Part shown: positions 1 to 64,000 of the stretch, in pieces
How positions within the stretch are numbered: the first letter of the stretch is position 1
Layout: the number at the start of each line of letters is the position of its first letter
Assembly (NCBI GenBank): GCA_963716475.1
Contig: OY970314.1
Location: 138,479 to 202,478, forward strand
Source: Candidatus Woesebacteria bacterium
GTDB lineage: Bacteria; Patescibacteriota; Microgenomatia; UBA8517
Length of the DNA stretch: 64,000 nucleotides
Direction: 5' to 3'
Made by a program: the position numbers and the translations under genes
Notes under the pieces: model-generated
What the model was told of the DNA's origin: nothing
Database searches by the model: none
What the model saw: the letters and a program-made list of their open reading frames with translations, nothing else

Positions 1-804
1 GACGGGGGAATATTTGATTTATATAAAGCAGTAATTAATAGATTGGGACCGGATTTGGGAATGGATGTTGAAGTTTGGGGAGATTTTCCTGCGGGAAGCG
101 GGTTAGGTTCTTCTTCTGCTGTTTGCGTGGCCTTTATTGCCGGAATGTTAAGGTTACAGAATGAAGATATTACAAAAGAAAAATTGGCCGGACTGGCGAT
201 AGAAATTGAGCGGGATATATTAAAAATCCCCGGAGGGTGGCAGGACCAATATGCGGCTTCTTTTGGGGGGTTTAATTTATTTGATTTTTTGCCAAGCGGT
301 AAAGTTAGAGTAAAGTCGCTGAATTTTTCAGGGAAGGACACCAAAAAACTGGCAAAGAATTTGATGTTTTTTTATATCGGAGCCAAGAGAAGCGAAAAGG
401 AACAGCAGGTAAGTTTACGAAGGAATATTAATTCTGGGAAAAGTTTAAAAAGTTTTGAAATATTAAAGGTCCTCACAAAGGGATCGATAGAATCAGTTAA
501 GAATGGTGATATGAAAAATTTAGGAAAAATTTTGTATCAGGTATGGCAGGCCAAAAAAGCGACAAGCGCAGATATTTCAAATACAAGAATTGACGATCTT
601 TGTGAATTAACAATGAAAAAAGGTGCCTATGGTTGCAAGGTTTTGGGAGCCGGCGGGGGCGGATGTCTTTTGGTCGTTGCTCCGCCTAAATCTCACTCTT
701 TAATTTCTAGAAACTTGAAAAAACGGGGAGTGATACCGCTTCCTTTGGTTTTTGATTGGCAGGGGGCTCAAGTAACATCAAATGAAAATCAAAAAATATA
801 TTGA
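1..804 (+). CDS. GHMP-family sugar kinase, probably D-glycero-D-manno-heptose 7-phosphate kinase (HddA-like); 5' end lies outside the window
   Basis: The frame is open from nt 1. It contains the PAGSGLGSSSA GHMP ATP-binding motif and a C-terminal GAGGGG. It is followed immediately by gmhA. Confidence 0.7.
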   Translation, partial: DGGIFDLYKAVINRLGPDLGMDVEVWGDFPAGSGLGSSSAVCVAFIAGMLRLQNEDITKEKLAGLAIEIERDILKIPGGWQDQYAASFGGFNLFDFLPSGKVRVKSLNFSGKDTKKLAKNLMFFYIGAKRSEKEQQVSLRRNINSGKSLKSFEILKVLTKGSIESVKNGDMKNLGKILYQVWQAKKATSADISNTRIDDLCELTMKKGAYGCKVLGAGGGGCLLVVAPPKSHSLISRNLKKRGVIPLPLVFDWQGAQVTSNENQKIY

Positions 805-1378
805 AAATAATTTTCTGGAAAGCCTAAAGGTTGAGAAAGATACTCTCAAAATTTGTTGGCCGAAAATAGTTGAAGCCGCTAGGGCAATTATCGACTGTTA
901 TTATAAAAGGGGCGGATCGGTTTTTACATTTGGTAACGGTGGTTCGGCAACCGATGCGGAACATTTAGCAGAAGAGCTTCTTAACCGTTTTAAAAATTAC
1001 AGAATTCCAATTTCGGCCTATGCACTCACTTCTCAACCTGCGATATTAACCGGGATTGCAAATGATTTCGGATTTGAAAAAATATTCTCGCGTCAACTTG
1101 AGGCCTTAGCGACGCCAAAAGATTTGATAATGGCTTTCTCAACCTCCGGAAATTCAAGGAATGTAATTAACGGAATTACGTTGGTAAAAAGTCGGGGGAT
1201 TAAAACAATTGGATTAACAGGTAAAGACGGGGGAGAGTTAGCTAGTCTTGCAGACATAGCCATAAAAGTTCCTTCAAATGAAGTTGCCAGAATTCAGGAA
1301 GTTCATACATTGATCGGTCATATAATTTGCGGTATCGTTGACGAAACACTTTTTGGTGAAGAAGGCCTTGAGTGGTAA
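782..1378 (+). CDS. gmhA: Phosphoheptose isomerase (SIS domain, sedoheptulose-7-phosphate isomerase)
   Basis: SIS-domain motifs GNGGSATDAEHLAEEL and STSGNS. 23-nt overlap with the upstream kinase, typical of heptose operons. Confidence 0.8.
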   Translation: MKIKKYIENNFLESLKVEKDTLKICWPKIVEAARAIIDCYYKRGGSVFTFGNGGSATDAEHLAEELLNRFKNYRIPISAYALTSQPAILTGIANDFGFEKIFSRQLEALATPKDLIMAFSTSGNSRNVINGITLVKSRGIKTIGLTGKDGGELASLADIAIKVPSNEVARIQEVHTLIGHIICGIVDETLFGEEGLEW

Positions 1379-1382
1379 TTAC

Positions 1383-2324
1383 ATGAGAATTCTAATAACG
1401 GGAGTAACCGGTTTAATAGGGAGCCATTTGGCAAAATTTGCGATTGCAAAAGGGCATATGGTTTGGGGGCTCCGAAGATTTAGAAGCGATAACAAAAATG
1501 TTCTCGAAATTCCAAAGCTCAAAGTTATAAATGGTGAAATAACCGACCCGACGTCAGTTGAAAGAGCTATTGTAATTTCTAAGCCCGATATAATTTTTCA
1601 TCTTGCCGGACAAAGTTATCCTTCGGAATCTTGGAATGCACCCGAATACACAATTAATGTCAACTTGACTGGGACTTTGAGAATCCTTGAGGCGGTAAGG
1701 GAAATGAAAAAACCCGCCAAAGTGTTTATCGCTTGTTCTTCGGCGGAATACGGACTAGCCAAAAAGCTTCCGACAACTGAAGATACTTTATTAAAACCGG
1801 TAAGTCCCTATGGTGTAAGTAAATTGGCGGCGGAGGCCTTAGGTTATCAATATTTTATCAATTATAAAATTCCGGTTTTTCTCGGCAGATTTTTTATTCA
1901 AGTTGGCCCCGGGCAGGACGAGAGGACTTCTATTCAAACTTTTTGCAAACAAATGGCTCTGATCGAAAATGGCAAATCAAAACCTATTATTAGCATTGGG
2001 AATTTGAAACCAAAGCGAGATTTTTTGGATGTTAGAGACGGAGTTGCCGCTGTCTGGTCTATTGTTACAAAAGGGAGTCCCGGAGAGCCCTACAATATTT
2101 GTTCAGGGAAAGCGCCTCAGATGAAAGAAGTTTTAAAAATGGTAATTTCAAAGGGAAAAGTCAAGGTCGAAGTTAGGGTAGACCCGACGAGACTTAGGCC
2201 AACTGATGAACCGGTGATTTGGGGTTCAAATGCAAAGATATTTAGAGATACAGACTGGAAACCGAAAGTCGCTCTTTCCGATACCATCTCTTGGGTACTA
2301 GACTATTGGCGTTCCCGAGTATAA
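1383..2324 (+). CDS. NAD-dependent sugar-nucleotide epimerase/dehydratase (SDR family)
   Basis: Rossmann GVTGLIGSH at the N-terminus (start taken at the internal MRILITG). Catalytic YxxxK in SPYGVSKLAAE. Sits in the heptose cluster. Confidence 0.75.
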   Translation: MRILITGVTGLIGSHLAKFAIAKGHMVWGLRRFRSDNKNVLEIPKLKVINGEITDPTSVERAIVISKPDIIFHLAGQSYPSESWNAPEYTINVNLTGTLRILEAVREMKKPAKVFIACSSAEYGLAKKLPTTEDTLLKPVSPYGVSKLAAEALGYQYFINYKIPVFLGRFFIQVGPGQDERTSIQTFCKQMALIENGKSKPIISIGNLKPKRDFLDVRDGVAAVWSIVTKGSPGEPYNICSGKAPQMKEVLKMVISKGKVKVEVRVDPTRLRPTDEPVIWGSNAKIFRDTDWKPKVALSDTISWVLDYWRSRV

Positions 2325-2337
2325 ACACCTCCGTAAT

Positions 2338-3027
2338 TTAATAGCAGGCTTCAAAGTAGATTTTTTTGAGGGGAAATTTTTCTTTGTCGAGTCCCTTAGT
2401 TGATTCTTTAACAAAATCTCTGGAGCCGCTCAGATATATTCCCGTTGTTTCTTTATCGAACTTTTTTGCTTTTTGCACAATCGAAAAGGTGGCGTGTCCT
2501 CCTTTGCCTTCCCAATTTTTGTCGGGTTTGGACAAAACTATTTCGAAAGAAAAGTTAGGATAGGTCATACTTAGAGAAGTGAGCATTTTGGTCAAAGCAA
2601 TGTCCTTATTAAACCTTAAACCCCAAACGAGAGACACTTTTTTATCTGTATTTTTCAAAAGCTCAGAGATCATTGGGATGAAAGGAGCGATACCACACCC
2701 GGTTGCACCGAAAATGTAATTATTCATTTTACGGCTTAAGATAAATTGACCTTTTGGTTCTGAAGTTTCGACGGTTTGTCCTTTTTTAAGAGATTTAAGA
2801 AAAGTCGTTCCGGGGCCCCCCGGAGTTACATCGATAAACATATTCCAGTAGGGGAGCTGCTCCGGTTCGCTGGCAATAGAATATGACCTAAAAATATTGT
2901 CACCGACTTTTGTCAGCACAAATTGGCCGGTCTTAAAAGAGAAATTCTTACTATTAGATTTCAATTTTATTGAGTGGAACTTCGAATTAAGTTTCTGATT
3001 AGATATTACATTGTGCTGAAAAATCAT
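2338..3027 (-). CDS. Ferredoxin-NADP reductase-like FAD/NAD(P)-binding oxidoreductase
   Basis: RSYSIAS (RxYS FAD-binding motif), GxGxAP-like GATGCGIAPF NAD-binding motif, and the FNR-family two-domain length. Confidence 0.65.
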   Translation of the reverse strand: MIFQHNVISNQKLNSKFHSIKLKSNSKNFSFKTGQFVLTKVGDNIFRSYSIASEPEQLPYWNMFIDVTPGGPGTTFLKSLKKGQTVETSEPKGQFILSRKMNNYIFGATGCGIAPFIPMISELLKNTDKKVSLVWGLRFNKDIALTKMLTSLSMTYPNFSFEIVLSKPDKNWEGKGGHATFSIVQKAKKFDKETTGIYLSGSRDFVKESTKGLDKEKFPLKKIYFEACY

Positions 3028-3030
3028 ATA

Positions 3031-3061
3031 TTGACATTAATCTATATATCGTTTATTGTCA
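3031..3061. promoter_or_regulatory. Inverted repeat TTGACA-N19-TGTCAA in the divergent promoter between the FNR-like gene and the ArsR regulator; candidate operator and -35 elements
   Basis: Perfect 6-bp arms seen in the sequence, 6 nt upstream of the ArsR start codon (3067). Confidence 0.4.
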
Positions 3062-3066
3062 ATATC

Positions 3067-3333
3067 ATGCATTTCTCTTCGCAGTGTTCGGGGTGCTTCG
3101 CGGGACTTTCATGCGGTGTAAGGCTAGATATTGTTAATTTGCTTCAAAAAAAGAAAAAACTAAGTGTTTTGGAGATTGCCAAGCATTTTAAGGTAACGCA
3201 ACCTACGATTTCGCATCACTTAATTTATCTTAAGGAGATGGGAATATTAAGATCCCGCCGGGAAGGAAGAAAAATTTTTTATTCCATTCACCCAAAGTGT
3301 GGATGGGATGAATGCTCCGTTTTTATTCAATGA
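3067..3333 (+). CDS. ArsR/SmtB-family winged-helix transcriptional regulator with a Cys-rich N-terminus
   Basis: HTH region LSVLEIAKHFKVTQPTISHHLIYLKEMGIL typical of ArsR. N-terminal CSGCFAGLSC. Start chosen at the internal ATG at 3067 (the track ORF starts at 2974). Confidence 0.7.
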   Translation: MHFSSQCSGCFAGLSCGVRLDIVNLLQKKKKLSVLEIAKHFKVTQPTISHHLIYLKEMGILRSRREGRKIFYSIHPKCGWDECSVFIQ

Positions 3334-4490
3334 AGACAATATATCTTGACAATGCGGCAACAACCGCCGTTTCACCCGAAGTATTTCTGGCGATGAAGCC
3401 GTATTTTTTGGAAAAGTATGGAAACGCCTCGGAGTTTCACTTGCCGGGAAGAGTTGCCAGAGAAGCCATTGAAAAATCGAGAACGAAAATTGCCAAATTT
3501 TTAGGAGCCGAGGTAAATGAGATTATTTTTACGGGGAGTGCAACAGAATCAATTAACTTATCCCATAAAGGACTTATAGAATCTCTTCGGGCAACTCTGA
3601 AAAACCCGCATATTATTACGACAGCAGTTGAACACAAGGCGGTACTTGCAACCTGCCGGCACCTGGAATCAATCGGTTGGGCGACGGTTACATATCTTCC
3701 TGTTGACCACTTTGGACGGGTTGATGTGGAACTTTTGAAAAGAGCCGTAACCGGTCAAACTGTTTTAGTTTCTGTAGGTTATGTGAATAATGAAGTCGGG
3801 ACCATCCAACCGATTTCCGAAATCGGGAATCTGATAAGAAGGATAAATATCGGCAGAAAAAATAAAATATATTTTCATACAGACGCAACCCAGGCAATTA
3901 AACATCTGGATGTTTCGGTGGACCGTCTGGGAGTAGATTTCTTGTCTTTTACGGGACATAAAATAAATGCTCCGAAGGGAATCGGAGCCCTATTTATACG
4001 GGAAGGAGTAGAAATAGTCAGGCAGATGGATGGCGGGAGCCAGGAAGATGGTCTTCGGGCGAGTACGGAAAATGTTCCCTACATAGTCGGATTGGGAAAG
4101 GCTATCGAGCAGATTAAAAAAAGTGAGAAAATTACTTCTTTACGCGACACATTAATTAAAGGTATTTTAGAAATTAAAGGTGTTAAATTAACAGGACATC
4201 CGACCAAAAGGGCCCCGCACATAGCCTCATTTGTCATTGACGGAGTTGAGGGAGAGGCGATGGTTTTATCGTTGAGCGACCTGGGAATTATTGTCTCATC
4301 CGGCTCAGCTTGCACGAGCGGAGACCTGCGACCGTCGCATGTTTTAACGGCAATGGGATTGCCACCGGAAAAATCGCACGGTTCCTTGAGATTTTCCCTG
4401 GATGAAAGTACTACTCGGGCAGACGTAACCTATGTTTTGGAAAAACTTCCCGGAATAATTAAAAACTTAAGACTTATGTCGCCATTTTAA
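3330..4490 (+). CDS. iscS: Cysteine desulfurase, class I (IscS/NifS type)
   Basis: PLP-lysine motif SFTGHKINAPKGIGALF, catalytic-loop SSGSACTSG, adjacent to iscU. Whether this is iscS or nifS is not resolved. Confidence 0.85.
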   Translation: MKTIYLDNAATTAVSPEVFLAMKPYFLEKYGNASEFHLPGRVAREAIEKSRTKIAKFLGAEVNEIIFTGSATESINLSHKGLIESLRATLKNPHIITTAVEHKAVLATCRHLESIGWATVTYLPVDHFGRVDVELLKRAVTGQTVLVSVGYVNNEVGTIQPISEIGNLIRRINIGRKNKIYFHTDATQAIKHLDVSVDRLGVDFLSFTGHKINAPKGIGALFIREGVEIVRQMDGGSQEDGLRASTENVPYIVGLGKAIEQIKKSEKITSLRDTLIKGILEIKGVKLTGHPTKRAPHIASFVIDGVEGEAMVLSLSDLGIIVSSGSACTSGDLRPSHVLTAMGLPPEKSHGSLRFSLDESTTRADVTYVLEKLPGIIKNLRLMSPF

Positions 4491-4495
4491 AATTT

Positions 4496-4903
4496 ATGGA
4501 TCAAATTTTTAACAATCTTTATTCAAAAAAAGTAATTGACCATTTCAGACATCCGCGGAATATGGGAATGATCAAAAACGCGGACGGTGTTGCAATGGTG
4601 GGGAATCCGGTTTGCGGAGATATTATGAAATTTTACATTAAGGTTGAAAAGAAAAAGGGGACTTCCTATCTCAAGGATGTGAAGTTCCAGACACTAGGCT
4701 GCGGGGCAGCGATAGCGACTTCAAGCATGATGACAGTCCTTGTTAAAGGAAAGAAATTGTCCGAGGCCGAAGAGGTTTCGAAAAAAGCAATAGTGGAAGC
4801 TTTGGGGGGCCTGCCGGCCGTAAAAATTCATTGTTCGGTACTGGCAGACGAGGGATTAAAAAAGGCAATTGCTAATTATAAGTTGAAAGAGGCAAGAGAT
4901 TAA
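4496..4903 (+). CDS. iscU: Fe-S cluster assembly scaffold IscU/NifU N-terminal-domain protein
   Basis: Three conserved Cys (GNPVCGD, LGCGAAIA, HCSVLA) and typical length. Confidence 0.85.
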   Translation: MDQIFNNLYSKKVIDHFRHPRNMGMIKNADGVAMVGNPVCGDIMKFYIKVEKKKGTSYLKDVKFQTLGCGAAIATSSMMTVLVKGKKLSEAEEVSKKAIVEALGGLPAVKIHCSVLADEGLKKAIANYKLKEARD

Positions 4904-4931
4904 AGAATCTCCGCTAGATGAACACAGGGAA

Positions 4932-6002
4932 TTGTTATATATTGAATCTATGCTGCCAGCCTTAAAACATTTCATCAAGTATCACCTCGACAGACAAAGA
5001 CTACTTTACACGAGCCTAATTGTTGTTTTTGCGACTCTATCAATGTCACTTTATTGGGTCGCACTTAAGGAGACCCGTGTTACTTTAAGTGATGAGTTTC
5101 TTCATCGGGAGCAGGTAATTGCAAGGTCGGGTAGCCAATCTATTTCTGGGTTTATTAATCTTCTTGGTAAAAGTGTAGCACTTAGAGCGGAAGATTTTTC
5201 TGCGGGTTCAAACTTGAATGATATGCAGACTGACATAAATACTTTTATGGATCATTGGAGGGATACTCCGGCTGCTGCCATTCTTCTGGCTGATAAAAAT
5301 GGGAAAGTCATTGCCCAAGCAAACAGGGCTGGAGTTCCCGATACAGGCAGTATTCTTGCAGATAAGCTATTTTTTAATTGGGCAAAGACTGCAAATAAAG
5401 GAGAATACTTCATTGGATCTCCCGGAGTGGGGATGCTCGGATACGTTAAAGGAAAATATATCTTTAATGTTGCATCACCGGTGGTTGTAAACGGGAAATT
5501 TAACGGAGTAATTTCTGTAGCAGTAATTTTAGGCGATCTTACTGATTATTACATCACCCCCATTAAAATATCTGATAGTACCAGGATGTTTTTGTTTGAT
5601 CAAAACGGTATCGTTCTTAGTTCTTTGGCAAGCAATCTGGTTGGGACAAATTACTTTGACTTCTTATCGGGATACTCCTATCCGGGTTTAGATAAAATTG
5701 TCAGTGAACTTAGAATGGCCATGATATCATCCGACAGTGAGGGCAAGCTTGATATCAGCCTGCCTGACTCCCTAACCCCCACGACTGTGGGTGAGTTTCT
5801 TGTTGCCTATTCGAAAGTGAAAGCCGGGGACAATAGTTGGCTACTCGTTATCAAATCTCCGAAAAGCGACTCCGATGCATATCTTTGGAGAATTAGAGAT
5901 GTTATTTATAGCGCTCTAGTTTTTACACTGGTTCTTGTATTATTATTCTCAATAACTAATCTGCGGGCCGAGATACATCGAAGGAAGCAAAACTCAACCT
6001 GA
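4932..6002 (+). CDS. Hypothetical membrane protein with a large extracytoplasmic Cache-like sensor domain flanked by two TM helices and no output domain
   Basis: N-terminal TM (LIVVFATLSMSLYWVAL), about 270 aa of non-hydrophobic domain, a C-terminal TM (VIYSALVFTLVLVLLF) and an 11-aa basic tail. Confidence 0.5.
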   Translation: MLYIESMLPALKHFIKYHLDRQRLLYTSLIVVFATLSMSLYWVALKETRVTLSDEFLHREQVIARSGSQSISGFINLLGKSVALRAEDFSAGSNLNDMQTDINTFMDHWRDTPAAAILLADKNGKVIAQANRAGVPDTGSILADKLFFNWAKTANKGEYFIGSPGVGMLGYVKGKYIFNVASPVVVNGKFNGVISVAVILGDLTDYYITPIKISDSTRMFLFDQNGIVLSSLASNLVGTNYFDFLSGYSYPGLDKIVSELRMAMISSDSEGKLDISLPDSLTPTTVGEFLVAYSKVKAGDNSWLLVIKSPKSDSDAYLWRIRDVIYSALVFTLVLVLLFSITNLRAEIHRRKQNST

Positions 6003-6006
6003 TCAT

Positions 6007-6258
6007 ATGATACAGCAAAATCCTCTTTGGTTTAGGGCTCTCAGGATGATTATTAAGCTTCTGATACCCTTAATATTCTTAACAACGGGTCTGGCTCTCC
6101 TGTATTTAGCAATCCCAGGGTGGAGTTTGATAGTCGGAATTCCCTCCGTAATCTTTGGTATAGTTTTCCTTTTATATACCTATGACGAGATATCCAGCCA
6201 GTCCAATTTTGATGAAGGGTTGGAAAACGGGAAACATCAAAAAGAATTGCTTCAATAG
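6007..6258 (+). CDS. Small two-TM membrane protein, hypothetical
   Basis: Two hydrophobic helices (LLIPLIFLTTGLALLYLAI, IVGIPSVIFGIVFLLY). Tightly follows the previous gene. Confidence 0.4.
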   Translation: MIQQNPLWFRALRMIIKLLIPLIFLTTGLALLYLAIPGWSLIVGIPSVIFGIVFLLYTYDEISSQSNFDEGLENGKHQKELLQ

Positions 6259-6315
6259 GTTGGTGATTTCGTACCCCAAATGATATAATATGCCTACTTT
6301 CAAGAAATTTATCCC

Positions 6316-7206
6316 ATGCGAAAACTAATAGTCCTATTGTTTTTGGTGGTATTGGCTGTTGGAGTACTTAAGCCGATGGGGGTGCTTGCCGTGGTTTCTT
6401 CCCGCACCCCTGCGCCTACGCCGACCCCAACACCAATGGCTCTTGTCACGCCCGAGCCGGCCCGCGTGGATATTACCCAAAAAAGTGTGGAAACCTTAGG
6501 CCCTCTGGAGAAACTCCTTAAGGAGCAGACACTGGGTTCAGTTTGGCCGTTGAACCCTGTTAAATATGCGATTCGTTCGTCAGTTGCTTCCGGAGTTCCT
6601 GCAAATACGATAGTTTTACTTTTGCTTTTACCGATAGTTGCTTTTGTTATTGCCTTTACAAGGAACGTAATCGGAATTAGGGGGTTCGGAATTTTTCTTC
6701 CCGCCGCTTTATCTGTTGTTTTTGTAGCCATGGGGCCAATTGTCGGAATAGGACTTTTTTTGGTAATTGTCATAGTCTCCACTGCCATGAGGATGATTCT
6801 TAGAAAACTAAAGGTTAAACTCCAATACCTACCCAGGATGGCTTTTATTCTTTGGGCGGTGGTACTCGGGGTTTTGGGAGTTCTTTTCCTGGCTCCGGTT
6901 CTGAAGTTTTCGGATCTTGCCAACGTTTCTATTTTTGCGGTCCTTTTCCTGGTGCTTTTGGCAGAGGACTTTACCCGCGTTCAGCTGGGTAAGAGCGTCA
7001 AAACAGCCATAAATCTAACCTTTGAAACACTAATATTATCTTTAATTTCGTTCCTATTTCTTACTTTCCAGCCGCTGCAAAGATATGTACTTCTTAACCC
7101 TGAAATATCCCTTTTGGTAATTGCTGTGGCCGATCTTCTTCTTGGAAAATATACCGGCCTCAGGGTTATGGAGTTTTACAGATTCAGAAAGCTTATCAGA
7201 AGCTAA
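6316..7206 (+). CDS. Polytopic membrane protein (signal-anchor, Pro/Thr linker, then 7 TM helices); resembles the 7TM module found with RimK-like ligase/retropepsin systems
   Basis: Hydrophobicity pattern shows one N-terminal helix, a TPAPTPTPTP linker, then seven helices. The stop lies 4 nt before the ATP-grasp gene start. Confidence 0.6.
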   Translation: MRKLIVLLFLVVLAVGVLKPMGVLAVVSSRTPAPTPTPTPMALVTPEPARVDITQKSVETLGPLEKLLKEQTLGSVWPLNPVKYAIRSSVASGVPANTIVLLLLLPIVAFVIAFTRNVIGIRGFGIFLPAALSVVFVAMGPIVGIGLFLVIVIVSTAMRMILRKLKVKLQYLPRMAFILWAVVLGVLGVLFLAPVLKFSDLANVSIFAVLFLVLLAEDFTRVQLGKSVKTAINLTFETLILSLISFLFLTFQPLQRYVLLNPEISLLVIAVADLLLGKYTGLRVMEFYRFRKLIRS

Positions 7207-7210
7207 AAAA

Positions 7211-8503
7211 ATGAAAATATCCTCAATTTTGGGGTTAAATGCCAGAACTCAGTTATTTGCCTATAGGTATAATACTAAACGTGGAAAAGATATTGCTGAT
7301 TCCAAGATTCAGACAACCAGAATCTTGAGAAAAGCCGGAGTAGCGCACCCCAAAATTTACAAGAAGTTTTTTGATCCTAATGATGTCTTTGAATTTGACT
7401 GGACAACCCTCCCGGATAAATTTGCTCTTAAGCCCAGCCGGGGAATGGGAGGGGAAGGAATAATAGTTGTTAAGAAACGTTTGAAGGATGGAGGGTGGTT
7501 AACTACGCAGAAAGACCGAATTAAGATTGACGATCTGAAGCTCCACGTATTGGACACTCTGGAAGGAGCATATTCTATGGGAAACGTACCCGATGTTGCT
7601 TTCGTTCAGGAATATGTAGGGAGGGCTAAAGCCTTCAGAAGGTGGGCCTACAGGGGAACCCCTGACATCCGTATTATTGTGTTTAATAAGGTTCCTGTAA
7701 TGGCCATGCTTCGTTTACCGACTAGAGAAAGCGGTGGAAGGGCTAATTTGCATCAGGGGGCTATTGGTGTGGGTGTTGACATCGCTACAGGCATTACTAC
7801 AAAGGCAATCTGGCACGGTGAACAAATTATATTTAAGCCCGGTACGGAAAGAAAACTTAGGGGAATAAAAATTCCCAGCTGGACGTTGGTTTTGGAAACC
7901 GCCGTTGCTGCACAAATTGCTTCGGGACTTGGGTATGCAGGGGTGGACATCGTGATTCACCCGGAAAAGGGGCCGATGGTACTAGAGCTTAATGCGCAGC
8001 CCGGACTTCAGATACAACTAGCCAATATGGAGGGTCTTAAAAAACGACTGGAGCGGGTGGAAGACCTTGACGTTGTTGATGCACAACATGGGGTTATGAT
8101 TGCCAAAGCAATATTCGCCGGGAGATTTGAAAACAGGAGAGCAGTAGAGGAAGGAATAAAAACCCTTAAAAGTTTGGAAGAAGTTAAGATTTACAGTTTT
8201 GATAAATCCAAAAAAGCGAAGGTTTTGGCCCGTATCGATACGGGGGCCGTAAGAAGCTCCATCGATAAAAAACTTGCTGGAGAGTTAGGACTCTTGGTTA
8301 AAGAGAATGTATTGTGGAAAGACAGGGGGTATAGATCTGCAACAGGTCGGGAAACACGTCCTGTAATAGGAGTACAGTATGTGATAGCCGGCAAAAAAAT
8401 CAAGTCCTCAGTATCCGTTGCCGATAGGTCGAAAATGTCAACCCGGTTTCTCATAGGAAGGAGCGATATGGCAGGGTTTTTAATTAATCCAAACGCGGAA
8501 TGA
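7211..8503 (+). CDS. Alpha-L-glutamate ligase-like (RimK-related) ATP-grasp enzyme fused to a C-terminal retropepsin-like aspartyl-protease domain (DUF785, the mis-named ATP-dependent zinc protease family)
   Basis: N-terminal ILGLNARTQLFAYRYN...DSKIQTTRIL resembles the RimK-related E-ligase family. ATP-grasp core KPSRGMGGEGIIVV...VLELNAQPG. C-terminal KAKVLARIDTGAVRSS...RPVIG...VADRSKMSTRFLIGRSDMAGF matches the retropepsin-like DTGA fold. Start moved to the ATG at 7211. Confidence 0.75.
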   Translation: MKISSILGLNARTQLFAYRYNTKRGKDIADSKIQTTRILRKAGVAHPKIYKKFFDPNDVFEFDWTTLPDKFALKPSRGMGGEGIIVVKKRLKDGGWLTTQKDRIKIDDLKLHVLDTLEGAYSMGNVPDVAFVQEYVGRAKAFRRWAYRGTPDIRIIVFNKVPVMAMLRLPTRESGGRANLHQGAIGVGVDIATGITTKAIWHGEQIIFKPGTERKLRGIKIPSWTLVLETAVAAQIASGLGYAGVDIVIHPEKGPMVLELNAQPGLQIQLANMEGLKKRLERVEDLDVVDAQHGVMIAKAIFAGRFENRRAVEEGIKTLKSLEEVKIYSFDKSKKAKVLARIDTGAVRSSIDKKLAGELGLLVKENVLWKDRGYRSATGRETRPVIGVQYVIAGKKIKSSVSVADRSKMSTRFLIGRSDMAGFLINPNAE

Positions 8504-10341
8504 CAAAAAGAAAAAAGATATTAATCATAGTTGGGGGAGGGACGAAGCACCTTTCTACATTTGGATTGGAGGGTAGAAAACTTGGAATAGATGTAACACT
8601 GGCGTCTTTTTCCGATTTGGAATACGACTTTAAAGGTACCGATAAGGAATTTGCGATTACGGTGAGTGGGAAAGACTTGGCCAATTTCGATGTAATTTAT
8701 TTCAGGTTGGTGGGCAAAAGGTTGGAGGATGCTTCAATTGTTGCAAATTATGCAAAGGGAAAACGAATAAAAATAGTTGACAAAATATACAAAAAATCTC
8801 AATTTATCCGTCTTCCTTTGACTAAGGGTCTGGAAACAAAACTCTTGTTTGAGCAAGGGCTTCCTGTTCCAAGGACATTATTCTTGTCGTTACACGAGAT
8901 GGCAAAAAAAGCTCCGGAGCTGCTTGGTTTCCCGTTTGTTATCAAGGGCACTAACGGTAAACAAGGTCATGCGGTGTGGTTGCCGGAAAGCTTGGGTGAA
9001 TTAAAAAGACTTGTCAAGGATTTGGGCCCTCGCGAAACTTTGGGAGAAAGGTTTCTGGCACAGCAGTTTATAAAAGCTAGTATTAGGATTAGGGTGTTTG
9101 TGATAGGAGGTAAAGCCAGGGCTGCCATCGTGAGACCTACAAGATGGAGAAGCCGATTCGATAGAGGTGAACCTTTAAGATTGAGCTACAAGAAAGTTCC
9201 GTTAAAGTATGCGCAAGTTGCCGAAAAGGCAGCCAAGTCATTGTACATTGATATAGCTGGGGTTGATTTGCTGGAGGATATAGATAAAAAATTATACGTA
9301 CTGGAAGTGAATTCGGCACCGCGTTGGGACTCAATTGAAAAGGATACGGGGTTGAATGTAGAAAGGGAGATTCTCAAGTTTTTAATCACCGTCAAACCTG
9401 AGCGTAAGATATTGATGGATGAGTTTGCCAAAAAGGCTGTTAAGTTTGGATATACCGTCAGAGAGTATCTATCAGATAAAAGAGTTTACGAGGTTTCAAA
9501 AAATGGAAAGATTGCAATAACAATTAGTAAACATTTTCCGCTAAATACAGTCGTAGGGTCTCAACTGGCAAAAAGGAAGAACCTGACAAAACAAATTCTA
9601 AAAAAAGCCGGCATACCGATTCCTAACGGAATTTTAACCGACAACTGGAACGAGGTTTTGCAATCATTAAATACAGGGAAAATCAGTTTTCCTTTAGTTG
9701 CCAAGCCTGATACATCCTCGTTGGGGAAATTTGTCGCTGCAAAAATTGAAGACCCGGCGGATTTAAAAGCAGTTTTCGAAAGAATAAGAAAGAAATTTGG
9801 AACTGTTTTGATAGAGGAATATATTAGTGGGGAAGAATATCGCTTCTTGGTTCTGGATGGTAAAGTCTTGGCCGTTGCCCATAGAATTTTGCCTTTTGTC
9901 ATCAGCGACGGGAAGTCAAAAATTTCGGAGTTAATAGACGGTTATAATAAAGGAAGGATAGAACCTTTGATACTTGGGTATGAGGTGGAGAGAGTCCTTG
10001 GCAAACAGGGATTTGATTACAATAGCATTCCGGAGAGCGGACAAAAAATTCTTCTGAGAAGTAATTCGAATGCCCATACGGGAGGAAAGGTTGAAAATCC
10101 TATCGGTAAAGTTCACTCGAAATATTTTGAGACAGCTATTAAAGCAACGGAAACTTTAGGTTTGAGGTTTTGTGGCGTTGATATTATAACGGAAGATATA
10201 ATGAGTGGAGAGTCCAGATATTTTGTTATCGAGCTTAATGCCGATCCGGGGTATGATTTGCATTGGGAAACTGAAAACGGGGGTAAGTATGATGCTACAG
10301 AAGATATCCTAAATACGTTATTTTCGGACAAATCTGCATAA
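8500..10341 (+). CDS. Tandem double ATP-grasp ligase: N-terminal RimK-like module plus C-terminal cyanophycin-synthetase-N-terminal-like ATP-grasp module
   Basis: Module 1: FPFVIKGTNGKQGHAVW...YVLEVNSAPRW. Module 2: FPLVAKPDTSSLGKFV...ISDGKSKISELIDG...YFVIELNADPG. 4-nt overlap with the upstream gene. Confidence 0.7.
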   Translation: MTKRKKILIIVGGGTKHLSTFGLEGRKLGIDVTLASFSDLEYDFKGTDKEFAITVSGKDLANFDVIYFRLVGKRLEDASIVANYAKGKRIKIVDKIYKKSQFIRLPLTKGLETKLLFEQGLPVPRTLFLSLHEMAKKAPELLGFPFVIKGTNGKQGHAVWLPESLGELKRLVKDLGPRETLGERFLAQQFIKASIRIRVFVIGGKARAAIVRPTRWRSRFDRGEPLRLSYKKVPLKYAQVAEKAAKSLYIDIAGVDLLEDIDKKLYVLEVNSAPRWDSIEKDTGLNVEREILKFLITVKPERKILMDEFAKKAVKFGYTVREYLSDKRVYEVSKNGKIAITISKHFPLNTVVGSQLAKRKNLTKQILKKAGIPIPNGILTDNWNEVLQSLNTGKISFPLVAKPDTSSLGKFVAAKIEDPADLKAVFERIRKKFGTVLIEEYISGEEYRFLVLDGKVLAVAHRILPFVISDGKSKISELIDGYNKGRIEPLILGYEVERVLGKQGFDYNSIPESGQKILLRSNSNAHTGGKVENPIGKVHSKYFETAIKATETLGLRFCGVDIITEDIMSGESRYFVIELNADPGYDLHWETENGGKYDATEDILNTLFSDKSA

Positions 10342-10423
10342 TATAGTTACTCTTCATTCTGTGAAAATATTGTAATTTTCACAATCCAAATATAATACGA
10401 AGGATATATTTTATCCACAAAAA

Positions 10424-10452
10424 ATCCGTCACGTTTAAGACGGATTTTTTGT
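10424..10452. terminator. Bidirectional rho-independent terminator between the ligase gene (+) and rplL (-)
   Basis: aaaATCCGTCacgtttaaGACGGATtttttt: a 7-bp stem with an A-run upstream and a T-run downstream. Confidence 0.6.
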
Positions 10453-10508
10453 TGTAGACCCAAATAAGTTATTTGAATTCTACGGCGTCACCGCCGAGAG
10501 TGAAAGTC

Positions 10509-10922
10509 TTATTTGAGCTCTACAGTTGCTCCAGCTGCTTTCAATTTCTCTGATGCGCTTTTAGCGTCTTCCGCTTTAGCGTCTTTGAGAACTTCAGCCG
10601 GGAGCGTTTCGGTCATTCCTTTCGCATCCATTAAAGTCAGATTGGGATTAATTTCCCTTAAAGCTTTAATAACAGCAATTTTATTTGCACCCGAAACTGT
10701 CATGGTAACTGTTTGGTTAGCACTACCTGCATCAGCTGCTTGGGCTTCCGCCCCTGCCGCCACCGGAGCTGCCACCGCTGCCGCAACGGGCATGGCTCCA
10801 CTAACTCCAAGTTTTTCCTGCAGAGCACTAACTAACTCCGAAAGTTCCAAAACCGAAAGTTTTGCAACTTCCTCAACCATTTTCTCTACTTTTCCCGATA
10901 CTTTTTTTGATTCTTCTGCCAT
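10509..10922 (-). CDS. rplL: 50S ribosomal protein L7/L12
   Basis: N-terminal dimerisation helix, Ala/Val-rich hinge, conserved C-terminal domain (KIAVIKALREI...GATVELK). Confidence 0.9.
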   Translation of the reverse strand: MAEESKKVSGKVEKMVEEVAKLSVLELSELVSALQEKLGVSGAMPVAAAVAAPVAAGAEAQAADAGSANQTVTMTVSGANKIAVIKALREINPNLTLMDAKGMTETLPAEVLKDAKAEDAKSASEKLKAAGATVELK

Positions 10923-10941
10923 ATTAATTCACCTCCTGTCC

Positions 10942-11478
10942 TTACTTTTTGCTGGCCTGATCTAAAACATTTACCAGCTTCTGCAAATTTGCATTCAAAG
11001 TTCCGACCAAGCCATACTCGCTGCCCATCAAGGTTCCAAGCAATTGCCCAAGTAGCGCATCGCGTCCGGGGAGTTTGGAAAGTTTAACCAAAGAAATCTC
11101 GTCCTGGAAAGATCCTTCGACGATGCCGACTTTAAATTTAGGTACAGGCAAGCCGGCTTCACTGACAAACTCACCTGCAAACTTACCCAAAACCTGAATA
11201 GGGGCAATAGGGTCTTCACTTGCAATTATCAAGGCGGTTTGACCGGCAAGTATAGAATCGGTTAAAAGCGCCTTATCAATTCCTACAGATTCTCCGGCAC
11301 GTTTAAGAAGCGTGTTTTTAACGACTATCATTTTTCCACCAACGGCAGAAAGACGTCCTTTTAATTCCTGCTGAGCTTTAACTCCAAGTCCTGAATAATT
11401 AACCAAAGTTACAGACTTGGCACCTTTCAGCTCATCTTTTAAATTGTCTACAAATATTACTTTTTCTGCTTTTAGCAT
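10942..11478 (-). CDS. rplJ: 50S ribosomal protein L10
   Basis: L10-family sequence in the conserved position upstream of rplL. Confidence 0.85.
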   Translation of the reverse strand: MLKAEKVIFVDNLKDELKGAKSVTLVNYSGLGVKAQQELKGRLSAVGGKMIVVKNTLLKRAGESVGIDKALLTDSILAGQTALIIASEDPIAPIQVLGKFAGEFVSEAGLPVPKFKVGIVEGSFQDEISLVKLSKLPGRDALLGQLLGTLMGSEYGLVGTLNANLQKLVNVLDQASKK

Positions 11479-11503
11479 TTATTGATTTAAGTCCAAAAAA
11501 AAC

Positions 11504-11522
11504 GCGCCCCGAGGGCGCTTTT
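11504..11522. terminator. GC-rich hairpin (GCGCCCcgagGGGCGC) with flanking A/T runs in the rplA-rplJ spacer; candidate attenuator of the L10 leader
   Basis: Palindrome plus a T-run on either strand. The position corresponds to the known rplJ leader attenuator of other bacteria. Confidence 0.4.
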
Positions 11523-11963
11523 GAACTTAAAGCGGTGTTTCCTCGGTACGACTTAATTTTACGCGTACTTTCTTAGGACAAGGGAATGATAACTTATTCT
11601 GCCGGTGAAGTCAATCTGTTTTTGGAAGAAGGGGTGTGTGTCTGCCGGTTCTTCTTTCGATCCTTCTTTTCATACGAGATTCTCTTTCCTTGGCTTCGCC
11701 GTTTAGAAATTTCTTGTCCTCGGCCACGGTACTCGTACTGGAAATATTTGTATTGTCGGATTGAGGCGTTTTGGACCAATCAGCCAGAGTGGTCGGCTGT
11801 GAGGGCGTATTTACATGACTTAGAACTTTATCAAGTATTACGCCGTAATCATACTCGTCTCCCTTTTCAGAACTTTCTTTAGAGGTTTTATCTTCGTCAG
11901 AGCCGGTAATAAGATTCTCGGATGACATAGGCGGTCAAATGCTAGCAGAAGAGTGCTTTAAAA

Positions 11964-12758
11964 TCAAACCTTAATCTTTACAGAGGGCCCCATAGTAGCT
12001 TTGATATAGGCTTTATCAATCTGTTTAGCTCTGCCAAAGGCCTTAAAAATCGTTTCTATGTTTTCTGCCAGTTCTTTACCGTCCTGGCTGACTTTGCCGA
12101 CTACGGTATGAATTAGAGGAGCTTCTTTCTCTGTTTTGAGAACTACGGAGCCGGTCGAAAAACCTTGTGCCTTTTTTGCATCAGGTACTAAAGTGCCGTT
12201 TTTAGGATTTGGCATTAGTCCCTTGGGTCCCAAAAGTCTTGCAAAAGGAACAAGCTTTGGCATCATTTCAGTGGTTGCCACCAAAATATCAAAGTCGATT
12301 TTACCGTTTTTAAGTTTTTCAACTGTTTCATCTGTCGCAACTTCAACCTTTTTGGTTTTGCCTGCCTGGTGGGGAAGAGCTACTTGTGCTGAAATACCGG
12401 CCTTTTTAACAATCATATGCAGTTCAACCGTTCCATCAAATTTAGAATAGGAAGTCTCTTTGACAAGTTTAATTGCATCCGTTACAGAATAGACTTTTAT
12501 ATTGTCAAACTTTTTTTTGGATTCTACGTATTTTTTCCCCCTTACCTTTTCGACAATCTTTTTTCCACTGACTTTTTTACCCTCGTCACCTTTGGTTTCG
12601 GTTTCTGTCTCGGTAGGTACCTCGGCCTCAACCATCTTCACTCTTTGGCCACCCTTAAGACCGGCCAAATGAACTTTTTCAGCCTCTGCTTTATGAGCCT
12701 TTTCGCTTTTTTCTTTGTTTTTGTTTTCACCCACCTGGGCGGTTTTCATTTTCCCCAT
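11964..12758 (-). CDS. rplA: 50S ribosomal protein L1 with a ~70-aa Lys/Glu-rich N-terminal extension
   Basis: Core KYVESKKKFDNIKVYSVTDAIKLVKE...LLGPKGLMPNPKNGT matches L1. The preceding residues are KE-rich low complexity. Confidence 0.85.
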   Translation of the reverse strand: MGKMKTAQVGENKNKEKSEKAHKAEAEKVHLAGLKGGQRVKMVEAEVPTETETETKGDEGKKVSGKKIVEKVRGKKYVESKKKFDNIKVYSVTDAIKLVKETSYSKFDGTVELHMIVKKAGISAQVALPHQAGKTKKVEVATDETVEKLKNGKIDFDILVATTEMMPKLVPFARLLGPKGLMPNPKNGTLVPDAKKAQGFSTGSVVLKTEKEAPLIHTVVGKVSQDGKELAENIETIFKAFGRAKQIDKAYIKATMGPSVKIKV

Positions 12759-12761
12759 AAA

Positions 12762-13184
12762 TTAATCTATTGTTACCCCCATACTTCTTGCTGTTCCCTC
12801 CACGATCTTCATAGCGGCATCGATATTTTTTGTGTTAAGGTCAGCCATTTTTTCCTCTGCGATTTTCCTTACTTGCTCCTTAGTCAAAGTTCCTGCAGGT
12901 TCTCTTGGGGCTTTGCCTGATCCTTTTTCGATACCGAGAGCTTTCTTGATCATATCGGAAACGGGAGCTTTTTTAATAACAAAAGTGAAGGATCTGTCTT
13001 CAAAAATGGTGATAACAGCAGGAACAACCTCGCCCTTCATGTCTTTGGTCTTTTCGTTATATTGCTTAACGAAGTCCATAATGGCAACACCATGTTGTCC
13101 CAAGGCTGTTCCCACGGGAGGAGCGGGAGTTGCCACCCCAGCCTGTAAATTGATTTTGACTACCGTTTTAACCTTTTTTGCCAT
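12762..13184 (-). CDS. rplK: 50S ribosomal protein L11
   Basis: [33 protein letters not shown] is a canonical L11 N-terminus. Confidence 0.9.
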
Positions 13185-13320
13185 TTATATTTCGGAAGAG
13201 GGTTTTACCCCCTTCCGCCTTTCCCCAAAACAGGGAGTCGACAAACAATCAAACGCAAAGGGAACCCTTTTTTAGAAGTTTCGACTTGCGTCTCCCTCAG
13301 ATAAATCCGAGGTATTGGTA

Positions 13321-13932
13321 TTATACCTTTTGAATTTGTAAGAAATCAAGTTCGACAGGGGTTTCCCTGCCGAAGATTGATACCAAAACCTTAACCTTTC
13401 CTTTTTCCTCGTCCATTTCATGAATTGTTCCCAAAAAATCAGAGAAAGGTCCGTCTGTGATTTTAATAGCTTCTCCAACGGAAAACTTGGTCTTGAACCT
13501 CGGAGCGGGGGAACTTACGAATTTTTGAATGTTTGCAACTTCTGCCTCAGATAGGGGGGTGGGGTTATTACCCGCGCCTACAAATCCGGTAATTCCAGCA
13601 GTTGTTCTTACCGCGAGCCAAGTCGGATCATCCAAAATCATTTTAATTAAAAGATACCCGGGGAAAATTTTTTCCTTGATTGTGGCCTTTTTGCCGCTTC
13701 TGATGATAACTCTGTCTTGGGTTGGAACGAGCATTTCGAAAACTCTACCCACAAGATTCATTGTCTCAACCCTCTGACGCAAGGTTTCCATAACACGAAC
13801 TTCGTGCCCTGAGGAGGTGTGGACCACATACCACTTGGCCTTCGGATCGGTGGTTGCGGCAATAATCATATGTCCCGGGATTTTTTTATTGCCGGTTCCA
13901 CGCTCTGATACTTGTATGGTGTCTTCGCTCAT
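13321..13932 (-). CDS. nusG: Transcription termination/antitermination factor NusG
   Basis: KWYVVHTSSGHEVRV NGN domain and C-terminal KOW (FSVGEAIKITDGPFSDFLGTIHEMD). The start may be the internal Met 21 codons downstream. Confidence 0.85.
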   Translation of the reverse strand: MSEDTIQVSERGTGNKKIPGHMIIAATTDPKAKWYVVHTSSGHEVRVMETLRQRVETMNLVGRVFEMLVPTQDRVIIRSGKKATIKEKIFPGYLLIKMILDDPTWLAVRTTAGITGFVGAGNNPTPLSEAEVANIQKFVSSPAPRFKTKFSVGEAIKITDGPFSDFLGTIHEMDEEKGKVKVLVSIFGRETPVELDFLQIQKV

Positions 13933-13942
13933 GTTCTAAAAA

Positions 13943-14128
13943 TTATTTGGTTATTACCAGGGTTAAAATTCTGGTAAATAGGTAATCAAGACCACCGACA
14001 TAAAGCCCGATGGCCCCCGATATCAAAAAGACGATTAAGGTTAGCCTTACAATCTCGTTCCTTTTGGGCCAGGTAACCTTGGAAAGCTCGCTTCTTACTT
14101 CGGAAAAGAAAGTAATGACAGATTTCAT
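13943..14128 (-). CDS. secE: Preprotein translocase subunit SecE
   Basis: 61-aa single-TM protein with the SecE motif (FFSEVRSELSKVTWP). Conserved secE-nusG order. Confidence 0.8.
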   Translation of the reverse strand: MKSVITFFSEVRSELSKVTWPKRNEIVRLTLIVFLISGAIGLYVGGLDYLFTRILTLVITK

Positions 14129-14170
14129 CTAGGCGTAAATTGTAACAGATATTTAGCCCATAGACAAGGC

Positions 14171-15484
14171 ATGGATTTTGTCGGCTGTGGTATCATATTT
14201 GCACAAATGCCAAACATAGAACGAAAACATGTTCCGGAGATTCCGGGAGTGAAAAAGGGTGGAGAATTTTTTAAGGGAAAGTCCCCAGAGATAGCGGGGC
14301 AGGAATTGGCTTCCCGAAGACGGCTGGAATTTGGTGAAACACCACTCGACCTTTGCTTTGTCGACAATTTTAAAGCGGAATATCTGAATATGCCTGTATT
14401 AGGCAGGGGCGAGGAACCGCTTACAAAAGCAAATTTTTGGGAACCCAGAGTCCACAGGGTTAACGGAAGTGTGATTACTTGGCGTTGGGAAAAGCGAGAT
14501 TCCGAGAGGCGCGATTTTTCCGGTTATACGGCATTCGCTGGTAACAAGATTGATTCAAAATTTAAATATTCGGAAATTCCGGTTAGTTGGAAAGTTGCCG
14601 TACTTGTTCCTCAGGTAGTCAAAGACGGAATTGAGGCTGCCATGCGTCAACAAGACGAGATTGCCCATGACTACCGTGCAGGTGTCGGCCCCGAAGCGGA
14701 TCGCGTAGACGAGACTTTTGATCTACTTTTTAACATAAGTGCTGTTTTTGCTGCCGGAGAAATCGAAGATCAATCAAAGTTAAACCTAAAAGCACGAGAG
14801 GCGGAATCCGTTTTAAGAGACAACGGTTTATTGGAAAGCAAAGATGAGATATGGAGACGTATTGTCAATTTTACACTTGATGCTACAAAAGAGGATCGTA
14901 TGGGTAGGATAAACCCCCTTGTATCACGTGTCCGGACGAGAGCAGCTTTTCTGGCCGCAACCGAAAGAGAAATGATCGGGAGGAGTGTTGGAACCAAAGC
15001 CGAGAAAGTATACCAACATCTGGCAATAATTAGATCCGGAATACGGGCGAAAATGCAAATGGCCGTAGATACCCTTGATGATATCTATGGTCTAACAAGA
15101 AGAAGAGTCGCTAAAGATATTGCCATGCGGGAGAGAAAAATTACCTGTTCAACCGAAGAGTCTTTAGATCTGGAACAATATGCGTTGACAGTTGCAAATG
15201 AAGTTTTACGAGGAATCCAACCCGCACCATATTTAGTTCCGGTTACAGCGGCCAGAATTATCCTGGCGGGAGAAAAGGCATATAAAAATGGGCAGGAGGA
15301 AATTACTGTTAGGCGGATTCTGGGGGGGAATGATTATATTAAATTTTTAAACGACTCGGCAGCCAGACAGGCGAGAGAACGTAAACCATTAGTTGTCGAA
15401 CCAAGGGTACGTCTTGCCCATGACATTCTTAAACAAAGTCTTAACGATCCGAGAACAACAGATTTAAAAGTTTTTGATAGATGA
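14171..15484 (+). CDS. Hypothetical soluble protein, 437 aa, no recognisable domain
   Basis: Long uninterrupted ORF with coding-like composition. Divergent from secE. No motif I can assign. Confidence 0.5.
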   Translation: MDFVGCGIIFAQMPNIERKHVPEIPGVKKGGEFFKGKSPEIAGQELASRRRLEFGETPLDLCFVDNFKAEYLNMPVLGRGEEPLTKANFWEPRVHRVNGSVITWRWEKRDSERRDFSGYTAFAGNKIDSKFKYSEIPVSWKVAVLVPQVVKDGIEAAMRQQDEIAHDYRAGVGPEADRVDETFDLLFNISAVFAAGEIEDQSKLNLKAREAESVLRDNGLLESKDEIWRRIVNFTLDATKEDRMGRINPLVSRVRTRAAFLAATEREMIGRSVGTKAEKVYQHLAIIRSGIRAKMQMAVDTLDDIYGLTRRRVAKDIAMRERKITCSTEESLDLEQYALTVANEVLRGIQPAPYLVPVTAARIILAGEKAYKNGQEEITVRRILGGNDYIKFLNDSAARQARERKPLVVEPRVRLAHDILKQSLNDPRTTDLKVFDR

Positions 15485-16146
15485 TGACTTACCCCGATTT
15501 TATTTACGAAAACCGTCTTCGGAAGCAAGGTTATAAATTTATTGCAGGAGTGGATGAAGTGGGGAGAGGTTGTTTCGCAGGACCTGTTGTGGCTGGCTGT
15601 GTGATTTTTCCGTCGGATTCCAAATTCCGAATACCGGATCCTGCTTTGATCAATGATTCAAAGAAGCTTACTTCGAGACGAAGGGTAATTGCTGATAAGT
15701 GGATTAGGAAAAACGCTGCCGCTTTTGGAATAGGTCAAGCAAGTGTTAGTCAAATAAACAGGCTGGGTATTAAAAAGGCTAGCGAGATTGCTTTTCGGAA
15801 AGCAATAAAAAACACCGGTGTCGAAATAAATTATCTTTTAATTGATGCTTTCTATATCCCGTACGTTAAAGATCTTAGACGGAAAAACCAAAAGCCGATT
15901 GTTAAAGGGGATACAAAGTCAGTTTCAATTGCGGCTGCGTCGATTATAGCCAAGGTCTATAGGGACGATTTAATGACAAGGTTGGGTCGGCAATCTAAAT
16001 TCAGGAAATATAGATGGGGTAAAAACAAAGGCTATGGTACATTGGAACACAGGGTTGCCATCAAAAAATACGGGTCGACTCGCCAGCACAGAAAACAGTT
16101 TGTGGATACTTGGATTAGAAATTTCTCTTCTTCTCAAGCTCGATAG
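15481..16146 (+). CDS. rnhB: Ribonuclease HII
   Basis: GVDEVGRGCFAGPVVAGCV catalytic motif. Confidence 0.85.
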   Translation: MMTYPDFIYENRLRKQGYKFIAGVDEVGRGCFAGPVVAGCVIFPSDSKFRIPDPALINDSKKLTSRRRVIADKWIRKNAAAFGIGQASVSQINRLGIKKASEIAFRKAIKNTGVEINYLLIDAFYIPYVKDLRRKNQKPIVKGDTKSVSIAAASIIAKVYRDDLMTRLGRQSKFRKYRWGKNKGYGTLEHRVAIKKYGSTRQHRKQFVDTWIRNFSSSQAR

Positions 16147-16309
16147 AGTGGGCGATGCGGTATTTGGCTTCTTTTCTTTTTTCTGCGGGCTTTTTGTAGT
16201 GCTCGCGGTCTCTATATTCCTGCATAACGCCCTCCACGATGGTTTTTTTACGAAACCTCGCGATTAATTTGTCTTCGGATTCTCCTTTTTTCTTTCTTAA
16301 TATAAACAT
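16115..16309 (-). CDS. rpsU: 30S ribosomal protein S21
   Basis: 64 aa, basic, with the bS21 pattern (REHYKKPAEKRKEAKYRIA). Confidence 0.75.
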   Translation of the reverse strand: MFILRKKKGESEDKLIARFRKKTIVEGVMQEYRDREHYKKPAEKRKEAKYRIAHSIELEKKRNF

Positions 16310-16377
16310 TAGTAATAAGTCGCCTCCTTTCCGCTTGCAGCGCTATTTTACCAATATTGTCCAACTAAATGAAGTAC

Positions 16378-17313
16378 CTACTTGCTTCTCCAGAAGTCTA
16401 AAGTGTCTTTAAGAGTGGTTTCCAAGGGGATTTTTGGCTCCCAACCTGTTAATTTTACAAACTTTTGGTTATTTCCGACATAAACGGGGGTATCCGAGGC
16501 GCGCAGTTTTGAAGGATCCTCTTTAACGGTTAACTTTTTATCGGATAACATAAGTAAGATTTCAAGGATTTCTTTAATCTTGACTCCCTTACCTGAACAA
16601 ATATTGTAGCTGTCACCGGGAGTCCAGTTTTTATCGATGATGGATTTATAAGCGGCTACAACATCACGGACATCAAGGTAATCGCGGATAGGCTCCAAGT
16701 TTCCAACCATAAGAACGTTGCTTTTTGGGTTCTTTTCCAATTCTGCTACCTGGGAGGCAAAATCCGGTACCACAAAACCCTTTCCCTGGCCGGGACCTGT
16801 GTGGGTGAAAGGTCTAAGTATCAAAATATTCAATTTTTCGCTTTGCGTAAAACTATAGCTAAGCCGGTCGCTTGCTGCCTTACTGGCCGAATAGAACTTG
16901 GTGGGGAAAAGCGGGGAGTCCTCGGTTATGTTTTTCGGGTCGGTGGTATTGCCATAAACTTCTGAAGAACTAATAAAGAAAATTTTAGGATTATAATCTG
17001 AATTCTGACGGACCCCCAGCACAGTTTCGTAAAGATTTATCGTCCCGAGCATATTTATTTTGAACACCTCCTCAACGTTTCTGTCCCATGTTTGGCTTTT
17101 TGCCGCCAGGTGGAAAACAACTTCGGGTTTTTCCTTTGAGATTAGATCAGCCAAAAACTTTTTGTCCAAAATATCACCGGGGAAATAATCTATTTTGGGG
17201 TTTGGGTTAACTCCGGTAACATCAGTTCCGGTAATCTGATATTTCTCAAGTAGTGTTTCGGTAAGATAATGTCCTACGAAGCCAGCCGCACCGGTAATTA
17301 AAACTTTTTGCAT
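16378..17313 (-). CDS. GDP-4-dehydro-6-deoxy-D-mannose reductase / GDP-L-fucose-synthase-like SDR
   Basis: Rossmann ITGAAGFVGHYL, YSASKAASD YxxxK, and a position directly downstream of gmd. Confidence 0.65.
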   Translation of the reverse strand: MQKVLITGAAGFVGHYLTETLLEKYQITGTDVTGVNPNPKIDYFPGDILDKKFLADLISKEKPEVVFHLAAKSQTWDRNVEEVFKINMLGTINLYETVLGVRQNSDYNPKIFFISSSEVYGNTTDPKNITEDSPLFPTKFYSASKAASDRLSYSFTQSEKLNILILRPFTHTGPGQGKGFVVPDFASQVAELEKNPKSNVLMVGNLEPIRDYLDVRDVVAAYKSIIDKNWTPGDSYNICSGKGVKIKEILEILLMLSDKKLTVKEDPSKLRASDTPVYVGNNQKFVKLTGWEPKIPLETTLKDTLDFWRSK

Positions 17314-17324
17314 TAGGAAGATAC

Positions 17325-18335
17325 TTACCTAAACCTTTTCAGATCTGCGTCCACCATCATTTCAATTAATGTTTTAAAGTCGGTTTTGGGTTCCCAACCA
17401 AGCTCTCTTTTGGCTTTTGAATAATCGCCAGTTGATTCTTTAATTTCTGTAGGTCTGAAGAATTTTTTATCGGAAATTACATGATCTTTCCAATTAAGTC
17501 CTGCATGTTCAAATGCGATTTTGCATAAATCCATAATTGAGTGCGAAGTATCTGTGGCTATGACGTAATCTTCGGGCTTGTCCTGCTGAACTATTTTCCA
17601 AATAGCTTCTACGTATTCCTTGGCATATCCCCAATCGCGTTTGGCTGTAAGATCCCCCATATGAACCCTGCCTTCTGCATCAACCAAAGGTTCGCCCAGC
17701 TCATCAAGGGGAATATTTTTTGCGTGATTTTTAATGCAAGCAACGGCAGCTGTAACCTTTCTTGAAACGAAATGTAAACCTCTTCTAGGACTTTCATGGT
17801 TAAAAAGAATTCCGGCTACCGCAAACATTCCGTAGGATTCGCGGTAGCAGCGTACCATCAAATGTGCATAGGCCTTAGCAATACCATAGGGGTTATTGGG
17901 ATCGACAGGGGTAGTTTCATCAGCTTTCATTTTTGCGATGTTTCCGAAAATTTCTCGGCTGGAAGCTTGGTAAAATCGGGAAGTGGGGGAGAGATTTTTG
18001 ATTGACTCTAAAATCCTTACTACGCCCATCCCGGTAACCTCGCCTGTATAAAAAGGCTGTGCCCAACTGTCCGCCGGAACGGACTGTGCGGCAAAGTTAT
18101 AGACTTCGTCGGGTTTATGGTCCCTTATTACCCTGCTAATGGATTCGTAATCGGTGAGGTCTGCCAGTTCGACCTTGATTTTTCCAAGAAGGTGGCCAAT
18201 ATTCTCCTTCTGGTTAGTTGTACTTCTCCTTATAGTACCGACAACTTTATAGTTTTTCTCAACCAGAAGATCTGCCAAGTATGATCCGTCCTGAGAGGAA
18301 ACCCCGAATATTACGGCTATTTTTTTATCTGCCAT
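17325..18335 (-). CDS. gmd: GDP-mannose 4,6-dehydratase
   Basis: AVIFGVSSQDGSYLADLLVEKNYKVVG N-terminus and the GMD-family length and motifs. Confidence 0.85.
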   Translation of the reverse strand: MADKKIAVIFGVSSQDGSYLADLLVEKNYKVVGTIRRSTTNQKENIGHLLGKIKVELADLTDYESISRVIRDHKPDEVYNFAAQSVPADSWAQPFYTGEVTGMGVVRILESIKNLSPTSRFYQASSREIFGNIAKMKADETTPVDPNNPYGIAKAYAHLMVRCYRESYGMFAVAGILFNHESPRRGLHFVSRKVTAAVACIKNHAKNIPLDELGEPLVDAEGRVHMGDLTAKRDWGYAKEYVEAIWKIVQQDKPEDYVIATDTSHSIMDLCKIAFEHAGLNWKDHVISDKKFFRPTEIKESTGDYSKAKRELGWEPKTDFKTLIEMMVDADLKRFR

Positions 18336-18418
18336 ACGATAATCAGAATTATATCAGATTTCAGAAAAACCGCGAACAACAGACAAGTTGAAAAGACGAC
18401 TTTGCAAAACAATTCCAA

Positions 18419-19684
18419 ATGCTTCATCATTTAGTAATGTTTGCTCCTTTTAGAAGGTCGTTTGCATTTTTGGGCGATAAAGTCTGGTCCAAGGTAATTC
18501 TTTTTTCTTTGACGCTCTTTCTGATTCGTATTGCAGACGGGGTTATTTCTTTTTGGGCACCGAACCAAATCCAGTCTTCTTTGAATAGTTCCACCTGGAT
18601 GGGAATAATAATCAGTTTCCAATCAGTGGTAGGATTTGGAGCAGATCTTATTTTCCCGGCACTTCTTAGGACTACAAAAACCAAACGTCTGGTTTTTTGG
18701 GCAATAATGATGTCTGCTCTGACTTCATTTTTTCTGGCAACCTCGGCAGTTAAGCCTTTTGTTGCTATATTTTTAGTCACTATGGCCGTGTGGGGAATTT
18801 ATTATGAGTTTATGGCTTTTGCCGACTATCAATTTATAGGAAGCGTAGTGCCGCCTCACATGCGCTCAGCGGCATGGGGAATTGTTGACACTTTTTTAAA
18901 TATGGCTTACTTTTTGGGGCCACTTTTGGCAGCCGCGTTGCTTCTAAATGGCTATATATTTACAGAGGGTTTAATTTTGGTTTTTTTGGTTGGGGCACTA
19001 TTGCTTCTTTCCTTTTTTAAAGGAGCTCATGACGCTCCGGCCCAAATAGATATGAAGGAAATTAATCCTTGGGTTGAGTTCAAACACTGGTTAACTCTAT
19101 CTAGGCATATTTGGCCGGCAATGGTGGTTAGTTTACTTTTGGGTTTTATAGACGCGACCTTTTGGACAACGGGGGCGGTTTGGACAGAGAAGTTGGTTAA
19201 GATAAATTATCTAGGTGGCCTATTTTTGCCGTTTTATCAGCTACCTGCAATTTTTTTGGGGGTAGTGGTTGCAGGGTGGGGAATTTACAAAGGTAAAAAA
19301 ATACTGACGGAAAAATTTTTGATTGTTGCGGGCATTTTTCTCGCAGGACTTGCGATTAGCGGGAGCATTTATTGGCAACTGACTATGGTTTTCCTTTCAT
19401 CTGTTGCGCTTGCCATCTGCTACCCGCTTCTCGAGGGTGTTTATACGGATATTGTGGTCAGAATGGGTAAGGAAAGAAATGACTTGATAGGGCTTACCAG
19501 TTCGGTCTCAAATGTTTCCTACATAGTTTGGCCCCCGATTGTCGGGGTGGTCGCAGGGATAGTCGGTGAGAGATTAACTTTTTCTTTTGTCGGAGTATTG
19601 GTGGTTGTAGTTTCCATAATTCTTCTTTTTGTTACCCCGAAAAAACTCCGTTTGCCGCAAGGAGAAATCAAAAGCTGGAAGTAA
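18419..19684 (+). CDS. MFS-type membrane transporter (about 12 TM)
   Basis: Two six-helix halves by hydrophobicity. Divergent from gmd. Confidence 0.6.
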   Translation: MLHHLVMFAPFRRSFAFLGDKVWSKVILFSLTLFLIRIADGVISFWAPNQIQSSLNSSTWMGIIISFQSVVGFGADLIFPALLRTTKTKRLVFWAIMMSALTSFFLATSAVKPFVAIFLVTMAVWGIYYEFMAFADYQFIGSVVPPHMRSAAWGIVDTFLNMAYFLGPLLAAALLLNGYIFTEGLILVFLVGALLLLSFFKGAHDAPAQIDMKEINPWVEFKHWLTLSRHIWPAMVVSLLLGFIDATFWTTGAVWTEKLVKINYLGGLFLPFYQLPAIFLGVVVAGWGIYKGKKILTEKFLIVAGIFLAGLAISGSIYWQLTMVFLSSVALAICYPLLEGVYTDIVVRMGKERNDLIGLTSSVSNVSYIVWPPIVGVVAGIVGERLTFSFVGVLVVVVSIILLFVTPKKLRLPQGEIKSWK

Positions 19685-19687
19685 CCT

Positions 19688-20158
19688 TTATTCGATTTTT
19701 AAAAGTTTAGCGATCTGCGTCGTTGAGGGGACGTCGATCTTGGGGATTTCGATAAGTGAGGCGCCTATACTTTCCGCCTGCTTACGTTTTTTTTCGATAA
19801 CGGGGTCGCCGGAAGTAACTGCAATCACCTCGGGACTAATGACACTAACGAGTTTGTTGTAATCTTCGTCTTTCATCTCGTCTGCCAAAATAATTACCTG
19901 GTCTACAAAATGCAACGACTCAAGCATCTCACGTCTTTGGTTTTGGCCATGTATAGGGCGTTTTTCGCCTTTGAGCCTTTTTATATTTTTGTCGGATTCC
20001 AGAGCCACGACCAAGTAGTCACCAAGAGCTTTGGCCTTTTTCAAAAAATGAATATGGCCGTAGTGAAGAATATCAAACGCTCCGCCAACAAGAACTACTT
20101 TAGCAGGAACCTGTCTGGCCAAGCTTTGTTTAGTTTTTTTTGCCTTTAGCTTTCTCAT
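19688..20158 (-). CDS. Cytidylyltransferase-fold nucleotidyltransferase, RfaE-domain-II-like (heptose-1-phosphate adenylyltransferase, or an FMN/FAD adenylyltransferase-like enzyme)
   Basis: VVLVGGAFDILHYGHIHFL (HxGH) and KRLKGEKRP motifs. Confidence 0.65.
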   Translation of the reverse strand: MRKLKAKKTKQSLARQVPAKVVLVGGAFDILHYGHIHFLKKAKALGDYLVVALESDKNIKRLKGEKRPIHGQNQRREMLESLHFVDQVIILADEMKDEDYNKLVSVISPEVIAVTSGDPVIEKKRKQAESIGASLIEIPKIDVPSTTQIAKLLKIE

Positions 20159-20783
20159 AGTTTGCTTTTACTAAACTTGCAGCAGTGTTTACGGTTTCCT
20201 CCAAACATCCTTCCGGATTATTTATTATAACCGCTTTTTCCTGAAGAACCCGAAGATGGGGAAATTCCTGCTCGTCTCGGGCGGAATACTCACCCTGGTT
20301 GTAACGGACTCCATCCCTTGCTTTTCTCCTTGACTCAATTTCGTCTTTGGAGGCTGTCACACAAAGAACTGTAGTATTCTTTTGAAGAATTTGAGCGTGC
20401 TCCGGAAAATGTTTGGTAAAAAAACGTTCGGATGCAACCTCGGCTGCGCGTGAAGGATCAATTCTCCAAACCAAATCCTCGCCGCTTAACAGACGTTCAA
20501 GTTCGCTTTTAGGGGTTGCCTTGTTTGATGATCCTGTCGGTGTAATATCTTCAACAAGTTCTCCGTTTGCTGCCATTTCTTGAAGTCTTTCTCCGGTTAT
20601 AAAATGGTAATCAACGCCATGAGTTTCTCCGGGCCGGAGCGGTCGATCCGTGCATGTAACAATTTTCTTCAAATTAAGATCTTTAACCAGCGGATGCCTT
20701 AGAAGTTCTATCATGACGGCATCTTTTCCGGCGCCGGAAGCGCCGCTTATGACCAGTAAAAATCCGACTTTTATTTCTCTCAC
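20130..20783 (-). CDS. gmk: Guanylate kinase
   Basis: P-loop ISGASGAGK and TDRPLRPGETHGVDYHFI, characteristic of Gmk. Confidence 0.8.
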   Translation of the reverse strand: MREIKVGFLLVISGASGAGKDAVMIELLRHPLVKDLNLKKIVTCTDRPLRPGETHGVDYHFITGERLQEMAANGELVEDITPTGSSNKATPKSELERLLSGEDLVWRIDPSRAAEVASERFFTKHFPEHAQILQKNTTVLCVTASKDEIESRRKARDGVRYNQGEYSARDEQEFPHLRVLQEKAVIINNPEGCLEETVNTAASLVKANYEKAKGKKN

Positions 20784-20842
20784 GGCACTATTCTAACCTG
20801 TTTCCTCTTTTTTTGCAGTAGCTTTTATGTCATATTGTTATT

Positions 20843-21922
20843 ATGCCCACCTCAAAAAGCGAGGACGAAGCTTTAGTCAAAAAATCCGTTCCGAAACAAA
20901 AAACTAAACTTGCGGTTGACAAAGAAGCTCTCAAGAAATTCCGTTTGGTTGTTGTTGCTTATTCCAGCGTGCAAAGAGAACATTTTGCCACAAAGTCTGC
21001 CTATGAAGCAGAGGTTGAGGTAGAAGAAAGAGCGATCGAGGTTTCTGAAGAGATCAGAAAACTTGGGGTTCAGGTTCGGACACTTCCCGGAGATCAATAT
21101 TTTTACACCAATCTTCTTGTCGATAAACCCGACTTGGTAGTTAACCTTGTGGATACGCTAAAAGGCCGTGACCAACTTCAACCGTCCGTACCGGCAGCTC
21201 TCGAGCTTGCCAATATTCCCTATACGGGTGCAGGAATGGAAGGTCTTATCATCGGTAATAATAGGAACCTGACTAAAAGACTTCTAATGGCTTACGATAT
21301 TCCAACCCCGCCGTTTCAATTCATAAGACGGGCGGGAACAAGTATTGATGAGGATCTTGGCCTTCCGTTGATAGTCAAATTAAATGAAGGTGGGGGAAGT
21401 GTGGGGATTGACAATCATGCGGTTAAGGAGAGTTTTAGGGCTACCATGCTTAGGGTCAATAAAATGATTTCTACATATAGATATCCGGTAGTTGTTGAGA
21501 AGTTTATCGGAGGTCCGGAAATAACCGTGGTGGTTTTTGATGACGGAACCAAGCGCCACGTTTTTATGGCACAGAAAATATTCAGAAAGAAGCCGGACGG
21601 CAAACACTTTTTCACAAGTTTTGAGTCTTATGAAGATGAGAGGGCCTATAAATACGTGCCGGTAGAGGAGAACCTCAGATTTGAGATTACCAAACTGGCG
21701 GTTAGGGCTTTTGGTGGCCTTCAACATAATGACTACGCAAAATTTGATATCAGGCTCGACGAAGAAACTAAGACCCCATATTTTACAGACAGTAATCCCA
21801 ATACAGCCTTCGGACCAGACATGGGTCTTCCCATGACTGAGGTAATGGCTATGCATGGGGTGGAATTTCCGGATATTATGGCTAGCCTTCTCTCCAAGTA
21901 TGCCAGGGATTTACCCGAGTAG
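20843..21922 (+). CDS. ddl: D-alanine--D-alanine ligase family ATP-grasp enzyme with an N-terminal ~40-aa extension
   Basis: Ddl-like central region (NRNLTKRLLMAYDIPTPPF) and C-terminal region (AKFDIRLDEETKTPYFTDSNPNTAFGP). Confidence 0.6.
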   Translation: MPTSKSEDEALVKKSVPKQKTKLAVDKEALKKFRLVVVAYSSVQREHFATKSAYEAEVEVEERAIEVSEEIRKLGVQVRTLPGDQYFYTNLLVDKPDLVVNLVDTLKGRDQLQPSVPAALELANIPYTGAGMEGLIIGNNRNLTKRLLMAYDIPTPPFQFIRRAGTSIDEDLGLPLIVKLNEGGGSVGIDNHAVKESFRATMLRVNKMISTYRYPVVVEKFIGGPEITVVVFDDGTKRHVFMAQKIFRKKPDGKHFFTSFESYEDERAYKYVPVEENLRFEITKLAVRAFGGLQHNDYAKFDIRLDEETKTPYFTDSNPNTAFGPDMGLPMTEVMAMHGVEFPDIMASLLSKYARDLPE

Positions 21923-21989
21923 CCTGCTCCCGACAAATACAACCCCCGTCTTGACGGGGTAGACATAAGGCCGTACAATTGGGCGAATT

Positions 21990-22628
21990 ATGGTTTTAGA
22001 GAAAAACCCCAAAACACGACGCTTAGCCAAAAGACTCCTTGAGCTTGAAGATAAGATTGTGGGCAAGCCGTTCCCCAAGATGAAAAGGTCAAAACAGGTG
22101 ACTTCTTCCCATTGTGGACCTGCAGTGATTGAGGCACTTTTCTCTTTTCTTGGGCAGAAAGTCTCACAGGCTTCCGTTGTCAGATCAATAAAAGCCGACA
22201 AAAAAATTAAAAAGATTGGTCTGAACGTCACCGACCTAGGACTAGCCGTCAAAAAACTTGGCAAAGGTAAGTTTAATTTTTGGAAAAAGGCGGGGTCAAC
22301 CATTTCCAACCTGTCGATAGCAGTGAATAAGTATCAATATCCGGTCGGTGTCGAATGGCAGGGGGTTTTTTACGAATATGCAGACGGGGACAACGGACAC
22401 TATTGTGTCGTAACCAGAGTAAATAAGGAGGGAGGATACCTTAGGCTCGCAGATCCGTTTTTCAAGTTTGCCGGGGTTGATAGAAAATTCACATTAAAAG
22501 ATTTTCAAAAAAGATGGTGGGACGAAAATGTTATCGGCAAGAAAACCGTGAAGGATAAAAAAATGATGTTTCTCATAACTCCAAAAAGCGACTCCTGGCC
22601 AAGAAAGCTTGGAATGAAGAGGGCCTAA
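21990..22628 (+). CDS. Stand-alone C39-like papain-fold cysteine peptidase domain protein
   Basis: Q...SSHCGPAV catalytic Cys motif and GHYCVV...LADP His/Asp motif in C39 spacing. Confidence 0.55.
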   Translation: MVLEKNPKTRRLAKRLLELEDKIVGKPFPKMKRSKQVTSSHCGPAVIEALFSFLGQKVSQASVVRSIKADKKIKKIGLNVTDLGLAVKKLGKGKFNFWKKAGSTISNLSIAVNKYQYPVGVEWQGVFYEYADGDNGHYCVVTRVNKEGGYLRLADPFFKFAGVDRKFTLKDFQKRWWDENVIGKKTVKDKKMMFLITPKSDSWPRKLGMKRA

Positions 22629-22672
22629 CCTCGGCTTTGTACTTATTACGAGTTTCTTGTAGAATTAAAAAG

Positions 22673-22975
22673 ATGTCAGAATCACACGAAGGACCTGAAA
22701 CGTTTTATGGTAATAAATCCAGACAGGAAATCAGCGATTTTATTGAAAAACATACAAGCCGGATGCAGGTTCCTCGCGAACCCAGCTTCCTTCGCAGACT
22801 GTTTGGTCCCCGTGGAACGCAAACGGTTGTTTCAATTAAAGATGACCGCGAGGGAAGGATGAATGCAACCCGGGCACCTTCAATGATAAGAAATCAAATA
22901 CGTCAGGAACCGGAAGAAAAGACGACAGAAGGACCACACGAGTTGAAAAATGGTCGTTGGGTACCAAAAAAGTAG
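22673..22975 (+). CDS. Hypothetical small basic protein
   Basis: ORF only. Start taken at the internal MSESHEG. Confidence 0.35.
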   Translation: MSESHEGPETFYGNKSRQEISDFIEKHTSRMQVPREPSFLRRLFGPRGTQTVVSIKDDREGRMNATRAPSMIRNQIRQEPEEKTTEGPHELKNGRWVPKK

Positions 22976-22988
22976 CCCGAGGTGCGAG

Positions 22989-23059
22989 CAGGCCGAGAGG
23001 GAATCGAACCCCCAATGATGGTTTTGGAGACCACCGGTATACCATTTACCTATCGGCCT
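22989..23059 (-). tRNA. tRNA-Trp (anticodon CCA), 71 nt, CCA tail not encoded
   Basis: Manual cloverleaf: acceptor AGGCCGA/TCGGCCT, D-arm GGTA/TACC, anticodon loop CTCCAAA, T-arm GGGGG-TTCGATT-CCCTC. Confidence 0.8.
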
Positions 23060-23118
23060 ATATGGATATTATACCCCAATAATTTGGAAAAATTGGACAC
23101 GCCTGCTACAATACGCCG

Positions 23119-23367
23119 ATGGAAGAAAGATTCGAGGAAAGACATATAGTACATGGTCTAACACAGGAAGAATTGAAAGACCGTGTACTAAAGGATGCGG
23201 ATGAGTTTCCTTTTAGCTACGACCAGTTTTATGATAGGATGCGGCATAATTTGAGAATAAATGGTATTCCCCTAGAATCTGCGATCAGGGATGCATTCGT
23301 GATAGATGACAACCGTAGAGTTACCGGTGTAAAACCTACCCCTTCAGAGGATCCCCGGAAGAAATAA
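23119..23367 (+). CDS. Hypothetical 82-aa acidic protein
   Basis: ORF only. Confidence 0.35.
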   Translation: MEERFEERHIVHGLTQEELKDRVLKDADEFPFSYDQFYDRMRHNLRINGIPLESAIRDAFVIDDNRRVTGVKPTPSEDPRKK

Positions 23368-23382
23368 AAAAACTAACCTGGG

Positions 23383-23442
23383 GGAGGAAACACATATGCG
23401 CATAAAATGCATTTCCTCCGGAGAGAGTGAGATTAGTTTTTT
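23383..23442. terminator. Hairpin (GGAGGAAA...TTTCCTCC) with T-runs on both strands between convergent small ORFs; candidate bidirectional terminator
   Basis: 8-bp arms seen in the sequence. The loop contains an ATGCGCAT palindrome. Confidence 0.35.
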
Positions 23443-23454
23443 GTTGCTTGGACC

Positions 23455-23652
23455 TTATTTATCCTTCTTTTCTTTATATTCTTTGATGGCATTTTTTGCC
23501 ATAACTTGCTTTTCAGGCTGACCTGCAAATGCCCGGCTGGCAGCCTCCTCTAAGGTCGACAAATTTCGGCAAGGGCCGACTGTACAATTTTTCTTGGAAA
23601 TAAGACTGTATCCAAGGTCGTCCTTTTGGACGGTGAAAATATTTTTTGCCAT
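23455..23652 (-). CDS. Hypothetical small protein
   Basis: ORF downstream of rpmG on the same strand. No recognisable motif. Confidence 0.3.
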   Translation of the reverse strand: MAKNIFTVQKDDLGYSLISKKNCTVGPCRNLSTLEEAASRAFAGQPEKQVMAKNAIKEYKEKKDK

Positions 23653-23921
23653 AATTATCCTCACTTTGAATAAATCTCTCTCTTTTCCCAGGTTTTAAGG
23701 AACTTGAACTCAAAAAAGAGTACTTAGCCTCGGCTTTCGAGACAACTCCTTGCTTGAGCTCAGAGGCAGCATAGTATCAAATTTAACACGAAATGTCAAT
23801 ACTATAGGTAAAACTACTTTAACTTCGAGGACTCTTTGTGAAGCTGGACCCCACACACCTTACCCTTCGCCTTTTCAGAACTATTCGTTCACGGCTCAGG
23901 GGGCGATTGAAAGGGGTTTCG

Positions 23922-24107
23922 TTACTTTAATTTGGAAGACTCTTTGTGTAACTGTACTTTCCTGCAGAATCTACAGTACTTTTTGAGGCCAAGTTTGCCT
24001 TTGCCTTTGGTATCCATATTAACTTTATTCCTGTCTGTAATGTAGTTTTGGTTTTTACAGACGGAACAGATTAAAGCTACAATTTCGCGGGCTCCCTTTT
24101 TGGCCAT
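23922..24107 (-). CDS. rpmG: 50S ribosomal protein L33 (Cys4 zinc-ribbon form)
   Basis: MAKKGAREIVALICSVCKNQNY...YCRFCRKVQLHKE. Start placed at the internal Met (the track ORF starts 17 codons upstream). Confidence 0.85.
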   Translation of the reverse strand: MAKKGAREIVALICSVCKNQNYITDRNKVNMDTKGKGKLGLKKYCRFCRKVQLHKESSKLK

Positions 24108-24201
24108 ACCGGACATTTTACCACGGAGTCTTACGCAGTGGCAAGCTTGTCTTACCATGAAGCTATGGGAAGTAAAAGTAGGAGCCTGAGGTGGAGATGT
24201 G

Positions 24202-24273
24202 AGCCTAGGGAGAGAATTGGACTCTCTACTTCTTTCTTACCAAGAAAGCGTTCTACCGATGAACTACCTAGGC
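24202..24273 (-). tRNA. tRNA-Thr (anticodon GGT), 72 nt, atypical T-loop (TCCAATT)
   Basis: Manual cloverleaf: acceptor GCCTAGG/CCTAGGC, D-arm GTTC-ATCGGTA-GAAC, anticodon arm CTTTC-TTGGTAA-GAAAG, T-arm GAGAG-TCCAATT-CTCTC. Confidence 0.6.
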
Positions 24274-24305
24274 GTGAAGCTAATTATATCAGATAAATGT
24301 TCACA

Positions 24306-25346
24306 TCAGATGATTAAACAAGCGTCGCCGAATGAATAAAAGCGGTATTTACTCTTAATCGCTTTACGATAGGCCTTTCCCATTAATGATGAGCCAAAGT
24401 CTTTGAATTTTTCATTTGTATTCGGATAAGAAACAAAAGCCGAAACCAAGGCCAAAAGGGTAGAGGTCGGAAGGTGAAAATTGGTAATAAGCGTATCGAC
24501 GAATTTAAATTTGTAAGGTGGGTAAATGAATATATCGGTTGAACCGGATAATTTTCCGGTTGTAACTGTCTCCAAGACACGTGCGGAGGTTGTGCCTACG
24601 GCGACGATTCTTTTGCCCGACCTTTTGGCTTTGGCTAATCTTTTGTGAGTTTCTTTATCGACAAAAAATTCCTCCTCGTGCATTTTATGATCCTCAAGAG
24701 TTTTGGTTTTGACTGGTGCAAAGGTTCCCAGACCGACGTGCAGGGTAATATATTCAATTTGGACCCCCTTGTCTTTCAATTTGGTAAGAAGCCTTTTGGT
24801 AAAGTGAAAACCTGCGGTAGGAGCTGCAACCGAGCCGATGGCTTTAGCATAAACAGTCTGGTATTCCTTTCTCAAGTCAGATTCTTTTTCATCGGACTCT
24901 ATATAGGGCGGCAGGGGAGTGTGGCCATACTTACTTAGGATTTCTATGATCTTATTTTTGGTCAAATGGGTATCTATGATAGCCGTCATGTCTTTTTGTC
25001 CGATCGCGTTAAATAAGTATCTATTAAGAGTGATATTTGTGCTGGTCTTGATCCCGGGGTGAGTTAAAGCTGTCCAGATTCCCGGTTTAATTTCTTCCAA
25101 GAATAGAATTTCAATATTTCCCCCTGCTATCTTTTTTGCAAATATTCTGGCCGGGAAAACCTTGGTTTTATTAAGAACCAAAACGTCGTTCGGTCCTAAA
25201 AATTTATCAATCTCGAAAAACTTATGGTGAGCAATTTGGCCTGAATTTCGGTTAATTATCATAAGTCTCGAATGGTCGCGGGGCTTGACGGGGAAGTTGG
25301 CGATAAGTGATCTCGGAAGCCGGTAATCAAAAAGCGAGGTCTTCAT
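24306..25346 (-). CDS. queA: S-adenosylmethionine:tRNA ribosyltransferase-isomerase
   Basis: QueA family, including the TPLPPYI motif and typical length. Start at the internal MKTSLFDY. Confidence 0.85.
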   Translation of the reverse strand: MKTSLFDYRLPRSLIANFPVKPRDHSRLMIINRNSGQIAHHKFFEIDKFLGPNDVLVLNKTKVFPARIFAKKIAGGNIEILFLEEIKPGIWTALTHPGIKTSTNITLNRYLFNAIGQKDMTAIIDTHLTKNKIIEILSKYGHTPLPPYIESDEKESDLRKEYQTVYAKAIGSVAAPTAGFHFTKRLLTKLKDKGVQIEYITLHVGLGTFAPVKTKTLEDHKMHEEEFFVDKETHKRLAKAKRSGKRIVAVGTTSARVLETVTTGKLSGSTDIFIYPPYKFKFVDTLITNFHLPTSTLLALVSAFVSYPNTNEKFKDFGSSLMGKAYRKAIKSKYRFYSFGDACLII

Positions 25347-25392
25347 GCCAATGGAATTATACGCTCGGAATAAGATATAATACAGCATATTA

Positions 25393-25452
25393 GCCGGCGT
25401 AACTCAGCGGTAAGCAATAGCTTGGCCGCTGAAAACACAGAATTACGCCGGG
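25393..25452 (+). other. tRNA-like remnant/hairpin: the first 20 nt are identical to the 5' end of the downstream tRNA-Thr, followed by a 9-bp-stem structure
   Basis: gccggcgtaactcagcggta occurs at both 25393-25412 and 25460-25479. CCGGCGTAA pairs with TTACGCCGG and CAGCGG pairs with CCGCTG. No cloverleaf can be drawn. Confidence 0.4.
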
Positions 25453-25459
25453 ATACCTT

Positions 25460-25531
25460 GCCGGCGTAACTCAGCGGTAGAGTAGCTGTTTTGTAAACAG
25501 CAAGTCAGAGGTTCGAATCCTCTCGTCGGCT
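25460..25531 (+). tRNA. tRNA-Thr (anticodon TGT)
   Basis: Acceptor GCCGGCG/CGTCGGC (one G-U), anticodon loop TTTGTAA, T-arm AGAGG-TTCGAAT-CCTCT. Confidence 0.8.
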
Positions 25532-25549
25532 CACAAATTTATTTGATAG

Positions 25550-25634
25550 GCTGAGGTGGCGGAGCGGTCAAACGCACGAGACTGTAAATCTCGCGTCCGA
25601 AAGGGCTACTCAGGTTCGAATCCTGACCTCAGCA
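25550..25634 (+). tRNA. tRNA-Tyr (anticodon GTA) with a long variable arm
   Basis: Acceptor GCTGAGG/CCTCAGC, anticodon loop CTGTAAA, T-arm TCAGG-TTCGAAT-CCTGA, 85 nt. Confidence 0.8.
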
Positions 25635-25862
25635 CTCATGTGACACATGCTTCGTTTAGTTTTGTCCACAAAAAAGACCCTGTTTTCAAAAGCTCGGTGG
25701 CATTCCTGGAATATCCAGGTGGGTGAGCTGCCTCCCTCGGCACAAAGGCCTTGGTCGGACTTCGCCCTCCCAAGTTAAATTTACTTGATCAGGAAATTAA
25801 AACCGATGCTTCCTTTAACAGGGTCAATATCATTGTAGCATGAAAGTCAATCCGTGAAAGTA

Positions 25863-26513
25863 TTAGATCGTAGAAAATCCCGGGATAAGAATCCGCAAAA
25901 AGAAATTGATGACAGGACTCAAAATCGGTGAGATTAGAGACGTACCGCTAAAAATGGGAAAAATCAAAAGAACAAGTAGAATAAAGCCAAATCTGTTCAG
26001 GAAGGCATCAAGCTCACGAGCCTCCTTTTCCGGTAAAAAACCGACTAATATCTTTCCTCCATCCAGAGGATGAATTGGAATCAGGTTAAAAACTGCAAGG
26101 ATGAGATTGAACTCGATTAGATAGAAGAAGAGGGTGAAAAATGTTGCCGTAGGAAATATTACTAAAAGAACCCTGAGAAATATAGACAGCGTTATAGCGA
26201 AGATTAAGTTTGCCGTTGGCCCTGCTAAGGAAATTAAGGCAGCATCTTTTTTGGGATTTTTAAGGTTATATGGGTCGATTGGGACCGGTTTTGCCCAGCC
26301 AAAAAGAAAAGGGGAATGAAAAAGGAAGAGAAGGAGAGGTACAAGTATCGTTCCGTAGATATCTATGTGGGGGATGGGGTTAAGGGTAAGTCTGCCCATG
26401 AGGCGTGCGGTTGGATCTCCAAGCCTATCTGCCGCCCAACCATGGGCCACTTCATGAACAATTATGGCCATTGCAAAGCCAATTATGCCAATAACGATAA
26501 ATAGAATATCCAT
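25863..26513 (-). CDS. Peptidase M50 (site-2-protease family) small membrane metalloprotease
   Basis: HEVAHG zinc motif inside a TM helix. Polytopic. Confidence 0.75.
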   Translation of the reverse strand: MDILFIVIGIIGFAMAIIVHEVAHGWAADRLGDPTARLMGRLTLNPIPHIDIYGTILVPLLLFLFHSPFLFGWAKPVPIDPYNLKNPKKDAALISLAGPTANLIFAITLSIFLRVLLVIFPTATFFTLFFYLIEFNLILAVFNLIPIHPLDGGKILVGFLPEKEARELDAFLNRFGFILLVLLIFPIFSGTSLISPILSPVINFFLRILIPGFSTI

Positions 26514-26549
26514 TGAGATTTGAGCTAATTATATAGTATAATCGTCCCC

Positions 26550-26813
26550 ATGGCATACATTTGTGACAACTGTGGAAAGGCAATAGTTTATGGTAGACAG
26601 AGCACTCACGGCCGTGGTGTTGCTGGGAAAAGGTGGAAGAAAAGAGCCCCAAAAACCCTGAAGATTTTTAAACCCAATCTTCAGAAAATTGCCGTTATGG
26701 TGAACGGTAAAAGGACTCAAATGAAGCTCTGTACGAGTTGCGTCTCGAGATTCAGAAAAGAAGGAAAGATCAAGAAAATTCAGCCCTCGGTAACGAAAGT
26801 TGCATCCTTGTAG
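26550..26813 (+). CDS. rpmB: 50S ribosomal protein L28
   Basis: MAYICDNCGKAIVYGRQSTHGRG matches the bL28 N-terminus. Confidence 0.75.
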   Translation: MAYICDNCGKAIVYGRQSTHGRGVAGKRWKKRAPKTLKIFKPNLQKIAVMVNGKRTQMKLCTSCVSRFRKEGKIKKIQPSVTKVASL

Positions 26814-27682
26814 CCCTCTTTAAATTGTTTCCAGGAAACTTTTTCTTTTCCTTCAAGTTGAACTTCATCCAAAATCAATTTTTCGCCTTCGAGATGCGCT
26901 TTATGGATTTTAATTCTTCGTACCGTCGGATCGGTTGGAGATAAACGGACCATGGTCCAGGCTACAGGCCAAGGGAGCATCGCTCTTATAAACCGTTCCA
27001 CTTCTTCGGGGGTGGCTTTATTTAAATCGATACGACCATTTTCTCTAGTCATAATTTTTGTGAATGTCGCGTCTGATTCGTCCTGAACTTTCGGCGTAAT
27101 TTTACTTTGCATATAGGGTTTTATTAGTTCAGCCAGAACTTCGGCTGAGCGTTTAAAGAGCCGCGCTCGAAGTGTCTCGGTTGTATCTGTCGATAAGACA
27201 TCTTCTTTAAATTGGGAAACAATCGGCCCGTGGTCAACTTTTTCATCCATTTTGAAAATAGTTACTCCTGTTACAGTTTCTCCGGACTTTATTGTCTCGG
27301 GTATCGGAGAAGCACCCCGATACTTGGGTAAAAGCGATGGGTGAATTACAAGGATTCCATGCGGGAAAAGGTCGATAACGTCTTTCTTTATTATCTCCCC
27401 GTAGGAAGCCAAAACTCCCACGTCAGCAGTAATTGAATCGATAACCAATTCATGGGCGGAGTAATGAATCGGAATTTTGTGTTCATGGGCCCATTTATCT
27501 ATCGGAGAAAAGGTAATTACTTGTTTTCTGCCGACAGGCTTCGGGGATTGGGTGACGACAGCAACAATTGGAGATTTTCCCGGCCCCGTCACAAATTTTT
27601 TGTGGAGGCAGGTCAAAATCGGCAAAACGTAATCCGGAGTTCCAAAAAAAACAATTTTCAGATAAGATCGACCTCCTCCCAC
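26780..27682 (-). CDS. fmt: Methionyl-tRNA formyltransferase
   Basis: KIVFFGTPDY N-terminus and HPSLLPKYRGASPI motif. Downstream of def. Confidence 0.85.
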   Translation of the reverse strand: MGGGRSYLKIVFFGTPDYVLPILTCLHKKFVTGPGKSPIVAVVTQSPKPVGRKQVITFSPIDKWAHEHKIPIHYSAHELVIDSITADVGVLASYGEIIKKDVIDLFPHGILVIHPSLLPKYRGASPIPETIKSGETVTGVTIFKMDEKVDHGPIVSQFKEDVLSTDTTETLRARLFKRSAEVLAELIKPYMQSKITPKVQDESDATFTKIMTRENGRIDLNKATPEEVERFIRAMLPWPVAWTMVRLSPTDPTVRRIKIHKAHLEGEKLILDEVQLEGKEKVSWKQFKEGYKDATFVTEG

Positions 27683-28200
27683 TCATCGCCGTCAACTTTA
27701 TACAAAGGCTTTTTCTCCTTTAGAAGATGGTCTACAAAAAGAATTCCTTCGAGGTGGTCAATTTCATGCAAAATTATTTGGGCGTTGAATCCTTCGAAAG
27801 TTTCTGTGACACTTTCCCCCTTTTCGTTTAAATATTTAACGGTAATTTTACCCGCCCGCTTAAGGGGTCCGTAATAATAGGGAAGAGAGAGACAACCTTC
27901 GAGTATTTCGCGTTTAGGTTTTCCCTTTTTGCCGGATTTCAGACTTTTGGCCTTCGACTCAATTTTAATAACTTCGGGGTTAACAACTACCCTTTCAAAT
28001 CCTTTGTAATTTGCAACAAAAACTCTCAGGGTTTTGCCGATTTGAGGAGCGGCGAGACCGACGCCTTCGGGTTCTTTTTGAACACTCAAAGTATCTTTCA
28101 GGTCCTGAATTAATCTTTGAGTCTTTTTGTCAAAATGGACAACAGCCTTGGACTTCTGACGTAAAACCGGATCGCTTGAAAGCAGTATTTTTCGGATCAT
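27658..28200 (-). CDS. def: Peptide deformylase
   Basis: GVGLAAPQIG, EGCLS and HEIDHLEG motifs. Confidence 0.9.
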   Translation of the reverse strand: MIRKILLSSDPVLRQKSKAVVHFDKKTQRLIQDLKDTLSVQKEPEGVGLAAPQIGKTLRVFVANYKGFERVVVNPEVIKIESKAKSLKSGKKGKPKREILEGCLSLPYYYGPLKRAGKITVKYLNEKGESVTETFEGFNAQIILHEIDHLEGILFVDHLLKEKKPLYKVDGDEWEEVDLI

Positions 28201-28245
28201 GCCTGAATTATATCAAAAATATGTAGCCAATTGGGAATTGCCGGA

Positions 28246-30333
28246 TTACTTGATACTTTCGAGTGCTTGTTTAGAAAGAGAATCGGTGGGGTCAATGTTA
28301 GTCAGAATATACTCCAGCTGGGCCCTGGCCTCAGCGTTTTGCTTTTTATCAATGAGGAGATATGCGTAAGCAAGCCGGGCGTCTTTATAATCGGCCTTGA
28401 GCTCGACCGTCTTTTTAAGAGTTTCCAACGCCTGATCAGCTTGCCCGGTACGGGCGTAAACCAAGCCCAAATTATAATAAAGTTTGGCGTCCGTGGGAGC
28501 CTGAGTAATGGCGACTTCCAGAGTCTTTCCTGCGTCGATTAAATAATTTGGATTAATTGCCGAAAGCATAATAAATATTCCAAACTCCACTCTTTTTAGA
28601 TTTATATCTGCCGGGGAAATGGCTACAGCTTTATCTATTTCAGAGATGGCCAAATTGGACAATTGTGTAGTTTGATCCGTTTGCTTTTGCTGATTAAAAG
28701 CTATGGCGAGATTGGTGTAGGAATATGCAAGTCCCCGTTCAGCGCCATGATAAATGGCTTGATTCGGTTCAAGACTGATCGCGTGGGTTAAGTACCCTAC
28801 CGCAACATCAGGTTTGCCGATAGAATTATAGCCTATGCCTAATGCGTAAAGATGGTCGGCGTACCAGTAGCGACAAATAAGAATCAAAAGGTATGAGGTA
28901 AAAAGTAAAACTGCTCCAACGGCGGTCTTTCGTATGTTTGATACTGAGGGATTCCCATTTTGTGTTTTTTCCTCCTCACTTCCAAGCAGGGTAATTGCGA
29001 GTGCCGGAAATAAAAATAATTCAAGTTGTGTCGGCACCACGGAAAAACCGAAGAAATTGGTGACCAAAAGCGAGACGTAACCTGCAGCCAGTGCGATTTT
29101 TAAATTGTGAATTTTTGATTGCTCTAATGAATCCGGATAATTTTTTGAATTTGGGATTTTGAATTTTTGAAGAAAAACAAACAGTGAGAAACCAATTAGG
29201 ACCAAGTAAGCTAAAAGTCCGACAGTACCGCTATTTGCCGCGAAATTAAGGTATTCATTATGAGCCTTGTTGTAAATGAAATTCCACTCGGAGGTTAGGT
29301 TATGTTCGGCGGGGCGGTATAAGTAGTATGAATATGCAAATGTTTCCACTCCAGTGCCAAAGATCGGATAATGAAGCCAGACTTGTATTGCTCCTTTCCA
29401 GACAATTCTTCTAATGCTACTTGATTCTGTCCCGCCCGTTTCCAATGATGTAGACCCGGCTTGTACTATCGGCTGTGTTTGACCTCCTGCCGGCTTTCTG
29501 ATTAAATTGCCAATACTCGGAGTCCACTGCGTGCCACTAATAAGACAAACCACAGTTATACAAACACCGATGAATATAAAGGCAGGAATTATTTTTTTGA
29601 TTTCATTGCGTTTTTGCCAGACTGTAAATCCCCAGAAAATTAAGTATGCTACTGCAAAGCCCAAATATCCGGAACGTGATTTTGTGAATATCATTGTCCA
29701 GAAGAAAAGAACAAACAAAGAAAGATAAAGCCAAAGTTTATAATTATTGAGCCTGAACTTTGTGTCTAATAATAAATTCCAAGTAATCGGCATTAATGCA
29801 ATCAGCCAGGATGCCAACCAGTTTGGCTGCCCGAGTGTGGAAAAAACTCTGGACTGCACATCCTGAACCCAGATATTTTTGTCAATGCCAAAATGTTCCA
29901 TGACCCCGTAAATTGAAACAATGGCGGCGGAGACGAGAGTTACGTAAATTAATTTGATGGTTCTTTTGACATCGAAATAACTTACGAATACCCAGTAGAG
30001 TAGGCAGTAGGAAATAACAGACATCATTCCACCATTGAACCTTGAATAGTATCCCAACCACGATGTCCGGGGGTCAATTGAAAGAACGGTAGAAGCAAGT
30101 TGCGTTCCCAAAAAAACCAATAGAGGAATATCCAATATTGTGCGACGAAAGATAAACTTTCTTTGAACAATCATGTCGACGATCCATGCACACGCAATTA
30201 AGGTTGTCAAAATGTAAACCAAAACCATTTTGTTAAATTCAAAAACTTCTGAAGTGAAAGGCCATAAAACCAGCGGAACCAGGAAAAGTAGAATTCCAAA
30301 AAGCCAAAATATAATTTTTCCCAACGTCTTCAC
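28246..30333 (-). CDS. O-antigen ligase/polymerase-like polytopic membrane protein with a C-terminal TPR repeat domain
   Basis: About 12 TM helices in the N-terminal 450 aa (Wzy_C-like), then TPR-like repeats (LGLVYARTGQADQALETL...). Confidence 0.65.
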   Translation of the reverse strand: MKTLGKIIFWLFGILLFLVPLVLWPFTSEVFEFNKMVLVYILTTLIACAWIVDMIVQRKFIFRRTILDIPLLVFLGTQLASTVLSIDPRTSWLGYYSRFNGGMMSVISYCLLYWVFVSYFDVKRTIKLIYVTLVSAAIVSIYGVMEHFGIDKNIWVQDVQSRVFSTLGQPNWLASWLIALMPITWNLLLDTKFRLNNYKLWLYLSLFVLFFWTMIFTKSRSGYLGFAVAYLIFWGFTVWQKRNEIKKIIPAFIFIGVCITVVCLISGTQWTPSIGNLIRKPAGGQTQPIVQAGSTSLETGGTESSSIRRIVWKGAIQVWLHYPIFGTGVETFAYSYYLYRPAEHNLTSEWNFIYNKAHNEYLNFAANSGTVGLLAYLVLIGFSLFVFLQKFKIPNSKNYPDSLEQSKIHNLKIALAAGYVSLLVTNFFGFSVVPTQLELFLFPALAITLLGSEEEKTQNGNPSVSNIRKTAVGAVLLFTSYLLILICRYWYADHLYALGIGYNSIGKPDVAVGYLTHAISLEPNQAIYHGAERGLAYSYTNLAIAFNQQKQTDQTTQLSNLAISEIDKAVAISPADINLKRVEFGIFIMLSAINPNYLIDAGKTLEVAITQAPTDAKLYYNLGLVYARTGQADQALETLKKTVELKADYKDARLAYAYLLIDKKQNAEARAQLEYILTNIDPTDSLSKQALESIK

Positions 30334-30421
30334 AACTTAAGATTGTAGCACAAAGGTTTTCGTTAAAAACCCTTTGCAAGTTTTCTCTAAATAGGTATAC
30401 TCCTGATGCGACACAATTTAC

Positions 30422-31495
30422 ATGAAATTCATAAATCCCATAGACAGATTCCTGGGACTTTTCTCCCACGATGTTGGAATTGATTTGGGTACAGCCAACA
30501 CTCTCGTTTATGTCAGAGGCAAGGGAATCGTTATCCGCGAACCTTCGGCGGTGGCAAGACACAAAAAATCAAAAGAAATTTTAGCGATAGGCGCCTCTGC
30601 AAAGAAAATGACAGGCAGGGCTCCTGCGACAATCGAAGTAATCCGCCCCTTGCGGGACGGGGTTATTGCAGACTTTGATGCAACGGCAGCGATGCTTACT
30701 TATTATATTAAGAAAGTTCACGAATCAGGAAGTTCGATGCCGAAAATTCCAAGACCGCGGGTTGTTATAGGAATTCCTTCGGGTGTAACCGAAGTTGAAA
30801 GGAGGGCCGTGGCAGATGCAGCGTTAGACGCGGGCGCCCGTGAGGCAAATTTAATAGAAGAACCCATGGCTGCGGCTATTGGAGCGCACCTTCCGATTGA
30901 GGGACCTGAAGGGATATTTGTAGTTGATATCGGAGGCGGGACGAGCGAAATTGCCGTGATCTCTCTTGGCGGAATAGTACTTGGTAGAAGTGTCCGCATT
31001 GCCGGTGACGAAATGGATGAGGCAATAATTAATTACGTCAGACTTAAGTACTCGCTCCTTCTGGGCCAACCCACAGCTGAGGTGGTCAAGATTGGAATTG
31101 GTTCAGCGGGTTCTCCAAAAGAAAGTTCCGATAAAGCTGAAAAATTTGCCGTTGTCCGCGGCCGCGATCTTGAGGTAGGACTTCCAAAATCGATAAGACT
31201 CACAAGCGGTGAAATCCAGGAGGCTTTAAGCCCCATTATTCAGGAGATTGTCGGGAATATTGTCGATACGCTTGAGGAAATTCCGCCCGAGCTGACCGGC
31301 GATATTATGGAGAGGGGAATTACTCTTGCAGGCGGAGGGTCCCAAATTTCTGGAATTGATAAAGTAATTTCCGAAGCTACAAAAATGCCGGTTTGGATTG
31401 CAGAGGATCCCTTGACCTGTGTGGTCCGGGGTTGTGGAATTTGCCTGGAAGATAACGGACTTCTTAAAAGAATGAGGGTAACAAAAGGCCTGTAA
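30422..31495 (+). CDS. mreB: Rod shape-determining actin homolog MreB
   Basis: GIDLGTANTLVYV phosphate-1 motif. Actin fold throughout. Confidence 0.9.
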   Translation: MKFINPIDRFLGLFSHDVGIDLGTANTLVYVRGKGIVIREPSAVARHKKSKEILAIGASAKKMTGRAPATIEVIRPLRDGVIADFDATAAMLTYYIKKVHESGSSMPKIPRPRVVIGIPSGVTEVERRAVADAALDAGAREANLIEEPMAAAIGAHLPIEGPEGIFVVDIGGGTSEIAVISLGGIVLGRSVRIAGDEMDEAIINYVRLKYSLLLGQPTAEVVKIGIGSAGSPKESSDKAEKFAVVRGRDLEVGLPKSIRLTSGEIQEALSPIIQEIVGNIVDTLEEIPPELTGDIMERGITLAGGGSQISGIDKVISEATKMPVWIAEDPLTCVVRGCGICLEDNGLLKRMRVTKGL

Positions 31496-31537
31496 TTTCC
31501 AAAATTTGGATTTTCAGTGTAAATTGGTAGTTAAATT

Positions 31538-33172
31538 ATGAATTCTCTCTCAGCAATCAAATCCCAATCGTGGCTTTCCTGGTTTTTAAGAGGAATTCTG
31601 ATTCTTTTGTTTTTGGTTCTTTTTGCAAAGCTTTTTGAAGTCCAGATTATTAAAGGCAAATATTATCAGGATTTGTCACAAGGCAATAGGATCCGCCACG
31701 TCGCCGTTCCCGCCCCCCGCGGAAGAATTTTGGCTCGTGGTGGAGAAGAATTGGCAACAAATGTTGAGATTAAAAAAAGAGTTAAATTTGCTTCCGACGG
31801 AAGTTTTACTGTAACGGATGATTTGACTGACGCAAAGCCGGAAGAATTTATTACCGATTACAAAAGAGTTTATCCTATGGGTGATAAATTTTCTCATGCG
31901 CTAGGATATCTTGCTCAAGTTGGTCCAGAGGAGGTGGGTAAAATTAATCCGGGGTGCCCTGAAAAAGGCCCAATGTCTCCCGATGAATTAATCGGTAAAA
32001 CAGGTTTGGAACAAGCGTATGAATGTAGTTTACTGGGAACGCCGGGTGAGGAGCTTATTGAGGTTAGCGCGACAGGTGCTGAGGTCAGAGTTTTGGGAAG
32101 ACGTGAACCTGTCCCTGGGCGTGATCTAAAAACAACAGTTGATTATGGACTTCAAACGGTGGTTGCTTCGGCAATGAACGGAAAGAAGGGGGCGGCGATT
32201 GTAACAGACGTAACGGGACAAGTTTTGGCTTTTTATTCTTACCCGACTTTTGATCCAAACCTGTTTATTAATAAGAATAATAGCCGGGAGATCGGAAACT
32301 TACTTAAAGATCCGGGTCTACCCTTTTTCGACAGGGTTATAAGCGGTACATATCACCCGGGATCGGTTTTTAAGCCAATAGTTGCTCTTTCGGCGCTGGA
32401 GGAGGGTGAAATTGACAAAAATTTCCGTTACAACGATACGGGCATGATAACGGTGAATGGTTATTCCTATACCAACTGGTACTTTACGGAGTATGGAAGA
32501 ACGGAAGGGTCTATTGGTTTGGTAAAAGCAATAGCCCGTTCTACGGATACATTCTTTTATACAATAGGGCAAATGGTAGGGCCGGAAGAGATTGCAAAAT
32601 GGGCAAAGACTTTTGGCTTAGATAGCCCAACAGGGATTGACATTCCGGGAGAAGCTGCGGGTCTTATACCGACTCCCGAATGGAAAAAAGAAGTTACGGG
32701 GCAGTCGTGGTTTCTGGGAAATACTTATCATATGGCAATTGGCCAGGGGGATGTTTCAGTTACCCCTATTGAATTAAATAATTACATTTCGGGAATTGCT
32801 ACCGGCGGAAAAATTTGTGAACCCAGATTCAATATGGAGAGCGCTCCGAATTGCAGAGCCGTAAATGTCTCCGAAAGTAATTTCAGCTTGATACACGACG
32901 GAATGGGAGCGGCATGTTCGGAGGGGGGTACCGCCTTCACTTTTTTTGATTTCTCGCAAAAACACAATGGGACAACCGTTGACTGTAAGACAGGAACGGC
33001 AGAGGTTGGCACAGACGGAACACCCCATGCTTGGTTTACCTTTTTTGCACCGGCGGTTAGTCCCCAAATAGTATCCACGGTTATTATAGAAAGAGGCGGT
33101 GAGGGCTCGAGTGTTGCCGGTCCTATTGCTAGAAAGATTGCCGATTATTATTTTGCTTCTCAAAGTAATTGA
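31538..33172 (+). CDS. mrdA: Penicillin-binding protein 2-type peptidoglycan D,D-transpeptidase
   Basis: N-terminal TM, dimerisation domain, and a transpeptidase domain with SVFK (SxxK). Adjacent to mreB. Confidence 0.75.
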   Translation: MNSLSAIKSQSWLSWFLRGILILLFLVLFAKLFEVQIIKGKYYQDLSQGNRIRHVAVPAPRGRILARGGEELATNVEIKKRVKFASDGSFTVTDDLTDAKPEEFITDYKRVYPMGDKFSHALGYLAQVGPEEVGKINPGCPEKGPMSPDELIGKTGLEQAYECSLLGTPGEELIEVSATGAEVRVLGRREPVPGRDLKTTVDYGLQTVVASAMNGKKGAAIVTDVTGQVLAFYSYPTFDPNLFINKNNSREIGNLLKDPGLPFFDRVISGTYHPGSVFKPIVALSALEEGEIDKNFRYNDTGMITVNGYSYTNWYFTEYGRTEGSIGLVKAIARSTDTFFYTIGQMVGPEEIAKWAKTFGLDSPTGIDIPGEAAGLIPTPEWKKEVTGQSWFLGNTYHMAIGQGDVSVTPIELNNYISGIATGGKICEPRFNMESAPNCRAVNVSESNFSLIHDGMGAACSEGGTAFTFFDFSQKHNGTTVDCKTGTAEVGTDGTPHAWFTFFAPAVSPQIVSTVIIERGGEGSSVAGPIARKIADYYFASQSN

Positions 33173-33222
33173 CAACCAAACTTCATATGCAGAGTTTCTG
33201 AATATTAGTTATAGTTATTATT

Positions 33223-34305
33223 GTGACCGAGGATTGGTATCTGACTGCTATTTATGCTTTTAATTATTTTGGCCCTGCGAGGGTGAAGCTTCTCCTGTCG
33301 TATTTTGGCAAGGCCAAGGATGTTTGGAAAAGCCCGAATGAAAAATTAATAGAAATTGGATTATCGAATGAAAAAGTTACCGCGTTCGATAATTTCAGGA
33401 AGTGCTTTGACATCGAAAAATATTTTAACCGTTTGGATTCTTTAAAGATCAGGGTTGTGACAATTTTGGATAAGAACTATCCGCAGAATTTAAAAGGATT
33501 AGACGGAGCGCCGTCAGCTTTGTATTACAAAGGCTCTCTCACATGTTTGGAAACCAATTCGGTTGCCGTCGTAGGCAGTCGGCAAATGACTTCTTACGGA
33601 AAAGAAGTCACGGAAAAGTTTTCAGGAGAATTGTCTGATTTTGGAATTACGATAATTTCCGGGCTGGCACGTGGCGTGGATACTTGTGCTCACCGTGCCT
33701 GTCTTGCTGCGGGCGGGAAAACTGTTGCAGTTTTGGGAAACGGGTTGGACAGTATTTACCCTCCGGAGAACTTAAAGTTGTCCCAAGAAATTATAAATAC
33801 AAAAGGTGCGCTTATTAGCGAGTACCCTTTGGGGCATCCGGCTCTTCCAACCAATTTCGCGGCGAGAAACAGAATTATCTCAGGCCTTGCTTCGGCCGTT
33901 ATCGTGATCGAAGGAGCCGAGAAAAGTGGTACTCTTCTGACTGCGGCCCACGCAGCCGAACAGGGAAAGACTGTGTTTGCGGTTCCGGGGCAAATTACCT
34001 CACCTCTTTCCAAAGCACCTTTATTTTTACTTAAGAACGGAGCCAAAATGGCAACCGAAACCAAAGACATTCTGGATGAGCTCGATTTGCAAATAAAGGT
34101 GGACAGGCAACTATTCGAAAAAATTGTTCCGGGTAGTCCTGAAGAGGAATTATTACTGGAAATTTTGAAAAATGAACCCTTGCATCTTGACGAGCTTGTT
34201 AGAATATCAAGGTGCAAAACCGCTGAAATTTCTGCTAGACTGACAATCATGGAAATGAAAGGCATGGTAAGAAATTTGGGTAAGGGAATGTATAAGAAAT
34301 TATGA
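33223..34305 (+). CDS. dprA: DNA processing protein DprA/Smf
   Basis: GLARGVDTCAHRACL Rossmann-like DprA motif and a C-terminal winged helix. Confidence 0.8.
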   Translation: MTEDWYLTAIYAFNYFGPARVKLLLSYFGKAKDVWKSPNEKLIEIGLSNEKVTAFDNFRKCFDIEKYFNRLDSLKIRVVTILDKNYPQNLKGLDGAPSALYYKGSLTCLETNSVAVVGSRQMTSYGKEVTEKFSGELSDFGITIISGLARGVDTCAHRACLAAGGKTVAVLGNGLDSIYPPENLKLSQEIINTKGALISEYPLGHPALPTNFAARNRIISGLASAVIVIEGAEKSGTLLTAAHAAEQGKTVFAVPGQITSPLSKAPLFLLKNGAKMATETKDILDELDLQIKVDRQLFEKIVPGSPEEELLLEILKNEPLHLDELVRISRCKTAEISARLTIMEMKGMVRNLGKGMYKKL

Positions 34306-34350
34306 ATTTCTAGGCACTTGTTCTAATGAACAATTGTAGAAAAATATAAT

Positions 34351-36309
34351 ATGGATTTAGTAATTGTAGAATCACCAACCAAGGCAAAGACTTTAGGCCG
34401 ATTTCTCGGACCGGAATATGTCGTTGAAGCCACAATGGGTCACATTAAAGACCTTCCCAAGAGCCAACTGGGAATTGATGTCGATAACGATTTTAAACCG
34501 GATTTTATAGAAGTAGAAAAAAAGCTTGACGTTATAAGAAAGATTAGGTCAGAGGGAAAAAAAGCAAAAATAATTTATCTGGCAACAGACCCTGACCGAG
34601 AGGGAGAGGCAATTGCCCAGCATGCCTCAGAGGTGTTGAGGGCAAGCGCTAAAACTAAACGCGTAGCCTTTCATGAAATTACAAAAGAAGCGGTTGATGC
34701 GGCAATAGGCAGTCCACGTGAGGTAGATAAAAATCTGGTAGACGCGCAGATAGCCAGAAGGGTATTGGATCGTCTAGTGGGTTATAAACTTTCTCCGCTT
34801 CTTTGGAAAAAAGTCAGGAGGGGTCTTTCCGCCGGTAGAGTCCAATCGGTTGTGGTCCGTCTCATAGTTGAAAAGGAACGTGAGATTGATGCATTTAAAT
34901 CGGAAGAATACTGGGAAATTTTCTCAACAGTTAAGGAATTAAAAAAATCAAAAGAATTCACAGTCCAATTAATAAATCAGGAAGTAAAAAATAGGCAAAC
35001 AGCTGAAAAGATAACCTCAGAACTTGGGAAGGCAAAATATGCAGTTTCCGATGTGAGGAAAAGAGAGGTCATAAAAAGTCCTTACCCCCCGTTTACAACC
35101 TCGACCATGACTCAGGCTGCTGCCAGAATTTTCGGGTGGTCCTCGAAACGAACAATGTCCATCGCTCAAAAACTTTATGAAGAGGGTCTTATTACATATC
35201 ACAGAACCGATTCATTTAATCTTTCAATTACTGCCGTTAATGCTGTCCGGAATTATATCGGAAAAGAGTTTGGGGAAAAGTATCTGCCGGCGTTGCCAAA
35301 GTTGTATAAAACGCAGTCAAAAGTCGCCCAGGAAGCCCACGAGGCAATCCGCCCGACCAACGTAAATCACAAATTTGAAATATCTGATGATAAATGGGCC
35401 AGGGATGAAGAAACACTTTATAAATTAATTTGGGCAAGATTTGTTGCTTGTCAGATGACGTCTTCAGTTTATGACGAAACAACTATTGACGTTGCCGCAG
35501 GAAGTTATCTGCTACGTGCGGGGGGGCAAGTGATGAAATTTGACGGTTGGAGACGGGTTATTCCGGCTAAACTCGACGCTGAGGGCTCGGTTACCCTTCC
35601 GGAGGTTTCAGCCGGGGAGGGATTGGACCTGGTAAAAAATTGGAGCGAACAAAAATTTACACAACCCCCCGCAAGGTTTAATGAAGCCTCGCTTATTAAA
35701 ACTTTGGAAAAACTTGGGATAGGTCGTCCTTCAACTTATGCACCCACTATTTCGACCATTCAAATCAGAAATTATGTGGAGAAAAATGAGGGCAAGTTTT
35801 CTCCGACCTCGGTAGGCGAGGCGGTTAATGATTTTCTGATTGGGAATTTTCCTGATATTTTTGAGTATGCTTTTACGGCTGAAATGGAAGACAGTTTGGA
35901 TAAGGTTGCCGATGGGAAGCTTCCTTGGGTTAAGGCAATCAAAACTTTTTACGGACCGTTTGAGAAAAAACTGGGTAGTGTTGAGAAAAATGCAAAAAGA
36001 GTCAAGATTGAGGTCGAAAAATTGGGCAAAAAGTGCCCGGAATGCGGGACCGGAGAACTTGTTGTCAGGACCGGGAGATTCGGCAAATTTATTTCCTGTT
36101 CAAGATTTCCTGAGTGTAAATATACGGCTAAATATTTGGAAAAGATAGGAACCAAGTGCCCCGAATGTAAAATCGGGGACGTGATTGTTAAAAAGACGGG
36201 AAAAGGCAGAAAGTTCTTTGGCTGCAGCCGCTACCCCGATTGTAAATGGGCTAGCTGGAGAAATCCCAAGGTTTCAAAAGAGACACAACCGATAGAGCAA
36301 ACTCCATAG
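34351..36309 (+). CDS. topA: DNA topoisomerase I with two C-terminal Cys4 zinc ribbons
   Basis: Toprim (ATDPDREGEAIA), active-site LITYHRTDS, C-terminal CPECG...CSRFPEC and CPECK...CSRYPDC. Confidence 0.9.
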   Translation: MDLVIVESPTKAKTLGRFLGPEYVVEATMGHIKDLPKSQLGIDVDNDFKPDFIEVEKKLDVIRKIRSEGKKAKIIYLATDPDREGEAIAQHASEVLRASAKTKRVAFHEITKEAVDAAIGSPREVDKNLVDAQIARRVLDRLVGYKLSPLLWKKVRRGLSAGRVQSVVVRLIVEKEREIDAFKSEEYWEIFSTVKELKKSKEFTVQLINQEVKNRQTAEKITSELGKAKYAVSDVRKREVIKSPYPPFTTSTMTQAAARIFGWSSKRTMSIAQKLYEEGLITYHRTDSFNLSITAVNAVRNYIGKEFGEKYLPALPKLYKTQSKVAQEAHEAIRPTNVNHKFEISDDKWARDEETLYKLIWARFVACQMTSSVYDETTIDVAAGSYLLRAGGQVMKFDGWRRVIPAKLDAEGSVTLPEVSAGEGLDLVKNWSEQKFTQPPARFNEASLIKTLEKLGIGRPSTYAPTISTIQIRNYVEKNEGKFSPTSVGEAVNDFLIGNFPDIFEYAFTAEMEDSLDKVADGKLPWVKAIKTFYGPFEKKLGSVEKNAKRVKIEVEKLGKKCPECGTGELVVRTGRFGKFISCSRFPECKYTAKYLEKIGTKCPECKIGDVIVKKTGKGRKFFGCSRYPDCKWASWRNPKVSKETQPIEQTP

Positions 36310-36369
36310 CTCTTTGCGTATTGACACGGTACTTAGCCAACTGCTAAAAAGCTTTCAGATATTTCATAA

Positions 36370-38166
36370 ATGAATAAAGATAGACAATACGAGGTTGGGC
36401 AAGCGCCTCTAAATGAAAACTTGGACAGATTCGCACCACCTTATACACCCGAGAAATTTACTCCTGAGGAAACTAAATATTTGGCCCCATTTTTTAGTAA
36501 CACAGATAAACCGGTTTTTGTGGTCCAGCATTTACCTGAAGAGGTAATCGGAGCTCTATCTGCCAAATATAGCCGCGCGACTGAAAGTATGCGTAGAACT
36601 TTTCTAAAGGAGTATGTGGAGCCGATTGTCCACCCTGAAACGCAGACTACCTGGAAAGATCTGGCTTGGGGTGGAAAAGGGCAAGAAACCCAAAAAAAGA
36701 ATACGTTTATGAAATGGGTTAACTTTGTAAATAATAACGGCGGAATGGATGAAGTTGTGAACATTCAAAGAGGCAGGAAATTTTTTGATAAGTGGTTAGT
36801 TGATTTTGGTGATGATTCAATTGCCGAGATGGGTGGAATTCATCTCTGCATCGAGGGGCTTTCGAATGTTGCTACGAAAGAAATTGAAGACCAAAGAATT
36901 GGAATTTCACCGATCGAAAAATCTTCCAGATATGTTTCGTTTGCAGACAGATTGCCTGACGGCAATTATCGGTATGTAGTTCCGGGTGAGATTAAAGGTA
37001 CTTCAAATGAAGAATCATATAGGAAGACCATGGATGAACTTTTTTCAACTTATTCGGAGCTATTGGATCCTTATGCTGAATATATTAAAAATTTATATCC
37101 CAGAGGAACTGACGAGAGTGACGCGTCGTTTGAAAAATCCCGGAAGGCAAAAACTTTCGACGATTTACGAGACCTTTTGCCATTTGCTACGACAACCAAC
37201 CTTGGTTTATACGGCAATGGTAGGTCGTATGAGTATTTAATAAACAGATTTACTGAGCATCCAATTGGTGAAATGCGGTACCTAAGTGACCAAATTGCGC
37301 AGGAATTGGGCCAAGTAACCCCATCGTTTATCAGAAGGATTGATTCCCCCATAGGCAAGGAAATCCAGGCGTATAAAACCGATATTAGAAATCTTCGTGA
37401 TGAACTTTCAGAGGCGCAGTTTAGTATACCCCGCAAATCTAAGAGAGAAGGCTGGTCTAAACTTATCAGTTATACAGGCGAGGGAGAGACAGAAGTCCTG
37501 ACGGCGTTTTTGTTTGGGGGCAAGTCTTCCCCGAGTTTGGAAGAGGTGCGAAGCACTGTTACTGGTTTATCTTCGGAACAAAGGAGGGAAATATTTGGGA
37601 GGATTTTTGCTCAAAGAAGTCTGGGCAAATTAAATCCAAAAAGGGAAGACGTCCGGTTTAAAAAAATGCCAAGGGCTTTTGAAAATTCAAGATATACCTT
37701 TGAAATGTGGGCAAGGGGAGGAGACTACAGGGATCTTCACAGACACAGAATGCTGACCCAGGAGAGGCAAAATTTTACAACCAAGTGGGGGTATGATTTG
37801 GAGAGTGAAGTTCTTGATTCTCCTTTTGCAGAAAGAATTCAAAGTGCCCTCCAGGCAGCAGCACCTGTTTTTGAATCAATCCAGAGAGAGCATCCTGATG
37901 CTGCCCAATACGGAGTTCCTTTTGGATATATACAACATTGGTATATGAATATGAGTGCGAGAGAAATTTATTATATGGGAGAACTCAGAACCGGTCCTCA
38001 GGGAAGGCCTCACTATAGAAAAGTTGTTCAGGAAATGGTTGATCAGGCGGCCGGTGTTCATCCGGATTTATTTAAAGGAATATTTATAGACAGGAATGAC
38101 TACTCACTTGCAAGGAGGGAATCGGAAAAATGGAGCGATAATAAAAGAAAGGAGCTAGGAGTTTAA
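36370..38166 (+). CDS. thyX: Flavin-dependent thymidylate synthase ThyX-like protein, tandem (pseudo-dimeric) form
   Basis: C-terminal half has DLHRHRMLTQERQ and NMSAREIYYMGELRTGPQGRPHYR. N-terminal half has a second degenerate ThyX repeat with ISPIEKSSRYVSF. Confidence 0.6.
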   Translation: MNKDRQYEVGQAPLNENLDRFAPPYTPEKFTPEETKYLAPFFSNTDKPVFVVQHLPEEVIGALSAKYSRATESMRRTFLKEYVEPIVHPETQTTWKDLAWGGKGQETQKKNTFMKWVNFVNNNGGMDEVVNIQRGRKFFDKWLVDFGDDSIAEMGGIHLCIEGLSNVATKEIEDQRIGISPIEKSSRYVSFADRLPDGNYRYVVPGEIKGTSNEESYRKTMDELFSTYSELLDPYAEYIKNLYPRGTDESDASFEKSRKAKTFDDLRDLLPFATTTNLGLYGNGRSYEYLINRFTEHPIGEMRYLSDQIAQELGQVTPSFIRRIDSPIGKEIQAYKTDIRNLRDELSEAQFSIPRKSKREGWSKLISYTGEGETEVLTAFLFGGKSSPSLEEVRSTVTGLSSEQRREIFGRIFAQRSLGKLNPKREDVRFKKMPRAFENSRYTFEMWARGGDYRDLHRHRMLTQERQNFTTKWGYDLESEVLDSPFAERIQSALQAAAPVFESIQREHPDAAQYGVPFGYIQHWYMNMSAREIYYMGELRTGPQGRPHYRKVVQEMVDQAAGVHPDLFKGIFIDRNDYSLARRESEKWSDNKRKELGV

Positions 38167-38169
38167 CCT

Positions 38170-38988
38170 ATGCGGGAAAGAAATACAGATGAGAAAGAAA
38201 GATTACCACGGAGATATCCTTTTATTGCAGTTGTCGGGCCGGTTGGAGTTGGAAAAACTACTTTTACTGAACTTTTGACGAATGGTACAGGTGCCACTAA
38301 ACTTCAGGAACCCTATCTGGATAATCCATATCTTAAATATTTTTATACTAAAGACCCTATCGATTTTAGTTTTGACAGTCAAATGTTTTTTTTGGCAAAT
38401 GATGGCCTTTCGGCTAGAAGAATTCCCGAGTTCTCAAAGCGTGGCCCCGTGTTTAAAGATGCCGGGAGGGAAATGAACTCCATTATTGAAAGAGTCCAAT
38501 GGAAAATGGGATGGATAAAGGATGATGACCATGAGAGATATATTTCTGCCGGCAATAATGCTTATAAAGACTGCCTGAAACCCGATGTACATATTGCTTT
38601 GAAGGCAAAAGAAGAAACTGTTATAAGAAGAATTTTGGAAAGAGGAGCCAAAGAGAAAGGAAGGGAGATGGAACTTGCGATGCACAAGAAATATCCAAAA
38701 TATTTTCCAACATTGGTTACGGAGTTTAATAGTTGGTTAGAAGAAAAACAGAGAGACTGCAACAGCTGCGTTACTGTGATAGATACCGATAAATTTGATT
38801 TCGCTCGGGATGGTAGTCAAATGGAAGAAGTAGTTACCGAAGCAAAAAACTGGCTGAGTTATTACATATCGAATCCGAATCAGAGAAACCAAGTTGGTTC
38901 GGATGGGGCAAAATTAATAATGCCGGACTCTTTTACAACGCGACCGCATATTATTGATCGTGTACCTGGGGTAAAAATAGATTATTAG
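38170..38988 (+). CDS. Deoxynucleoside kinase family P-loop kinase
   Basis: P-loop VVGPVGVGKTT and dNK-like architecture. Sits between thyX and tmk. Confidence 0.6.
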   Translation: MRERNTDEKERLPRRYPFIAVVGPVGVGKTTFTELLTNGTGATKLQEPYLDNPYLKYFYTKDPIDFSFDSQMFFLANDGLSARRIPEFSKRGPVFKDAGREMNSIIERVQWKMGWIKDDDHERYISAGNNAYKDCLKPDVHIALKAKEETVIRRILERGAKEKGREMELAMHKKYPKYFPTLVTEFNSWLEEKQRDCNSCVTVIDTDKFDFARDGSQMEEVVTEAKNWLSYYISNPNQRNQVGSDGAKLIMPDSFTTRPHIIDRVPGVKIDY

Positions 38989-39000
38989 TTAGTTTAGAAA

Positions 39001-39627
39001 ATGAAGGAAAGAGGAAAATTTGTAGTTGTAACGGGTGGTGTTGGATGTGGAAAAACAACGCAGCTTGGCTGTCTTGGAGAAATGCTTGGTAATGAATCGT
39101 GGTTTTATACCCGAGAACCCGGTGGAACAAAATTTGGTGAAAAGTTAAGGTATGTTGTTCAAGACGAAAAAGACCCTGATACAAAGATTGATCCTTATGC
39201 GTCACTTTTGACATATAGTGCGTCAAGAGCGAATCTTATCAGAGGAGTAGTAATTCCGAAAATTAATGAAGGTGTCAATGTTTTACAGGACCGTTATTGG
39301 TACGCCACGTATGCTTATCAAGGAGCAGAAGGGGTTTCCAAACCAATTATTTGGCTGGTAAGTATGATTGCTACCAACATGTTAAAACCGGATTTGGTAA
39401 TTCATTACGATTTATTGCCGGAGATAGGAATGGCTAGGAAATCCGGCAGAACTGACTCTGACAGATATGATGAAATGAAACTCGAATTTCACAAAAAAGT
39501 CAGGAATAATTACCTCCAGCTTAAAAAATTGTACCCGGGAATATGGAGAACTATTGATGCCTCAAAACCTATAGATGCCGTATTTGAGGAAACCAAGCAA
39601 GTTCTCGGAAAATTCGATATAATTTAG
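39001..39627 (+). CDS. tmk: Thymidylate kinase
   Basis: VTGGVGCGKTT P-loop, REPGGT, and DRY-like motif (QDRYWYAT). Confidence 0.85.
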   Translation: MKERGKFVVVTGGVGCGKTTQLGCLGEMLGNESWFYTREPGGTKFGEKLRYVVQDEKDPDTKIDPYASLLTYSASRANLIRGVVIPKINEGVNVLQDRYWYATYAYQGAEGVSKPIIWLVSMIATNMLKPDLVIHYDLLPEIGMARKSGRTDSDRYDEMKLEFHKKVRNNYLQLKKLYPGIWRTIDASKPIDAVFEETKQVLGKFDII

Positions 39628-39629
39628 GC

Positions 39630-40508
39630 ATGCAGAAAATTCTTGAGTGCGTGCCGAACTTCAGCGAGGGGCGTGATCTTAAAGTAATTAATGCGATTTT
39701 TGATGCGGCAAAATCCGTAAAATCGGTTAAAGTTTTTGAGCTTGAATACAACAAAGACCACAATCGTTGTTTGTTCACAATAGTGGGCGAGCCGGAGGAG
39801 GTTTTAAATTCTGTTTTTGAATCCATAAAAGTTGCCACAAAGTTAATCGATATGGAAAAGCATTCGGGTGAGCATCCCAGAATTGGCGCTACCGACGTGG
39901 TTCCTTTCGTCCCCGTTTCAGGAGTAACAATGGAGGAATGTGTAGAATTAGCCAAAAGATTGGGCAAAACGGTAGGTGAGGAATTGGATATTCCCGTATT
40001 TCTTTATGAAGAAGCGGCAACGAAACCCGAAAACCGCAATTTGGCCGATGTCAGAAAAGGTGAATATGAGGGTTTAAAAATTAAAATGAAAAAGGCGGAT
40101 TTTGGCCCGGAAAAAACGCATTCTACTGCCGGCGCAATGGTTATCGGAGCCAGGAAATATTTAGTTGCTTTCAATGTAAATCTGGATACGCCCGACCTCG
40201 AAATTGCCAAAAAAATTGCAGGAATAGTCCGTGAGAAAAACGGCGGCTTACCGGCGGTTAAAGCCTTGGGATTTGAAGTTGACGGGTTGGCACAGGTTTC
40301 GATGAATCTGGTCGACTATCAAAAAACCAATTTCGATGAAGCCTACCGCGCGGTCGAGGCAGAGGCAGCAAAATTGGGAGTTAAGATCAAAAGTTCGGAA
40401 ATTTATGGTATGATTCCTCTCGAGTCGATGGTGGCGGCTGTAAAATCTACCTTTAAAGCGGACACTTTTAAATCCGATCAAATTCTTGAAAAAAGACTAT
40501 ACGAATGA
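39630..40508 (+). CDS. Glutamate formimidoyltransferase (FTCD N-terminal-domain homolog)
   Basis: MQKILECVPNFSEGRD N-terminus. Confidence 0.75.
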   Translation: MQKILECVPNFSEGRDLKVINAIFDAAKSVKSVKVFELEYNKDHNRCLFTIVGEPEEVLNSVFESIKVATKLIDMEKHSGEHPRIGATDVVPFVPVSGVTMEECVELAKRLGKTVGEELDIPVFLYEEAATKPENRNLADVRKGEYEGLKIKMKKADFGPEKTHSTAGAMVIGARKYLVAFNVNLDTPDLEIAKKIAGIVREKNGGLPAVKALGFEVDGLAQVSMNLVDYQKTNFDEAYRAVEAEAAKLGVKIKSSEIYGMIPLESMVAAVKSTFKADTFKSDQILEKRLYE

Positions 40509-41017
40509 AAATACAAAATCAAAAAATATCAGACTTTTTGGATAGTGTTGCCTCAAAAGCACCAACCCCAGGGGGTGGAGCGGTTGCGGCAGTAACCGGT
40601 GCTTTGGCGGCGTCCCTTGTGGAAATGGTTTGCAACCTAACCATCGGTAAAAAAAGCTACCCCGATGTGCAGGATGAAATGATAAGAGTTGCAGAAAGAG
40701 CCAGTGAGCTGTCTCAAGAACTCTTAGATTTAAGCGATAAGGACTCTGAAGCCTTTGAAAAGGTAATGGAGGCGGGGAATGGTGAAGATAAAGCTAAAAT
40801 TAAAGCGGCTCTTTTGACTGCAATTGAGGTTCCCCAAAAGGTTGCAGAGCTTTGCGAGAATGTGCGTGAATTGGCGGATATCGTGGCTGAATTGGGAAAT
40901 AAAAATGCACACTCGGACGCAATGAGCGCGGAACACCTGGCCTTTGCAGGTGTCCAGGCCGCCCTGGAGAATGTAGAGATAAATAAGCGAAGCTTGCTTC
41001 TCGTGAACTCGAAGTAA
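40505..41017 (+). CDS. Formiminotetrahydrofolate cyclodeaminase / methenyl-THF cyclohydrolase-like (FTCD C-terminal-domain homolog)
   Basis: PTPGGGAVAAVTGALAASLVEMV motif. 4-nt overlap with the transferase gene. Confidence 0.7.
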   Translation: MKIQNQKISDFLDSVASKAPTPGGGAVAAVTGALAASLVEMVCNLTIGKKSYPDVQDEMIRVAERASELSQELLDLSDKDSEAFEKVMEAGNGEDKAKIKAALLTAIEVPQKVAELCENVRELADIVAELGNKNAHSDAMSAEHLAFAGVQAALENVEINKRSLLLVNSK

Positions 41018-41155
41018 GCGTAGCTTGGCACTGCTCGGAGCATTGTAAAAAGATGCTTGCGAAACTGGGTCAGGCTTGATAAAATACCCATTACACACGC
41101 AGGTCACGTTTCCTGGACCTTCCGATCTGCGGCGGTATAAGGAAATGGCAATATT

Positions 41156-41863
41156 ATGATCAAGGTATCATTAGATCAATTACTGGATAGCGGTGCCCAT
41201 TTCGGGCATCAAACCAGACGATGGAATCCCAAAATGGAGGAGTATCTCTATGGCCAGGAAAACGGGGTTCATATTTTTGATTTGACTAAGGTAAAACCCC
41301 TAATTGAGGAAGCTTTGGGATTTTTGACCAGGTCTGTTAAAGAAGGGAAAACCATTCTGATTCTAGGAACAAAAAAACAGGTCAAGGATAAGGTCGCCGA
41401 AGTTGCCGAAAGGGTAGGCGTTCCTTATGTTAATGAGAGGTGGCTTGGTGGGACAATCTCCAATTTTGAACAAATGAGAAGGTCTCTGAAAAAGATGGAG
41501 GAAATGAAGACCAATATGACCTCAGGCTTCTATAACAAGTATACAAAGAAAGAAAGACTACTTATTGACAGGGAAATTGCACGTCTTGAGAGATTCTTCG
41601 GTGGGATCGAAAATCTAACCAACGTTCCGGATGTGCTTTTTGTTGTCGATACCAAAAGAGAAGCCGGGGCTGTTCATGAAGCCAACGTCAGGAAAGTCCC
41701 CGTCGTGGGAATAGTCGACAGCAACTCCGACCCGGATGTTATTGATTACCCAATACCTATGAATGATGATGCAAGTAAGGCCCTTGAATACATATTAGAC
41801 TTAGTTGGTCAAGCCATTGAAGAGGGAAAGACCAAGGTTAAAAAGGTAGAAACTGTAAAATAA
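41156..41863 (+). CDS. rpsB: 30S ribosomal protein S2
   Basis: GAHFGHQTRRWNPKM N-terminal motif. Confidence 0.9.
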   Translation: MIKVSLDQLLDSGAHFGHQTRRWNPKMEEYLYGQENGVHIFDLTKVKPLIEEALGFLTRSVKEGKTILILGTKKQVKDKVAEVAERVGVPYVNERWLGGTISNFEQMRRSLKKMEEMKTNMTSGFYNKYTKKERLLIDREIARLERFFGGIENLTNVPDVLFVVDTKREAGAVHEANVRKVPVVGIVDSNSDPDVIDYPIPMNDDASKALEYILDLVGQAIEEGKTKVKKVETVK

Positions 41864-41864
41864 A

Positions 41865-42317
41865 ATGAAAAAAATTGATATAGCACTAATCAAAAAACTC
41901 CGCGAGGAAACCGGCGTGGCAATAATCAGAATTCGGGAAGTTCTTGAAGAGGTTGGCGGCAGTGAGAAAAAAGCTTTAGTAATTCTGAAAAAAGAAGGAG
42001 TTGAAAAAGCGGCTAAGCGGGAGGGCAGGGTGACTACAGAAGGTAAAGTTTTTGTTTATGCACACCACACAGGAAAAATTGTCGGAGTAGTTGAGCTCCT
42101 TTGCGAAACGGATTTTGTAGCCAAAAACGAACTTTTTGAAACACTAGGCCGCGATATTGCGATGCAGGTGGCCTCTATGGGAGACGAAAAGCTTACCGAC
42201 CAGGAATTTATTAAAGATCCTTCTAAAAAAATCAGCGATCTCATTAAGGAGGTTATTGCCAAAACCGGAGAAAACGTTCGCATTGGAAGAGTTTTTCGTA
42301 TAGAATTGGGGAAGTGA
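41865..42317 (+). CDS. tsf: Elongation factor Ts, short 150-aa form
   Basis: LIKKLREETGVAIIRIREVLEEVGGS UBA-like N-terminus plus a truncated core with TDFVAKNE. Confidence 0.8.
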   Translation: MKKIDIALIKKLREETGVAIIRIREVLEEVGGSEKKALVILKKEGVEKAAKREGRVTTEGKVFVYAHHTGKIVGVVELLCETDFVAKNELFETLGRDIAMQVASMGDEKLTDQEFIKDPSKKISDLIKEVIAKTGENVRIGRVFRIELGK

Positions 42318-42871
42318 TGGATGAATCGATGGTTCGATCCAAAATGCAATCTTCATTGGATGTTGTGGGTGCCGATATTGCCGGAATCAGAACGGGGCGG
42401 GCAACCCCTTCCTTAGTTGAAAATATTATTTGTCCTGCATATGGAGGAACCCAAAGACTTAAAGTAGTAGAACTGGCAACTATCACCGCGCCGGATCCAT
42501 CACAAATCATAATTAACCCATGGGACAAATCAATCATCGGAGATATCAGAAAGGGGATAACGGAGGCAAATATAGGTATGAATCCTTCTATTGATGGCGA
42601 AATAATAAGAATAACCATGCCCCCTTTGACAACGGAAGACAGGGAAAAGTACGTAAAGCTTCTATCGACGAAACTTGAAAGCGGCAAGGTTATCATTCGT
42701 CAGGTACGCGCCGACGAAATGCATGAGATTAAGAAAAAGTTTGAGGCTAAAGAAATGACTGAGGATGAGAAGTTTGCCAATGAAAAAAAGCTCCAGGAAA
42801 TTACTGATGAATTTGTCGGTAAAATTGAAGAAATGGGGGAAAAGAAGAAACTGGAGCTACTTCAGATCTGA
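42314..42871 (+). CDS. frr: Ribosome recycling factor
   Basis: RRF family, full length. Overlaps the tsf stop. Confidence 0.85.
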   Translation: MMDESMVRSKMQSSLDVVGADIAGIRTGRATPSLVENIICPAYGGTQRLKVVELATITAPDPSQIIINPWDKSIIGDIRKGITEANIGMNPSIDGEIIRITMPPLTTEDREKYVKLLSTKLESGKVIIRQVRADEMHEIKKKFEAKEMTEDEKFANEKKLQEITDEFVGKIEEMGEKKKLELLQI

Positions 42872-42883
42872 TATACTCTTATC

Positions 42884-43996
42884 ATGATTGTCTCAATCTT
42901 GATCTTTATTTTGGTTCTTTCAATCCTGGTTTTAGTGCATGAGCTGGGCCACTTTATTGTTGCGAAACGAGCCGGGGTTAGAGTAGAAGAATTTGGTTTC
43001 GGTATTCCACCCCGCCTTATAGGTAAAAAGATTGGAGAGACAATTTATTCTATTAATGCACTTCCTTTCGGCGGGTTTGTCCGCTTGCATGGGGAGACTG
43101 ATGAAGAGGGAATTACGGATCCGAAACGTGCATTTTTAAATAAAAGTAAAAAAGCAAGAGCACTTATCGTTATTGCCGGGGTTATCATGAACTTTATTCT
43201 GGCAATTGTGGCTTTTGCAGTTGTATATTCATTTTCCGGGATTCCCAGGGACACGGGGAAACTTAAGGTTATCGATGTAACTGCGGGATCTCCCGCACAG
43301 GTTGCCGGAATGGTTGTGGGGGATGTTATTACTAAGGTTGGGAATAGCCCGATTACTTCAGCGGATGATTTTATAAGTAAGACTGCTGCATTAAAAGGAA
43401 AGAAAACTGTTTTTGAAATTCAAAGGTCCTCCGGAAGCCAGGTATCAACAGTTGAAGTTACTTTGACTCCGAGAGAAAATCCCCCTACAGGTGAAGGGCC
43501 TATCGGCGTGACCATAACGACAATGGAGATTTATTACCCGCCTATTTGGCAACGTCCTTTTTACGGAATTTACTACGGGTTCAAGGATGCCCTTTTTTGG
43601 GGTCAGACGATAGTTTTAGGTCTCGTCGGTCTTTTTGGAGGTCTTTTAAAAGGCCAGATTCCTCAGGATGTTTCCGGGCCTGTCGGAATTTTTGCAGTGA
43701 CCACCGAAGCTGCCAAAAGCGGGATTCTAACGCTAATCAATTTTGTAGGAATTCTTTCCGTGAATCTCGCGATACTTAATATCCTTCCTTTTCCGGCTCT
43801 TGATGGGGGCAGACTTCTTTTTGTCGGAATAGAATCGATAACAGGCAGAAAAGTTTCCCCGAAAGTTGAAGGTGCAATTCATAATATCGGGATGATTATT
43901 TTACTTACGCTCCTTTTGGCAATAACAATCGGGGATGTTCGCAAATTGATTACATTTGGCGGCATTCAGGGATTTATCAATTCGATGGTGAAATAA
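42884..43996 (+). CDS. rseP: RIP zinc metalloprotease RseP-like (M50 with PDZ domain)
   Basis: HELGHF in TM1, a central PDZ (GSPAQVAGMVVGDVI), and a C-terminal LDGG motif. Confidence 0.8.
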   Translation: MIVSILIFILVLSILVLVHELGHFIVAKRAGVRVEEFGFGIPPRLIGKKIGETIYSINALPFGGFVRLHGETDEEGITDPKRAFLNKSKKARALIVIAGVIMNFILAIVAFAVVYSFSGIPRDTGKLKVIDVTAGSPAQVAGMVVGDVITKVGNSPITSADDFISKTAALKGKKTVFEIQRSSGSQVSTVEVTLTPRENPPTGEGPIGVTITTMEIYYPPIWQRPFYGIYYGFKDALFWGQTIVLGLVGLFGGLLKGQIPQDVSGPVGIFAVTTEAAKSGILTLINFVGILSVNLAILNILPFPALDGGRLLFVGIESITGRKVSPKVEGAIHNIGMIILLTLLLAITIGDVRKLITFGGIQGFINSMVK

Positions 43997-44014
43997 ATGT
44001 TACAATAGCTTCGT

Positions 44015-45247
44015 ATGAGACAAACAGCTCTTTTCCCAAAAACCCGTAAGGAGTCTCCGAAAGATGCAGAAAGTATTAATCATAAACTTCTTGTACGTGG
44101 CGGATTTATCGATCAACTGATGTCAGGTAGCTGGACACTTCTTCCTTTGGGTCTTCGTGTGGTTACAAAAGTAAACCAGATTATCAGAGAAGAAATGAAT
44201 GCCATCGGGGGACAGGAAATGCTTATGCCGCTTCTGCATCCGAAAGAACTTTGGAGTGAAACCGGCAGATGGGATAAGGCCGATGAAATAATGTATAAGC
44301 TTACAGACAGCAGAAAAAAAGAGTACGTCCTTTCCTTTACTCATGAAGAAATTGTTATGGACCTTCTCAGAAAAAATATTACCAGTTATCAGGATCTACC
44401 GGTTGCTGTTTATCATTTCTCCACAAAATTCAGGAATGAGCCGAGAGCCAGGAGTGGAATTTTAAGAGGCCGTGAATTTATGATGAAGGATCTTTATTCG
44501 GCTCATGTGAGTGAGGAGGACATGATGGATTATTACGAAAAAGTTAAAGTGGCTTACGTAAAAATTTTTACCAGACTCGGATTTAATTTTAAAGTTGTTG
44601 AGGCAGCGGGTGGGGTATTTACCGATAAACACACTCACGAGTTTCAGGTTTTGGATGCCAACGGAGAAGATACTATTTTCGCGTGCGACAATTGCGATTA
44701 TGCCGTAAATAAGGAAATATTTGAGGGTAAGACAGGTGAGACATGCCCCAAATGCAAAAAGGGAAAGATTGAAGAATTGACCGGGCTCGTAGAGGTGGGA
44801 AACATATTTCCGCTCGGAACTTGGTATGCGGAAAGAATGAGGGTCTACTTTACGGACAAAGACGGCGGCAAAAAGCCGGTTTGGTTTGCAAGCTATGGAA
44901 TCGGGCCGACACGGGTTATGGGAACTTTGGTCGAAGTCAATCATGACGAAAAAGGAATTACCTGGCCGAAGTCTGTCGCTCCGTTTGATGCGCATCTGGT
45001 TGAACTTCCCGGAGCGAAAAATGCAAAGAAAATCTATGATGAACTTATTGAAAAAGGAATTGATGTTTTGTGGGATGATAGAGATGTTGGTCCAGGGGAA
45101 AAATTTGCAGATGCTGATTTAATAGGAAATCCGGTTCGCCTGGTTGTTTCAAGTAAATCTGCAGATAAGATCGAGTGGAAGGAAAGAACTTCAGAAAAGT
45201 CCGAACTCTTGAGCCTCGATGAAGTTTTGGGGAGGCTTAAAAAATAA
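44015..45247 (+). CDS. proS: Prolyl-tRNA synthetase, compact form lacking the INS editing domain and carrying a CxxC...CxxC insertion
   Basis: Class II motifs (FRNEPRARSGILRGREFMMKD), an anticodon-binding C-terminal domain, and CDNCDY...CPKCKKG. Confidence 0.75.
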   Translation: MRQTALFPKTRKESPKDAESINHKLLVRGGFIDQLMSGSWTLLPLGLRVVTKVNQIIREEMNAIGGQEMLMPLLHPKELWSETGRWDKADEIMYKLTDSRKKEYVLSFTHEEIVMDLLRKNITSYQDLPVAVYHFSTKFRNEPRARSGILRGREFMMKDLYSAHVSEEDMMDYYEKVKVAYVKIFTRLGFNFKVVEAAGGVFTDKHTHEFQVLDANGEDTIFACDNCDYAVNKEIFEGKTGETCPKCKKGKIEELTGLVEVGNIFPLGTWYAERMRVYFTDKDGGKKPVWFASYGIGPTRVMGTLVEVNHDEKGITWPKSVAPFDAHLVELPGAKNAKKIYDELIEKGIDVLWDDRDVGPGEKFADADLIGNPVRLVVSSKSADKIEWKERTSEKSELLSLDEVLGRLKK

Positions 45248-45568
45248 ATGGAAAATTGCGTATTTTGCAAGATTGTTAATGGTAAAATTCCATCAACTAT
45301 ATTAAAGGAAACAGACGATTTACTAGTAATTAATGATATAAACCCACAGGCTGATACCCATATTTTAATTTTTCCAAAGAGACATATTAAGGATATAACT
45401 GAGCTAGATGATTCTCTGTGGGTTGAAATAAAAAAATTAGGGTTGGAACTTGCAAGAGAAAGAGGTATAAATAACTTTAGATTAACAACAAATTCCGGTG
45501 ACGCGGCTGCGGTTCACCACATGCACATGCATTTATTAGCTGAAGTGCTGGCTGATCGAAAAATATGA
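45248..45568 (+). CDS. HIT-family (histidine triad) nucleotide hydrolase
   Basis: HHMHMHLL histidine triad. Confidence 0.8.
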   Translation: MENCVFCKIVNGKIPSTILKETDDLLVINDINPQADTHILIFPKRHIKDITELDDSLWVEIKKLGLELARERGINNFRLTTNSGDAAAVHHMHMHLLAEVLADRKI

Positions 45569-46002
45569 TATATCAAACTTTGCAGCAAAAAATCGGAGAG
45601 TCCATGAAGGCCCATGATGAAATTAGAACTTCAACCTTAAGACTTCTTCTATCCGCTCTTAATTACGAAAAAATCGATAAACAGCACGAGTTAACTGAAG
45701 AGGAAGAACAAGTTGTTATAAGGCGCGAGGCAAAAAAGAGGAAAGAGGCAATCGAGATGTATAAGAAAGCGGGAGCGGAAGACCGAGCGGCTAAAGAAGA
45801 AACCGAACTTGAAATTCTTCAGAAATATCTTCCTCCGGAAATGGGAGAAAAAGAATTAATTAAACTTGTTGACGAAGCAATTTCCCAGATTAAGCCCGTG
45901 TCCGTTGCCGATATGGGGAAAGTCATAGGATTTGTGAAAGGTAAAGCGCCTGGCGCTGACGGGGGTAAAATTGCAGAGATTGTAAAAGAGAAACTTTCTT
46001 AA
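45565..46002 (+). CDS. GatB/YqeY-domain protein
   Basis: YqeY-like N-terminus (LRLLLSALNYEKIDK) and length. Confidence 0.65.
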   Translation: MIYQTLQQKIGESMKAHDEIRTSTLRLLLSALNYEKIDKQHELTEEEEQVVIRREAKKRKEAIEMYKKAGAEDRAAKEETELEILQKYLPPEMGEKELIKLVDEAISQIKPVSVADMGKVIGFVKGKAPGADGGKIAEIVKEKLS

Positions 46003-46010
46003 AGTATCTA

Positions 46011-46397
46011 ATGATTAAAGTCTTCGTAACCAAACAGTCGAATTATCCAGTTAGAGTTCTGGATATTAAAAAGAAATTAGTCGTGTTTTTGGCTAAAAAT
46101 GGCATTGTTTCGGACGCCGAAGTAACTGTAGCGATAATAGGCGAAAAGAAGATGTCGGAAATTGGAAATAAATACTTAAAGGACAAAAAGCTTCATAATG
46201 TGCTGTCTTTTGTACCTAATGAGGTGAAGGGTGGATTTGTATACCCCCCTGATGGAAGAATTCATTTGGGGGAAATTATTATTTGCTATCCATTAGCGGT
46301 TAAGGAAGCAGAAGAGGAAAATGTTTTAATAGACGAAAGGGTTTATGAACTAGTTGAGCACGGGGCATTGCATTTATTGGGAATTCACCATGAATGA
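46011..46397 (+). CDS. ybeY: rRNA maturation endoribonuclease YbeY
   Basis: HGALHLLGIHHE zinc-binding motif at the C-terminus. Confidence 0.75.
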   Translation: MIKVFVTKQSNYPVRVLDIKKKLVVFLAKNGIVSDAEVTVAIIGEKKMSEIGNKYLKDKKLHNVLSFVPNEVKGGFVYPPDGRIHLGEIIICYPLAVKEAEEENVLIDERVYELVEHGALHLLGIHHE

Positions 46398-46418
46398 AAT
46401 AATGGCGGGCTCTGCTTA

Positions 46419-47960
46419 TTGCGAAGAATGACACTTTATCTTAAATACCGGCCGAAAAATTTGGACGAGCTTGACCTTAAGGATGTTAGTGAATCTCTCA
46501 AAAAAATATTGTCAAAAGGTTCGATGCCGCACGCGTTTCTTTTTGCAGGGCCAAAGGGAACAGGTAAAACTTCGGCGGCGAGAATATTAGCAAAAATGGT
46601 AAATTGCGAGTCAAAAAGTCCTCCGTGTGGAAAATGTCAACAATGTACATCAATTGATAATGGGAATAATTTGGATGTTATAGAAATGGATGCTGCAAGT
46701 CATCGGGGAATCGACGATGTCAGAATCTTGCGGGATGCAGTTAAACTTGCGCCGGTTTCTGCAAAGAAAAAGATTTATATTATTGATGAGGCCCACATGT
46801 TGACTACGGAGGCGAGTAATGCCCTTCTTAAAACACTGGAAGAACCACCCGAACATGTAATTTTTATTTTGGCGACAACGAATCCCGAGAAATTGATTGA
46901 CACAATTAAATCACGTACTACTTATATTCCTTTCAGGAAGGCAAACCCCACTGAAATTGTGCAGTCTCTCAAAAGGGCCATCTTAGGCGAAAAAATAAAA
47001 ATGGATGAGGAAACGCTCTCCGTTATTGCAGATGCCTCAGACGGATCTTTCCGGGATGCTATAAAAATTTTGGAGCAACTTGTTGCCGAAGAGAGACAAC
47101 TTTCAAAAGAATTTCTGGAGGAGTTTCTCTTCAAGAAAAAGGCATTTAATTTAGACACTTTTACAATCCTTTTGATTAAAAAAGATGTAAAAAGTTTAAT
47201 TGAAGAAATCGGCAAATTTGATGCGAAAGGGGTAACAGTCGAAAACTTTCTGGAATCTCTTCTTAGAAAATTACGCAGATCGCTTTTGGCGAAAGTTGGT
47301 AGCGGAGTTGATGAAATAGAAGATTTGGACAAAGCTGGATTAATTAATCTGATTGAACTCCTGGAGGAAGCCTCGAAAGAAGCCGCTGACTCATTAATTG
47401 AAGAATTACCTTTGGAAATTGCGGTTATAAAGTGGTGTGAGCAAGTGGAAGATAATCGGCCGCAGTTCACTCACTTGAAGCAAAACTCGTCTGTCGCCGG
47501 AGGTGACACCGGTTCTGGTAGTTTCCGCTCAGAGACTTCAGCTACCCGGAAGCTGACTCAGACGGTTGCTTCTGGCGTTCGTGAACCTACGGCCGCTTCT
47601 GAAGCGTGTGGAGAAGTGGTAAATGATGGTGTCTGGAAAGACATATTGGCATTGATTAAGCCGATTAATGCCTCAATCGAGGCACTTCTAAGAGCTGCAA
47701 AGCCAATGGCTTATGATGGTAAAGTTCTTACATTGGGAGTTTATTACAAGTTTCATAAAGAAAGACTTGAGGATGCGCATCACAGGAAAATCTTAGAGGA
47801 TGCGGTGGCGAAAGTTTTGCTGTCCCCGACAAAAGTGGTATGTACATTAGTTGACCCACCGCCGAGGAAAATTGTTGAAGAAATAAAGGTAGAAGCGGTT
47901 TTGACGGAAGGCAAAGATAAAGATATAATCAAAGCTGCAGAGGAAATTTTTGGATCTTAA
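46419..47960 (+). CDS. dnaX: DNA polymerase III subunit gamma/tau
   Basis: LKYRPKNLDEL and the AAA+ P-loop GPKGTGKTS. Conserved dnaX-ybaB-recR order. Confidence 0.85.
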   Translation: MRRMTLYLKYRPKNLDELDLKDVSESLKKILSKGSMPHAFLFAGPKGTGKTSAARILAKMVNCESKSPPCGKCQQCTSIDNGNNLDVIEMDAASHRGIDDVRILRDAVKLAPVSAKKKIYIIDEAHMLTTEASNALLKTLEEPPEHVIFILATTNPEKLIDTIKSRTTYIPFRKANPTEIVQSLKRAILGEKIKMDEETLSVIADASDGSFRDAIKILEQLVAEERQLSKEFLEEFLFKKKAFNLDTFTILLIKKDVKSLIEEIGKFDAKGVTVENFLESLLRKLRRSLLAKVGSGVDEIEDLDKAGLINLIELLEEASKEAADSLIEELPLEIAVIKWCEQVEDNRPQFTHLKQNSSVAGGDTGSGSFRSETSATRKLTQTVASGVREPTAASEACGEVVNDGVWKDILALIKPINASIEALLRAAKPMAYDGKVLTLGVYYKFHKERLEDAHHRKILEDAVAKVLLSPTKVVCTLVDPPPRKIVEEIKVEAVLTEGKDKDIIKAAEEIFGS

Positions 47961-47964
47961 TTAA

Positions 47965-48252
47965 ATGTTTGACAAATTTAAACAATTAGGGGAACTCGCC
48001 AAAATGCGGCAGAAGGCCATGGAGCTTCAAAAAGAGCTCGAAAAGATTATTAAGACTGATGAAAAACATGGTTATTCTGTTTCTGTCACGGGGGATCAGA
48101 AAATCCGTTATATTAAAAAAGGTGAGGAGGATATGAAAGAGCTGACGGACCTTATAAACGATCTAATGAAAGACGTTCAAAAAGAATCAGCCAAAAAAAT
48201 GATGGAGATGGGAGGAGGGTTAGGCGGTCTTCTAGGTGGTTTGGGTAAATGA
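47965..48252 (+). CDS. ybaB: Nucleoid-associated protein YbaB/EbfC
   Basis: 95 aa with a Gly-rich C-terminus. Conserved position. Confidence 0.7.
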   Translation: MFDKFKQLGELAKMRQKAMELQKELEKIIKTDEKHGYSVSVTGDQKIRYIKKGEEDMKELTDLINDLMKDVQKESAKKMMEMGGGLGGLLGGLGK

Positions 48253-48857
48253 AAATAGCACGGCCGATAGCGGCACTGATTGAATCTTTCCAGAAGCTTC
48301 CCGGAATTGGACCAAAGAGTGCCCAAAGACTTACCTACTATTTGCTTCATGTTCCGCAAGCTGAGTTGGATGATTTTGCCGAGTCGGTTTCCCGATTAAA
48401 GAAAGATACAGTCCTTTGTTCAGTTTGTAAAAACGTGAGCGAGACCGACCCTTGTCCTATTTGTTCCGATACAATTCGCGATCACGCGATAATTATGGTG
48501 GTAGAGCAACCTCTCGATATTTTGGCGTTTGAAAAAACGGGAAGGTTTAAGGGTGTTTATCATGTTTTGCACGGAGCGATTAGCCCCTTGGATAATATCG
48601 GACCGGACGAAATTTATGTTCAAGCATTGTTTGAACGGGTAAGAGGTAAAGCGACGGTTAAGGAGATAATAGTGGCCACAAATCCGACAATGGAAGGAGA
48701 AGCCACTTCGATGTACCTTCTAAAGAAATTAAAATTTGATAATCCAAAATTGAAAATTACCCGCTTGGGGATGGGAATTCCGACGGGAGCTGACTTGGAA
48801 TATGCCGATGAGGTAACATTAACTCAGGCGCTGGAAGGGCGCAGAGAACTAACTTAA
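48249..48857 (+). CDS. recR: Recombination protein RecR
   Basis: Helix-hairpin-helix LPGIGPKSAQRL, Cys4 (CSVCKN...CPIC), and Toprim. Confidence 0.9.
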   Translation: MKIARPIAALIESFQKLPGIGPKSAQRLTYYLLHVPQAELDDFAESVSRLKKDTVLCSVCKNVSETDPCPICSDTIRDHAIIMVVEQPLDILAFEKTGRFKGVYHVLHGAISPLDNIGPDEIYVQALFERVRGKATVKEIIVATNPTMEGEATSMYLLKKLKFDNPKLKITRLGMGIPTGADLEYADEVTLTQALEGRRELT

Positions 48858-48863
48858 TAAGAT

Positions 48864-49406
48864 ATGAATACTGCCAAACAGGCGGGGCAGTCGGCCCGCG
48901 ATATTGCCCAAAAAGTTGCCAAACAAATGGCCCGGGAGCCCTTGGAGGTTCTTAAAAAGGCTGAAAGCCAAGTTACCGGAATTGAAACACAAAAATTTCA
49001 GGAAGGCGTATCCCAAAACCAAGACTCTGAGACTCAGGCAAAAGTTATCCAGCACCAAAACGAACTTCAAGATAAGATCAAGTCAGGTCGGAGAATGGAA
49101 GCCTTAAACCAAGAAATTAAGGACATTCATAAACAGGATTTATTTAAAGATCTCCAAAATAAAATTGCACAAGGAATAGAAGTTCCAATTGCGGATCATA
49201 CGGAACTTTCAATGGAACAAAAACAAGTATTAATGGCTCAACAGGAAGCGTATAAAAATCAAAAATCTAGAATGGAAGATCAAAATGCACTTGCTGAGGT
49301 TCCGGCAATTCACTCCAAGCCGAGCAGAAGATTTGGTGCCGGGCAAAAACAGGAGGCGGAGAAGCAGCAAACCCGTGTAGAAAAGCCGGTTCCTCCGTCG
49401 GGATAA
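48864..49406 (+). CDS. Hypothetical Gln/Glu/Lys-rich, probably coiled-coil protein
   Basis: ORF with low-complexity polar composition. Confidence 0.4.
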   Translation: MNTAKQAGQSARDIAQKVAKQMAREPLEVLKKAESQVTGIETQKFQEGVSQNQDSETQAKVIQHQNELQDKIKSGRRMEALNQEIKDIHKQDLFKDLQNKIAQGIEVPIADHTELSMEQKQVLMAQQEAYKNQKSRMEDQNALAEVPAIHSKPSRRFGAGQKQEAEKQQTRVEKPVPPSG

Positions 49407-49421
49407 TCTGATACAATAGCC

Positions 49422-50819
49422 TTGATGGATATTTTTCTTACAAATTCTTTAACCCGAAAAAAGAAAAAGTTTGAGGCGATAAATCCTCCGGATGTCGGAA
49501 TATATACCTGTGGAATGACTGTTTACGACTACGCTCATATCGGTCATGGCAGAAAGTATGTTATGGACGACATTCTTAAGAGAGTTCTTAAGGCAAACGG
49601 CTACAAAGTTAAGCACGTTCAGAATGTTACTGATGTTGGACATTTGGTTTCGGATGCTGATGAGGGGGAGGACAAACTGGAAAAAGGTGCAGTCAAACAG
49701 GGCAAAACGGTTTGGGAAGTCGCCGAGTTTTTCACCAAAAATTTCTATGAGTCTATGGATAAACTTAATATCATTAGACCCGATATTATCTGTAAAGCCA
49801 CCGATCATATTAAAGAACAAATTGAATTGGTGCAGAGATTGGTGGATAAAGGGTTTGCCTACGACACCCCTGAGGCGGTTTATTTTGATATTGCCAAATT
49901 TCCGAGGTATGGTGAAGCCTTCGGCCAGAAACTTGAGGAGAAAAAAGTTGCCGTAAGAAGCGAAGTTAAAACAGGGGAGTATAAAAAGAATCCTGCCGAT
50001 TTTGCACTTTGGTTTAAAAGGGTCGGCAGATTTGAAAATCATACCATGCATTGGAGTAGTCCTTGGGGCGACGGTTTTCCGGGTTGGCATATCGAGTGTT
50101 CCGCAATGAGCATCAAATATTTGGGAGACCAAATTGATATTCATACGGGGGGGGAAGACCACTTGAGTGTTCATCATCCAAACGAAATTGCACAAAGCGA
50201 GGCGGCAACGGGCAAGGTTCCATTCGTAAAGTATTGGCTGCATACGGCGTTTCTAATGGTTGACGGAAAGAAGATGAGTAAAAGCCTGAAGAATTTTTAC
50301 ACAGTGCAAGATGTAGTGAAAAAAGGTTTCGATCCGCTTGCTCTCAGGTATCTTTACCTCGGAGCTCACTATCGCGATCCTTTAAATTTCACTTGGGATT
50401 CACTGGGGGCTTCTCAAACCGCGCTTTTGAAGCTTAAGTCTCAGGTCGTGAATCTCAAATCTCAAAACAACAGAACGATTCTTTCTGAGGATAAGCAAAG
50501 TAAAATTGACGAATATAGGGATAAGTTTATGGGAGCCATTAATGATGATTTGAATACATCAGAAGCTTTAGCTGTATTGTGGGAAATGTTGGGAAGCAAC
50601 ATCCCCTCGGCGGATAAATACGATCTGGCTATGAATTTTGATGAAATTCTCGGACTAAATTTGGGGGAGATGAAGATTGTCGAAATTCCGGAAAATATCA
50701 AAAACCTAATCAAAGAGAGAGAAAAACTTCGTTCTGAAGGAAAGTATGCGGAAGCGGATAAAATCAGAAGGCAAATTCAAAAGCTTGGCTTTAGTGTCTC
50801 CGACAAATCCCTTAAATGA
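49422..50819 (+). CDS. cysS: Cysteinyl-tRNA synthetase
   Basis: HIGHGR and KMSKS motifs, plus the Zn-binding Cys of CysRS. Confidence 0.9.
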
Positions 50820-51463
50820 AGATCTCCGCGGTAATTTTTGATTTAGACGGAACATTGATTGATACAGAGGATCAGTGGGGACTGGCTTTTGTCGAGGTCT
50901 TAAAAAAACTTGGGAAAGATGTTACCGATAAACATCCTGAAGTGTTTGGTGCACCCATGGAAGACAGTTGGCCGATGCTTCTTAGGAAATACCGGATTAA
51001 AACGGGTAAAACAACAGATGAACTTGTGAACATGACCTACAAGGAATATGTGAAGCAGTTACCGGGGATATCGCTAATGAATGGCGCCGGTGATTTTCTC
51101 AATGATCTTAAAGATAGCGGATTGAAGTTGGGATTGGTTACAAATTGCGAGTGGTGGGTGGTTGATAAGGTTTTTGATAACCTGGATCTTAACGGCGTTT
51201 TTAATGCGATCGTTACGGGAGAAGAAACACCGCTCCCAAAACCGTCCCCACAGTCGTTATTATTAGCTGCCGATAAACTTGGAGAACTTTCGGAAAATTG
51301 CCTTGTGATAGGAGATTCTCCAACTGATGTTGAGGCCGCTCAAAATGCTGAAATGAAGGTTGCTATTATTGATACGACCGGAGAGAAAGAAAATATTGAA
51401 AAGGCGGACTTGGTGGTCGGAAGGTTTTCCGAAATTACAGTAAAAGCGATAGAGAAGTTGTGA
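50816..51463 (+). CDS. HAD-superfamily hydrolase (beta-phosphoglucomutase / phosphatase-like)
   Basis: VIFDLDGTLIDTE motif I and GDSPTDVEAA motif IV. Confidence 0.75.
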   Translation: MKISAVIFDLDGTLIDTEDQWGLAFVEVLKKLGKDVTDKHPEVFGAPMEDSWPMLLRKYRIKTGKTTDELVNMTYKEYVKQLPGISLMNGAGDFLNDLKDSGLKLGLVTNCEWWVVDKVFDNLDLNGVFNAIVTGEETPLPKPSPQSLLLAADKLGELSENCLVIGDSPTDVEAAQNAEMKVAIIDTTGEKENIEKADLVVGRFSEITVKAIEKL

Positions 51464-51494
51464 AATAGTTATTTAATGCAATATAATTAAATGC

Positions 51495-52133
51495 ATGCCA
51501 AATCAAAATCCTTCAACGTCTCCCTTTGAGATAGTCTCAGGTAAGAAGCCCAGAAGAATTGGTACCCGCACAATTGTGATTACGATATGCGTTGTTGTCT
51601 TTTTAATCTTGGCCGTAGTCGCGGGGGTACTTTTGGTCCGCCAGCAACAGAATATTCAAGAGAAAGCGTCGGGAAGTCTGTGTCCGGCGGCTGCAGCATG
51701 TCCGGTTTCAGGACAACCCGATTTACTAAGGAGTTGTAATATCGTTAATGCTGATGGCACTCCGCAGGAAGTAAGCTGTTCGAATACAGGGAATGTGGGA
51801 CAGATATCACCCTGTGGTCCTCTGAGTTTTTGTTGCCCCTCCCTAGGAGCGTCTTGGACGACAGATTTGACTTTGTGTACACTGCCTTCACCAACACCGA
51901 TCGCTACCCCTGATCTTACGCCAACTCCAATTGCTACGTTTACTCCTATACCCGAAGGTCAGGGATCAGGCCCGACAGACGGTGAGTTTGCAACTTCTGC
52001 TACCACTTCTGCTACACCGACCGCTTTGGCAACCCCGAGGGAGATTCCCGTAACCGGAACCGACTGGCCTACTATTTTGGGAGCGGGAATAGGTGCAGCT
52101 GCAATTATCGGAGCAATACTTCTGGCTATCTGA
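51495..52133 (+). CDS. Cell-surface protein: signal-anchor, 10-Cys module, Pro/Thr linker, C-terminal IPVTG plus hydrophobic segment
   Basis: Domain order read directly from the translation. Confidence 0.5.
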   Translation: MPNQNPSTSPFEIVSGKKPRRIGTRTIVITICVVVFLILAVVAGVLLVRQQQNIQEKASGSLCPAAAACPVSGQPDLLRSCNIVNADGTPQEVSCSNTGNVGQISPCGPLSFCCPSLGASWTTDLTLCTLPSPTPIATPDLTPTPIATFTPIPEGQGSGPTDGEFATSATTSATPTALATPREIPVTGTDWPTILGAGIGAAAIIGAILLAI

Positions 52134-52156
52134 AAGTCCTGAGTTCTAGCGAAGGA

Positions 52157-52477
52157 CTAGAGAGAAATTTTCTTAAGAGAAAACTTATTGACAACAATTC
52201 CTATGTGATCGATTAGTGGAAAGTGGCTTCTAATTTCTTCCTGGAATTTTTCTGCAAGATTTGCAGTATATGTTCCAAAACCGGCTTTCTCGGATTGTTT
52301 GCAAAGTCTATCTTCCCATTCATGAATAATTTTTAGTATAGCTTCACCTTCCTTGTTGAACTCGTTCTGATTATTGTCCTGATCGATGGAATATTCAAAA
52401 TGTGCTTGGGTAAATTTACCAAACGCCTCCTTATTTTCTGAAACCATTTTATCGAAATATTCCTTGTACTTGGTCAT
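52157..52477 (-). CDS. Hypothetical 106-aa protein
   Basis: ORF only. Confidence 0.35.
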   Translation of the reverse strand: MTKYKEYFDKMVSENKEAFGKFTQAHFEYSIDQDNNQNEFNKEGEAILKIIHEWEDRLCKQSEKAGFGTYTANLAEKFQEEIRSHFPLIDHIGIVVNKFSLKKISL

Positions 52478-52626
52478 CTAGAGATTTTGTCGGAAAAATT
52501 AGTCAAAATCAACCCTTGATTTTAAATTTGGATTTTATCGAGAATATGTATATCGATATGACTACTAATTCTATTGACAAATATTAGTTAAGTAGCTAAA
52601 CTATTCTCTTCGAGGAAAACCCAAAT

Positions 52627-53073
52627 ATGTTTCAAAGAAAGCCGGTAATCGAATCTATTGTCAATAATCTACAGTCAATAAAGCGGGTTTTGGCCAGTGG
52701 GGGTCACACAATAAATAAAGGTCTGGGAATTACAATGACCCAGGCAAATGTTTTATTTCTTATTAAGCACAAAGGTACGATGAATGTAACTGAAATTGCC
52801 AATGATCTGGGTGTGACGAAAAGTGCCGCAACTCAATTGATTGATGGCCTTGTCAGGCAAAATTTTTTAGCGCGTGAGACGGATATGGAGGACCACCGAA
52901 TTTTAAAGATAAATCTTTCAGACGCAAGTCATAAGCGAATCGCGAACCTTCGCGGGAAAACAGTAAAGATGCTCTCTGCTAAATTCGACATACTTAGTGA
53001 TAAAGAACTGGTTAGCTTGGCAAAAATCACACAGAAACTGTTGGAAAACAATAATGGGGTAAAAGAATGTTGA
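52627..53073 (+). CDS. MarR-family transcriptional regulator
   Basis: Winged-helix region MNVTEIANDLGVTKSAATQLIDGLV. Confidence 0.75.
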   Translation: MFQRKPVIESIVNNLQSIKRVLASGGHTINKGLGITMTQANVLFLIKHKGTMNVTEIANDLGVTKSAATQLIDGLVRQNFLARETDMEDHRILKINLSDASHKRIANLRGKTVKMLSAKFDILSDKELVSLAKITQKLLENNNGVKEC

Positions 53074-54809
53074 AATTAATAAGATTTCTTAAGCCTTATA
53101 TCTGGCTTATTTTGATTTTGAGTATATTTACATATCTTCAGGTAATGGCCAACCTGAAGTTGCCCGATTATACGGCTAAAATCGTTAATGAAGGAATTAT
53201 TCTTAACAATAATTCTGCGATCTACACTAACGGAGCTTTAATGCTTTTATTCACTCTGGCAGGAGCTGCGTGTGCCATCGTTGTCGGATTTCTGGCAGCG
53301 CGTATTGCTACCAGTTTTTCCCGGGATGTCAGACACGAGGTTTTTACAAAAGTGGAAAGTTATTCAATAACCGAATTTAATAAATTCTCAACCGCATCCC
53401 TCATTACCCGTTCGACAAACGATATCCAGCAAATCCAAATGGTACTTATAATGCTTTTTCGTCTGGTTCTTATGGCCCCCCTGATGGCAATCGGAGCTTT
53501 GCAAAATGCTTTTTTAAACGCCCCCTCGATGAGTTGGATAATTGCCCTGGCTTCAATTCTGCTTGTAACGCTAATTGCTACGCTCTTTGTTTTTGCCCTT
53601 CCCAAATTCAGACTTGTACAGGAACTAATTGACAAACTAAATCTTGTAGCCAGAGAGAATTTAACCGGCTTAAGAGTGGTTAGGGCATTTAACAATGAAC
53701 AACGCGAAGAGGAAAAATTTGAAAAGACGAATCAAGACCTGACCAGAGTGAATTTGTTTGTAAACAGATTAATGGTTCTACTCCAGCCGGCGATGACTCT
53801 AATACTGAGTATTTCCGTTGTGGCAATAGTTTGGTTCGGGGCACGTCTAATTAATACCGGCACTATCCAAATTGGCAACATGATCGCATTCATGCAATAT
53901 GCGATTCAGGTTATTACATCATTTCTTCTGATCTCCATCATATTTATTATGGTTCCGCGTGCTTCGGTTTCTGCAAAAAGAGTGGCAGAAATTATCGGAA
54001 CCGAGTCATCTGTTAAGGACCCGGCTCGCCCGGTAAAAGTAAATGCGGAAGGTCGGGGTAAAATTGAATTCAAAGACATTACCTTTGCCTACCCCGGGGC
54101 AGATTTACCCATTTTAACCAACATTAACTTTACGGCAGAGCCGGGGGGGACAACCGCCTTTATCGGTTCAACCGGAAGCGGAAAAACTACTTTGATAAAT
54201 CTAATCCCGCGATTTTATGATGTTACTGCAGGTCAGATACTTTTGGACGGAATTGATATTAGAGATTTGAAACTCACAGATCTTTATAGCCAGATTGGTT
54301 ACGTTCCACAAAAGGGTGTTCTTTTTTCCGGCACGGTTAAAGAGAACATTAGTTATGGAAATAAAAACGCAAGTGCAACCGAGATTGAAAAGTCCGCCAC
54401 TATCGCTCAAGCCTCGGAATTCATAAATAAACTTGACAAAAAATATGACAGCGACATCTCCCAGGGCGGCTCGAATGTCTCCGGGGGGCAAAAGCAAAGA
54501 CTCTCAATTGCCAGGGCACTTGCCGTTAACCCGAAGGTGTTTATTTTTGATGACTCCTTTTCGGCGTTGGATTTTAAAACTGACGCCGAACTTCGCAAAG
54601 CCTTATTTGCCGAAACCAGAGATAAGACTGTTCTAATCGTCGGTCAGAGGATCAGCACTATCATGAATGCCGATAAAATCATTGTTTTGGACGAAGGCAA
54701 AATTGTGGGTCAGGGTACTCACAGTCAACTTCTTAAAAGTAATGAAATATACCGAGAAATCGCGTATTCCCAATTGTCTGATGAGGAACTTAAGTCACGA
54801 AAATTATAA
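53067..54809 (+). CDS. ABC exporter half-transporter (TMD-NBD), multidrug/lipid-type
   Basis: Six TM helices, then Walker A GSTGSGKTT, signature VSGGQKQR, Walker B IFIFDD. Confidence 0.85.
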   Translation: MLKLIRFLKPYIWLILILSIFTYLQVMANLKLPDYTAKIVNEGIILNNNSAIYTNGALMLLFTLAGAACAIVVGFLAARIATSFSRDVRHEVFTKVESYSITEFNKFSTASLITRSTNDIQQIQMVLIMLFRLVLMAPLMAIGALQNAFLNAPSMSWIIALASILLVTLIATLFVFALPKFRLVQELIDKLNLVARENLTGLRVVRAFNNEQREEEKFEKTNQDLTRVNLFVNRLMVLLQPAMTLILSISVVAIVWFGARLINTGTIQIGNMIAFMQYAIQVITSFLLISIIFIMVPRASVSAKRVAEIIGTESSVKDPARPVKVNAEGRGKIEFKDITFAYPGADLPILTNINFTAEPGGTTAFIGSTGSGKTTLINLIPRFYDVTAGQILLDGIDIRDLKLTDLYSQIGYVPQKGVLFSGTVKENISYGNKNASATEIEKSATIAQASEFINKLDKKYDSDISQGGSNVSGGQKQRLSIARALAVNPKVFIFDDSFSALDFKTDAELRKALFAETRDKTVLIVGQRISTIMNADKIIVLDEGKIVGQGTHSQLLKSNEIYREIAYSQLSDEELKSRKL

Positions 54810-54817
54810 ATAATATT

Positions 54818-56833
54818 ATGAACAAAGATGCAGAAACTAATAAAATTCCGAAAATTCCCGGCAGGGGTGGGGTGTTTGGCAGGCCGGCGCACATGATGAT
54901 GGGGGCACCTGTCGAAAGAGCTAAAGATTTCAAAGGTACCATAAGGAAACTTATGGGTTATCTTAAACCGTTCTGGATACAGATGGTTCTGGTTCTGGCT
55001 TTTGCTATCTCAAGCACTGTTTTTGCTATAGTTAGCCCGAAAATACTCGGGACTGCTACCAATCAAATTGTTAATGATTACATTAATATAAAAACTTACG
55101 ATCAAATTACGTCCATGTTGCCGGCAGGGACGAAACTACCCCAGGGGACTACAGGCAAAGACCTTATCTTGAAACTTCCCCCAAGCGTGGTGCAAAAAAT
55201 ACCAAAGGACCAGCTCGAGAAAATCCAATCTCTTGACTTAACAACAAGGCCGATATTTCACTTCGACGTGATAAGAAATATCATTCTTCTTCTAATCGGT
55301 CTTTATGTCTTGAGTAGCATATTAAGTTATATACAGGGCTGGATTTTAGCGACGGTTACTCAAAAAGTGACTTACCGGTTTAGAAAAGATATATCTGCCA
55401 AAATGAACAAACTTCCTTTAAGTTATTTTGATAAACATACGTTTGGCGAGGTTTTAAGCAGGATCACAAACGACGTAGACACGGTAAGTCAGTCGCTTAA
55501 CCAGAGCATGTCCCAAATCGTTACTTCTGTTGTTATGATCCTGGGGATTACCGTTATGATGCTTTCGATTAGCGCTCTCTTAACACTGGTTACCATAATA
55601 ATTCTGCCTTTCAGTTTTATTTTAATTGCGCAGCTTACGAAGCGTTCACAAAAACAGTTTGTTAATCAGCAGGAAGAATTGGGAAATCTTAACGGCCATA
55701 TTGAAGAAATGTATGCAGGACATTTGGTTATGAGAGTTTTTAACGGAGAGGCGGGTTCTGTCGCCAAATTCGAAGGAATAAATAACAAACTTTTTAACAG
55801 TGCCTGGAAATCACAGTTTTTGTCGGGTCTTATTTACCCCCTGATGAATTTTATCGGGAACCTTGGCTATGTGGGAGTTTCCGTTGTTGGTGGTTGGCTT
55901 GCCATTCAGGGAAAACTCCAAATAGGGGATATTCAAGCATTTATTCAATACGTTCAGCAGTTTAATCAGCCGATTGCCCAGACGGCTAATATTGCAAACG
56001 TCTTGCAATCTGCCGCTGCTGCAGCGGAACGCGTTTTTGAGTTTCTGGCGGAGAAAGAAGAAGCAAAGGATGTGGAAAATCCTGTTATCTTAACTTCTAC
56101 CAAAGGAAAGGTTGAATTTGATAACGTCGTTTTCGGGTATAACCCGGGAAGTCCTGTAATTAAAAATCTTTCTGCGAAAATCGAACCCGGACATAGAATT
56201 GCGATTGTCGGTCCGACAGGTGCCGGTAAAACCACACTGGTAAACCTGCTCATGCGATTTTACGAAGTCCAATCCGGTTCCATAAAAATCGATGGCACCG
56301 ATATTAAAGACATGGACAGGCAGGACGTTAGAAGACTTTTTGGTATGGTCCTTCAGGATACCTGGCTTTTTAAGGGCACGATACGCGAGAATATTACATA
56401 TGGAAATTCCAAAGCCTCCGAAGCAGAGATAATACAGGCTGCCCAAGAAGCACATGTTGATCATTTTGTCAGATCACTTCCTAAAGGATATGACATGGAG
56501 ATTAACGAGGAAGCCAGCAATCTTTCTTCGGGTGAGAAACAACTTCTGACTATAGCCCGCGCCATGCTTGCTAAAAATCCAATGCTAATCTTAGACGAGG
56601 CGACAAGCTCAGTCGATACCAGAACTGAGGTTTTAATCCAAAAGGCAATGGATACCCTGATGAAAGATAAAACCAGTTTCGTGATTGCCCATAGGCTTTC
56701 GACCATTCGCGATGCCAATCTCATCTTGGTTATGAAAGATGGCAATGTGATCGAACAGGGAACTCACAAAGAACTACTAAAACTGAATGGCTTTTACGCC
56801 TCACTTTATAACAGCCAATTTGCAATTAGCTAA
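54818..56833 (+). CDS. ABC exporter half-transporter (TMD-NBD), partner of the upstream gene
   Basis: Six TM helices, then Walker A GPTGAGKTT, signature LSSGEKQL, Walker B LILDEA. Confidence 0.85.
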   Translation: MNKDAETNKIPKIPGRGGVFGRPAHMMMGAPVERAKDFKGTIRKLMGYLKPFWIQMVLVLAFAISSTVFAIVSPKILGTATNQIVNDYINIKTYDQITSMLPAGTKLPQGTTGKDLILKLPPSVVQKIPKDQLEKIQSLDLTTRPIFHFDVIRNIILLLIGLYVLSSILSYIQGWILATVTQKVTYRFRKDISAKMNKLPLSYFDKHTFGEVLSRITNDVDTVSQSLNQSMSQIVTSVVMILGITVMMLSISALLTLVTIIILPFSFILIAQLTKRSQKQFVNQQEELGNLNGHIEEMYAGHLVMRVFNGEAGSVAKFEGINNKLFNSAWKSQFLSGLIYPLMNFIGNLGYVGVSVVGGWLAIQGKLQIGDIQAFIQYVQQFNQPIAQTANIANVLQSAAAAAERVFEFLAEKEEAKDVENPVILTSTKGKVEFDNVVFGYNPGSPVIKNLSAKIEPGHRIAIVGPTGAGKTTLVNLLMRFYEVQSGSIKIDGTDIKDMDRQDVRRLFGMVLQDTWLFKGTIRENITYGNSKASEAEIIQAAQEAHVDHFVRSLPKGYDMEINEEASNLSSGEKQLLTIARAMLAKNPMLILDEATSSVDTRTEVLIQKAMDTLMKDKTSFVIAHRLSTIRDANLILVMKDGNVIEQGTHKELLKLNGFYASLYNSQFAIS

Positions 56834-56905
56834 GTTTCCCCTGTGATACACTGCTACTCTATTTTCAGCTATTTTTCAGCTATCGTAGTATAATATAGCC
56901 TTGAT

Positions 56906-57559
56906 ATGAGAATTTTAGTGGTTGAGGATGAACATAAAATTGCCAACTCCATAAAACGCGGATTTGAACAGGAAACTTGGGCGACCGACGTAGCTTATGA
57001 TGGAGAGGAGGGCTATGATATGGCCTCCTCTGAAGATTATGATGTGATAGTTTTAGACCTTATGCTTCCAAAAATGGATGGAATGGAGATTTGTAAAAAA
57101 CTCCGGGCTGACGGAATTAATATTCCGATATTGATGCTTACCGCCCGCGGAGAACTTGCCGACAAGGTCGAAGGGCTAGATAGCGGTGCCGATGATTACT
57201 TGGTTAAACCTTTTGCTTTTGAAGAGCTTTTAGCAAGGGTAAAGGCACTCTCCAGACGGCCAAAGCAAACTAACAGTGAAGAACTTAATACCAATGATTT
57301 AACGTTAAATACAAATACTTTCGAGGTTAAAAAAGGCGGCAAGGTAATCGAACTTTCGCGTAAGGAATTTGCGCTTTTGGAATATCTTATGAGGAATGCT
57401 GGAAGGGTAGTTTCCAAAGAGAATATTATTGCTCATGTCTGGGATTATGAAAGCGATATTTTACCCAACACCGTTGAGGTTTTTGTAGGGTACCTGAGAG
57501 AGAAGGTCGGTGGCGATGTTATTAAAACGGTAAGGGGATTTGGGTATAAGATAGTCTAA
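56906..57559 (+). CDS. OmpR-family response regulator
   Basis: Receiver domain (VVEDEHKI, DLMLPKMDG) plus winged-helix output. Confidence 0.85.
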   Translation: MRILVVEDEHKIANSIKRGFEQETWATDVAYDGEEGYDMASSEDYDVIVLDLMLPKMDGMEICKKLRADGINIPILMLTARGELADKVEGLDSGADDYLVKPFAFEELLARVKALSRRPKQTNSEELNTNDLTLNTNTFEVKKGGKVIELSRKEFALLEYLMRNAGRVVSKENIIAHVWDYESDILPNTVEVFVGYLREKVGGDVIKTVRGFGYKIV

Positions 57560-57569
57560 TCTGGAATTC

Positions 57570-58589
57570 ATGTTTAAAGAAGCCCGCCTTAAATTAACAG
57601 GTTGGTATCTGGCTATCATTATGGCTATCAGTTTCTCTTTTTCTGTGGCTATTTATGCTGGTGTCAACAATGAACTGACAAGGATCGGTGACATGCAAAG
57701 AGCTAGGCAGGATAGGGTAGACACAATCAGCAATTTTTTAATACAAAACGGTCTTCCTGTACCGCCCGAAGTTCAATCACTTGATTCAGAAACAGTTGAG
57801 CAAGCAAGACTCAGAATCATTTCGACCCTGGGACTTATAAATATCGCTATTCTGGTTATCTCCGGTCTTGGCGGATATTTTCTGGCAGGACTTACCTTGG
57901 ATCCGATTTCGAAAATGGTTAAGAAACAGAAAGAGTTTGTGGGCAACGCTTCACATGAGCTTCGTACGCCACTGACCTCCCTCAAGACCGAGATTGAGGT
58001 AGCCTTGAGAGATAAAAACATGGATGTGGATGATTTTAAAAATCTTTTGAGGAGCAATCTGGAAGACGTAAATAGTATGCAAAAACTTTCAAATTATTTA
58101 CTCGAGCTCAACCGTTATGAAAATTCTGATATAAATATCGAAATTGGAAAAGTTGAATTGTCTGGGATCGTTGCACAAGTTGTCAAAAAAGTCGGTCCGG
58201 TCGCCCACACCAAGAAAATTCAATTGGTAACAAAATTACAGAAAGTGATCGTCAGCGGAAACGAGGATGCTTTGAGCGAGCTTTCGACAATATTAATTGA
58301 AAATGCCATAAAATATTCGGGTAGAAGTAAAACTGTCGAGATAAAAACCAAAGGCAAGGGAACCCTTGAAGTAAAGGATTTTGGTATCGGAATTCCGGAA
58401 GCGGATCTTCCACACATATTTGAGAGGTTTTACAGGTCCGAGCTTTCCAGGTCTAAAGAAAAGATTGACGGTTACGGTTTGGGACTTTCTATCGCCAAGT
58501 CAATAGTTGATAAACTCGGGGGAAAAATTAGGGTTGCCAGCAAACTTGGGCAGGGGACAACATTCTCGGTACAGTTTTCTACTGCTTAA
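57570..58589 (+). CDS. Sensor histidine kinase
   Basis: Two TM helices, H-box HELRTPLTSL, and an HATPase domain (GIGIPEADLPHIFERFYR, GYGLGLSI). Confidence 0.85.
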   Translation: MFKEARLKLTGWYLAIIMAISFSFSVAIYAGVNNELTRIGDMQRARQDRVDTISNFLIQNGLPVPPEVQSLDSETVEQARLRIISTLGLINIAILVISGLGGYFLAGLTLDPISKMVKKQKEFVGNASHELRTPLTSLKTEIEVALRDKNMDVDDFKNLLRSNLEDVNSMQKLSNYLLELNRYENSDINIEIGKVELSGIVAQVVKKVGPVAHTKKIQLVTKLQKVIVSGNEDALSELSTILIENAIKYSGRSKTVEIKTKGKGTLEVKDFGIGIPEADLPHIFERFYRSELSRSKEKIDGYGLGLSIAKSIVDKLGGKIRVASKLGQGTTFSVQFSTA

Positions 58590-58657
58590 ATAATTTCTCA
58601 GTTACGTCTCAGGTTGTGGACCCAAAATTCATTGCAGGAGTATAATCACTCCGTAGC

Positions 58658-59980
58658 ATGGCGAAAAAGGAAGTTAATCTAAATTGGTGGCAAAAGGTTA
58701 TTCGAAAGTCAAAGACTTTTTGGAGTTGGCTTCGTGCAGATAAAAAAAGACTATCCGGTGCAGTTATTGTTCTTGCCATCTTGATCTTCGGAATCTGGAA
58801 AATTACCTCAACCAAAAGCAACCAAGTTCAATATCAAACCTCTTCCGTTCAAAAGGGGACAGTTGTTTCCACTATTTCCGCCTCAGGTAGGGCAATTTCA
58901 ACAAGCGTTCTTCCCATAAGTACCGACGCGTCGGGAATTGTTGGAAAGGTTTATGTAAAAGACGGTGATCATGTGGTTCAGGGCCAGAAAATTGCGGATA
59001 TTACCATGGACACAAGCGGTCAACAGCAATATTTGCAAGCGCTTAGTGGCTATTACTCTGCCCAGAGTGGCCTGGTTTCTGCGAACAATGCTTATTATAG
59101 CCTTCAGGCTGCAGAATTCTCCGCGAATCAAAAGTTTATCAACGACGCGCTCGCCAGAAGTCTTGACCCAACTGACCCTACCTACATTCAGGAGAATGAT
59201 GCCTGGTTGGCTGCTCAAGCGAGTTTCTTAAATCAGGGAACTACTCTTTCTCAAGCTAAAGCTTCTCTCAGTAACGCCGCCATTAATTTACAGCTTTCCG
59301 CGCCCACAATAACGGTTCCTTACACCGGAACAATTGCGGATATTAATTTAGTGGAAGGTATGGTTATTACAGCAAGCACAAACTCTACGACCGGAGCTAC
59401 CTCTTCGCAAAGAATTGCGGTTATCAATAACAATGCCACGCCTGTTATTAACGTAACTTTAGGCGAAACCGATGTGCCGAATGTTAAAATTGGCCAGAAA
59501 GCCACGATTACCTTTGATTCAATCACCGACAAAACTTTTACGGGAGTTGTGGCTACGGTCGATCGGATAGGCACAATTTCATCTAACGTAACGAGCTATG
59601 GGGTTAATATAAAACTAGATAGCGGTTCAGACCAGATCTTACCCAACATGGCAGCAACTGCCGATATAATTACGAGTACAGTGACGGATGCTTTATATGT
59701 GCCTTCTGCCGTGCTTGTTACTCAAAACGGGACAACTTACGCAAAGACTTTGGTCAAAGGTAAAGAGGTTGACGTTGCGGTTGAAACCGGAATTTCTTCT
59801 GATACGGATACAGTTATTACCTCAGGGCTGACTGAAGGCGAAACTGTTATAACGGGAACAGTTACCGCAAGTTCTTCTACCAGCGGATCGGCAGGAACCT
59901 CAATATTTAGCAGAAGCTTTGGTGGCGGAGGTGGGGCAGCAGTAGTAAGAACTGGCGGAGGAGCCGCAGTAGGGAGATAA
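58658..59980 (+). CDS. Periplasmic adaptor (membrane fusion protein, HlyD/MacA family) with a Gly-rich C-terminal tail
   Basis: N-terminal TM, coiled-coil and beta-barrel architecture. Upstream of a MacB-type ABC pair. Confidence 0.7.
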   Translation: MAKKEVNLNWWQKVIRKSKTFWSWLRADKKRLSGAVIVLAILIFGIWKITSTKSNQVQYQTSSVQKGTVVSTISASGRAISTSVLPISTDASGIVGKVYVKDGDHVVQGQKIADITMDTSGQQQYLQALSGYYSAQSGLVSANNAYYSLQAAEFSANQKFINDALARSLDPTDPTYIQENDAWLAAQASFLNQGTTLSQAKASLSNAAINLQLSAPTITVPYTGTIADINLVEGMVITASTNSTTGATSSQRIAVINNNATPVINVTLGETDVPNVKIGQKATITFDSITDKTFTGVVATVDRIGTISSNVTSYGVNIKLDSGSDQILPNMAATADIITSTVTDALYVPSAVLVTQNGTTYAKTLVKGKEVDVAVETGISSDTDTVITSGLTEGETVITGTVTASSSTSGSAGTSIFSRSFGGGGGAAVVRTGGGAAVGR

Positions 59981-59985
59981 CCGCC

Positions 59986-60690
59986 GTGATACAGGTTTCC
60001 CATGTCAGTAAAATTTATAGGACCGGGGATGTTGAAACAAGAGCACTTGATGACGTTAGCTTCAAAATAGAAAACGGCGAGTTCGTGGCCGTAATGGGTC
60101 CATCTGGTTCGGGTAAATCAACTTTAATGCACATTGTCGGGGCGCTTGATACTCCGACATCTGGAACTTATATTTTGGACGGAGAAAATGTCGAAAACCT
60201 TTCTGATGATGAGCTGGCCGATATAAGGAATAGAAAGATCGGATTTGTTTTCCAATTTTTCAACCTTTTACCAAGAACATCGGCTTTAAAAAATGTTGAG
60301 CTTCCAATGGTATATGGTGGAATTAAAAAAGAGGAGAGAGAAAAGATTGCAATGAAGTTTTTGGATATGGTCGATCTGAGTGATCGTCTCGGTAATGCCC
60401 CCAATCAGCTTTCGGGAGGTCAACAGCAAAGAGTTGCCATTGCCAGAAGTCTGGTTATGGATCCTTCAATAATCCTGGCCGATGAACCCACTGGTAATAT
60501 CGCCACCGCACAAGCGGAGGAGATAATGGCAATTTTTCAAAAATTAAATAATGAAGGACGAACCATTGTGATGATTACTCACGAGCCTGATATTGCCGAG
60601 CACGCAAAAAGAATCATTCATATCAGGGATGGAAAAATAGTTAAAGACGAGAATGGTCACAAACAAAGGATTATAAGGTTATATAACTAA
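59986..60690 (+). CDS. ABC transporter ATP-binding protein (MacB/LolD type)
   Basis: GPSGSGKST, LSGGQQQR, ILADEPTGN. Confidence 0.9.
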   Translation: MIQVSHVSKIYRTGDVETRALDDVSFKIENGEFVAVMGPSGSGKSTLMHIVGALDTPTSGTYILDGENVENLSDDELADIRNRKIGFVFQFFNLLPRTSALKNVELPMVYGGIKKEEREKIAMKFLDMVDLSDRLGNAPNQLSGGQQQRVAIARSLVMDPSIILADEPTGNIATAQAEEIMAIFQKLNNEGRTIVMITHEPDIAEHAKRIIHIRDGKIVKDENGHKQRIIRLYN

Positions 60691-60691
60691 A

Positions 60692-61915
60692 ATGGATATA
60701 AACGAACTAATTGCGGAAGCGTTAAATACTTTAAGAGTAAACAAGCTAAGAACTTTCCTGGCCATACTCGGGATTGTTATCGGGATCGGAAGCGTTATTG
60801 CCCTTGTGTCTTTAGGCCAGGGATCTCAGGCTTCTATTTCAAATCAAATAGAGTCTTTGGGTGCCAACCTTTTGACGATTTCCCCCGGAAGCCAGCGTGG
60901 AGGATTTGTACAAGGAGGGGCGGGAAGTGCAACTACGTTGACAGTTGAGGATGCTCAAGCAATCTCAACTTCACCTACCGTGACCGATGTGGCTAACGTC
61001 TCACCCGAATATACAAGACGGGCCCAAGTCACAGCGAGTGGCAAAAATACAAACACCGAAATTATCGGGGCAACTACCGTTTACGAGACAGTGCACAAGG
61101 TTAGTATTGCCACGGGTCAATTTTTAACCGATGGTGATAACGCAAGGCAAACTAAGGTGGCAATACTGGGACCGACTGTCGTAACAGATCTTTTTGGGGA
61201 TGGAGCAAACCCTATTGGCCAAAGTATCAGAATTCAGGGACAGTCTTTCAGAGTAATAGGGGTTACAGTAAGTAAAGGGGGATCGGGCCTGGGTAATCAG
61301 GATGATGTAATTTATGTTCCGCTTTCAACCGCGCAGAAAGTTTTGTTTGGCGCGACAAGCTTGAGTGATATTTCTGTAGAAGCAAAAAGTGCTGCAGTGA
61401 TGACCGCTGCTGAGAACGAAATCGGATACCTGCTTTTGGACAGACATAAAATTGCAAATCCCACAAATGCCGATTTCTCGATATTTTCACAGAACGATAT
61501 ATTGAATACAGCGAGTAGTGTTACCGGAACTTTTACGGCACTTCTTAGCGGTATTGCCGCAATTTCCTTAATTGTTGGTGGAATCGGAATAATGAATATT
61601 ATGCTTGTGACGGTCACAGAAAGAACACGAGAGATAGGACTCAGAAAAGCCTTGGGTGCCAAAAAGAGGGACATTATATCTCAGTTCCTTATTGAGGCTA
61701 TTATTTTGACTTTTGCCGGGGGAGTAATAGGGATGCTTGTTGGAGTTCTGATATCGGTCGTTATCTCCAAGCTTATTAGCATCCCGTTTGCAGTTTCTAC
61801 CGGTTCTGTGGCATTGGCAATTGGAGTTTCGGGAGCAATAGGTATAATTTTTGGCTGGTATCCTGCCAAGAAAGCCAGTGATCTTCAGCCCATTGAGGCT
61901 TTACGCTACGAGTAA
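60692..61915 (+). CDS. ABC transporter permease, FtsX/MacB family, with a large periplasmic domain
   Basis: MacB_PCD-like region and FtsX-like C-terminal four-TM bundle (TREIGLRKALGAKKRDI). Confidence 0.85.
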   Translation: MDINELIAEALNTLRVNKLRTFLAILGIVIGIGSVIALVSLGQGSQASISNQIESLGANLLTISPGSQRGGFVQGGAGSATTLTVEDAQAISTSPTVTDVANVSPEYTRRAQVTASGKNTNTEIIGATTVYETVHKVSIATGQFLTDGDNARQTKVAILGPTVVTDLFGDGANPIGQSIRIQGQSFRVIGVTVSKGGSGLGNQDDVIYVPLSTAQKVLFGATSLSDISVEAKSAAVMTAAENEIGYLLLDRHKIANPTNADFSIFSQNDILNTASSVTGTFTALLSGIAAISLIVGGIGIMNIMLVTVTERTREIGLRKALGAKKRDIISQFLIEAIILTFAGGVIGMLVGVLISVVISKLISIPFAVSTGSVALAIGVSGAIGIIFGWYPAKKASDLQPIEALRYE

Positions 61916-61992
61916 ACCGAAAAAGTGAGCTAATCTTCGAGTCGAATCTATCAAAGCTTTACATTATGCATTTTGCCTAGGTTTAACTTATA

Positions 61993-62313
61993 ATGTATAC
62001 TTCCCTCATGGAAATTCTAAAATCATGGATGGTTCAGGACTTTGTAGCCCGTCTGTCTGCCAGTATTCCGTTCGGGACTAGGGAAGCAGTCCAGGGGACA
62101 GGATATGGGAAGGTAACAGGTATTTTGAATGAAATGAAGTGTGTTGAAATAGTCCATCAAAGCAAACCTCTAGTTTCTGGTAGTTCCGATAAGAATATTT
62201 ATTCTAAATTACCGGATAAAGACTGCTCCATCTGCTCGTTTGAAAGAAGCGGAAGTAGCGGTTGTGTTATTAGACGGCAGGATCTAAGAAAGATATACGA
62301 AGATAGTCGTTAG
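61993..62313 (+). CDS. Hypothetical 106-aa protein
   Basis: ORF only. Confidence 0.3.
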   Translation: MYTSLMEILKSWMVQDFVARLSASIPFGTREAVQGTGYGKVTGILNEMKCVEIVHQSKPLVSGSSDKNIYSKLPDKDCSICSFERSGSSGCVIRRQDLRKIYEDSR

Positions 62314-62355
62314 TTTAAGCTTCCTTTCAGGTAGTGAGGCTAACATTTATTTATA

Positions 62356-62802
62356 GTGAAAAACGCAAAGGCGATAGTTCCGGTAGTTTTACTTCTGGTC
62401 GGCCTTGGGGCCGGCTTTTTCGGCGGAATTCAATACAGGAATTATCAGATTAGTAAAGCCCGCGGAAGCTTTGCCGGTGCAAACGGAACCTTTCAGAGGT
62501 TTACAGGCGGCACCGGGGGTGGGCAAGGAGCACGCGGAGGAGCAGTTTCCGGAAGCATTCTTTCGATGGACACAAGCTCTATAACTGTTAAATTGGCTGA
62601 CGGCAGCACAAAAATAGTTCTTTTCGGTGGAAGCACCACATATTCAAATACAGTTACTGCAGCGCAAACTGATCTTAAAGTAGGCAGCCAGGTTGTAGTA
62701 CTTGGTTCAACCAACACAGACGGAAGTGTGACTGCAACCAGCATCCAAATTAATCCCCAGTTTGGCAGGGGAATGATGCCCTCTCCGGCCCCTACCCCTT
62801 GA
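62356..62802 (+). CDS. Hypothetical secreted/membrane-anchored Gly-rich protein
   Basis: N-terminal hydrophobic helix and Gly/Thr-rich beta-like repeats. Confidence 0.45.
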   Translation: MKNAKAIVPVVLLLVGLGAGFFGGIQYRNYQISKARGSFAGANGTFQRFTGGTGGGQGARGGAVSGSILSMDTSSITVKLADGSTKIVLFGGSTTYSNTVTAAQTDLKVGSQVVVLGSTNTDGSVTATSIQINPQFGRGMMPSPAPTP

Positions 62803-62883
62803 TCTATTTGGCTACGCTCAGGATAAGTATATTCTCCTCTTATTTTAAGTTATATTTCAGCTAAGGAATGGTAATGTTGATAT

Positions 62884-63405
62884 ATGAAAAAGTTTTTGCT
62901 GTCAACTCTGGTTTTAATAATATTTACTGTTTATGCAATCCACTTAAAGCCGGCCCAGGGGGCTAGCCCTGTTGCTATTGCTCCGATACCGACAATAAAT
63001 CGAACACGACGTTTTGGAGATGACGAAGGCGTTGTAGTACCTCCCGCAGCTATTGCCACAACGGTGCCTGCACCAACCCAGACGACTAACGCGGTTCAAC
63101 CTCCCGCTACGGCTAATACCGGAAAGTATAAAAATGGAACATATACAGGAAGTGTTGCTGATGCTTTTTATGGGAACGTTCAGGTTCAGGTAACGATTTC
63201 AGGAGGACAGATTACTGACGTTCAATTCTTACAATATCCGAGTGATAGACAAACATCAATTGCGATAAACTCTCAAGCAATGCCTTACCTGAAACAAGAA
63301 GCAATTCAAGCTCAATCTGCACAAGTTGCAGGCGTTTCCGGTGCCACGGCTACGAGCCAGGCATTTATTCAATCTTTGGGAAGTGCTCTCCAACAGGCAG
63401 TTTAA
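62884..63405 (+). CDS. Secreted FMN-binding-domain protein (flavinylation substrate)
   Basis: Signal peptide, YKNGTYTGS...VSGATATSQ FMN_bind motif containing the Thr flavinylation site. Confidence 0.7.
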   Translation: MKKFLLSTLVLIIFTVYAIHLKPAQGASPVAIAPIPTINRTRRFGDDEGVVVPPAAIATTVPAPTQTTNAVQPPATANTGKYKNGTYTGSVADAFYGNVQVQVTISGGQITDVQFLQYPSDRQTSIAINSQAMPYLKQEAIQAQSAQVAGVSGATATSQAFIQSLGSALQQAV

Positions 63406-63418
63406 GATTTTTCAAATT

Positions 63419-64000
63419 ATGGGAAATGCAATAACAAAACGCATTGCCATCACGATGGGAATGCCGGTCACCGTAGTTATTGACGGCAAGGAAAATGCAA
63501 AAACCAGAAACGATATTGAAAAGGTTTTTGATTATTTTCGTTCAATCGACGCGAAATATAGTCCTTTTAAGGACACAAGTGAGGTGGCAAAATTAAATAG
63601 GGGAGAAAAAGTATCAGATGAGATGCAGGAGATCCTTCGACTGGCTCAGGATTTGCATGAGCAAACAGGCGGATATTTTGATATACGAACACCTGTCGGT
63701 GTTAAAGACCATGACGGGAAAATTGATCCTTCAGGAATCGTAAAAGGTTGGGCTATAGCTCAGGCCGCAAAAATACTAAAAGACCTCGGTTACACCCGAT
63801 TTTATGTTGATGCGGGGGGAGATGCTGAAATTGTCGGAAGGGCGTGGAAGTGGGGAATAAGAAATCCGTTTAACGTTTCCGAAATTGTAAAGGTACTTAA
63901 GTTAAGTAATTGCGGAATTGCAACCTCCGGCACTTACGAAAGAGGGCAGCATATATATGATCCGGTAGGAGGCAAAAATGAGATTACCGATATTGTCAGT
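63419..64000 (+). CDS. apbE: FAD:protein FMN transferase ApbE family; 3' end lies outside the window
   Basis: IAITMGMPVTV, DPSGIVKGWA, DAGGD and IATSGTYERG motifs. The ORF runs to the end of the window. Confidence 0.75.
   Translation, partial: MGNAITKRIAITMGMPVTVVIDGKENAKTRNDIEKVFDYFRSIDAKYSPFKDTSEVAKLNRGEKVSDEMQEILRLAQDLHEQTGGYFDIRTPVGVKDHDGKIDPSGIVKGWAIAQAAKILKDLGYTRFYVDAGGDAEIVGRAWKWGIRNPFNVSEIVKVLKLSNCGIATSGTYERGQHIYDPVGGKNEITDIVS

What the first reader, a model, noticed from the sequence alone, without database searches (positions are those of the whole stretch)
8150..8503. Retropepsin-like aspartyl protease domain fused in cis to the ligase
In proteobacterial RimK loci the retropepsin-like protein is a separate small gene (RimB-like). 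Here it is the C-terminal ~115 aa of the ligase itself, with an intact D-T-G-A catalytic motif. Fusion implies obligate coupling of ligation and proteolysis on the same substrate, for example length control of a poly-amino-acid tail or leader removal.
Basis: partly seen in the sequence, partly recalled or inferred. Interest (0 to 1): 0.6.

Follow-up and report, generated by a model that had tools for sequence, protein, structure and literature searches.

The report
Ligase with built-in retropepsin-like protease
The last 117 codons of an ATP-dependent peptide ligase gene really do encode a small HIV-protease-like domain, and this ligase-protease fusion, always paired with a seven-helix membrane protein gene, is a conserved, unstudied relative of the Pseudomonas Rim/Rlo polyglutamate systems in tiny-genome Patescibacteria.

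Summary
Confirmed. Window 8150-8500 encodes residues 314-430 of a 430-aa protein (7211-8503, +). DTGA is at 8237-8248 and a second retropepsin hallmark, IGRSD, at 8453-8467. The domain passes Pfam PF05618 (RimB-like/DUF785). A profile of it finds the RloA crystal structures, Lpg0085, Ddi1 and APRc. Its AlphaFold model (pLDDT 89) matches RloA2, Lpg0085, Ddi1 and HIV-1 protease.

The ligase it is fused to is not RimK. It is the RloC-type ATP-grasp (PF14397/TIGR02291-like). The RimK-family enzyme is the next gene (8500-10341). The upstream gene (6316-7206) is an RloB-like 7TM protein without the transglutaminase domain.

In 83 related genome loci, 82 carry the same fusion, 81 have the 7TM gene directly upstream, and 79 keep D[TS]G[AS]. 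Three have NTGR/HTGR instead.

Three basic residues needed for polyglutamate cleavage in RloA are conserved (R341, R383, R406). The likeliest function is cytoplasmic trimming or turnover of an acidic, probably poly-alpha-glutamate, chain made by the attached ligase, as in RimB/RimK and the RimBK hybrid.

This is a new variant of a known kind. The architecture sits in databases but is not described in the papers I could search. Interest is moderate.

The parts
6316..7206 (+). RloB-like membrane protein, 296 aa. It has an N-terminal hydrophobic signal/anchor, a Pro/Thr-rich linker and a 7TM_transglut domain. It has no transglutaminase domain.
   Evidence: Pfam PF14402 scores 90 bits, residues 100-293. 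NCBIfam RloB matches only profile positions 312-507 of 508. A homologous gene lies directly upstream on the same strand in 81/83 related loci. The stop codon is 4 nt before the next ATG. A perfect TATAAT sits at 6284-6289 (direct reading).
7211..8503 (+). Gene for the 430-aa ligase-protease fusion protein.
   Evidence: ORF; start fixed by homologues. More than 120 homologues of ~430 aa at over 70% identity. Full-length matches in 80 species-level genomes down to 40% identity.
7217..8077 (+). RloC-type ATP-grasp ligase domain (residues 3-289).
   Evidence: PF14397 6e-65; TIGR02291 1e-79. The AF2 model's best PDB matches are RimK, ArgX/LysX and cyanophycin synthetase. K74, D246, E259 and N261 are invariant in 79 sequences; that these are the ATP/Mg2+ positions is my reading of the ATP-grasp fold, not a structural mapping.
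8078..8149 (+). Helical region plus a low-confidence linker (residues 290-313) between ligase and protease domains.
   Evidence: AF2: helix 291-305, pLDDT below 50 for residues 304-316.
8150..8500 (+). Compact retropepsin-like (RimB/RloA-family, clan AA) aspartic peptidase domain, residues 314-430.
   Evidence: pI 10.1, net charge about +11.
8237..8248 (+). Catalytic motif D343-T-G-A346.
   Evidence: Direct reading. Invariant in 120/120 homologues and D[TS]G[AS] in 79/83 loci.
8231..8233 (+). R341, two residues before the catalytic Asp; equivalent of RloA K46.
   Evidence: K in 9g59, 9g58 and 2pma at the same position. K or R in homologues. Role of K46 from PMC12239564.
8357..8359 (+). R383 of the 'RPV' motif at the start of the strand after the flap tip; equivalent of RloA R114.
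   Evidence: Aligned to ERPV/ARPV/KRPV of 9g59, 9g58 and 2pma. Nearly invariant. The 23-residue spacing to R406 equals the R114-R137 spacing.
8426..8428 (+). R406 of the 'DRS' motif; equivalent of RloA R137.
   Evidence: Aligned to TDRS/TNRK in the RloA and Lpg0085 structures. Invariant in 79 sequences.
8453..8467 (+). I415-G-R-S-D419, counterpart of the retropepsin 'IIGRN/D' motif that precedes the C-terminal helix.
   Evidence: G416 and R417 are invariant; D419 is nearly invariant. Motif present in 118/120 homologues.
8500..10341 (+). 613-aa double ATP-grasp protein: an N-terminal RimK-family ligase plus a C-terminal cyanophycin-synthetase/GshAB-like ATP-grasp. It is a frequent but not universal accessory of the module.
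   Evidence: TIGR00768 scores 189.5 bits against a cut-off of 143.4; CphA model 1e-69 over residues 350-611; Pfam RimK 8e-41. The ATG overlaps the fusion gene's TGA (ATGA at 8500-8503). At least one such ligase lies downstream in 55/83 loci.

Best explanation
**What it is.** Positions 8150-8500 encode a genuine, very probably active, compact retropepsin-like aspartic peptidase domain of the RimB/RloA (PF05618) family. It is fused to the C-terminus of an RloC-type ATP-grasp amidoligase. With the RloB-like 7TM gene just upstream it forms a conserved two-gene core in Patescibacteria, often extended by RimK/CphA-like ligases, as here at 8500-10341.

**Proposed mechanism.**
- Inferred from family membership: the cytoplasmic ATP-grasp domain adds amino acids, most likely alpha-linked glutamate, to a growing acidic chain, either free or on a carrier.
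- Inferred: oligomerisation of the ligase brings two protease domains together, forming the two-Asp active site that every retropepsin needs.
- Motifs shown, activity inferred: the basic substrate channel (R341, R383, R406; domain pI ~10) binds the acidic chain and cleaves it. This sets chain length or turnover. As RimB does for RimK, it may also stimulate the ligase.
- Speculative: the 7TM partner anchors the enzyme at the membrane and may pass the product outward.

**How it differs from Pseudomonas Rlo.** The protease here has no signal peptide. It must act on the cytoplasmic side.
For: **Domain identity.**
- PF05618 is above its cut-off.
- The A2 profile hits RloA, RloA2, Lpg0085, Ddi1 and APRc.
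- The AF2 domain model has pLDDT 89, with Foldseek top hits RloA2, Lpg0085, Ddi1, RloA and HIV-1 protease.

**Catalytic competence.**
- DTGA in 120/120 and GRxD in 118/120 homologues.
- D[TS]G[AS] in 79/83 loci across 40-88% identity.
- All 150 best family representatives keep the motif.

**Acidic substrate.**
- The counterparts of RloA K46, R114 and R137 are conserved. R114A and R137A most strongly reduced polyE cleavage and failed to rescue the mutant in vivo (PMC12239564).
- The domain has pI 10.1.

**Ligase identity.** PF14397 and a TIGR02291-like match. The closest structures are RimK poly-alpha-glutamate synthetases.

**Functional linkage.**
- The fusion is present in 82/83 loci and the 7TM gene lies upstream in 81/83.
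- The genes are tightly packed: a 4-nt gap and an ATGA overlap.
- The same protease domain is fused to each of the other components elsewhere: 7TM (P0128, P0203, P0209), the PF14397 ligase (P0136 and others) and RimK (P0217, P0244).

**Precedents.**
- The RimBK hybrid is proteolytically active on polyglutamylated RpsF, and RimB stimulates RimK (PMC11957791).
- rloB and rloC mutations suppress the loss of the RloA proteases (PMC12239564).
Against: - There are no biochemical data for any member of this fusion family.
- The product of RloC-type ligases is unknown, even in Pseudomonas.
- TIGR02291 scores below its curated cut-off (268 against 314 bits).
- The Pfam PF05618 alignment covers only profile positions 74-122 of 138. 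The domain lacks the long insert (flap region) of RloA/RimB, so its specificity may differ.
- Three loci replace DTGA by NTGR/HTGR and also lose both conserved arginines. The domain can therefore persist without catalysis.
- In RloA systems, and in the 7TM fusions, the protease is extracytoplasmic. That is the opposite side of the membrane from here.
- Dimer formation and the relative placement of the two domains were not modelled. The linker has low confidence.
- No polyE-containing ORF and no rpsF gene were found in the window.
Confidence: 0.6

Rival explanations
1. The C-terminal domain is mainly a structural or regulatory module. It dimerises or activates the ATP-grasp enzyme, as RimB stimulates RimK ATPase, and proteolysis is secondary or absent.
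For: Three related loci (L053, L067, L074) keep the domain but have NTGR/HTGR instead of DTGA and have lost the RPV and DR arginines. RimB binding up-regulates RimK ATPase and polyE synthesis (PMC11957791).
Against: The catalytic motif and the substrate-binding arginines are invariant in nearly all other members, across sequences only 40% identical overall. That implies selection on catalysis. The window's copy has every catalytic hallmark.
Confidence: 0.15
2. The protease domain is a self-processing module. Like retroviral polyprotein proteases, it cuts the linker and releases a free ligase and a free ~115-aa protease.
For: Retroviral precedent (general knowledge). The linker at residues 304-316 is predicted disordered. 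Many standalone ~110-130-aa members of the same compact family exist.
Against: The linker (FENRRAVEEGIK) is not a polyacidic stretch of the kind RimB/RloA cut; they need at least 5-8 consecutive Glu. The RimBK hybrid was purified as a hybrid protein. No evidence of processing is available.
Confidence: 0.1
3. A RiPP-like system. The ATP-grasp enzymes modify a ribosomal precursor peptide, the retropepsin removes its leader, and the 7TM protein exports the product.
For: There are several ATP-grasp ligases in one operon. ATP-grasp RiPP maturases such as PsnB appear among distant structural matches.
Against: No conserved small ORF accompanies the module. The neighbours upstream (Cache protein, 83-aa protein) are absent from all 83 related loci, and nothing plausible lies between 10341 and rplL. 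The ligases are of the RimK/RloC/CphA type, which polymerise amino acids, not graspetide cyclases (the TIGR04187 match is weak). The conserved basic channel matches polyE-specific proteases.
Confidence: 0.05
4. The DTGA is fortuitous, or the fusion is a sequencing or frameshift artefact joining two genes.
For: None, beyond the fact that the single-sequence PDB search was weak (E=0.26).
Against: Profile, Pfam and fold evidence. The same in-frame fusion occurs in 82/83 independent genomes.
Confidence: 0.01

Closest known systems
RloABC operon of Pseudomonas and Vibrio (retropepsin-like osmotic stress tolerance; Lormand et al. 2025, PMC12239564)
   Same: The same three protein families are genetically linked: an RloA/RimB-family retropepsin, an RloB-type 7TM domain (PF14402) and an RloC-type ATP-grasp (PF14397/TIGR02291-like). 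DTGA and the three conserved polyE-binding basic residues are retained.
   Different: Here the protease has no signal peptide and is the C-terminal domain of the cytoplasmic ligase, whereas RloA is secreted. The 7TM protein lacks the inactive transglutaminase domain. The protease is compact (~117 aa against ~150) and lacks the long flap insert and the disulfide cysteines. Extra RimK/CphA-like ligases are attached. The host is a Patescibacterium; the paper reports RloB as 96% proteobacterial.
RimB/RimK and the RimBK hybrid (Little et al. 2025, PMC11957791)
   Same: A cytoplasmic retropepsin-like protease is paired with, or fused to, an ATP-grasp glutamate ligase. The RimBK hybrid shows that such a fusion can be proteolytically active on polyglutamate tails.
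   Different: In RimBK the protease is N-terminal and the ligase is RimK proper. Here the protease is C-terminal and the ligase is RloC-type, failing the RimK models. Rim loci have no 7TM partner. RimBK is reported mainly in Flavobacteriales and Rhodobacterales.
Lpg0085 (PDB 2pma) and PF05618 'Zn_protease'/DUF785/RimB-like standalone proteins
   Same: The same Pfam family. The DTGA, RPV and [DN]R motifs align.
   Different: Those are standalone, longer proteins. The window's domain covers only part of the Pfam profile in the reported alignment.
Viral and eukaryotic retropepsins (HIV-1 protease, Ddi1 RVP domain, rickettsial APRc)
   Same: The same fold, similar size (~100-120 aa), DTGA, an IIGR(N/D) motif and a short flap hairpin.
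   Different: Very low sequence identity (14-24%). The domain has a basic rather than hydrophobic character and a different genomic context.

Membership tests
Clan AA retropepsin-like peptidases / Pfam PF05618 (RimB-like, DUF785) | Catalytic Asp in a hydrophobic-hydrophobic-D-T/S-G-A motif | tested here: met
   A-R-I-D343-T-G-A346 at 8237-8248. DTGA in 120/120 homologues.
Clan AA retropepsin-like peptidases / Pfam PF05618 (RimB-like, DUF785) | Score above the Pfam gathering threshold | tested here: met
   29.4 bits in the whole protein and 34.4 bits for the domain alone, against a cut-off of 27. The alignment covers only profile positions 74-122 of 138. 17/17 members of A2 match.
Clan AA retropepsin-like peptidases / Pfam PF05618 (RimB-like, DUF785) | Retropepsin fold: beta-rich half-barrel, flap hairpin, G-R-(N/D) motif before a C-terminal helix | tested here: met
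   AF2 pLDDT 89.3, with a hairpin at residues 54-63/66-79 of the domain. Foldseek matches RloA2, Lpg0085, Ddi1 and HIV-1 protease at probability 1.00, TM 0.5-0.65. IGRSD at 415-419.
Clan AA retropepsin-like peptidases / Pfam PF05618 (RimB-like, DUF785) | Homodimer forming a two-Asp active site | not testable with these tools
   Only monomer prediction was available. RimK-type ligases are oligomeric (crystal entries), which would favour pairing. This is inference.
Clan AA retropepsin-like peptidases / Pfam PF05618 (RimB-like, DUF785) | Proteolytic activity that depends on the Asp | not testable with these tools
   Needs a D343N/A mutant and a cleavage assay.
RimB/RloA polyglutamate-specific subgroup | Conserved basic residues K46, R114 and R137 (RloA numbering) lining the channel | tested here: met
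   R341 (K in most homologues), R383 and R406 align with K, R and R of 9g59, 9g58 and 2pma. They are invariant or nearly so. The R-to-R spacing of 23 is as in RloA.
RimB/RloA polyglutamate-specific subgroup | Long flexible flap insert between the DTG region and the RPV strand | tested here: not met
   D343 to R383 is 40 residues, against 68 in 9g59. The Moranbacteria-type relatives do carry a ~35-aa insert.
RimK proper (ribosomal protein S6--L-glutamate ligase) | Score above the TIGR00768 / PRK10446 cut-offs | tested here: not met
   For the fusion protein, 46.4 against 143.4 bits and 24.2 against 331 bits. The downstream gene does pass TIGR00768 (189.5 bits).
RloC-type ATP-grasp (PF14397 ATPgrasp_ST; TIGR02291 alpha-L-glutamate ligase-like) | Family model scores | tested here: inconclusive
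   PF14397 scores 219.6 bits against 31.4 (met). TIGR02291 scores 267.7 bits against a curated 314.2 (just below).
RloABC operon | Secreted RloA with an N-terminal signal peptide | tested here: not met
   The protease domain is internal, at the C-terminus of a cytoplasmic ATP-grasp protein, with no signal peptide.
RloABC operon | RloB: inactive transglutaminase domain fused to 7TM | tested here: not met
   Only the 7TM part is present. The RloB model matches positions 312-507 of 508, and the protein is 296 aa.
RloABC operon | Co-directional linkage of protease, 7TM and ATP-grasp genes | tested here: met
   The 4-nt gap between the 7TM gene and the fusion gene. The arrangement is conserved in 81/83 loci.
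RimBK hybrid | N-terminal RimB domain followed by RimK | tested here: not met
   The order is reversed and the ligase family differs. True RimBK-type architectures were seen in P0217 and P0244.

The most novel reading that the evidence does not exclude
The 7TM protein plus ligase-protease fusion may be a minimal machine that makes, length-controls and possibly exports an acidic polyamino acid (poly-alpha-glutamate-like) for envelope or osmotic homeostasis. It is retained in many ~1-Mb Patescibacteria genomes. The same protease domain is found tethered either inside the cell (fused to the ligase, as here) or outside (signal anchor plus protease plus 7TM, as in P0128, P0203 and P0209). Its substrate would then be a chain that crosses the membrane through, or alongside, the 7TM protein. 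That would also explain the unsolved topology puzzle of the Pseudomonas Rlo system, where the ligase is cytoplasmic and the protease periplasmic.
Probability: 0.25. Interest if true: 0.7.

Novelty: new variant of a known kind. Interest (0 to 1): 0.45.

Why it matters
The Rlo system was described only in 2025. Its chemistry is unknown, yet it affects osmotic tolerance, biofilm formation and antibiotic sensitivity in Pseudomonas.

This Patescibacterial version is a natural 'Rosetta stone'. It physically joins the RloA-type protease to the RloC-type ligase, dispenses with the transglutaminase domain, and keeps the 7TM partner in 81 of 83 loci. Three points follow:
- The ligase, the protease and the 7TM domain form the functional core.
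- The protease and the ligase act on the same molecule.
- Cleavage can take place on the cytoplasmic side.

The fusion is a soluble, single-chain candidate for biochemistry on what RloC-type ligases make. It also adds a widespread prokaryotic lineage of HIV-protease-sized retropepsins, including tandem duplicates. That is relevant to the debate on the origin of aspartic proteases.

Tried and rejected
- **Single-sequence PDB search** with the domain gave only E=0.26 to 9g59. A profile was needed.
- **The search for homologous proteins with the domain alone** returned only 6 short proteins, a limit of the word index. It was replaced by the exhaustive profile search.
- **The search for related loci with the domain alignment A2** failed because no conserved stretch was found. 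The full-length alignment A3 was used instead.
- **Substrate search in the window.** There is no convincing rpsF and no run of 5 or more D/E in any ORF of at least 60 aa. No candidate substrate is therefore encoded nearby.
- **Promoter and terminator scan** of 5900-10700 was not above shuffled expectation.
- **TTG 7121 start rejected.** It would overlap the 7TM gene by 86 nt, and homologues begin at the ATG at 7211.
- **Upstream neighbours rejected as parts of the module.** The Cache-domain gene and the 83-aa membrane protein gene are absent from all 83 related loci.
Full report
**1. The observation**

The region lies in an ORF listed as 7121..8503 (+). Sixteen close homologues all begin MK(I/T/L)SSILGLNAR. 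The true start is therefore the ATG at 7211, 4 nt after the stop of the upstream gene, giving a 430-aa protein. Position 8150 is codon 314, and 8501-8503 is the stop. The sequence gat-acg-ggg-gcc at 8237-8248 encodes D343-T-G-A346.

**2. Is it a real retropepsin-like domain?**

Yes. Five lines of evidence agree.

- **Pfam.** The whole protein matches PF05618 ('Zn_protease', now named RimB-like; formerly DUF785) at 29.4 bits. The isolated domain scores 34.4 bits, against a cut-off of 27. There are weaker matches to gag-asp_proteas and Asp_protease_2 that span the DTG region. NCBIfam gives partial matches to RloA3 and RloA2.
- **Motif conservation.** DTGA is present in 120/120 homologues of over 70% identity. 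The second retropepsin hallmark, [ILVM]-G-[RK]-x-D (here IGRSD 415-419, the counterpart of HIV-1 'IIGRN'), is present in 118/120.
- **Profile against solved structures.** A profile of 17 domain sequences (A2) finds the crystal structures of RloA2 and RloA (9g59 at 1.3e-8, 9g58 at 5.6e-8) and Legionella Lpg0085/DUF785 (2pma at 1.2e-5). It then finds Ddi1, the rickettsial APRc and foamy-virus protease.
- **Predicted fold.** AlphaFold2 on A2 gives pLDDT 89.3 and pTM 0.80. The model is an all-beta domain with one short helix after the DTGA strand, a long hairpin (residues 54-63/66-79 of the domain, tip ...SATGRE...) in the flap position, and a short helical turn after IGRSD. Foldseek against the PDB returns RloA2, Lpg0085, Ddi1 RVP domains, RloA, HIV-1, HTLV and foamy-virus proteases, with 55 hits at E<=1e-3.
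- **Independent genomes.** The tail is in frame in 82 of 83 independent genome loci. It is not an assembly artefact.

**3. What it is fused to, and the neighbourhood**

Residues 3-289 are an ATP-grasp of the 'sugar-transfer associated' / alpha-L-glutamate-ligase-like family. PF14397 scores 6e-65. TIGR02291 scores 1e-79 (268 bits), slightly below the curated 314. It fails the RimK-proper models: TIGR00768 gives 46 against 143 bits, and PRK10446 gives 24 against 331. Its AF2 model (pLDDT 76) is closest to RimK, ArgX/LysX and cyanophycin synthetase. K74, D246, E259 and N261 are invariant; I read them as the ATP/Mg2+ positions of the ATP-grasp fold without mapping them onto a structure.

The upstream gene (6316-7206) is a 296-aa protein with a signal/anchor helix, a PT-rich linker and a PF14402 7TM_transglut domain. 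It matches only the C-terminal 7TM part (positions 312-507 of 508) of NCBIfam's RloB model, so the inactive transglutaminase domain is missing.

The downstream gene (8500-10341) has a start that overlaps the fusion gene's stop as ATGA. It is a 613-aa double ATP-grasp. The N-terminal half passes the RimK-family model (189.5 against 143.4 bits). The C-terminal half resembles the cyanophycin-synthetase/GshAB ATP-grasp.

The flanks are housekeeping genes. Upstream are GHMP kinase, SIS, epimerase, cysteine desulfurase and NifU. Downstream and convergent are rplL, rplJ, rplA, rplK and nusG.

**4. Relatives**

- **Database homologues.** The protein database holds 5068 hits with E<=0.001 among the 8000 candidates scored (only the best 120 were inspected). 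Those best 120 are all ~430 aa and come from Woesebacteria, Microgenomates, Woykebacteria and other Patescibacteria.
- **Species-level genomes.** In a one-genome-per-species collection, at least 597 stretches encode a relative. The best 80 all match over residues ~1-425/430, at 88% down to 40% identity. Their labels include Woese-, Shapiro-, Blackburn-, Moran-, Pacei- and Saccharibacteria.
- **My scan of 83 loci.** 82 have a tail of at least 100 aa that matches the retropepsin HMM. 79 have D[TS]G[AS]. 81 have the 7TM gene immediately upstream on the same strand. 55 have at least one further RimK/CphA-like ligase downstream, and 24 have two or more.
- **Not part of the module.** The Cache-domain gene and the 83-aa gene upstream in the window are never conserved.
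- **Core.** The invariant core is therefore the 7TM gene plus the ligase-protease fusion.
- **Inactivated copies.** Three loci (L053, L067, L074) carry NTGR/HTGR in place of DTGA and have also lost the RPV and DR arginines.
- **Long-flap copies.** Moranbacteria-type copies carry a ~35-aa insert where RloA has its long flap.

**5. The wider domain family**

An exhaustive profile search found 4529 cluster representatives at E<=1e-3, and 825 at E<=1e-10. All of the top 150 keep D[TS]G[AS]. The architectures seen are:

| Architecture | Examples |
|---|---|
| Standalone, ~110-130 aa | 101 of the top 150 are <=165 aa; some may be fragments |
| Tandem duplicates, two DTGA motifs | P0127, P0130, P0132, P0138 |
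| Signal anchor + one or two protease domains + 7TM_transglut | P0128, P0203, P0209 (Pfam-confirmed); P0212, P0216, P0237, P0263 (same length, DTG position and N-terminal hydrophobic helix, not Pfam-scanned) |
| PF14397 ligase + C-terminal protease (the window's type) | Pfam-confirmed for P0136, P0142, P0163, P0194; P0255 and P0272 by size and domain position; plus 13 fragments, most beginning inside the ATP-grasp |
| Protease + RimK (RimBK type) | P0217, P0244 |
| Class-I LysRS + protease | P0221 |

The protease has therefore been fused independently to each partner of the system. That is strong 'guilt by fusion' evidence that they act together. In the 7TM fusions the protease follows an N-terminal hydrophobic helix and so should face outward. 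In the window it must be cytoplasmic.

**6. Comparison with the literature**

- **Lormand et al. 2025 (PMC12239564).**
  - They define the rloABC operon: a secreted retropepsin-like RloA, RloB (inactive transglutaminase plus 7TM) and a cytoplasmic ATP-grasp RloC.
  - RloA cleaves runs of 8 or more Glu. K46, R114 and R137 line the channel, and R114A and R137A most strongly reduce activity and fail to complement in vivo.
  - Loss of all three RloA proteases is suppressed by rloB or rloC mutations.
  - The RloC product is unknown. RloB was found to be 96% proteobacterial.
- **Little et al. 2025 (PMC11957791).**
  - RimB is a dimeric retropepsin-like endopeptidase specific for polyglutamate tails.
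  - It stimulates RimK.
  - RimBK hybrids (protease N-terminal to RimK) occur in 12% of rim-bearing accessions and are proteolytically active.
- **Mapping onto the window.** The equivalents of K46, R114 and R137 are R341 (K in most homologues), R383 and R406. They align with K, R and R in 9g59, 9g58 and 2pma and show the same 23-residue R-to-R spacing. They are invariant or nearly so. The domain has pI 10.1.
- **Literature gap.** Full-text searches for RimBK, RloC, RimB-like, DUF785 and inactive transglutaminase found no paper describing the RloC-type C-terminal fusion or any Patescibacterial version.

**7. Mechanism**

- **Shown:** the domain identities, the conserved catalytic and basic residues, and the conserved gene linkage.
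- **Inferred:**
  - The ligase builds an acidic, most likely alpha-polyglutamate, chain.
  - Two protease domains pair on the oligomeric ligase.
  - They cleave the chain to control its length or turnover, and possibly stimulate the ligase.
- **Speculative:** the 7TM partner anchors the complex at the membrane and may translocate the product.
- **Caveats:**
  - There is no biochemistry for this family.
  - The flap is shorter than in RloA/RimB.
  - A few lineages carry an inactivated domain.
  - The protease topology is opposite to that of RloA.

**8. Rivals**

| Rival | Confidence | Main point |
|---|---|---|
| Mainly regulatory or scaffolding domain | 0.15 | Supported by the NTGR/HTGR variants and by RimB's stimulatory role; opposed by near-universal conservation of the catalytic residues |
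| Self-processing polyprotein-like release | 0.1 | The linker is disordered but not acidic |
| RiPP leader peptidase | 0.05 | No conserved precursor gene |
| Chance motif or artefact | 0.01 | Refuted |

**9. Verdict**

This is a new variant of a known kind. It is an Rlo/Rim-type ligase-protease system in which an HIV-protease-sized retropepsin is the C-terminal domain of an RloC-type ligase. It is paired with a transglutaminase-less 7TM protein and is conserved across Patescibacteria. Interest is moderate (0.45). Its main value is as a natural fusion that constrains models of the uncharacterised Rlo chemistry, and as a tractable target for biochemistry.

Noticed in passing
window 8500-10341 (+): A 613-aa protein joins two different ATP-grasp ligases in one chain: an N-terminal RimK-family half that passes TIGR00768, and a C-terminal cyanophycin-synthetase/GshAB-like half. 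Only L004 among the 83 relatives has the same fused form (635 aa); in the other loci the matching ligases lie in ORFs too short to hold both halves. Two to four amidoligase active sites in one operon hint at a heteropolymer or a multi-step product.
   Followed up: partly
L053, L067, L074 (protease tail of the fusion gene): These three loci keep the retropepsin-like tail but have NTGR/HTGR instead of DTGA. They have also lost the RPV and DR arginines. This is an apparently inactivated protease domain retained on the ligase.
   Followed up: partly
P0127, P0130, P0132, P0138 (representative search): These 220-260-aa proteins contain two tandem compact retropepsin domains, each with its own DTGA/DTGAS motif. 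They are single-chain pseudo-dimers, the arrangement that pepsins reached by duplication.
   Followed up: no
P0128, P0203, P0209, P0212, P0216, P0237, P0263: One or two compact retropepsin domains follow an N-terminal hydrophobic helix and precede a 7TM_transglut domain. They take the place of RloB's inactive transglutaminase. The protease would then sit outside the membrane, opposite to the window's cytoplasmic fusion. The 7TM domain was Pfam-confirmed only for P0128, P0203 and P0209; the other four are assigned by length, DTG position and N-terminal helix.
   Followed up: partly
P0221 (539 aa): A class-I lysyl-tRNA synthetase (PF01921) carries a C-terminal compact retropepsin domain with DTGA. 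Purpose unknown.
   Followed up: no
window 4932-6002 (+) and 6007-6258 (+): A 356-aa membrane protein with a dCache_1 sensor domain and no recognisable output domain is followed by an 83-aa two-helix membrane protein. Neither gene is conserved next to the module in 83 relatives.
   Followed up: partly
L005, L007, L009, L017 and others; L023, L054, L068: Many MAG records carrying this typically Patescibacterial module are titled 'uncultured Gammaproteobacteria/Bdellovibrionales/Pseudomonadales/Micavibrio' or 'Woesearchaeota/Pacearchaeota'. They share synteny and 40-74% identity with the Patescibacterial copies, and one is an 810,692-bp 'chromosome'. The taxonomic labels look unreliable.
   Followed up: no
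window 10509-13932 (-) and L001-L003: The module lies convergent to the rplL-rplJ-rplA-rplK-nusG cluster in the window and in distant relatives. An rplL homologue lies within the flanks in 37/83 loci. This may be simple conserved synteny, but it is notable because RimK systems modify a ribosomal protein.
   Followed up: partly
window 6284-6289: A perfect TATAAT lies 27 nt upstream of the 7TM gene's ATG, with TTGGTG 18 nt further upstream. It is a possible operon promoter. The consensus scan did not report it because the -35 hexamer matches only 3 of 6.
   Followed up: no

What the first reader, a model, noticed from the sequence alone, without database searches (positions are those of the whole stretch)
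8500..10341. Di-domain ATP-grasp protein (RimK-like plus CphA-N-like)
Two ATP-grasp modules in one polypeptide is unusual outside carbamoyl-phosphate synthetase. The second module carries the ISDGKSKISELIDG-type motif of the cyanophycin synthetase N-terminal Asp-ligase domain. This suggests synthesis of a mixed or branched poly-amino-acid (cyanophycin-like or poly-Glu/Asp) rather than single-residue addition.
Basis: inference. Interest (0 to 1): 0.6.

Follow-up and report, generated by a model that had tools for sequence, protein, structure and literature searches.

The report
Fused double ATP-grasp peptide ligase
A tiny-genome (Microgenomates/Woesebacteria) bacterium encodes one protein made by fusing two neighbouring ATP-driven peptide-bond-forming enzymes inside an operon related to the Pseudomonas rlo stress-tolerance genes; it is a rare new arrangement of known enzyme types, not a cyanophycin synthetase, and its product is unknown.

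Summary
ORF 8500-10341 (+) encodes a 613-aa cytoplasmic protein with two complete ATP-grasp modules. Residues 1-296 are RimK-like. Residues 297-613 have the fold of the cyanophycin-synthetase G domain, which is shared with the GshF ATP-grasp module (TM 0.85 to TeCphA1; Ddl and RimK only 0.46-0.60).

Both catalytic sites are invariant in all fused orthologues. It is not a cyanophycin synthetase: the N and M domains are absent, and the cyanophycin/Asp-recognition residues are changed. In particular, the Arg that holds the incoming Asp carboxylate is an invariant Asp (D586).

The protein is a gene fusion. In a syntenic relative (L088) the halves are two separate genes overlapping by ATGA, each about 50% identical to its half. 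Only one 50%-identity cluster among 1.84 billion representatives is fused.

The gene ends a three-gene operon with an RloB-like 7TM protein and an RloC-like ATP-grasp fused to a retropepsin. In relatives this last slot is a variable cassette: d1|d2, d2+DUF3541, d1+methyltransferase.

Best reading (inferred): a two-site amidoligase that makes two successive ATP-dependent additions to the Glu-rich product of the rlo-like core. Domain 2 would add a non-acidic, possibly cationic, residue. This is a new variant of a known kind, of moderate interest.

The parts
6316..7206 (+). First gene of the operon: an RloB-like membrane protein. It has a signal/anchor segment, a Pro/Thr-rich linker and a 7TM_transglut domain, with no transglutaminase-like domain.
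   Evidence: Pfam PF14402 at 90 bits. NCBIfam RloB NF052267 matches only the C-terminal positions 312-507 of 508, at 56 bits against a cut-off of 900. The same gene is in the same position in L001/L003, L002, L004, L084, L085, L086 and L088.
7211..8185 (+). Second gene, N-terminal part: an RloC-like ('alpha-L-glutamate ligase-like') ATP-grasp, about residues 1-325.
   Evidence: Pfam ATPgrasp_ST PF14397 at 219 bits. NCBIfam TIGR02291 at 270.7 bits, against a cut-off of 314.2. The start ATG at 7211 lies 4 nt after the upstream stop.
8186..8503 (+). Second gene, C-terminal part: a RimB/RloA-like retropepsin domain containing a DTGA motif.
   Evidence: Pfam PF05618 at 29 bits. NCBIfam RloA3 at 27 bits, below its cut-off. 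'ARIDTGAVRSS' is visible in the translation. The domain is conserved in relatives.
8500..9387 (+). Domain 1 of the di-domain protein (residues 1-296): a RimK-like ATP-grasp including its pre-ATP-grasp subdomain.
   Evidence: Pfam RimK at 85.8 bits and rimK_fam at 117.6 bits, below the 143.4 cut-off. Foldseek TMt 0.81 to E. coli RimK 5zct. K109, K149, R198, D256, E269 and N271 are conserved. The domain is 51% identical to the stand-alone 292-aa gene of L088.
9388..10341 (+). Domain 2 (residues 297-613): a G-type ATP-grasp with the CphA G-domain / GshF-module fold (Gcore + Glid + G-omega).
   Evidence: TIGR02068 at 197 bits, profile positions 204-474. The AF2 model has pLDDT 90.5 and TMq 0.85 with rmsd 2.9 A to 7wae. 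K360, K402, R448, R462, D561, E578 and N580 are invariant. The domain is 50% identical to the stand-alone 314-aa gene of L088.
10255..10257 (+). Codon of Asp586, in the 'PGYDLH' motif. It sits at the position of TeCphA1 Arg458.
   Evidence: The translation reads DPGYDLHW. Arg458 binds the alpha-carboxylate of the incoming Asp in TeCphA1 (PMC9427784). Asp is invariant in the fused proteins and nearly invariant in 18 family members. CphA1 has Arg here and GshF has His/Gln/Asn.
8500..8503 (+). ATGA overlap of the stop and start codons between the RloC-like/retropepsin gene and the di-domain gene, consistent with translational coupling within one operon.
   Evidence: Sequence read. The frame arithmetic from 7211 was checked directly.

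Best explanation
Shown:
- The 613-aa protein is a lineage-specific fusion of two adjacent amidoligase genes. One is a RimK-like ATP-grasp (d1) and the other a CphA-G/GshF-type ATP-grasp (d2).
- These genes form the variable last slot of an rlo-like operon in Microgenomates (candidate phyla radiation, CPR) bacteria. The operon core is an RloB-like 7TM protein plus an RloC-like ATP-grasp fused to a poly-Glu-type retropepsin.
- Both active sites are intact, and the protein is soluble and cytoplasmic.

Inferred:
- The protein works as a two-site, ribosome-independent peptide ligase.
- Each site phosphorylates a carboxylate (acyl-phosphate) and couples an amine to it. The enzyme therefore makes two successive additions to the same growing product, most likely the Glu-rich peptide or tail handled by the rlo-like core.
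- d1 keeps RimK's Arg and Asn contacts for an acidic chain end, so it would add or extend Glu-type residues.
- In d2 the Arg that holds the incoming amino acid's alpha-carboxylate in CphA1 is replaced by an invariant Asp. d2 would therefore add a different, non-acidic (possibly cationic or amine-type) residue.
- Fusion secures 1:1 stoichiometry and hand-over between the two steps.
- The product could be a short capped peptide or an alternating co-polymer. It is not cyanophycin.
For: Architecture and fold.

Active sites invariant in six fused orthologues: d1 has K149, D256, E269 and N271; d2 has K360, K402, R448, D561, E578 and N580.

Fusion origin:
- In L088/L089 the syntenic locus carries separate d1 (292 aa, 51% identical to residues 5-295) and d2 (314 aa, 50% identical to residues 298-611) genes overlapping by ATGA.
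- In L083 the d1 C-terminus, a stop codon, 10 bp and a d2 start follow one another.
- The exhaustive search of 1.84 billion representatives found one fused cluster, while dozens of stand-alone d1-like and d2-like proteins scored 270-409 bits.

Operon: the 7TM gene, the RloC-like/retropepsin gene and this gene are 4 nt apart and overlapping. They are conserved in L001/L003, L002, L004, L084-L090.

Functional link of the core to poly-Glu: P. aeruginosa RloA cleaves Glu-rich substrates, and rloB/rloC are epistatic to rloA (PMC12239564).

Specificity sites: TeCphA1 residue roles come from PMC9427784, mapped. RimK poly-Glu contacts R64, R189 and N262 (PMC10092738) are conserved as R69, R198 and N271.

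d2 belongs to its own clade (100/100 NJ bootstrap), distinct from the CphA1 and GshF clades.
Against: - No substrate or product is identified. All chemistry beyond 'ATP-grasp carboxylate-amine ligase' is inference from homologous residues.
- d1 lacks RimK's 'RSNLHRGG' loop ('RSRFDRGE', variable in the family). Scored alone it falls below the NCBIfam RimK-family cut-off.
- The two halves are not obligate partners. d2 more often sits next to DUF3541 without d1 (L004, L086, L087, L090, L092). d1 occurs without d2 (L085, L094).
- More distant CPR stand-alone relatives with the same Asp have no rlo-like neighbours.
- The inter-domain geometry of the full-length model is unreliable (pTM 0.49).
Confidence: 0.55

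Rival explanations
1. Cyanophycin-like synthetase. Domain 2 extends a poly-Asp-type backbone as the CphA1 G domain does, and domain 1 adds the second monomer. The result would be a branched or mixed storage polymer.
For: The best HMM, PDB and structural matches of d2 are CphA1 G domains. Catalytic R448 (R309), R462 (R323) and N524 (N394) are conserved. Two alternating ligase sites in one chain is how CphA1 works.
Against: There is no M (Mur-ligase-like) domain and no N domain. TIGR02068 scores 197 against a cut-off of 850. The primer and Asp recognition residues E215, H267, S396 and R458 are not conserved, and R458 becomes an invariant Asp. R323 and N394 are also conserved in GshF, so they do not indicate Asp specificity. 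d2 forms a clade separate from CphA1. RimK-type enzymes extend chain ends and are not known to build side-chain branches (established knowledge of the family).
Confidence: 0.08
2. GshF-like small-molecule synthetase. The two sites make a di- or tripeptide-like metabolite in two steps, for example an osmolyte or thiol analogue. The RimK-like module would take the role that glutamate-cysteine ligase has in GshF or that GNAT has in Ngg.
For: In every characterised fusion of a G-type module (GshF, Ngg, CphA1) the partner domain makes or handles the module's substrate. This rests on established knowledge plus the family hits. The closest non-family sequence relatives of d2 are short 'GCL-like + ATP-grasp' proteins at 143 bits. 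The Ngg product is an osmoprotectant, and rlo genes affect osmotic tolerance (PMC12239564).
Against: The GshF-type signature residues (A456, H/Q458, Y/F267) are not shared. The gene is tightly coupled to a poly-Glu-type ligase/protease pair and a 7TM protein, not to metabolite pathways. Accessory genes in relatives (a second RimK-like gene, another ATP-grasp, an HExxH protein) look more like peptide-chain tailoring.
Confidence: 0.17
3. Protein C-terminal tagging. As RimK does on ribosomal protein S6, one or both modules add residues to the C-terminus of a specific protein, possibly the 7TM protein's cytoplasmic tail or a ribosomal protein. The retropepsin would trim the tag.
For: d1 is structurally RimK/LysX/ArgX-like. 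Those enzymes all act on protein C-termini (RpsF, LysW), which is established knowledge supported by the PDB titles. The RimK-RimB logic of adding and trimming is mirrored by the fused ATP-grasp/retropepsin gene. The operon always lies beside the rplL-rplJ-rplA-rplK cluster.
Against: The ribosomal genes are convergent and this is shared synteny among close relatives, so it carries no weight. No rpsF is present in the window. No conserved small acidic-tailed ORF accompanies the operon. RimK N-terminal contacts S7 and R8 are replaced by Gly-Gly.
Confidence: 0.15
4. Artefact or decayed fusion. Either the single ORF results from an assembly or sequencing error across two genes, or one module is an inactive scaffold.
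For: Split versions exist in relatives. P0003 carries an internal deletion in d1.
Against: There are six fused sequences at 48-100% identity from independent assemblies, with in-frame linkers of different length. All ATP- and Mg-binding residues of both modules are invariant. Both halves diverge equally from the L088 pair, at 51% and 50%.
Confidence: 0.03

Closest known systems
Cyanophycin synthetase 1 (CphA1) G domain (e.g. TeCphA1, PDB 7wac/7wae)
   Same: d2 covers the whole G domain (Gcore + Glid + G-omega). TMq is 0.85 with rmsd 2.9 A, and sequence identity is about 26%. It has the same ATP, Mg and acyl-phosphate residues: K220, K261, R309, R323, N394, D431, E450, N452 and G456.
   Different: There is no N domain and no M domain. 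E215, H267, S396 and R458 are changed, with R458 becoming an invariant Asp. d2 lies in a separate clade with 100% bootstrap. It is fused to a RimK-like module instead.
GshF (GshAB) C-terminal ATP-grasp module (PDB 3ln6/3ln7)
   Same: It has the same G-type fold (TMq 0.79). The design principle is the same: a G-type module fused behind the enzyme that makes its substrate, giving two sequential ATP-dependent ligations in one chain.
   Different: The partner here is a RimK-like ATP-grasp, not a glutamate-cysteine ligase. GshF signature residues (Y/F267, A456, H/Q458) are not shared. NF002688 scores 157 against a cut-off of 425.
RimK (ribosomal protein S6 poly-alpha-L-glutamate ligase) and the RimK/LysX/ArgX/MptN/CofF family
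   Same: d1 has the full RimK fold (TMt 0.81). It keeps the ATP- and Mg-binding residues and three of the poly-Glu contacts (R64, R189, N262).
   Different: d1 is about 21-24% identical. Alone it scores 117.6, below the 143.4 family cut-off, and 55 against 331 for the RimK equivalog. The 'RSNLHRGG' loop is replaced by a variable loop, and the S7/R8 contacts are lost. It is fused to a second ligase.
rlo operon of Pseudomonas aeruginosa (RloA retropepsin, RloB inactive-transglutaminase 7TM protein, RloC ATP-grasp; PMC12239564) and the RimABK system
   Same: The same three protein types sit in one operon: a 7TM_transglut membrane protein, an alpha-L-glutamate-ligase-like ATP-grasp and a retropepsin.
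   Different: The retropepsin is fused to the ATP-grasp, so it is cytoplasmic with no signal peptide. The 7TM protein lacks the transglutaminase-like domain. All three score below the NCBIfam Rlo cut-offs. Extra ligase genes (d1, d2) are appended. The host is a CPR bacterium, not a gammaproteobacterium.
Carbamoyl-phosphate synthetase large subunit, and metagenomic multi-G-type ATP-grasp proteins with an acylphosphatase domain (P0078, P0086, P0113)
   Same: They carry more than one ATP-grasp module in a single polypeptide.
   Different: In CPS and the giant proteins the repeated modules are paralogues of one family. Here two different ATP-grasp families are joined.

Membership tests
Cyanophycin synthetase (CphA1, TIGR02068) | Three-domain architecture N + G + M (a Mur-ligase-like Arg-adding domain) and the curated full-length score | tested here: not met
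   Only the G-domain positions 204-474 of 862 are matched. The score is 197 (domain alone) or 235 (whole protein) against a cut-off of 850. There is no Mur_ligase or CphA_N Pfam hit.
Cyanophycin synthetase (CphA1, TIGR02068) | Residues that recognise the (beta-Asp-Arg) primer and the incoming Asp: E215, H267, S396 and R458 (PMC9427784) | tested here: not met
   These are Q/K/E355, L/S/T408, H/S526 and an invariant D586 in the fused family. The CphA1 sequences in the same alignment keep D/E, H, S and R.
G-type ATP-grasp clade (CphA G domain / GshF module / Ngg module) | Gcore + Glid + G-omega fold with the catalytic set K220, K261, R309, R323, N394, D431, E450 and N452 | tested here: met
   The domain-2 model (pLDDT 90.5) scores TMq 0.75-0.85 to CphA1, GshF and CphA2, against 0.46-0.60 to Ddl and RimK. 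All eight residues are conserved.
GshF / GshAB bifunctional glutathione synthetase (NF002688) | N-terminal glutamate-cysteine ligase domain plus the curated score | tested here: not met
   There is no Glu_cys_ligase Pfam hit. NF002688 scores 157-167 against a cut-off of 425, matching only positions 486-754.
RimK family alpha-L-glutamate ligases (TIGR00768; Pfam PF08443) | Curated family score for the domain on its own | tested here: inconclusive
   Pfam RimK domain scores 85.8 against 21, so it is met. NCBIfam rimK_fam scores 117.6 against a cut-off of 143.4 when d1 is scored alone, so it is not met. The 189.5 obtained for the whole protein summed stretches from both modules.
RimK proper (S6-L-glutamate ligase, PRK10446) | Equivalog score; 'RSNLHRGG' substrate loop; an S6 substrate with an acidic C-terminus | tested here: not met
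   The score is 55 against 331. The loop is replaced. No rpsF lies in the window, and the substrate cannot be tested.
rlo operon (RloA/RloB/RloC; NCBIfam NF052267, TIGR02291, NF052264) | RloB with a transglutaminase-like domain plus 7TM; an RloC equivalog; a secreted RloA retropepsin | tested here: not met
   The RloB model is matched only over its 7TM part, at 56 bits against 900. TIGR02291 scores 270.7 against 314.2. RloA3 scores 27 against 210, and the retropepsin is fused to the cytoplasmic ligase without a signal peptide. It works like an rlo/Rim module but is not a member by the curated thresholds.
ATP-grasp carboxylate-amine ligase superfamily (both modules) | Two ATP-binding Lys residues and the Asp/Glu/Asn Mg2+ triad in each module | tested here: met
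   d1 has K109, K149, D256, E269 and N271. d2 has K360, K402, D561, E578 and N580. All are invariant or conserved. Enzymatic activity itself cannot be tested with these tools.

The most novel reading that the evidence does not exclude
The operon may be a minimal ribosome-independent peptide assembly system with three different ATP-grasp sites (RloC-like, d1, d2) and a built-in trimming protease. In this reading the fused d1-d2 enzyme alternates two additions, as CphA1 alternates its G and M sites. It would build a previously undescribed mixed-charge co-polymer or capped peptide, with acidic residues from d1. A cationic or amine-type residue would come from d2, because of the Arg-to-Asp switch at the nucleophile pocket. 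The 7TM RloB-like protein would then export or anchor the product. If so, these CPR cassettes would reveal what kind of molecule rlo-type systems make, which is currently unknown even in Pseudomonas.
Probability: 0.15. Interest if true: 0.75.

Novelty: new variant of a known kind. Interest (0 to 1): 0.45.

Why it matters
rlo-type operons (a 7TM 'inactive transglutaminase' protein, an ATP-grasp and a retropepsin) affect osmotic tolerance, cell shape, biofilm formation and beta-lactam sensitivity in Pseudomonas. Their biochemical product is unknown (PMC12239564).

The Microgenomates version links that core, by operon membership and by a gene fusion, to two further amidoligases of recognisable types. 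This argues that the system's product is a peptide chain that can be extended and tailored. It also offers compact, soluble enzymes (a fused form and a natural split pair) for in-vitro reconstitution.

The work defines a CPR-specific clade of CphA-G/GshF-type ligases with a charge-reversed nucleophile pocket. That pocket gives a concrete, testable specificity hypothesis.

If none of this holds, the finding is still a clean example of gene fusion and fission in a variable accessory cassette.

Tried and rejected
- Promoter/terminator scan of 4700-10700: counts were no higher than in shuffled sequence, so it is uninformative for operon limits.
- Search for rpsF (the RimK substrate) and for paralogues of any operon protein elsewhere in the window: none found.
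It was repeated with 5 sequences.
- Conserved neighbours of the more distant CPR stand-alone relatives that share Asp at the R458 position: none beyond chance.
- The 165-aa ORF after the stand-alone d1 gene in L094 was tested as a possible d2 remnant: no similarity.
- DUF3541, the usual partner of d2 in relatives: no PDB relative, no NCBIfam hit and no paper.
- Literature searches for this fusion, for tandem ATP-grasp proteins and for ATP-grasp/cyanophycin in CPR found nothing relevant. Iyer et al. 2009 on amidoligases is not in the library and is recalled from memory only.
- I first took rimK_fam at 189.5 bits as passing its cut-off. I rejected this after per-domain scoring gave 117.6.
- The full-length AF2 model (pTM 0.49) was not used for inter-domain geometry.


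Full report
**1. What is there**

The window carries an uninterrupted ORF at exactly the stated coordinates, 8500-10341 (+), 613 aa. Its ATG overlaps the TGA of the upstream gene (ATGA at 8500-8503). That upstream gene starts at ATG 7211, 4 nt after the stop of the gene before it. So 6316-7206, 7211-8503 and 8500-10341 form one tightly packed operon. It ends convergently against rplL (10509-10922, minus strand). The protein has no transmembrane segment.

**2. Two ATP-grasp modules, checked per domain**

Residues 1-298, scored alone:
- Pfam RimK PF08443 at 85.8 bits.
- NCBIfam rimK_fam at 117.6 bits, LysX 86, MptN 80 and RimK proper 55.

The 189.5 bits that rimK_fam gave for the whole protein summed stretches from both modules. 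On its own the first module is below the 143.4 cut-off.

Residues 299-613, scored alone:
- Cyanophycin synthetase TIGR02068 positions 204-474 of 862, at 197 bits.
- GshAB C-terminal module at 157 bits.
- N-acetylglutaminylglutamine synthetase at 122 bits.
- Ddl at 53 bits.

Against PDB sequences the second half matches CphA1 7wac residues 200-480 (E 2e-35), GshAB 3ln6 (E 2.5e-25) and CphA2 7ta5. The first half matches RimK 5zct/4iwx (E 1e-13) and LysX/ArgX.

A full-length AF2 model from six sequences was mediocre (pLDDT 71, pTM 0.49). Its halves still hit RimK (TMt 0.81) and CphA1/GshF.

A domain-2 model built on 18 family members is confident (pLDDT 90.5, pTM 0.88). It superposes on substrate-bound TeCphA1 with TMq 0.85 and rmsd 2.9 A. 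It gives 0.79 on GshF and 0.75 on CphA2, but only 0.46-0.51 on Ddl and 0.56-0.60 on RimK.

**3. Are both sites alive, and what do the specificity positions say?**

In the alignment of six fused orthologues (48-100% identity) the ATP and Mg residues of both modules are invariant. Module 1 has K149, D256, E269 and N271. Module 2 has K360, K402, R448, D561, E578 and N580.

For module 2, I mapped the residues given functional roles in TeCphA1 (PMC9427784) through the HMMER alignment and a 72-sequence alignment.
- The catalytic set is kept: K220, K261, R309, R323, N394, D431, E450, N452 and G456. It is equally kept in GshF, so it says nothing about Asp specificity.
- The positions that recognise cyanophycin and the incoming Asp are not kept:
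  - E215 is Q/K/E.
  - H267 is L/S/T.
  - S396 is H (S in one orthologue).
  - R458, which binds the alpha-carboxylate of the incoming Asp, is an invariant Asp (D586, codon 10255-10257).
- CphA1 sequences in the same table have D/E, H, S and R. GshF-type sequences have F/L, Y/F, S and H/Q.

The Asp is nearly invariant in 18 stand-alone family members. It also occurs in more distant stand-alone relatives from Saccharibacteria, Parcubacteria, Moranbacteria and Andersenbacteria.

A neighbour-joining tree puts the fused and stand-alone 'Asp-type' sequences in one clade (100/100 bootstraps). That clade is separate from CphA1, GshF and two other groups, with no supported sister.

For module 1, the RimK poly-Glu contacts R64, R189 and N262 (PMC10092738) correspond to invariant R69, R198 and N271. 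S7/R8 are Gly-Gly. RimK's 'RSNLHRGG' loop is replaced by 'RSRFDRGE', and that region is length-variable across 18 d1-like proteins.

**4. It is a gene fusion**

The word-indexed search of 5.8 billion proteins found only five other full-length matches. One is annotated from a Candidatus Woesebacteria MAG and another is named 'RimK family alpha-L-glutamate ligase'.

The exhaustive profile search of 1.84 billion cluster representatives found a single fused representative. The next-best hits were stand-alone proteins of about 300 aa. They match only residues ~300-610 (up to 409 bits) or only residues ~2-296 (up to 381 bits).

Genomic evidence for the split form:
- In L088/L089 (two NCBI assemblies) the locus is syntenic with the window. 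It reads 7TM gene, RloC-like/retropepsin gene, a 292-aa d1 gene, a 314-aa d2 gene overlapping it by ATGA, then rplL.
- The d1 and d2 genes of L088 are 51% and 50% identical to window residues 5-295 and 298-611.
- In L083 the end of a d1-like gene ('...EVNSAPRWDSI...EILKFLLEK*') is followed after 10 bp by a d2-like start.
- The fused linker ('ITVKPERK') sits exactly at that junction.

In the rough tree the fused forms are not monophyletic. Fusion or fission may have happened more than once. This needs a proper phylogeny.

**5. Context: an rlo-like core with a variable ligase cassette**

Gene 1 (6316-7206) is a 7TM_transglut protein that matches only the 7TM part of RloB. Gene 2 is an ATPgrasp_ST / TIGR02291 'alpha-L-glutamate ligase-like' enzyme (270.7 bits, cut-off 314.2). 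It is fused to a RimB/RloA-like retropepsin with a DTGA motif.

In P. aeruginosa, RloA retropepsins cleave Glu-rich substrates. Loss of rloB or rloC suppresses the rloA triple-mutant phenotypes. The product of the system is unknown (PMC12239564).

In Microgenomates relatives the two core genes are constant, but the slot before rplL varies:

| Loci | Content of the slot before rplL |
|---|---|
| window, L001/L003, L002 | fused d1-d2 |
| L088, L083 | d1, then d2 as separate genes |
| L084 | d1, methyltransferase, two small ORFs, d2, a second RimK-like gene |
| L085 | d1, then an unrelated ATP-grasp |
| L094 | d1, then an unrelated 165-aa ORF |
| L086, L087, L090, L092/93 | d2, then DUF3541 |
| L004 | DUF3541, d2, then an HExxH protein |

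A d1-methyltransferase fusion also exists (P0006). More distant Asp-type relatives in other CPR phyla have no conserved neighbours.

**6. Most likely mechanism**

Shown:
- There are two intact carboxylate-amine ligase sites of different families in one cytoplasmic chain.
- The chain was created by fusing adjacent genes.
- The gene is translationally coupled to a poly-Glu-type ligase/protease pair and a 7TM protein.

Inferred from the families:
- RimK-family and G-type enzymes all activate a carboxylate at the end of a peptide-like acceptor and add an amino acid. Examples are RimK on S6 or poly-Glu, the CphA1 G domain on the cyanophycin C-terminus, GshF on gamma-Glu-Cys and Ngg on N-acetyl-Gln.
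- The fused enzyme therefore most plausibly performs two successive additions on one product, probably the Glu-rich chain of the rlo-like core.
- Module 1 would handle acidic residues.
- Module 2 would add a residue that does not present an alpha-carboxylate to position 458, possibly a cationic or amine-type nucleophile.

Whether the outcome is a capped short peptide, an alternating co-polymer or a protein tag cannot be decided here.

Points against tight coupling: each module occurs without the other in some relatives, and module 1 lacks a loop that is conserved in RimK.

**7. Comparison and novelty**

By tested criteria the protein is not a cyanophycin synthetase, not GshF and not RimK proper. 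The operon is rlo-like, not an rlo member by the NCBIfam cut-offs.

Multi-ATP-grasp polypeptides are not rare. The exhaustive search returned many proteins with 2-4 matched stretches. Three that were scanned carry two or three G-type modules plus an acylphosphatase domain.

What is new is the pairing of a RimK-like module with a G-type module, and the Asp-type G clade itself. The third new element is the link of both to an rlo-like core in CPR bacteria. I found no paper describing any of these. I rate it a new variant of a known kind, of moderate interest (0.45).

Noticed in passing
Proteins P0078, P0086, P0093, P0098, P0099, P0108, P0110, P0113: These are giant metagenomic proteins (870-1490 aa) with 2-4 stretches matching the ATP-grasp profile. 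The three scanned with Pfam (P0078, P0086, P0113) carry two or three G-type modules plus an acylphosphatase domain. P0078 also has an LPG_synthase_C-like N-terminus. They look like multi-module ATP-grasp 'assembly lines'.
   Followed up: partly
L033, L037, L038, L042 (Evansella, Lacicoccus, Virgibacillus, Salinicoccus), whole loci; L031 (Legionella) 6110-10417: Bacillales genomes carry arrays of four to five tandem paralogous genes (about 500-620 aa each), every one containing a G-type ATP-grasp module. A Legionella locus has three paralogues in a row.
   Followed up: no
L004 5964-6977; L086 5912-6949; L087 1737-2699; L090 2691-3659; L092 2426-3394: DUF3541 (PF12060) is the most frequent neighbour of the stand-alone domain-2-type gene. 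It occupies the place that the RimK-like module has in the window. It has no PDB relative, no NCBIfam model and no paper.
   Followed up: partly
P0006 (501 aa); L084 4898-6368: The RimK-like d1 gene is fused to a SAM-dependent methyltransferase in one metagenomic protein. In L084 it is followed by a separate methyltransferase gene. This is a second 'Rosetta-stone' link for this cassette.
   Followed up: partly
L004 7897-9966: A 689-aa protein with an HEIEGH (HExxH) metallopeptidase-like motif lies directly downstream of the d2-like gene. It has no Pfam hit, and the sequence is interrupted by a run of N.
   Followed up: no
window 4932-6002 and 6007-6258: A dCache_1 extracellular-sensor-type protein with no recognisable output domain is followed by an 83-aa two-helix membrane protein, immediately upstream of the operon. 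The same pair precedes the operon in L084 (1287-2584) but not in L001, L002 or L088.
   Followed up: partly
Proteins P0007-P0037 (570-595 aa): This is a large group of short 'Glu_cys_ligase-like + ATP-grasp_6' proteins, much shorter than GshF (about 750 aa). They have their own signature at the specificity positions (I215, Y267, S458, N460). They are the closest non-family sequence relatives of domain 2.
   Followed up: no
L005-L010, L015, L017, L021, L027, L036 (about 330-380-aa ORFs at the match): Stand-alone G-type ATP-grasp genes with Asp at the CphA1 R458 position occur across CPR phyla (Saccharibacteria, Parcubacteria, Moranbacteria, Andersenbacteria). They have no rlo-like genes and no conserved neighbour within 4.5 kb.
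   Followed up: yes
P0049, P0060 (491 aa); P0051, P0057 (337-338 aa): Another CPR group of G-type ATP-grasps keeps the CphA1-like H267, T392, S396, G456 and R458 signature. Some are fused to a C-terminal retropepsin (PF05618). They are candidates for true poly-Asp-type chemistry.
   Followed up: no
L094 3-389: The retropepsin domain of this relative reads DTAA instead of DTGA at the catalytic motif.
   Followed up: no
L084 6378-7000; L002 5056-5674 (-); L085 4307-4931 (-): A pair of small ORFs (about 121-123 aa and 84-88 aa; a weak PIN hit in L085) sits inside or just after the cassette in three relatives. It is probably a toxin-antitoxin insertion.
   Followed up: no
window 14171-15484: A 437-aa ORF of unknown function lies between secE and the RNase HII gene. 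An unannotated 375-aa gene occupies the same position in L084 (12967-14094).
   Followed up: no

Follow-up and report, generated by a model that had tools for sequence, protein, structure and literature searches.

Two neighbouring genes of a Candidatus Woesebacteria bacterium, one encoding a diverged ATP-grasp ligase of the Ddl lineage (lig1) and the other a stand-alone C39-type cysteine peptidase, form a functional pair and not a chance association. Judged by its residues, lig1 is not a canonical Ddl, and its partner is predicted from sequence and structural model to be an intact, catalytically competent C39-type enzyme. We tentatively propose, giving this somewhat less than an even chance, that the pair combines an ATP-dependent amide-bond maker with a thiol amidase or transferase, and that the two enzymes share a single small substrate of non-ribosomal origin, possibly a precursor of the cell envelope.

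Both open reading frames were confirmed on the forward strand of the window, i.e., the whole stretch of 64,000 nucleotides that was analysed (Table 1). Genes for a gmd-like enzyme, an epimerase and a cytidylyltransferase are located just upstream of the pair. The earlier note on this DNA had counted it as the second ligase-plus-peptidase pairing of the window, and rightly so: positions 7121..8503 encode a fusion of a RimK-related ligase with a retropepsin-like domain, beside a double ATP-grasp protein at 8500..10341.

Table 1. Features of the ligase–peptidase locus, in positions of the window.
Feature	Position	Strand	Basis
lig1, diverged Ddl-lineage ATP-grasp amide ligase (359 aa)	20843..21922	+	ORF, PF07478, NCBIfam scores, hhalign, residue alignment
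lig1 Lys-rich N-terminal extension, residues 1-33, absent from canonical Ddl	20843..20941	+	alignment with E. coli DdlB and canonical CPR Ddl
lig1 ATP-grasp C-terminal (Dala_Dala_lig_C) region, residues 148-350	21284..21892	+	Pfam match
Intergenic spacer, 67 nt	21923..21989	+	sequence
GC-rich hairpin in spacer	21944-21959	+	consensus match only
Promoter-like TTGACG-17-TACAAT in spacer	21951-21979	+	consensus match only
Stand-alone cytoplasmic C39/phytochelatin-synthase-like cysteine peptidase (212 aa)	21990..22628	+	PF03412, AF2 model, Foldseek
Peptidase N-terminal amphipathic helix, residues 1-30, specific to Woesebacteria-type proteins	21990..22079	+	model, homologue comparison
Peptidase codons Gln36 to Cys42 (oxyanion Gln, nucleophile Cys; QVTSSHC)	22095..22115	+	invariant in 22/22 sequences; aligns with Gln/Cys motif of ComA peptidase domain
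Peptidase codons His137 to Asp155 (catalytic His, Asp; HYCVV...LADP)	22398..22454	+	invariant in family alignment

The pair was found at 119 loci, which represent 79 distinct lineages (at 95% lig1 identity) from the Microgenomates and Chloroflexota. In 77 of these 79 lineages the gap between the two genes is at most 100 nt, and in 31 the reading frames overlap. With the peptidase as query, lig1 was located directly upstream on the same strand at 48 of 53 genome loci; with lig1 as query, the peptidase followed directly at 65 of 80 metagenome loci. The other 15 are composed of five contigs that stop just after lig1, seven loci where an N-terminal GNAT fusion puts the start of the peptidase about 600 nt further downstream, one locus (L054) with the peptidase split by a frameshift, and two that are too short to tell. 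In a single protein record (P0276), lig1 (56% identical to that of the window) and the peptidase share one open reading frame, an apparent fusion. The two genes had been noted as a pair from the window alone; their synteny in relatives proves near-universal. No other conserved gene was found around the pair in the neighbourhoods of the related loci. An anti-phage function or phage origin was considered and rejected, as PADLOC models gave no match for the pair and no relatives were found in IMG/VR.

lig1 matches PF07478 (Dala_Dala_lig_C) with 67.3 bits (cut-off 24), and its solved relatives are amino-acid ligases, namely Ddl (E 1e-16), VanA, an L-amino-acid ligase and PurD, which bears out the family assignment made earlier. 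It stays below the curated NCBIfam cut-offs for Ddl (NF002378, 101.2 bits against 243; TIGR01205, 94.9 against 245.65); a canonical CPR Ddl (from L034) reaches 345 and 297 bits with the same two models. Comparison with canonical Ddl by hhalign (probability 98.6) aligned Ddl residues 62-302 and left the N-terminal domain of lig1 without confident alignment; Pfam gave no match to Dala_Dala_lig_N in lig1, and the N-terminal motif GGxSxExxVS is absent. The residues serving ATP and Mg are kept: K179, E219, E226, D302 and N318 are invariant (K144, E180, E187, D257 and N272 in Ddl, the DdlB reference sequence having been checked against 2DLN), and Ddl E270 is conservatively replaced by D316. Among the Ddl residues for D-Ala binding and the transition state (S150, K215, Y216, R255, S281 and L282), only Y216 is retained, as omega-loop Y263. 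The alignments reveal the changes K215S, R255K, S150G and G276A, and the loss of S281 and L282 (S281M, L282G). These views of the pocket come from alignments; the AlphaFold model of lig1 is of low confidence (pLDDT 40), probably because its 23-sequence alignment is too shallow. Identity of lig1 among relatives ranges from 54 to 96%.

An unusual N-terminal extension of 40 residues had also been described for the ligase. The extension is real, although it comprises about 33 residues before the first beta-strand. Conservation is confined to its proximal KLAVDKEALKKF; the distal part differs in length and sequence among homologues and is missing in many of them (tblastn matches begin at query residues 12-25). 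The extension has a pI of 9.8, against 5.35 for the core.

At two loci (L034 and L031) a true ddl (345 bits) lies beside the pair. With residues replaced and scores far below the Ddl cut-offs, lig1 does not possess all canonical Ddl residues, the case in which the earlier note would have seen simply a ddl next to an unrelated peptidase. The source databases label it 'D-alanine-D-alanine ligase' or 'hypothetical', and the former label is very likely wrong as to function.

The peptidase matches PF03412 (Peptidase_C39) with 27.6 bits (cut-off 22), as do 22 of 22 aligned homologues, and scores 21 bits with PF13529, under the cut-off of 24. Its motifs KQVTSSHCGPAV (Gln36, Cys42) and GHYCVV...LADP (His137, Asp155) contribute four residues that are invariant in the family alignment. 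A stand-alone C39-like peptidase with such motifs and no attached transporter had been recognized from the sequence, and both points hold: the window shows no ABC transporter fused to it or next to it, nor does one occur among the recurrent or annotated neighbours of related loci. A signal peptide or hydrophobic N-terminus was not found in the peptidase sequence.

The AF2 model of the peptidase (pLDDT 86, pTM 0.87) resembles, in Foldseek searches, the peptidase domains of PCAT1 (7n87) and ComA (5xe8/3k8u) with E ~3e-7 and target-normalised TM-scores of 0.72-0.85, and Nostoc phytochelatin synthase Alr0975 over the full length (TM 0.61 both ways, 211 columns, E 5e-7). The best PDB sequence match for the family profile was ComA (E 0.05). 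A helix is modelled at residues 7-24; distant homologues start at about residue 26-31 without it, and in other lineages a GNAT domain occupies its place. A variable acidic loop (residues 131-135), modelled with low confidence, precedes the catalytic His. The charge of the peptidase was discarded as a clue: the window protein has a pI of about 10, but the family ranges from 4.2 to 10.4.

The pair has two accessory partners, a second Ddl paralog (lig2) and a GNAT acyltransferase. lig2 follows the peptidase at 10 of the 53 and 13 of the 80 loci; none from the source contig of the window (982,852 nt) was among the best 120 matches. Fusions of GNAT to the peptidase are frequent and occur in either order; elsewhere GNAT is a separate gene upstream of lig1. 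The fused GNAT falls into PF13302, the family of RimJ and RimL. At two loci (L139, L141) lig1 belongs to an operon-like series of genes together with lig2, a GNAT, FdtA and a gmd-like dehydratase, and a 442-aa protein stands in place of the peptidase; PDB and HMM searches gave no identification for this protein or for the fused GNAT domain. lig2 was also considered as a housekeeping Ddl that would tie the pair to peptidoglycan, but this found no support: where it occurs without lig1, it adjoins a GT4 glycosyltransferase, gmd/FdtA or Wzx/Wzy, not mur or cell-division genes.

RmlD and GT2 genes come after the pair in Chloroflexota, and in some lineages it is found beside ddl/alr/murF, PBP1A, CapA-like, nucleotide-sugar enzyme or glycosyltransferase genes. 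These envelope and sugar neighbours vary between lineages. A nucleotide-sugar SDR occurs within 5-6 kb in about one third of the independent lineages, which may be near chance in small genomes. The pair may have a looser link to the cell envelope, these neighbour associations being descriptive.

The data show the linkage of the genes, their family assignments, intact catalytic residues and a substrate pocket unlike that of Ddl. From these, we picture the two genes as a self-contained, presumably co-expressed two-enzyme module. lig1 would use the retained ATP/Mg2+ and acyl-phosphate machinery of its lineage and, because its second-substrate pocket appears rebuilt, would most likely consume ATP to link a carboxylate, probably from an amino acid, with an amine that is not D-alanine. 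The peptidase is predicted to be a thiol enzyme of the cytoplasm, with a papain fold of the C39/phytochelatin-synthase type and its Gln-Cys-His-Asp centre intact; it would most likely hydrolyse an amide in the product or substrate of lig1, or perform a transfer via an acyl-enzyme intermediate. The direction of this step we infer, as we do any envelope link and the substrate class, which is most likely small and non-ribosomal: an amino acid, a short peptide, or an amino-acid-decorated precursor of an envelope polymer. In some lineages, lig2 and the GNAT would add a second residue or an N-acyl cap. We lean towards a small molecule on account of the amino-acid-ligase relatives of lig1, the phytochelatin-synthase-like fold of the peptidase, the GNAT fusions, lig2 and the sugar neighbours. 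To our knowledge, the C39 enzymes characterised to date cut ribosomal peptides, and this counts against the reading.

The combination of an ATP-grasp ligase and a peptidase is a known theme, and the present pair is uncharacterised in the literature searched: full texts, with Iyer et al. 2009 outside the scope, yielded nothing on it. lig1 is homologous to the ATP-grasp enzyme Ddl (E. coli DdlB, PDB 2DLN), with which it shares the ATP-, Mg2+- and adenine-binding residues and the omega loop with its Tyr, and presumably also the chemistry, i.e., formation of an acyl-phosphate followed by attack of the amine. It differs by the extra Lys-rich N-terminal extension, the obligate pairing with a peptidase and the true ddl alongside. 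Similarly, the peptidase agrees with the C39 domains of PCAT/AMS transporters (ComA, PCAT1, LahT150) in passing the Pfam cut-off, in its Gln/Cys and His/Asp motifs, in fold and in cytoplasmic location. Unlike these domains, it stands alone, is about 70 residues longer (N-terminal helix, C-terminal strands), has neither an ABC transporter nor a leader-peptide gene nearby, and is partnered by an ATP-grasp ligase.

Making and undoing of one bond are united in glutathionylspermidine synthetase/amidase (E. coli Gss), where an ATP-grasp amide synthetase is combined with a papain-like cysteine amidase; this amidase is a CHAP domain, and the synthetase comes from a different ATP-grasp family. The pair would be analogous to Gss in its maker/trimmer logic only, with neighbouring genes that are apparently fused in one record, and no sequence relationship to Gss was detected here. 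A second maker/trimmer pair for comparison consists of the ATP-grasp enzyme glutathione synthetase and phytochelatin synthase, which uses the product of the former and forms an acyl-enzyme with a small peptide, followed by hydrolysis or transfer. The primitive phytochelatin synthase Alr0975 (PDB 2BU3/6TH5) is a full-length structural match of papain fold; it differs in that its identity to the peptidase is 13-14%, no match to Pfam PF05023 is given by the latter, and nothing points to a thiol peptide as substrate here. Neighbourhoods that bring a GNAT and a peptidase together with an ATP-grasp ligase are also known from the N-acetylglutaminylglutamine amide 'trio' (NCBIfam TIGR03103), whose ligase is of RimK or cyanophycin-synthetase type and accompanied by an M42-family hydrolase, and from contexts described by Iyer et al. 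2009, as cited in PMC10318531, which include GNAT-fused C39-like or papain-like peptidases and other amidoligase–peptidase arrangements. The papain-like family DUF3335 (PF11814), described there as GNAT-fused, was not among our Pfam matches.

The evolutionary rate of lig1 is unusual for a small-molecule or surface-glycan enzyme and would fit a macromolecular partner better, which likewise counts against our preferred reading. lig1 evolves about six times more slowly than the peptidase (dN about 0.05 against about 0.33, with synonymous sites saturated), is among the slowest-evolving genes of its neighbourhood, and is conserved like NusG and L11, with 70-94% identity where gmk shows 33-61% and the peptidase 44-85%. 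Recent horizontal transfer and nucleotide-level constraint were rejected as causes because synonymous sites are saturated.

Such conservation would suit a system for the reversible modification of proteins or peptides. A carboxylate of some highly conserved cellular protein would receive an amino acid or a peptide tag from lig1, or lig1 would ligate a small tag protein; the peptidase would take the modification off again or process the tag at a Gly-Gly-like site, and a RimJ/RimL-type GNAT would acetylate the same target. Modification of proteins is known from RimK, which acts on S6, and from TTL, which acts on tubulin. We consider this unlikely. Known C39 enzymes act on polypeptides and share the fold of the peptidase, the fused GNAT belongs to PF13302 (the RimJ and RimL family), and a substrate gene need not adjoin the pair. 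However, lig1 is placed in the Ddl branch, in which every member of solved structure ligates small molecules, and matches no RimK, TTL or graspetide model; it matches 37 NCBIfam families, of which the best 25 include no graspetide model, the top matches all being Ddl or Van-type. Furthermore, the pair comes with no conserved small ORF or other gene, and the peptidase, which would contact the same target, evolves about six times faster. It is quite unlikely, in our estimate, that the pair represents a writer and eraser (or processor) of a covalent modification on a conserved macromolecule, with the Ddl-derived ligase tagging a protein carboxylate and the C39-type peptidase removing or maturing the tag; such a system would explain why lig1 evolves as slowly as NusG.

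Editing of peptidoglycan precursors after the logic of VanA and VanX had been suggested for the pair. In this reading, lig1 would make D-Ala-D-X or extend the UDP-MurNAc-peptide, and the peptidase would destroy the normal dipeptide or trim the stem. This was not borne out and appears decidedly improbable. Despite its Ddl descent and the retained omega-loop Tyr (Y263), lig1 has a rebuilt D-Ala2 pocket, with the D-Ala2 and transition-state residues replaced (K215S, R255K, S281/L282 lost), and reaches 32-38 bits with the D-Ala-D-Lac and D-Ala-D-Ser models, against cut-offs of 495-550 (D-Ala-D-Lac, 35 against 550). VanX is a zinc D,D-dipeptidase (M15), a class to which the partner here, a thiol enzyme with papain fold, does not belong. 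The gene order ddl, alr, murF-like, lig1, peptidase in Shapirobacteria, PBP1A after the pair (L025), an adjoining Asp/Glu racemase (L046), and MreB and PBP2 in the organism (translations judged by eye) speak for a role in peptidoglycan, yet peptidoglycan neighbours are limited to about three to four lineages, and lig2 adjoins glycosyltransferase and sugar genes, not mur or cell-division genes.

Maturation of a small peptide with a Gly-Gly leader, the other function put forward earlier, is not supported either and is very improbable. In such RiPP or bacteriocin systems the ATP-grasp enzyme would cross-link a precursor, from which the C39 peptidase would remove the double-glycine leader; the C39 motifs and fold are indeed intact, and graspetide clusters exist in CPR bacteria (PMC8939145). 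Nevertheless, no conserved short ORF (20-75 aa) was found within 700 nt of the pair at the 119 loci, no ABC transporter is fused or nearby, and lig1 is of Ddl and not of graspetide type. The purifying selection on lig1 is like that on a housekeeping gene, whereas clusters of this kind typically turn over fast. Recurring short ORFs were considered as hidden precursor or tag genes and discarded, as their positions and strands make them look like alternative-frame shadows of neighbouring genes. Finally, that an ordinary ddl happens to precede an unrelated peptidase, as the database name of lig1 would have it, can practically be dismissed in view of the adjacency at 119 loci across two phyla, the apparent fusion of both in one protein record, lig1 scores under the Ddl cut-offs with key residues missing, and the canonical ddl alongside.

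In this pair, the Ddl scaffold would have been put to use in a different amide-bond reaction, and a C39-type peptidase would act without an exporter at its side. The Ddl label of lig1 could lead astray those who reconstruct how candidate-phyla bacteria build their cell walls. Being composed of two genes only, the module is directly testable by expression in another host. If the pair were a writer and eraser of a covalent modification, CPR and Chloroflexota would possess their own counterpart to RimK, TTL/vasohibin or pupylation. The strong conservation of lig1 suggests an important physiology that is common to the Microgenomates and some Chloroflexota.

The diverged Ddl-lineage ligase gene lig1 and the C39-type peptidase gene right after it, whose coordinates in the earlier note proved exact, form a tight pair across genomes. 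Seen from the peptidase, lig1 lies immediately upstream on the same strand in 48 of 53 species-representative genome loci; one other locus is cut at a contig end, and four contain distant homologues (28-33% identity) without a ligase. Seen from lig1, the peptidase is directly downstream in 65 of 80 metagenome loci. Among the remaining 15, five contigs end just past lig1, two leave too little sequence, and seven carry a GNAT domain fused to the N-terminus of the peptidase, which moves its start some 600 nt downstream; in the last, locus L054, the peptidase is split, through a frameshift or faulty assembly. Altogether, the pair is present in 119 loci, 79 of which are distinct at 95% ligase identity, with a spacer of at most 100 nt in 77 of these 79 lineages and overlapping ORFs in 31. 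The earlier note had named synteny in relatives as a check, and the pair is tight there; chance adjacency is excluded.

Hosts of the pair comprise Woese-, Shapiro-, Gottesman- and Roizmanbacteria, other Microgenomates, a 'BroJett032' Patescibacteria genome, and several Chloroflexota/Anaerolineales MAGs. Public collections contain both proteins on an NCBI contig of 982,852 nt, with relatives named Microgenomates, Woesebacteria or Patescibacteria. The protein record P0276 joins lig1 (56% identical to that of the window) and the peptidase in one ORF of 524 aa whose N-terminus is cut off by a contig end; this apparent fusion is a single record and may be an assembly or frameshift artefact. The sole lineage in which lig1 was seen to lack the peptidase (loci L139 and L141) has an unrelated 442-aa protein in that position. 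Clustering of all neighbouring ORFs revealed no further universally conserved partner of the pair. In locus L036 (5367-6594), the peptidase gene is tandemly duplicated downstream of lig1, both copies being 37-38% identical to the window protein. Two Rhodobacterales MAGs (L051, L052; 2662-6600) carry a distant peptidase homologue without lig1 (29% identity, PF13529 41 bits), which ends a gene run of HDAC-like amidohydrolase, P450 and aldo-keto reductase.

In the window, a divergently transcribed guanylate kinase gene lies upstream of the pair, and a poorly conserved 112-aa ORF and, on the opposite strand, tRNA-Trp lie downstream. Family searches with the 112-aa ORF gave zero matches; since it is kept only in the closest relative, it is probably not a component of the module. 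The antisense ORF within lig1 most likely just shadows the sense frame, which is under strong constraint. The promoter-like element in the spacer has 10 of 12 consensus matches and, judged from these only, may provide the peptidase with its own promoter in this genome.

Features of the window and of related loci
Feature	Position	Strand	Remarks
lig1	20843..21922	+	359 aa ORF
Peptidase	21990..22628	+	212 aa ORF, 67 nt after lig1
Antisense ORF	21380-21856	-	158 aa, inside lig1
Spacer hairpin with overlapping promoter-like element	21944-21979		GC-rich (CCCCGTCTTGACGGGG); TTGACG-17-TACAAT; consensus matches only
112-aa ORF	22637-22975		Directly 3' of peptidase gene; conserved only in closest relative L001 (41% identity)
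Nucleotide-sugar group 1	43-2324		GHMP-kinase-like, GmhA-like phosphoheptose isomerase, epimerase; by eye
Nucleotide-sugar group 2	16378-20158		gmd-like dehydratase, epimerase/dehydratase, MFS transporter, RfaE-domain-II/TagD-like nucleotidyltransferase
RloB-like 7TM protein	6316-7206
RimK-related alpha-L-glutamate ligase-like protein	7121-8503		Fused retropepsin-like (RloA3-type) C-terminal domain
Double ATP-grasp protein	8500-10341		RimK-family half and cyanophycin-synthetase-like half
MreB, then PBP2-type penicillin-binding protein	30422-33172		By eye from translations
Split peptidase	L054:1330-1982		Two frames, after 96%-identical lig1
GNAT-peptidase fusions	L113-L119, L122 (e.g. L115:6080-7324)		Loci
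GNAT-peptidase fusion proteins			P0268, P0278, P0282, P0285, P0301, P0332
Operon-like run	L139:497-6074, L141:493-6026	one strand	lig1, 442-aa protein, 178-aa protein, FdtA, gmd-like dehydratase, lig2

lig1 matches Pfam Dala_Dala_lig_C (67 bits) and reaches 101 and 95 bits on the NCBIfam Ddl models, against required scores of 243 and 246; a genuine CPR Ddl adjoining the pair in a Shapirobacteria locus attains 345 and 297 bits. A profile-profile alignment with canonical Ddl (probability 98.6) covers only Ddl residues 62-302. Mapped onto E. coli DdlB (sequence identical to PDB 2DLN/1IOV), lig1 retains the ATP, adenine and Mg2+ residues K144, E180, E187, D257 and N272, has Asp for E270, and carries the substitutions S150G, K215S, R255K, G276A, S281M and L282G. 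The omega-loop Tyr, the specificity-loop position that the earlier note wanted checked, is kept (DdlB Y216, here Y263). Synteny being conserved and Ddl residues changed, a plain ddl beside an unrelated peptidase, the note's own counter-case, does not apply. As the ATP/Mg2+ residues are kept and the replacements are themselves invariant across the lig1 family, the enzyme looks active yet rebuilt where Ddl holds its second D-alanine. Its predicted structure is of low confidence (pLDDT 40); its solved relatives are all small-molecule amino-acid ligases.

The peptidase passes the gathering score of Pfam Peptidase_C39 (27.6 versus 22) and falls slightly under the cut-off of Peptidase_C39_2. The catalytic motifs read earlier are present: across 22 aligned homologues, every one of which matches PF03412, Gln36, Cys42, His137 and Asp155 never vary. 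Its confident structure model (pLDDT 86, pTM 0.87) gives target-normalised TM-scores of 0.72-0.85 with the C39 peptidase domains of PCAT1 and ComA, and matches over its whole length the Nostoc primitive phytochelatin synthase Alr0975 (TM 0.61 both ways) with similar significance; pseudomurein endoisopeptidase PeiR, LahT150, staphopain and CtaG are further matches. Neither a signal peptide nor a hydrophobic N-terminus was found in the sequence, so a cytoplasmic location is expected. At 50% identity, its family forms only 369 clusters out of 1.84 billion representatives, which makes it a narrow one.

Two accessory partners recur. One is lig2, a further Ddl paralog of about 340 aa (161-188 bits on Ddl models), which follows the peptidase in 10/53 and 13/80 loci; it is absent from the 64 kb of the window, and none of its best 120 homologues comes from the source contig. 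The other is a GNAT domain (PF13302), found fused N-terminally to some peptidases and C-terminally to others; a separate GNAT paralog gene lies just upstream of lig1 in L112, L123, L126 and L127. Where lig1 is missing, lig2 either overlaps a GT4 glycosyltransferase gene by the single base common to the stop of one and the start of the other, or has Wzx/Wzy genes nearby. In L139 and L141, where lig1 is also present, lig2 overlaps the gmd-like dehydratase gene and adjoins FdtA; this run is followed by a GNAT gene in convergent orientation and, close by, an S51 (PepE/cyanophycinase-like) peptidase.

Sugar or envelope genes lie near the pair in some lineages. Just upstream in the window are a gmd-like dehydratase, a sugar epimerase/dehydratase, an MFS transporter and a sugar-phosphate nucleotidyltransferase-like gene; the two nucleotide-sugar groups suggest a GDP-heptose or 6-deoxy-sugar pathway. 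Elsewhere, RmlD and GT2 genes directly follow the pair (Chloroflexota), ddl, alr and a murF-like gene precede it (Shapirobacteria), PBP1A lies downstream in one Gottesmanbacteria locus, a CapA-like gene occurs in three loci and an Asp/Glu racemase in one. Cell-envelope polymer synthesis as the common theme is a lead rather than a finding, as neighbours vary by lineage and come without a background rate. MreB and a PBP2-type protein indicate that the organism makes peptidoglycan; the 64 kb of the window itself contain no canonical ddl. The other ligase-peptidase set implied by the earlier note does exist, and is similar to Rlo, an osmotic-stress system described in Pseudomonas (PMC12239564).

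Four observations speak for a dedicated pair: the linkage, the apparent fusion, the intact catalytic centres and the rebuilt site for the second substrate. lig1 would act as an ATP-dependent amide-bond maker and the peptidase as a thiol amidase or transferase on the same substrate, a logic nearest to that of glutathionylspermidine synthetase/amidase and glutathione synthetase/phytochelatin synthase. The descent of lig1 from Ddl, the resemblance of the peptidase fold to phytochelatin synthase and the repeated company of a GNAT and a second ligase favour a small compound of non-ribosomal origin derived from amino acids, perhaps an envelope precursor that is decorated; we prefer this reading tentatively, at somewhat less than even chances.

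The main rival, reversible protein modification, is rather unlikely and draws on the conservation of lig1. Between genomes (loci L001-L022), lig1 is 70-94% identical, a level comparable to that of NusG (81-91%) and L11 (79%); the values are 33-61% for guanylate kinase, 57-81% for fmt, 67-73% for queA and 44-85% for the peptidase. Its dN of about 0.05 is some six times lower than that of the peptidase (about 0.33), while synonymous sites are saturated (pS 0.63-0.81), which implies strong purifying selection at the protein level and rules out recent transfer and nucleotide-level constraint as causes. This slow evolution, for which none of the explanations considered fully accounts, is the chief reason to consider a macromolecular partner or large assembly. 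Two readings of the earlier note find little support. VanA/VanX-like peptidoglycan editing is improbable, as Van-type NCBIfam models score lig1 far below even the Ddl models and the dipeptidase is of the wrong type; RiPP maturation is highly improbable, with no precursor ORF found near the pair, no transporter and the wrong type of ligase.

The combination of a ligase with a peptidase, GNAT-fused papain-like peptidases among them, is a theme already described (PMC10318531, citing Iyer et al. 2009). No description of a Ddl paralog paired with a stand-alone C39-type peptidase was found in the searchable literature, whose coverage does not extend to the Iyer et al. survey. Judged by its residues and model scores, lig1 is a descendant of Ddl but not a Ddl, and the Ddl labels it bears in CPR genomes are likely misannotations.
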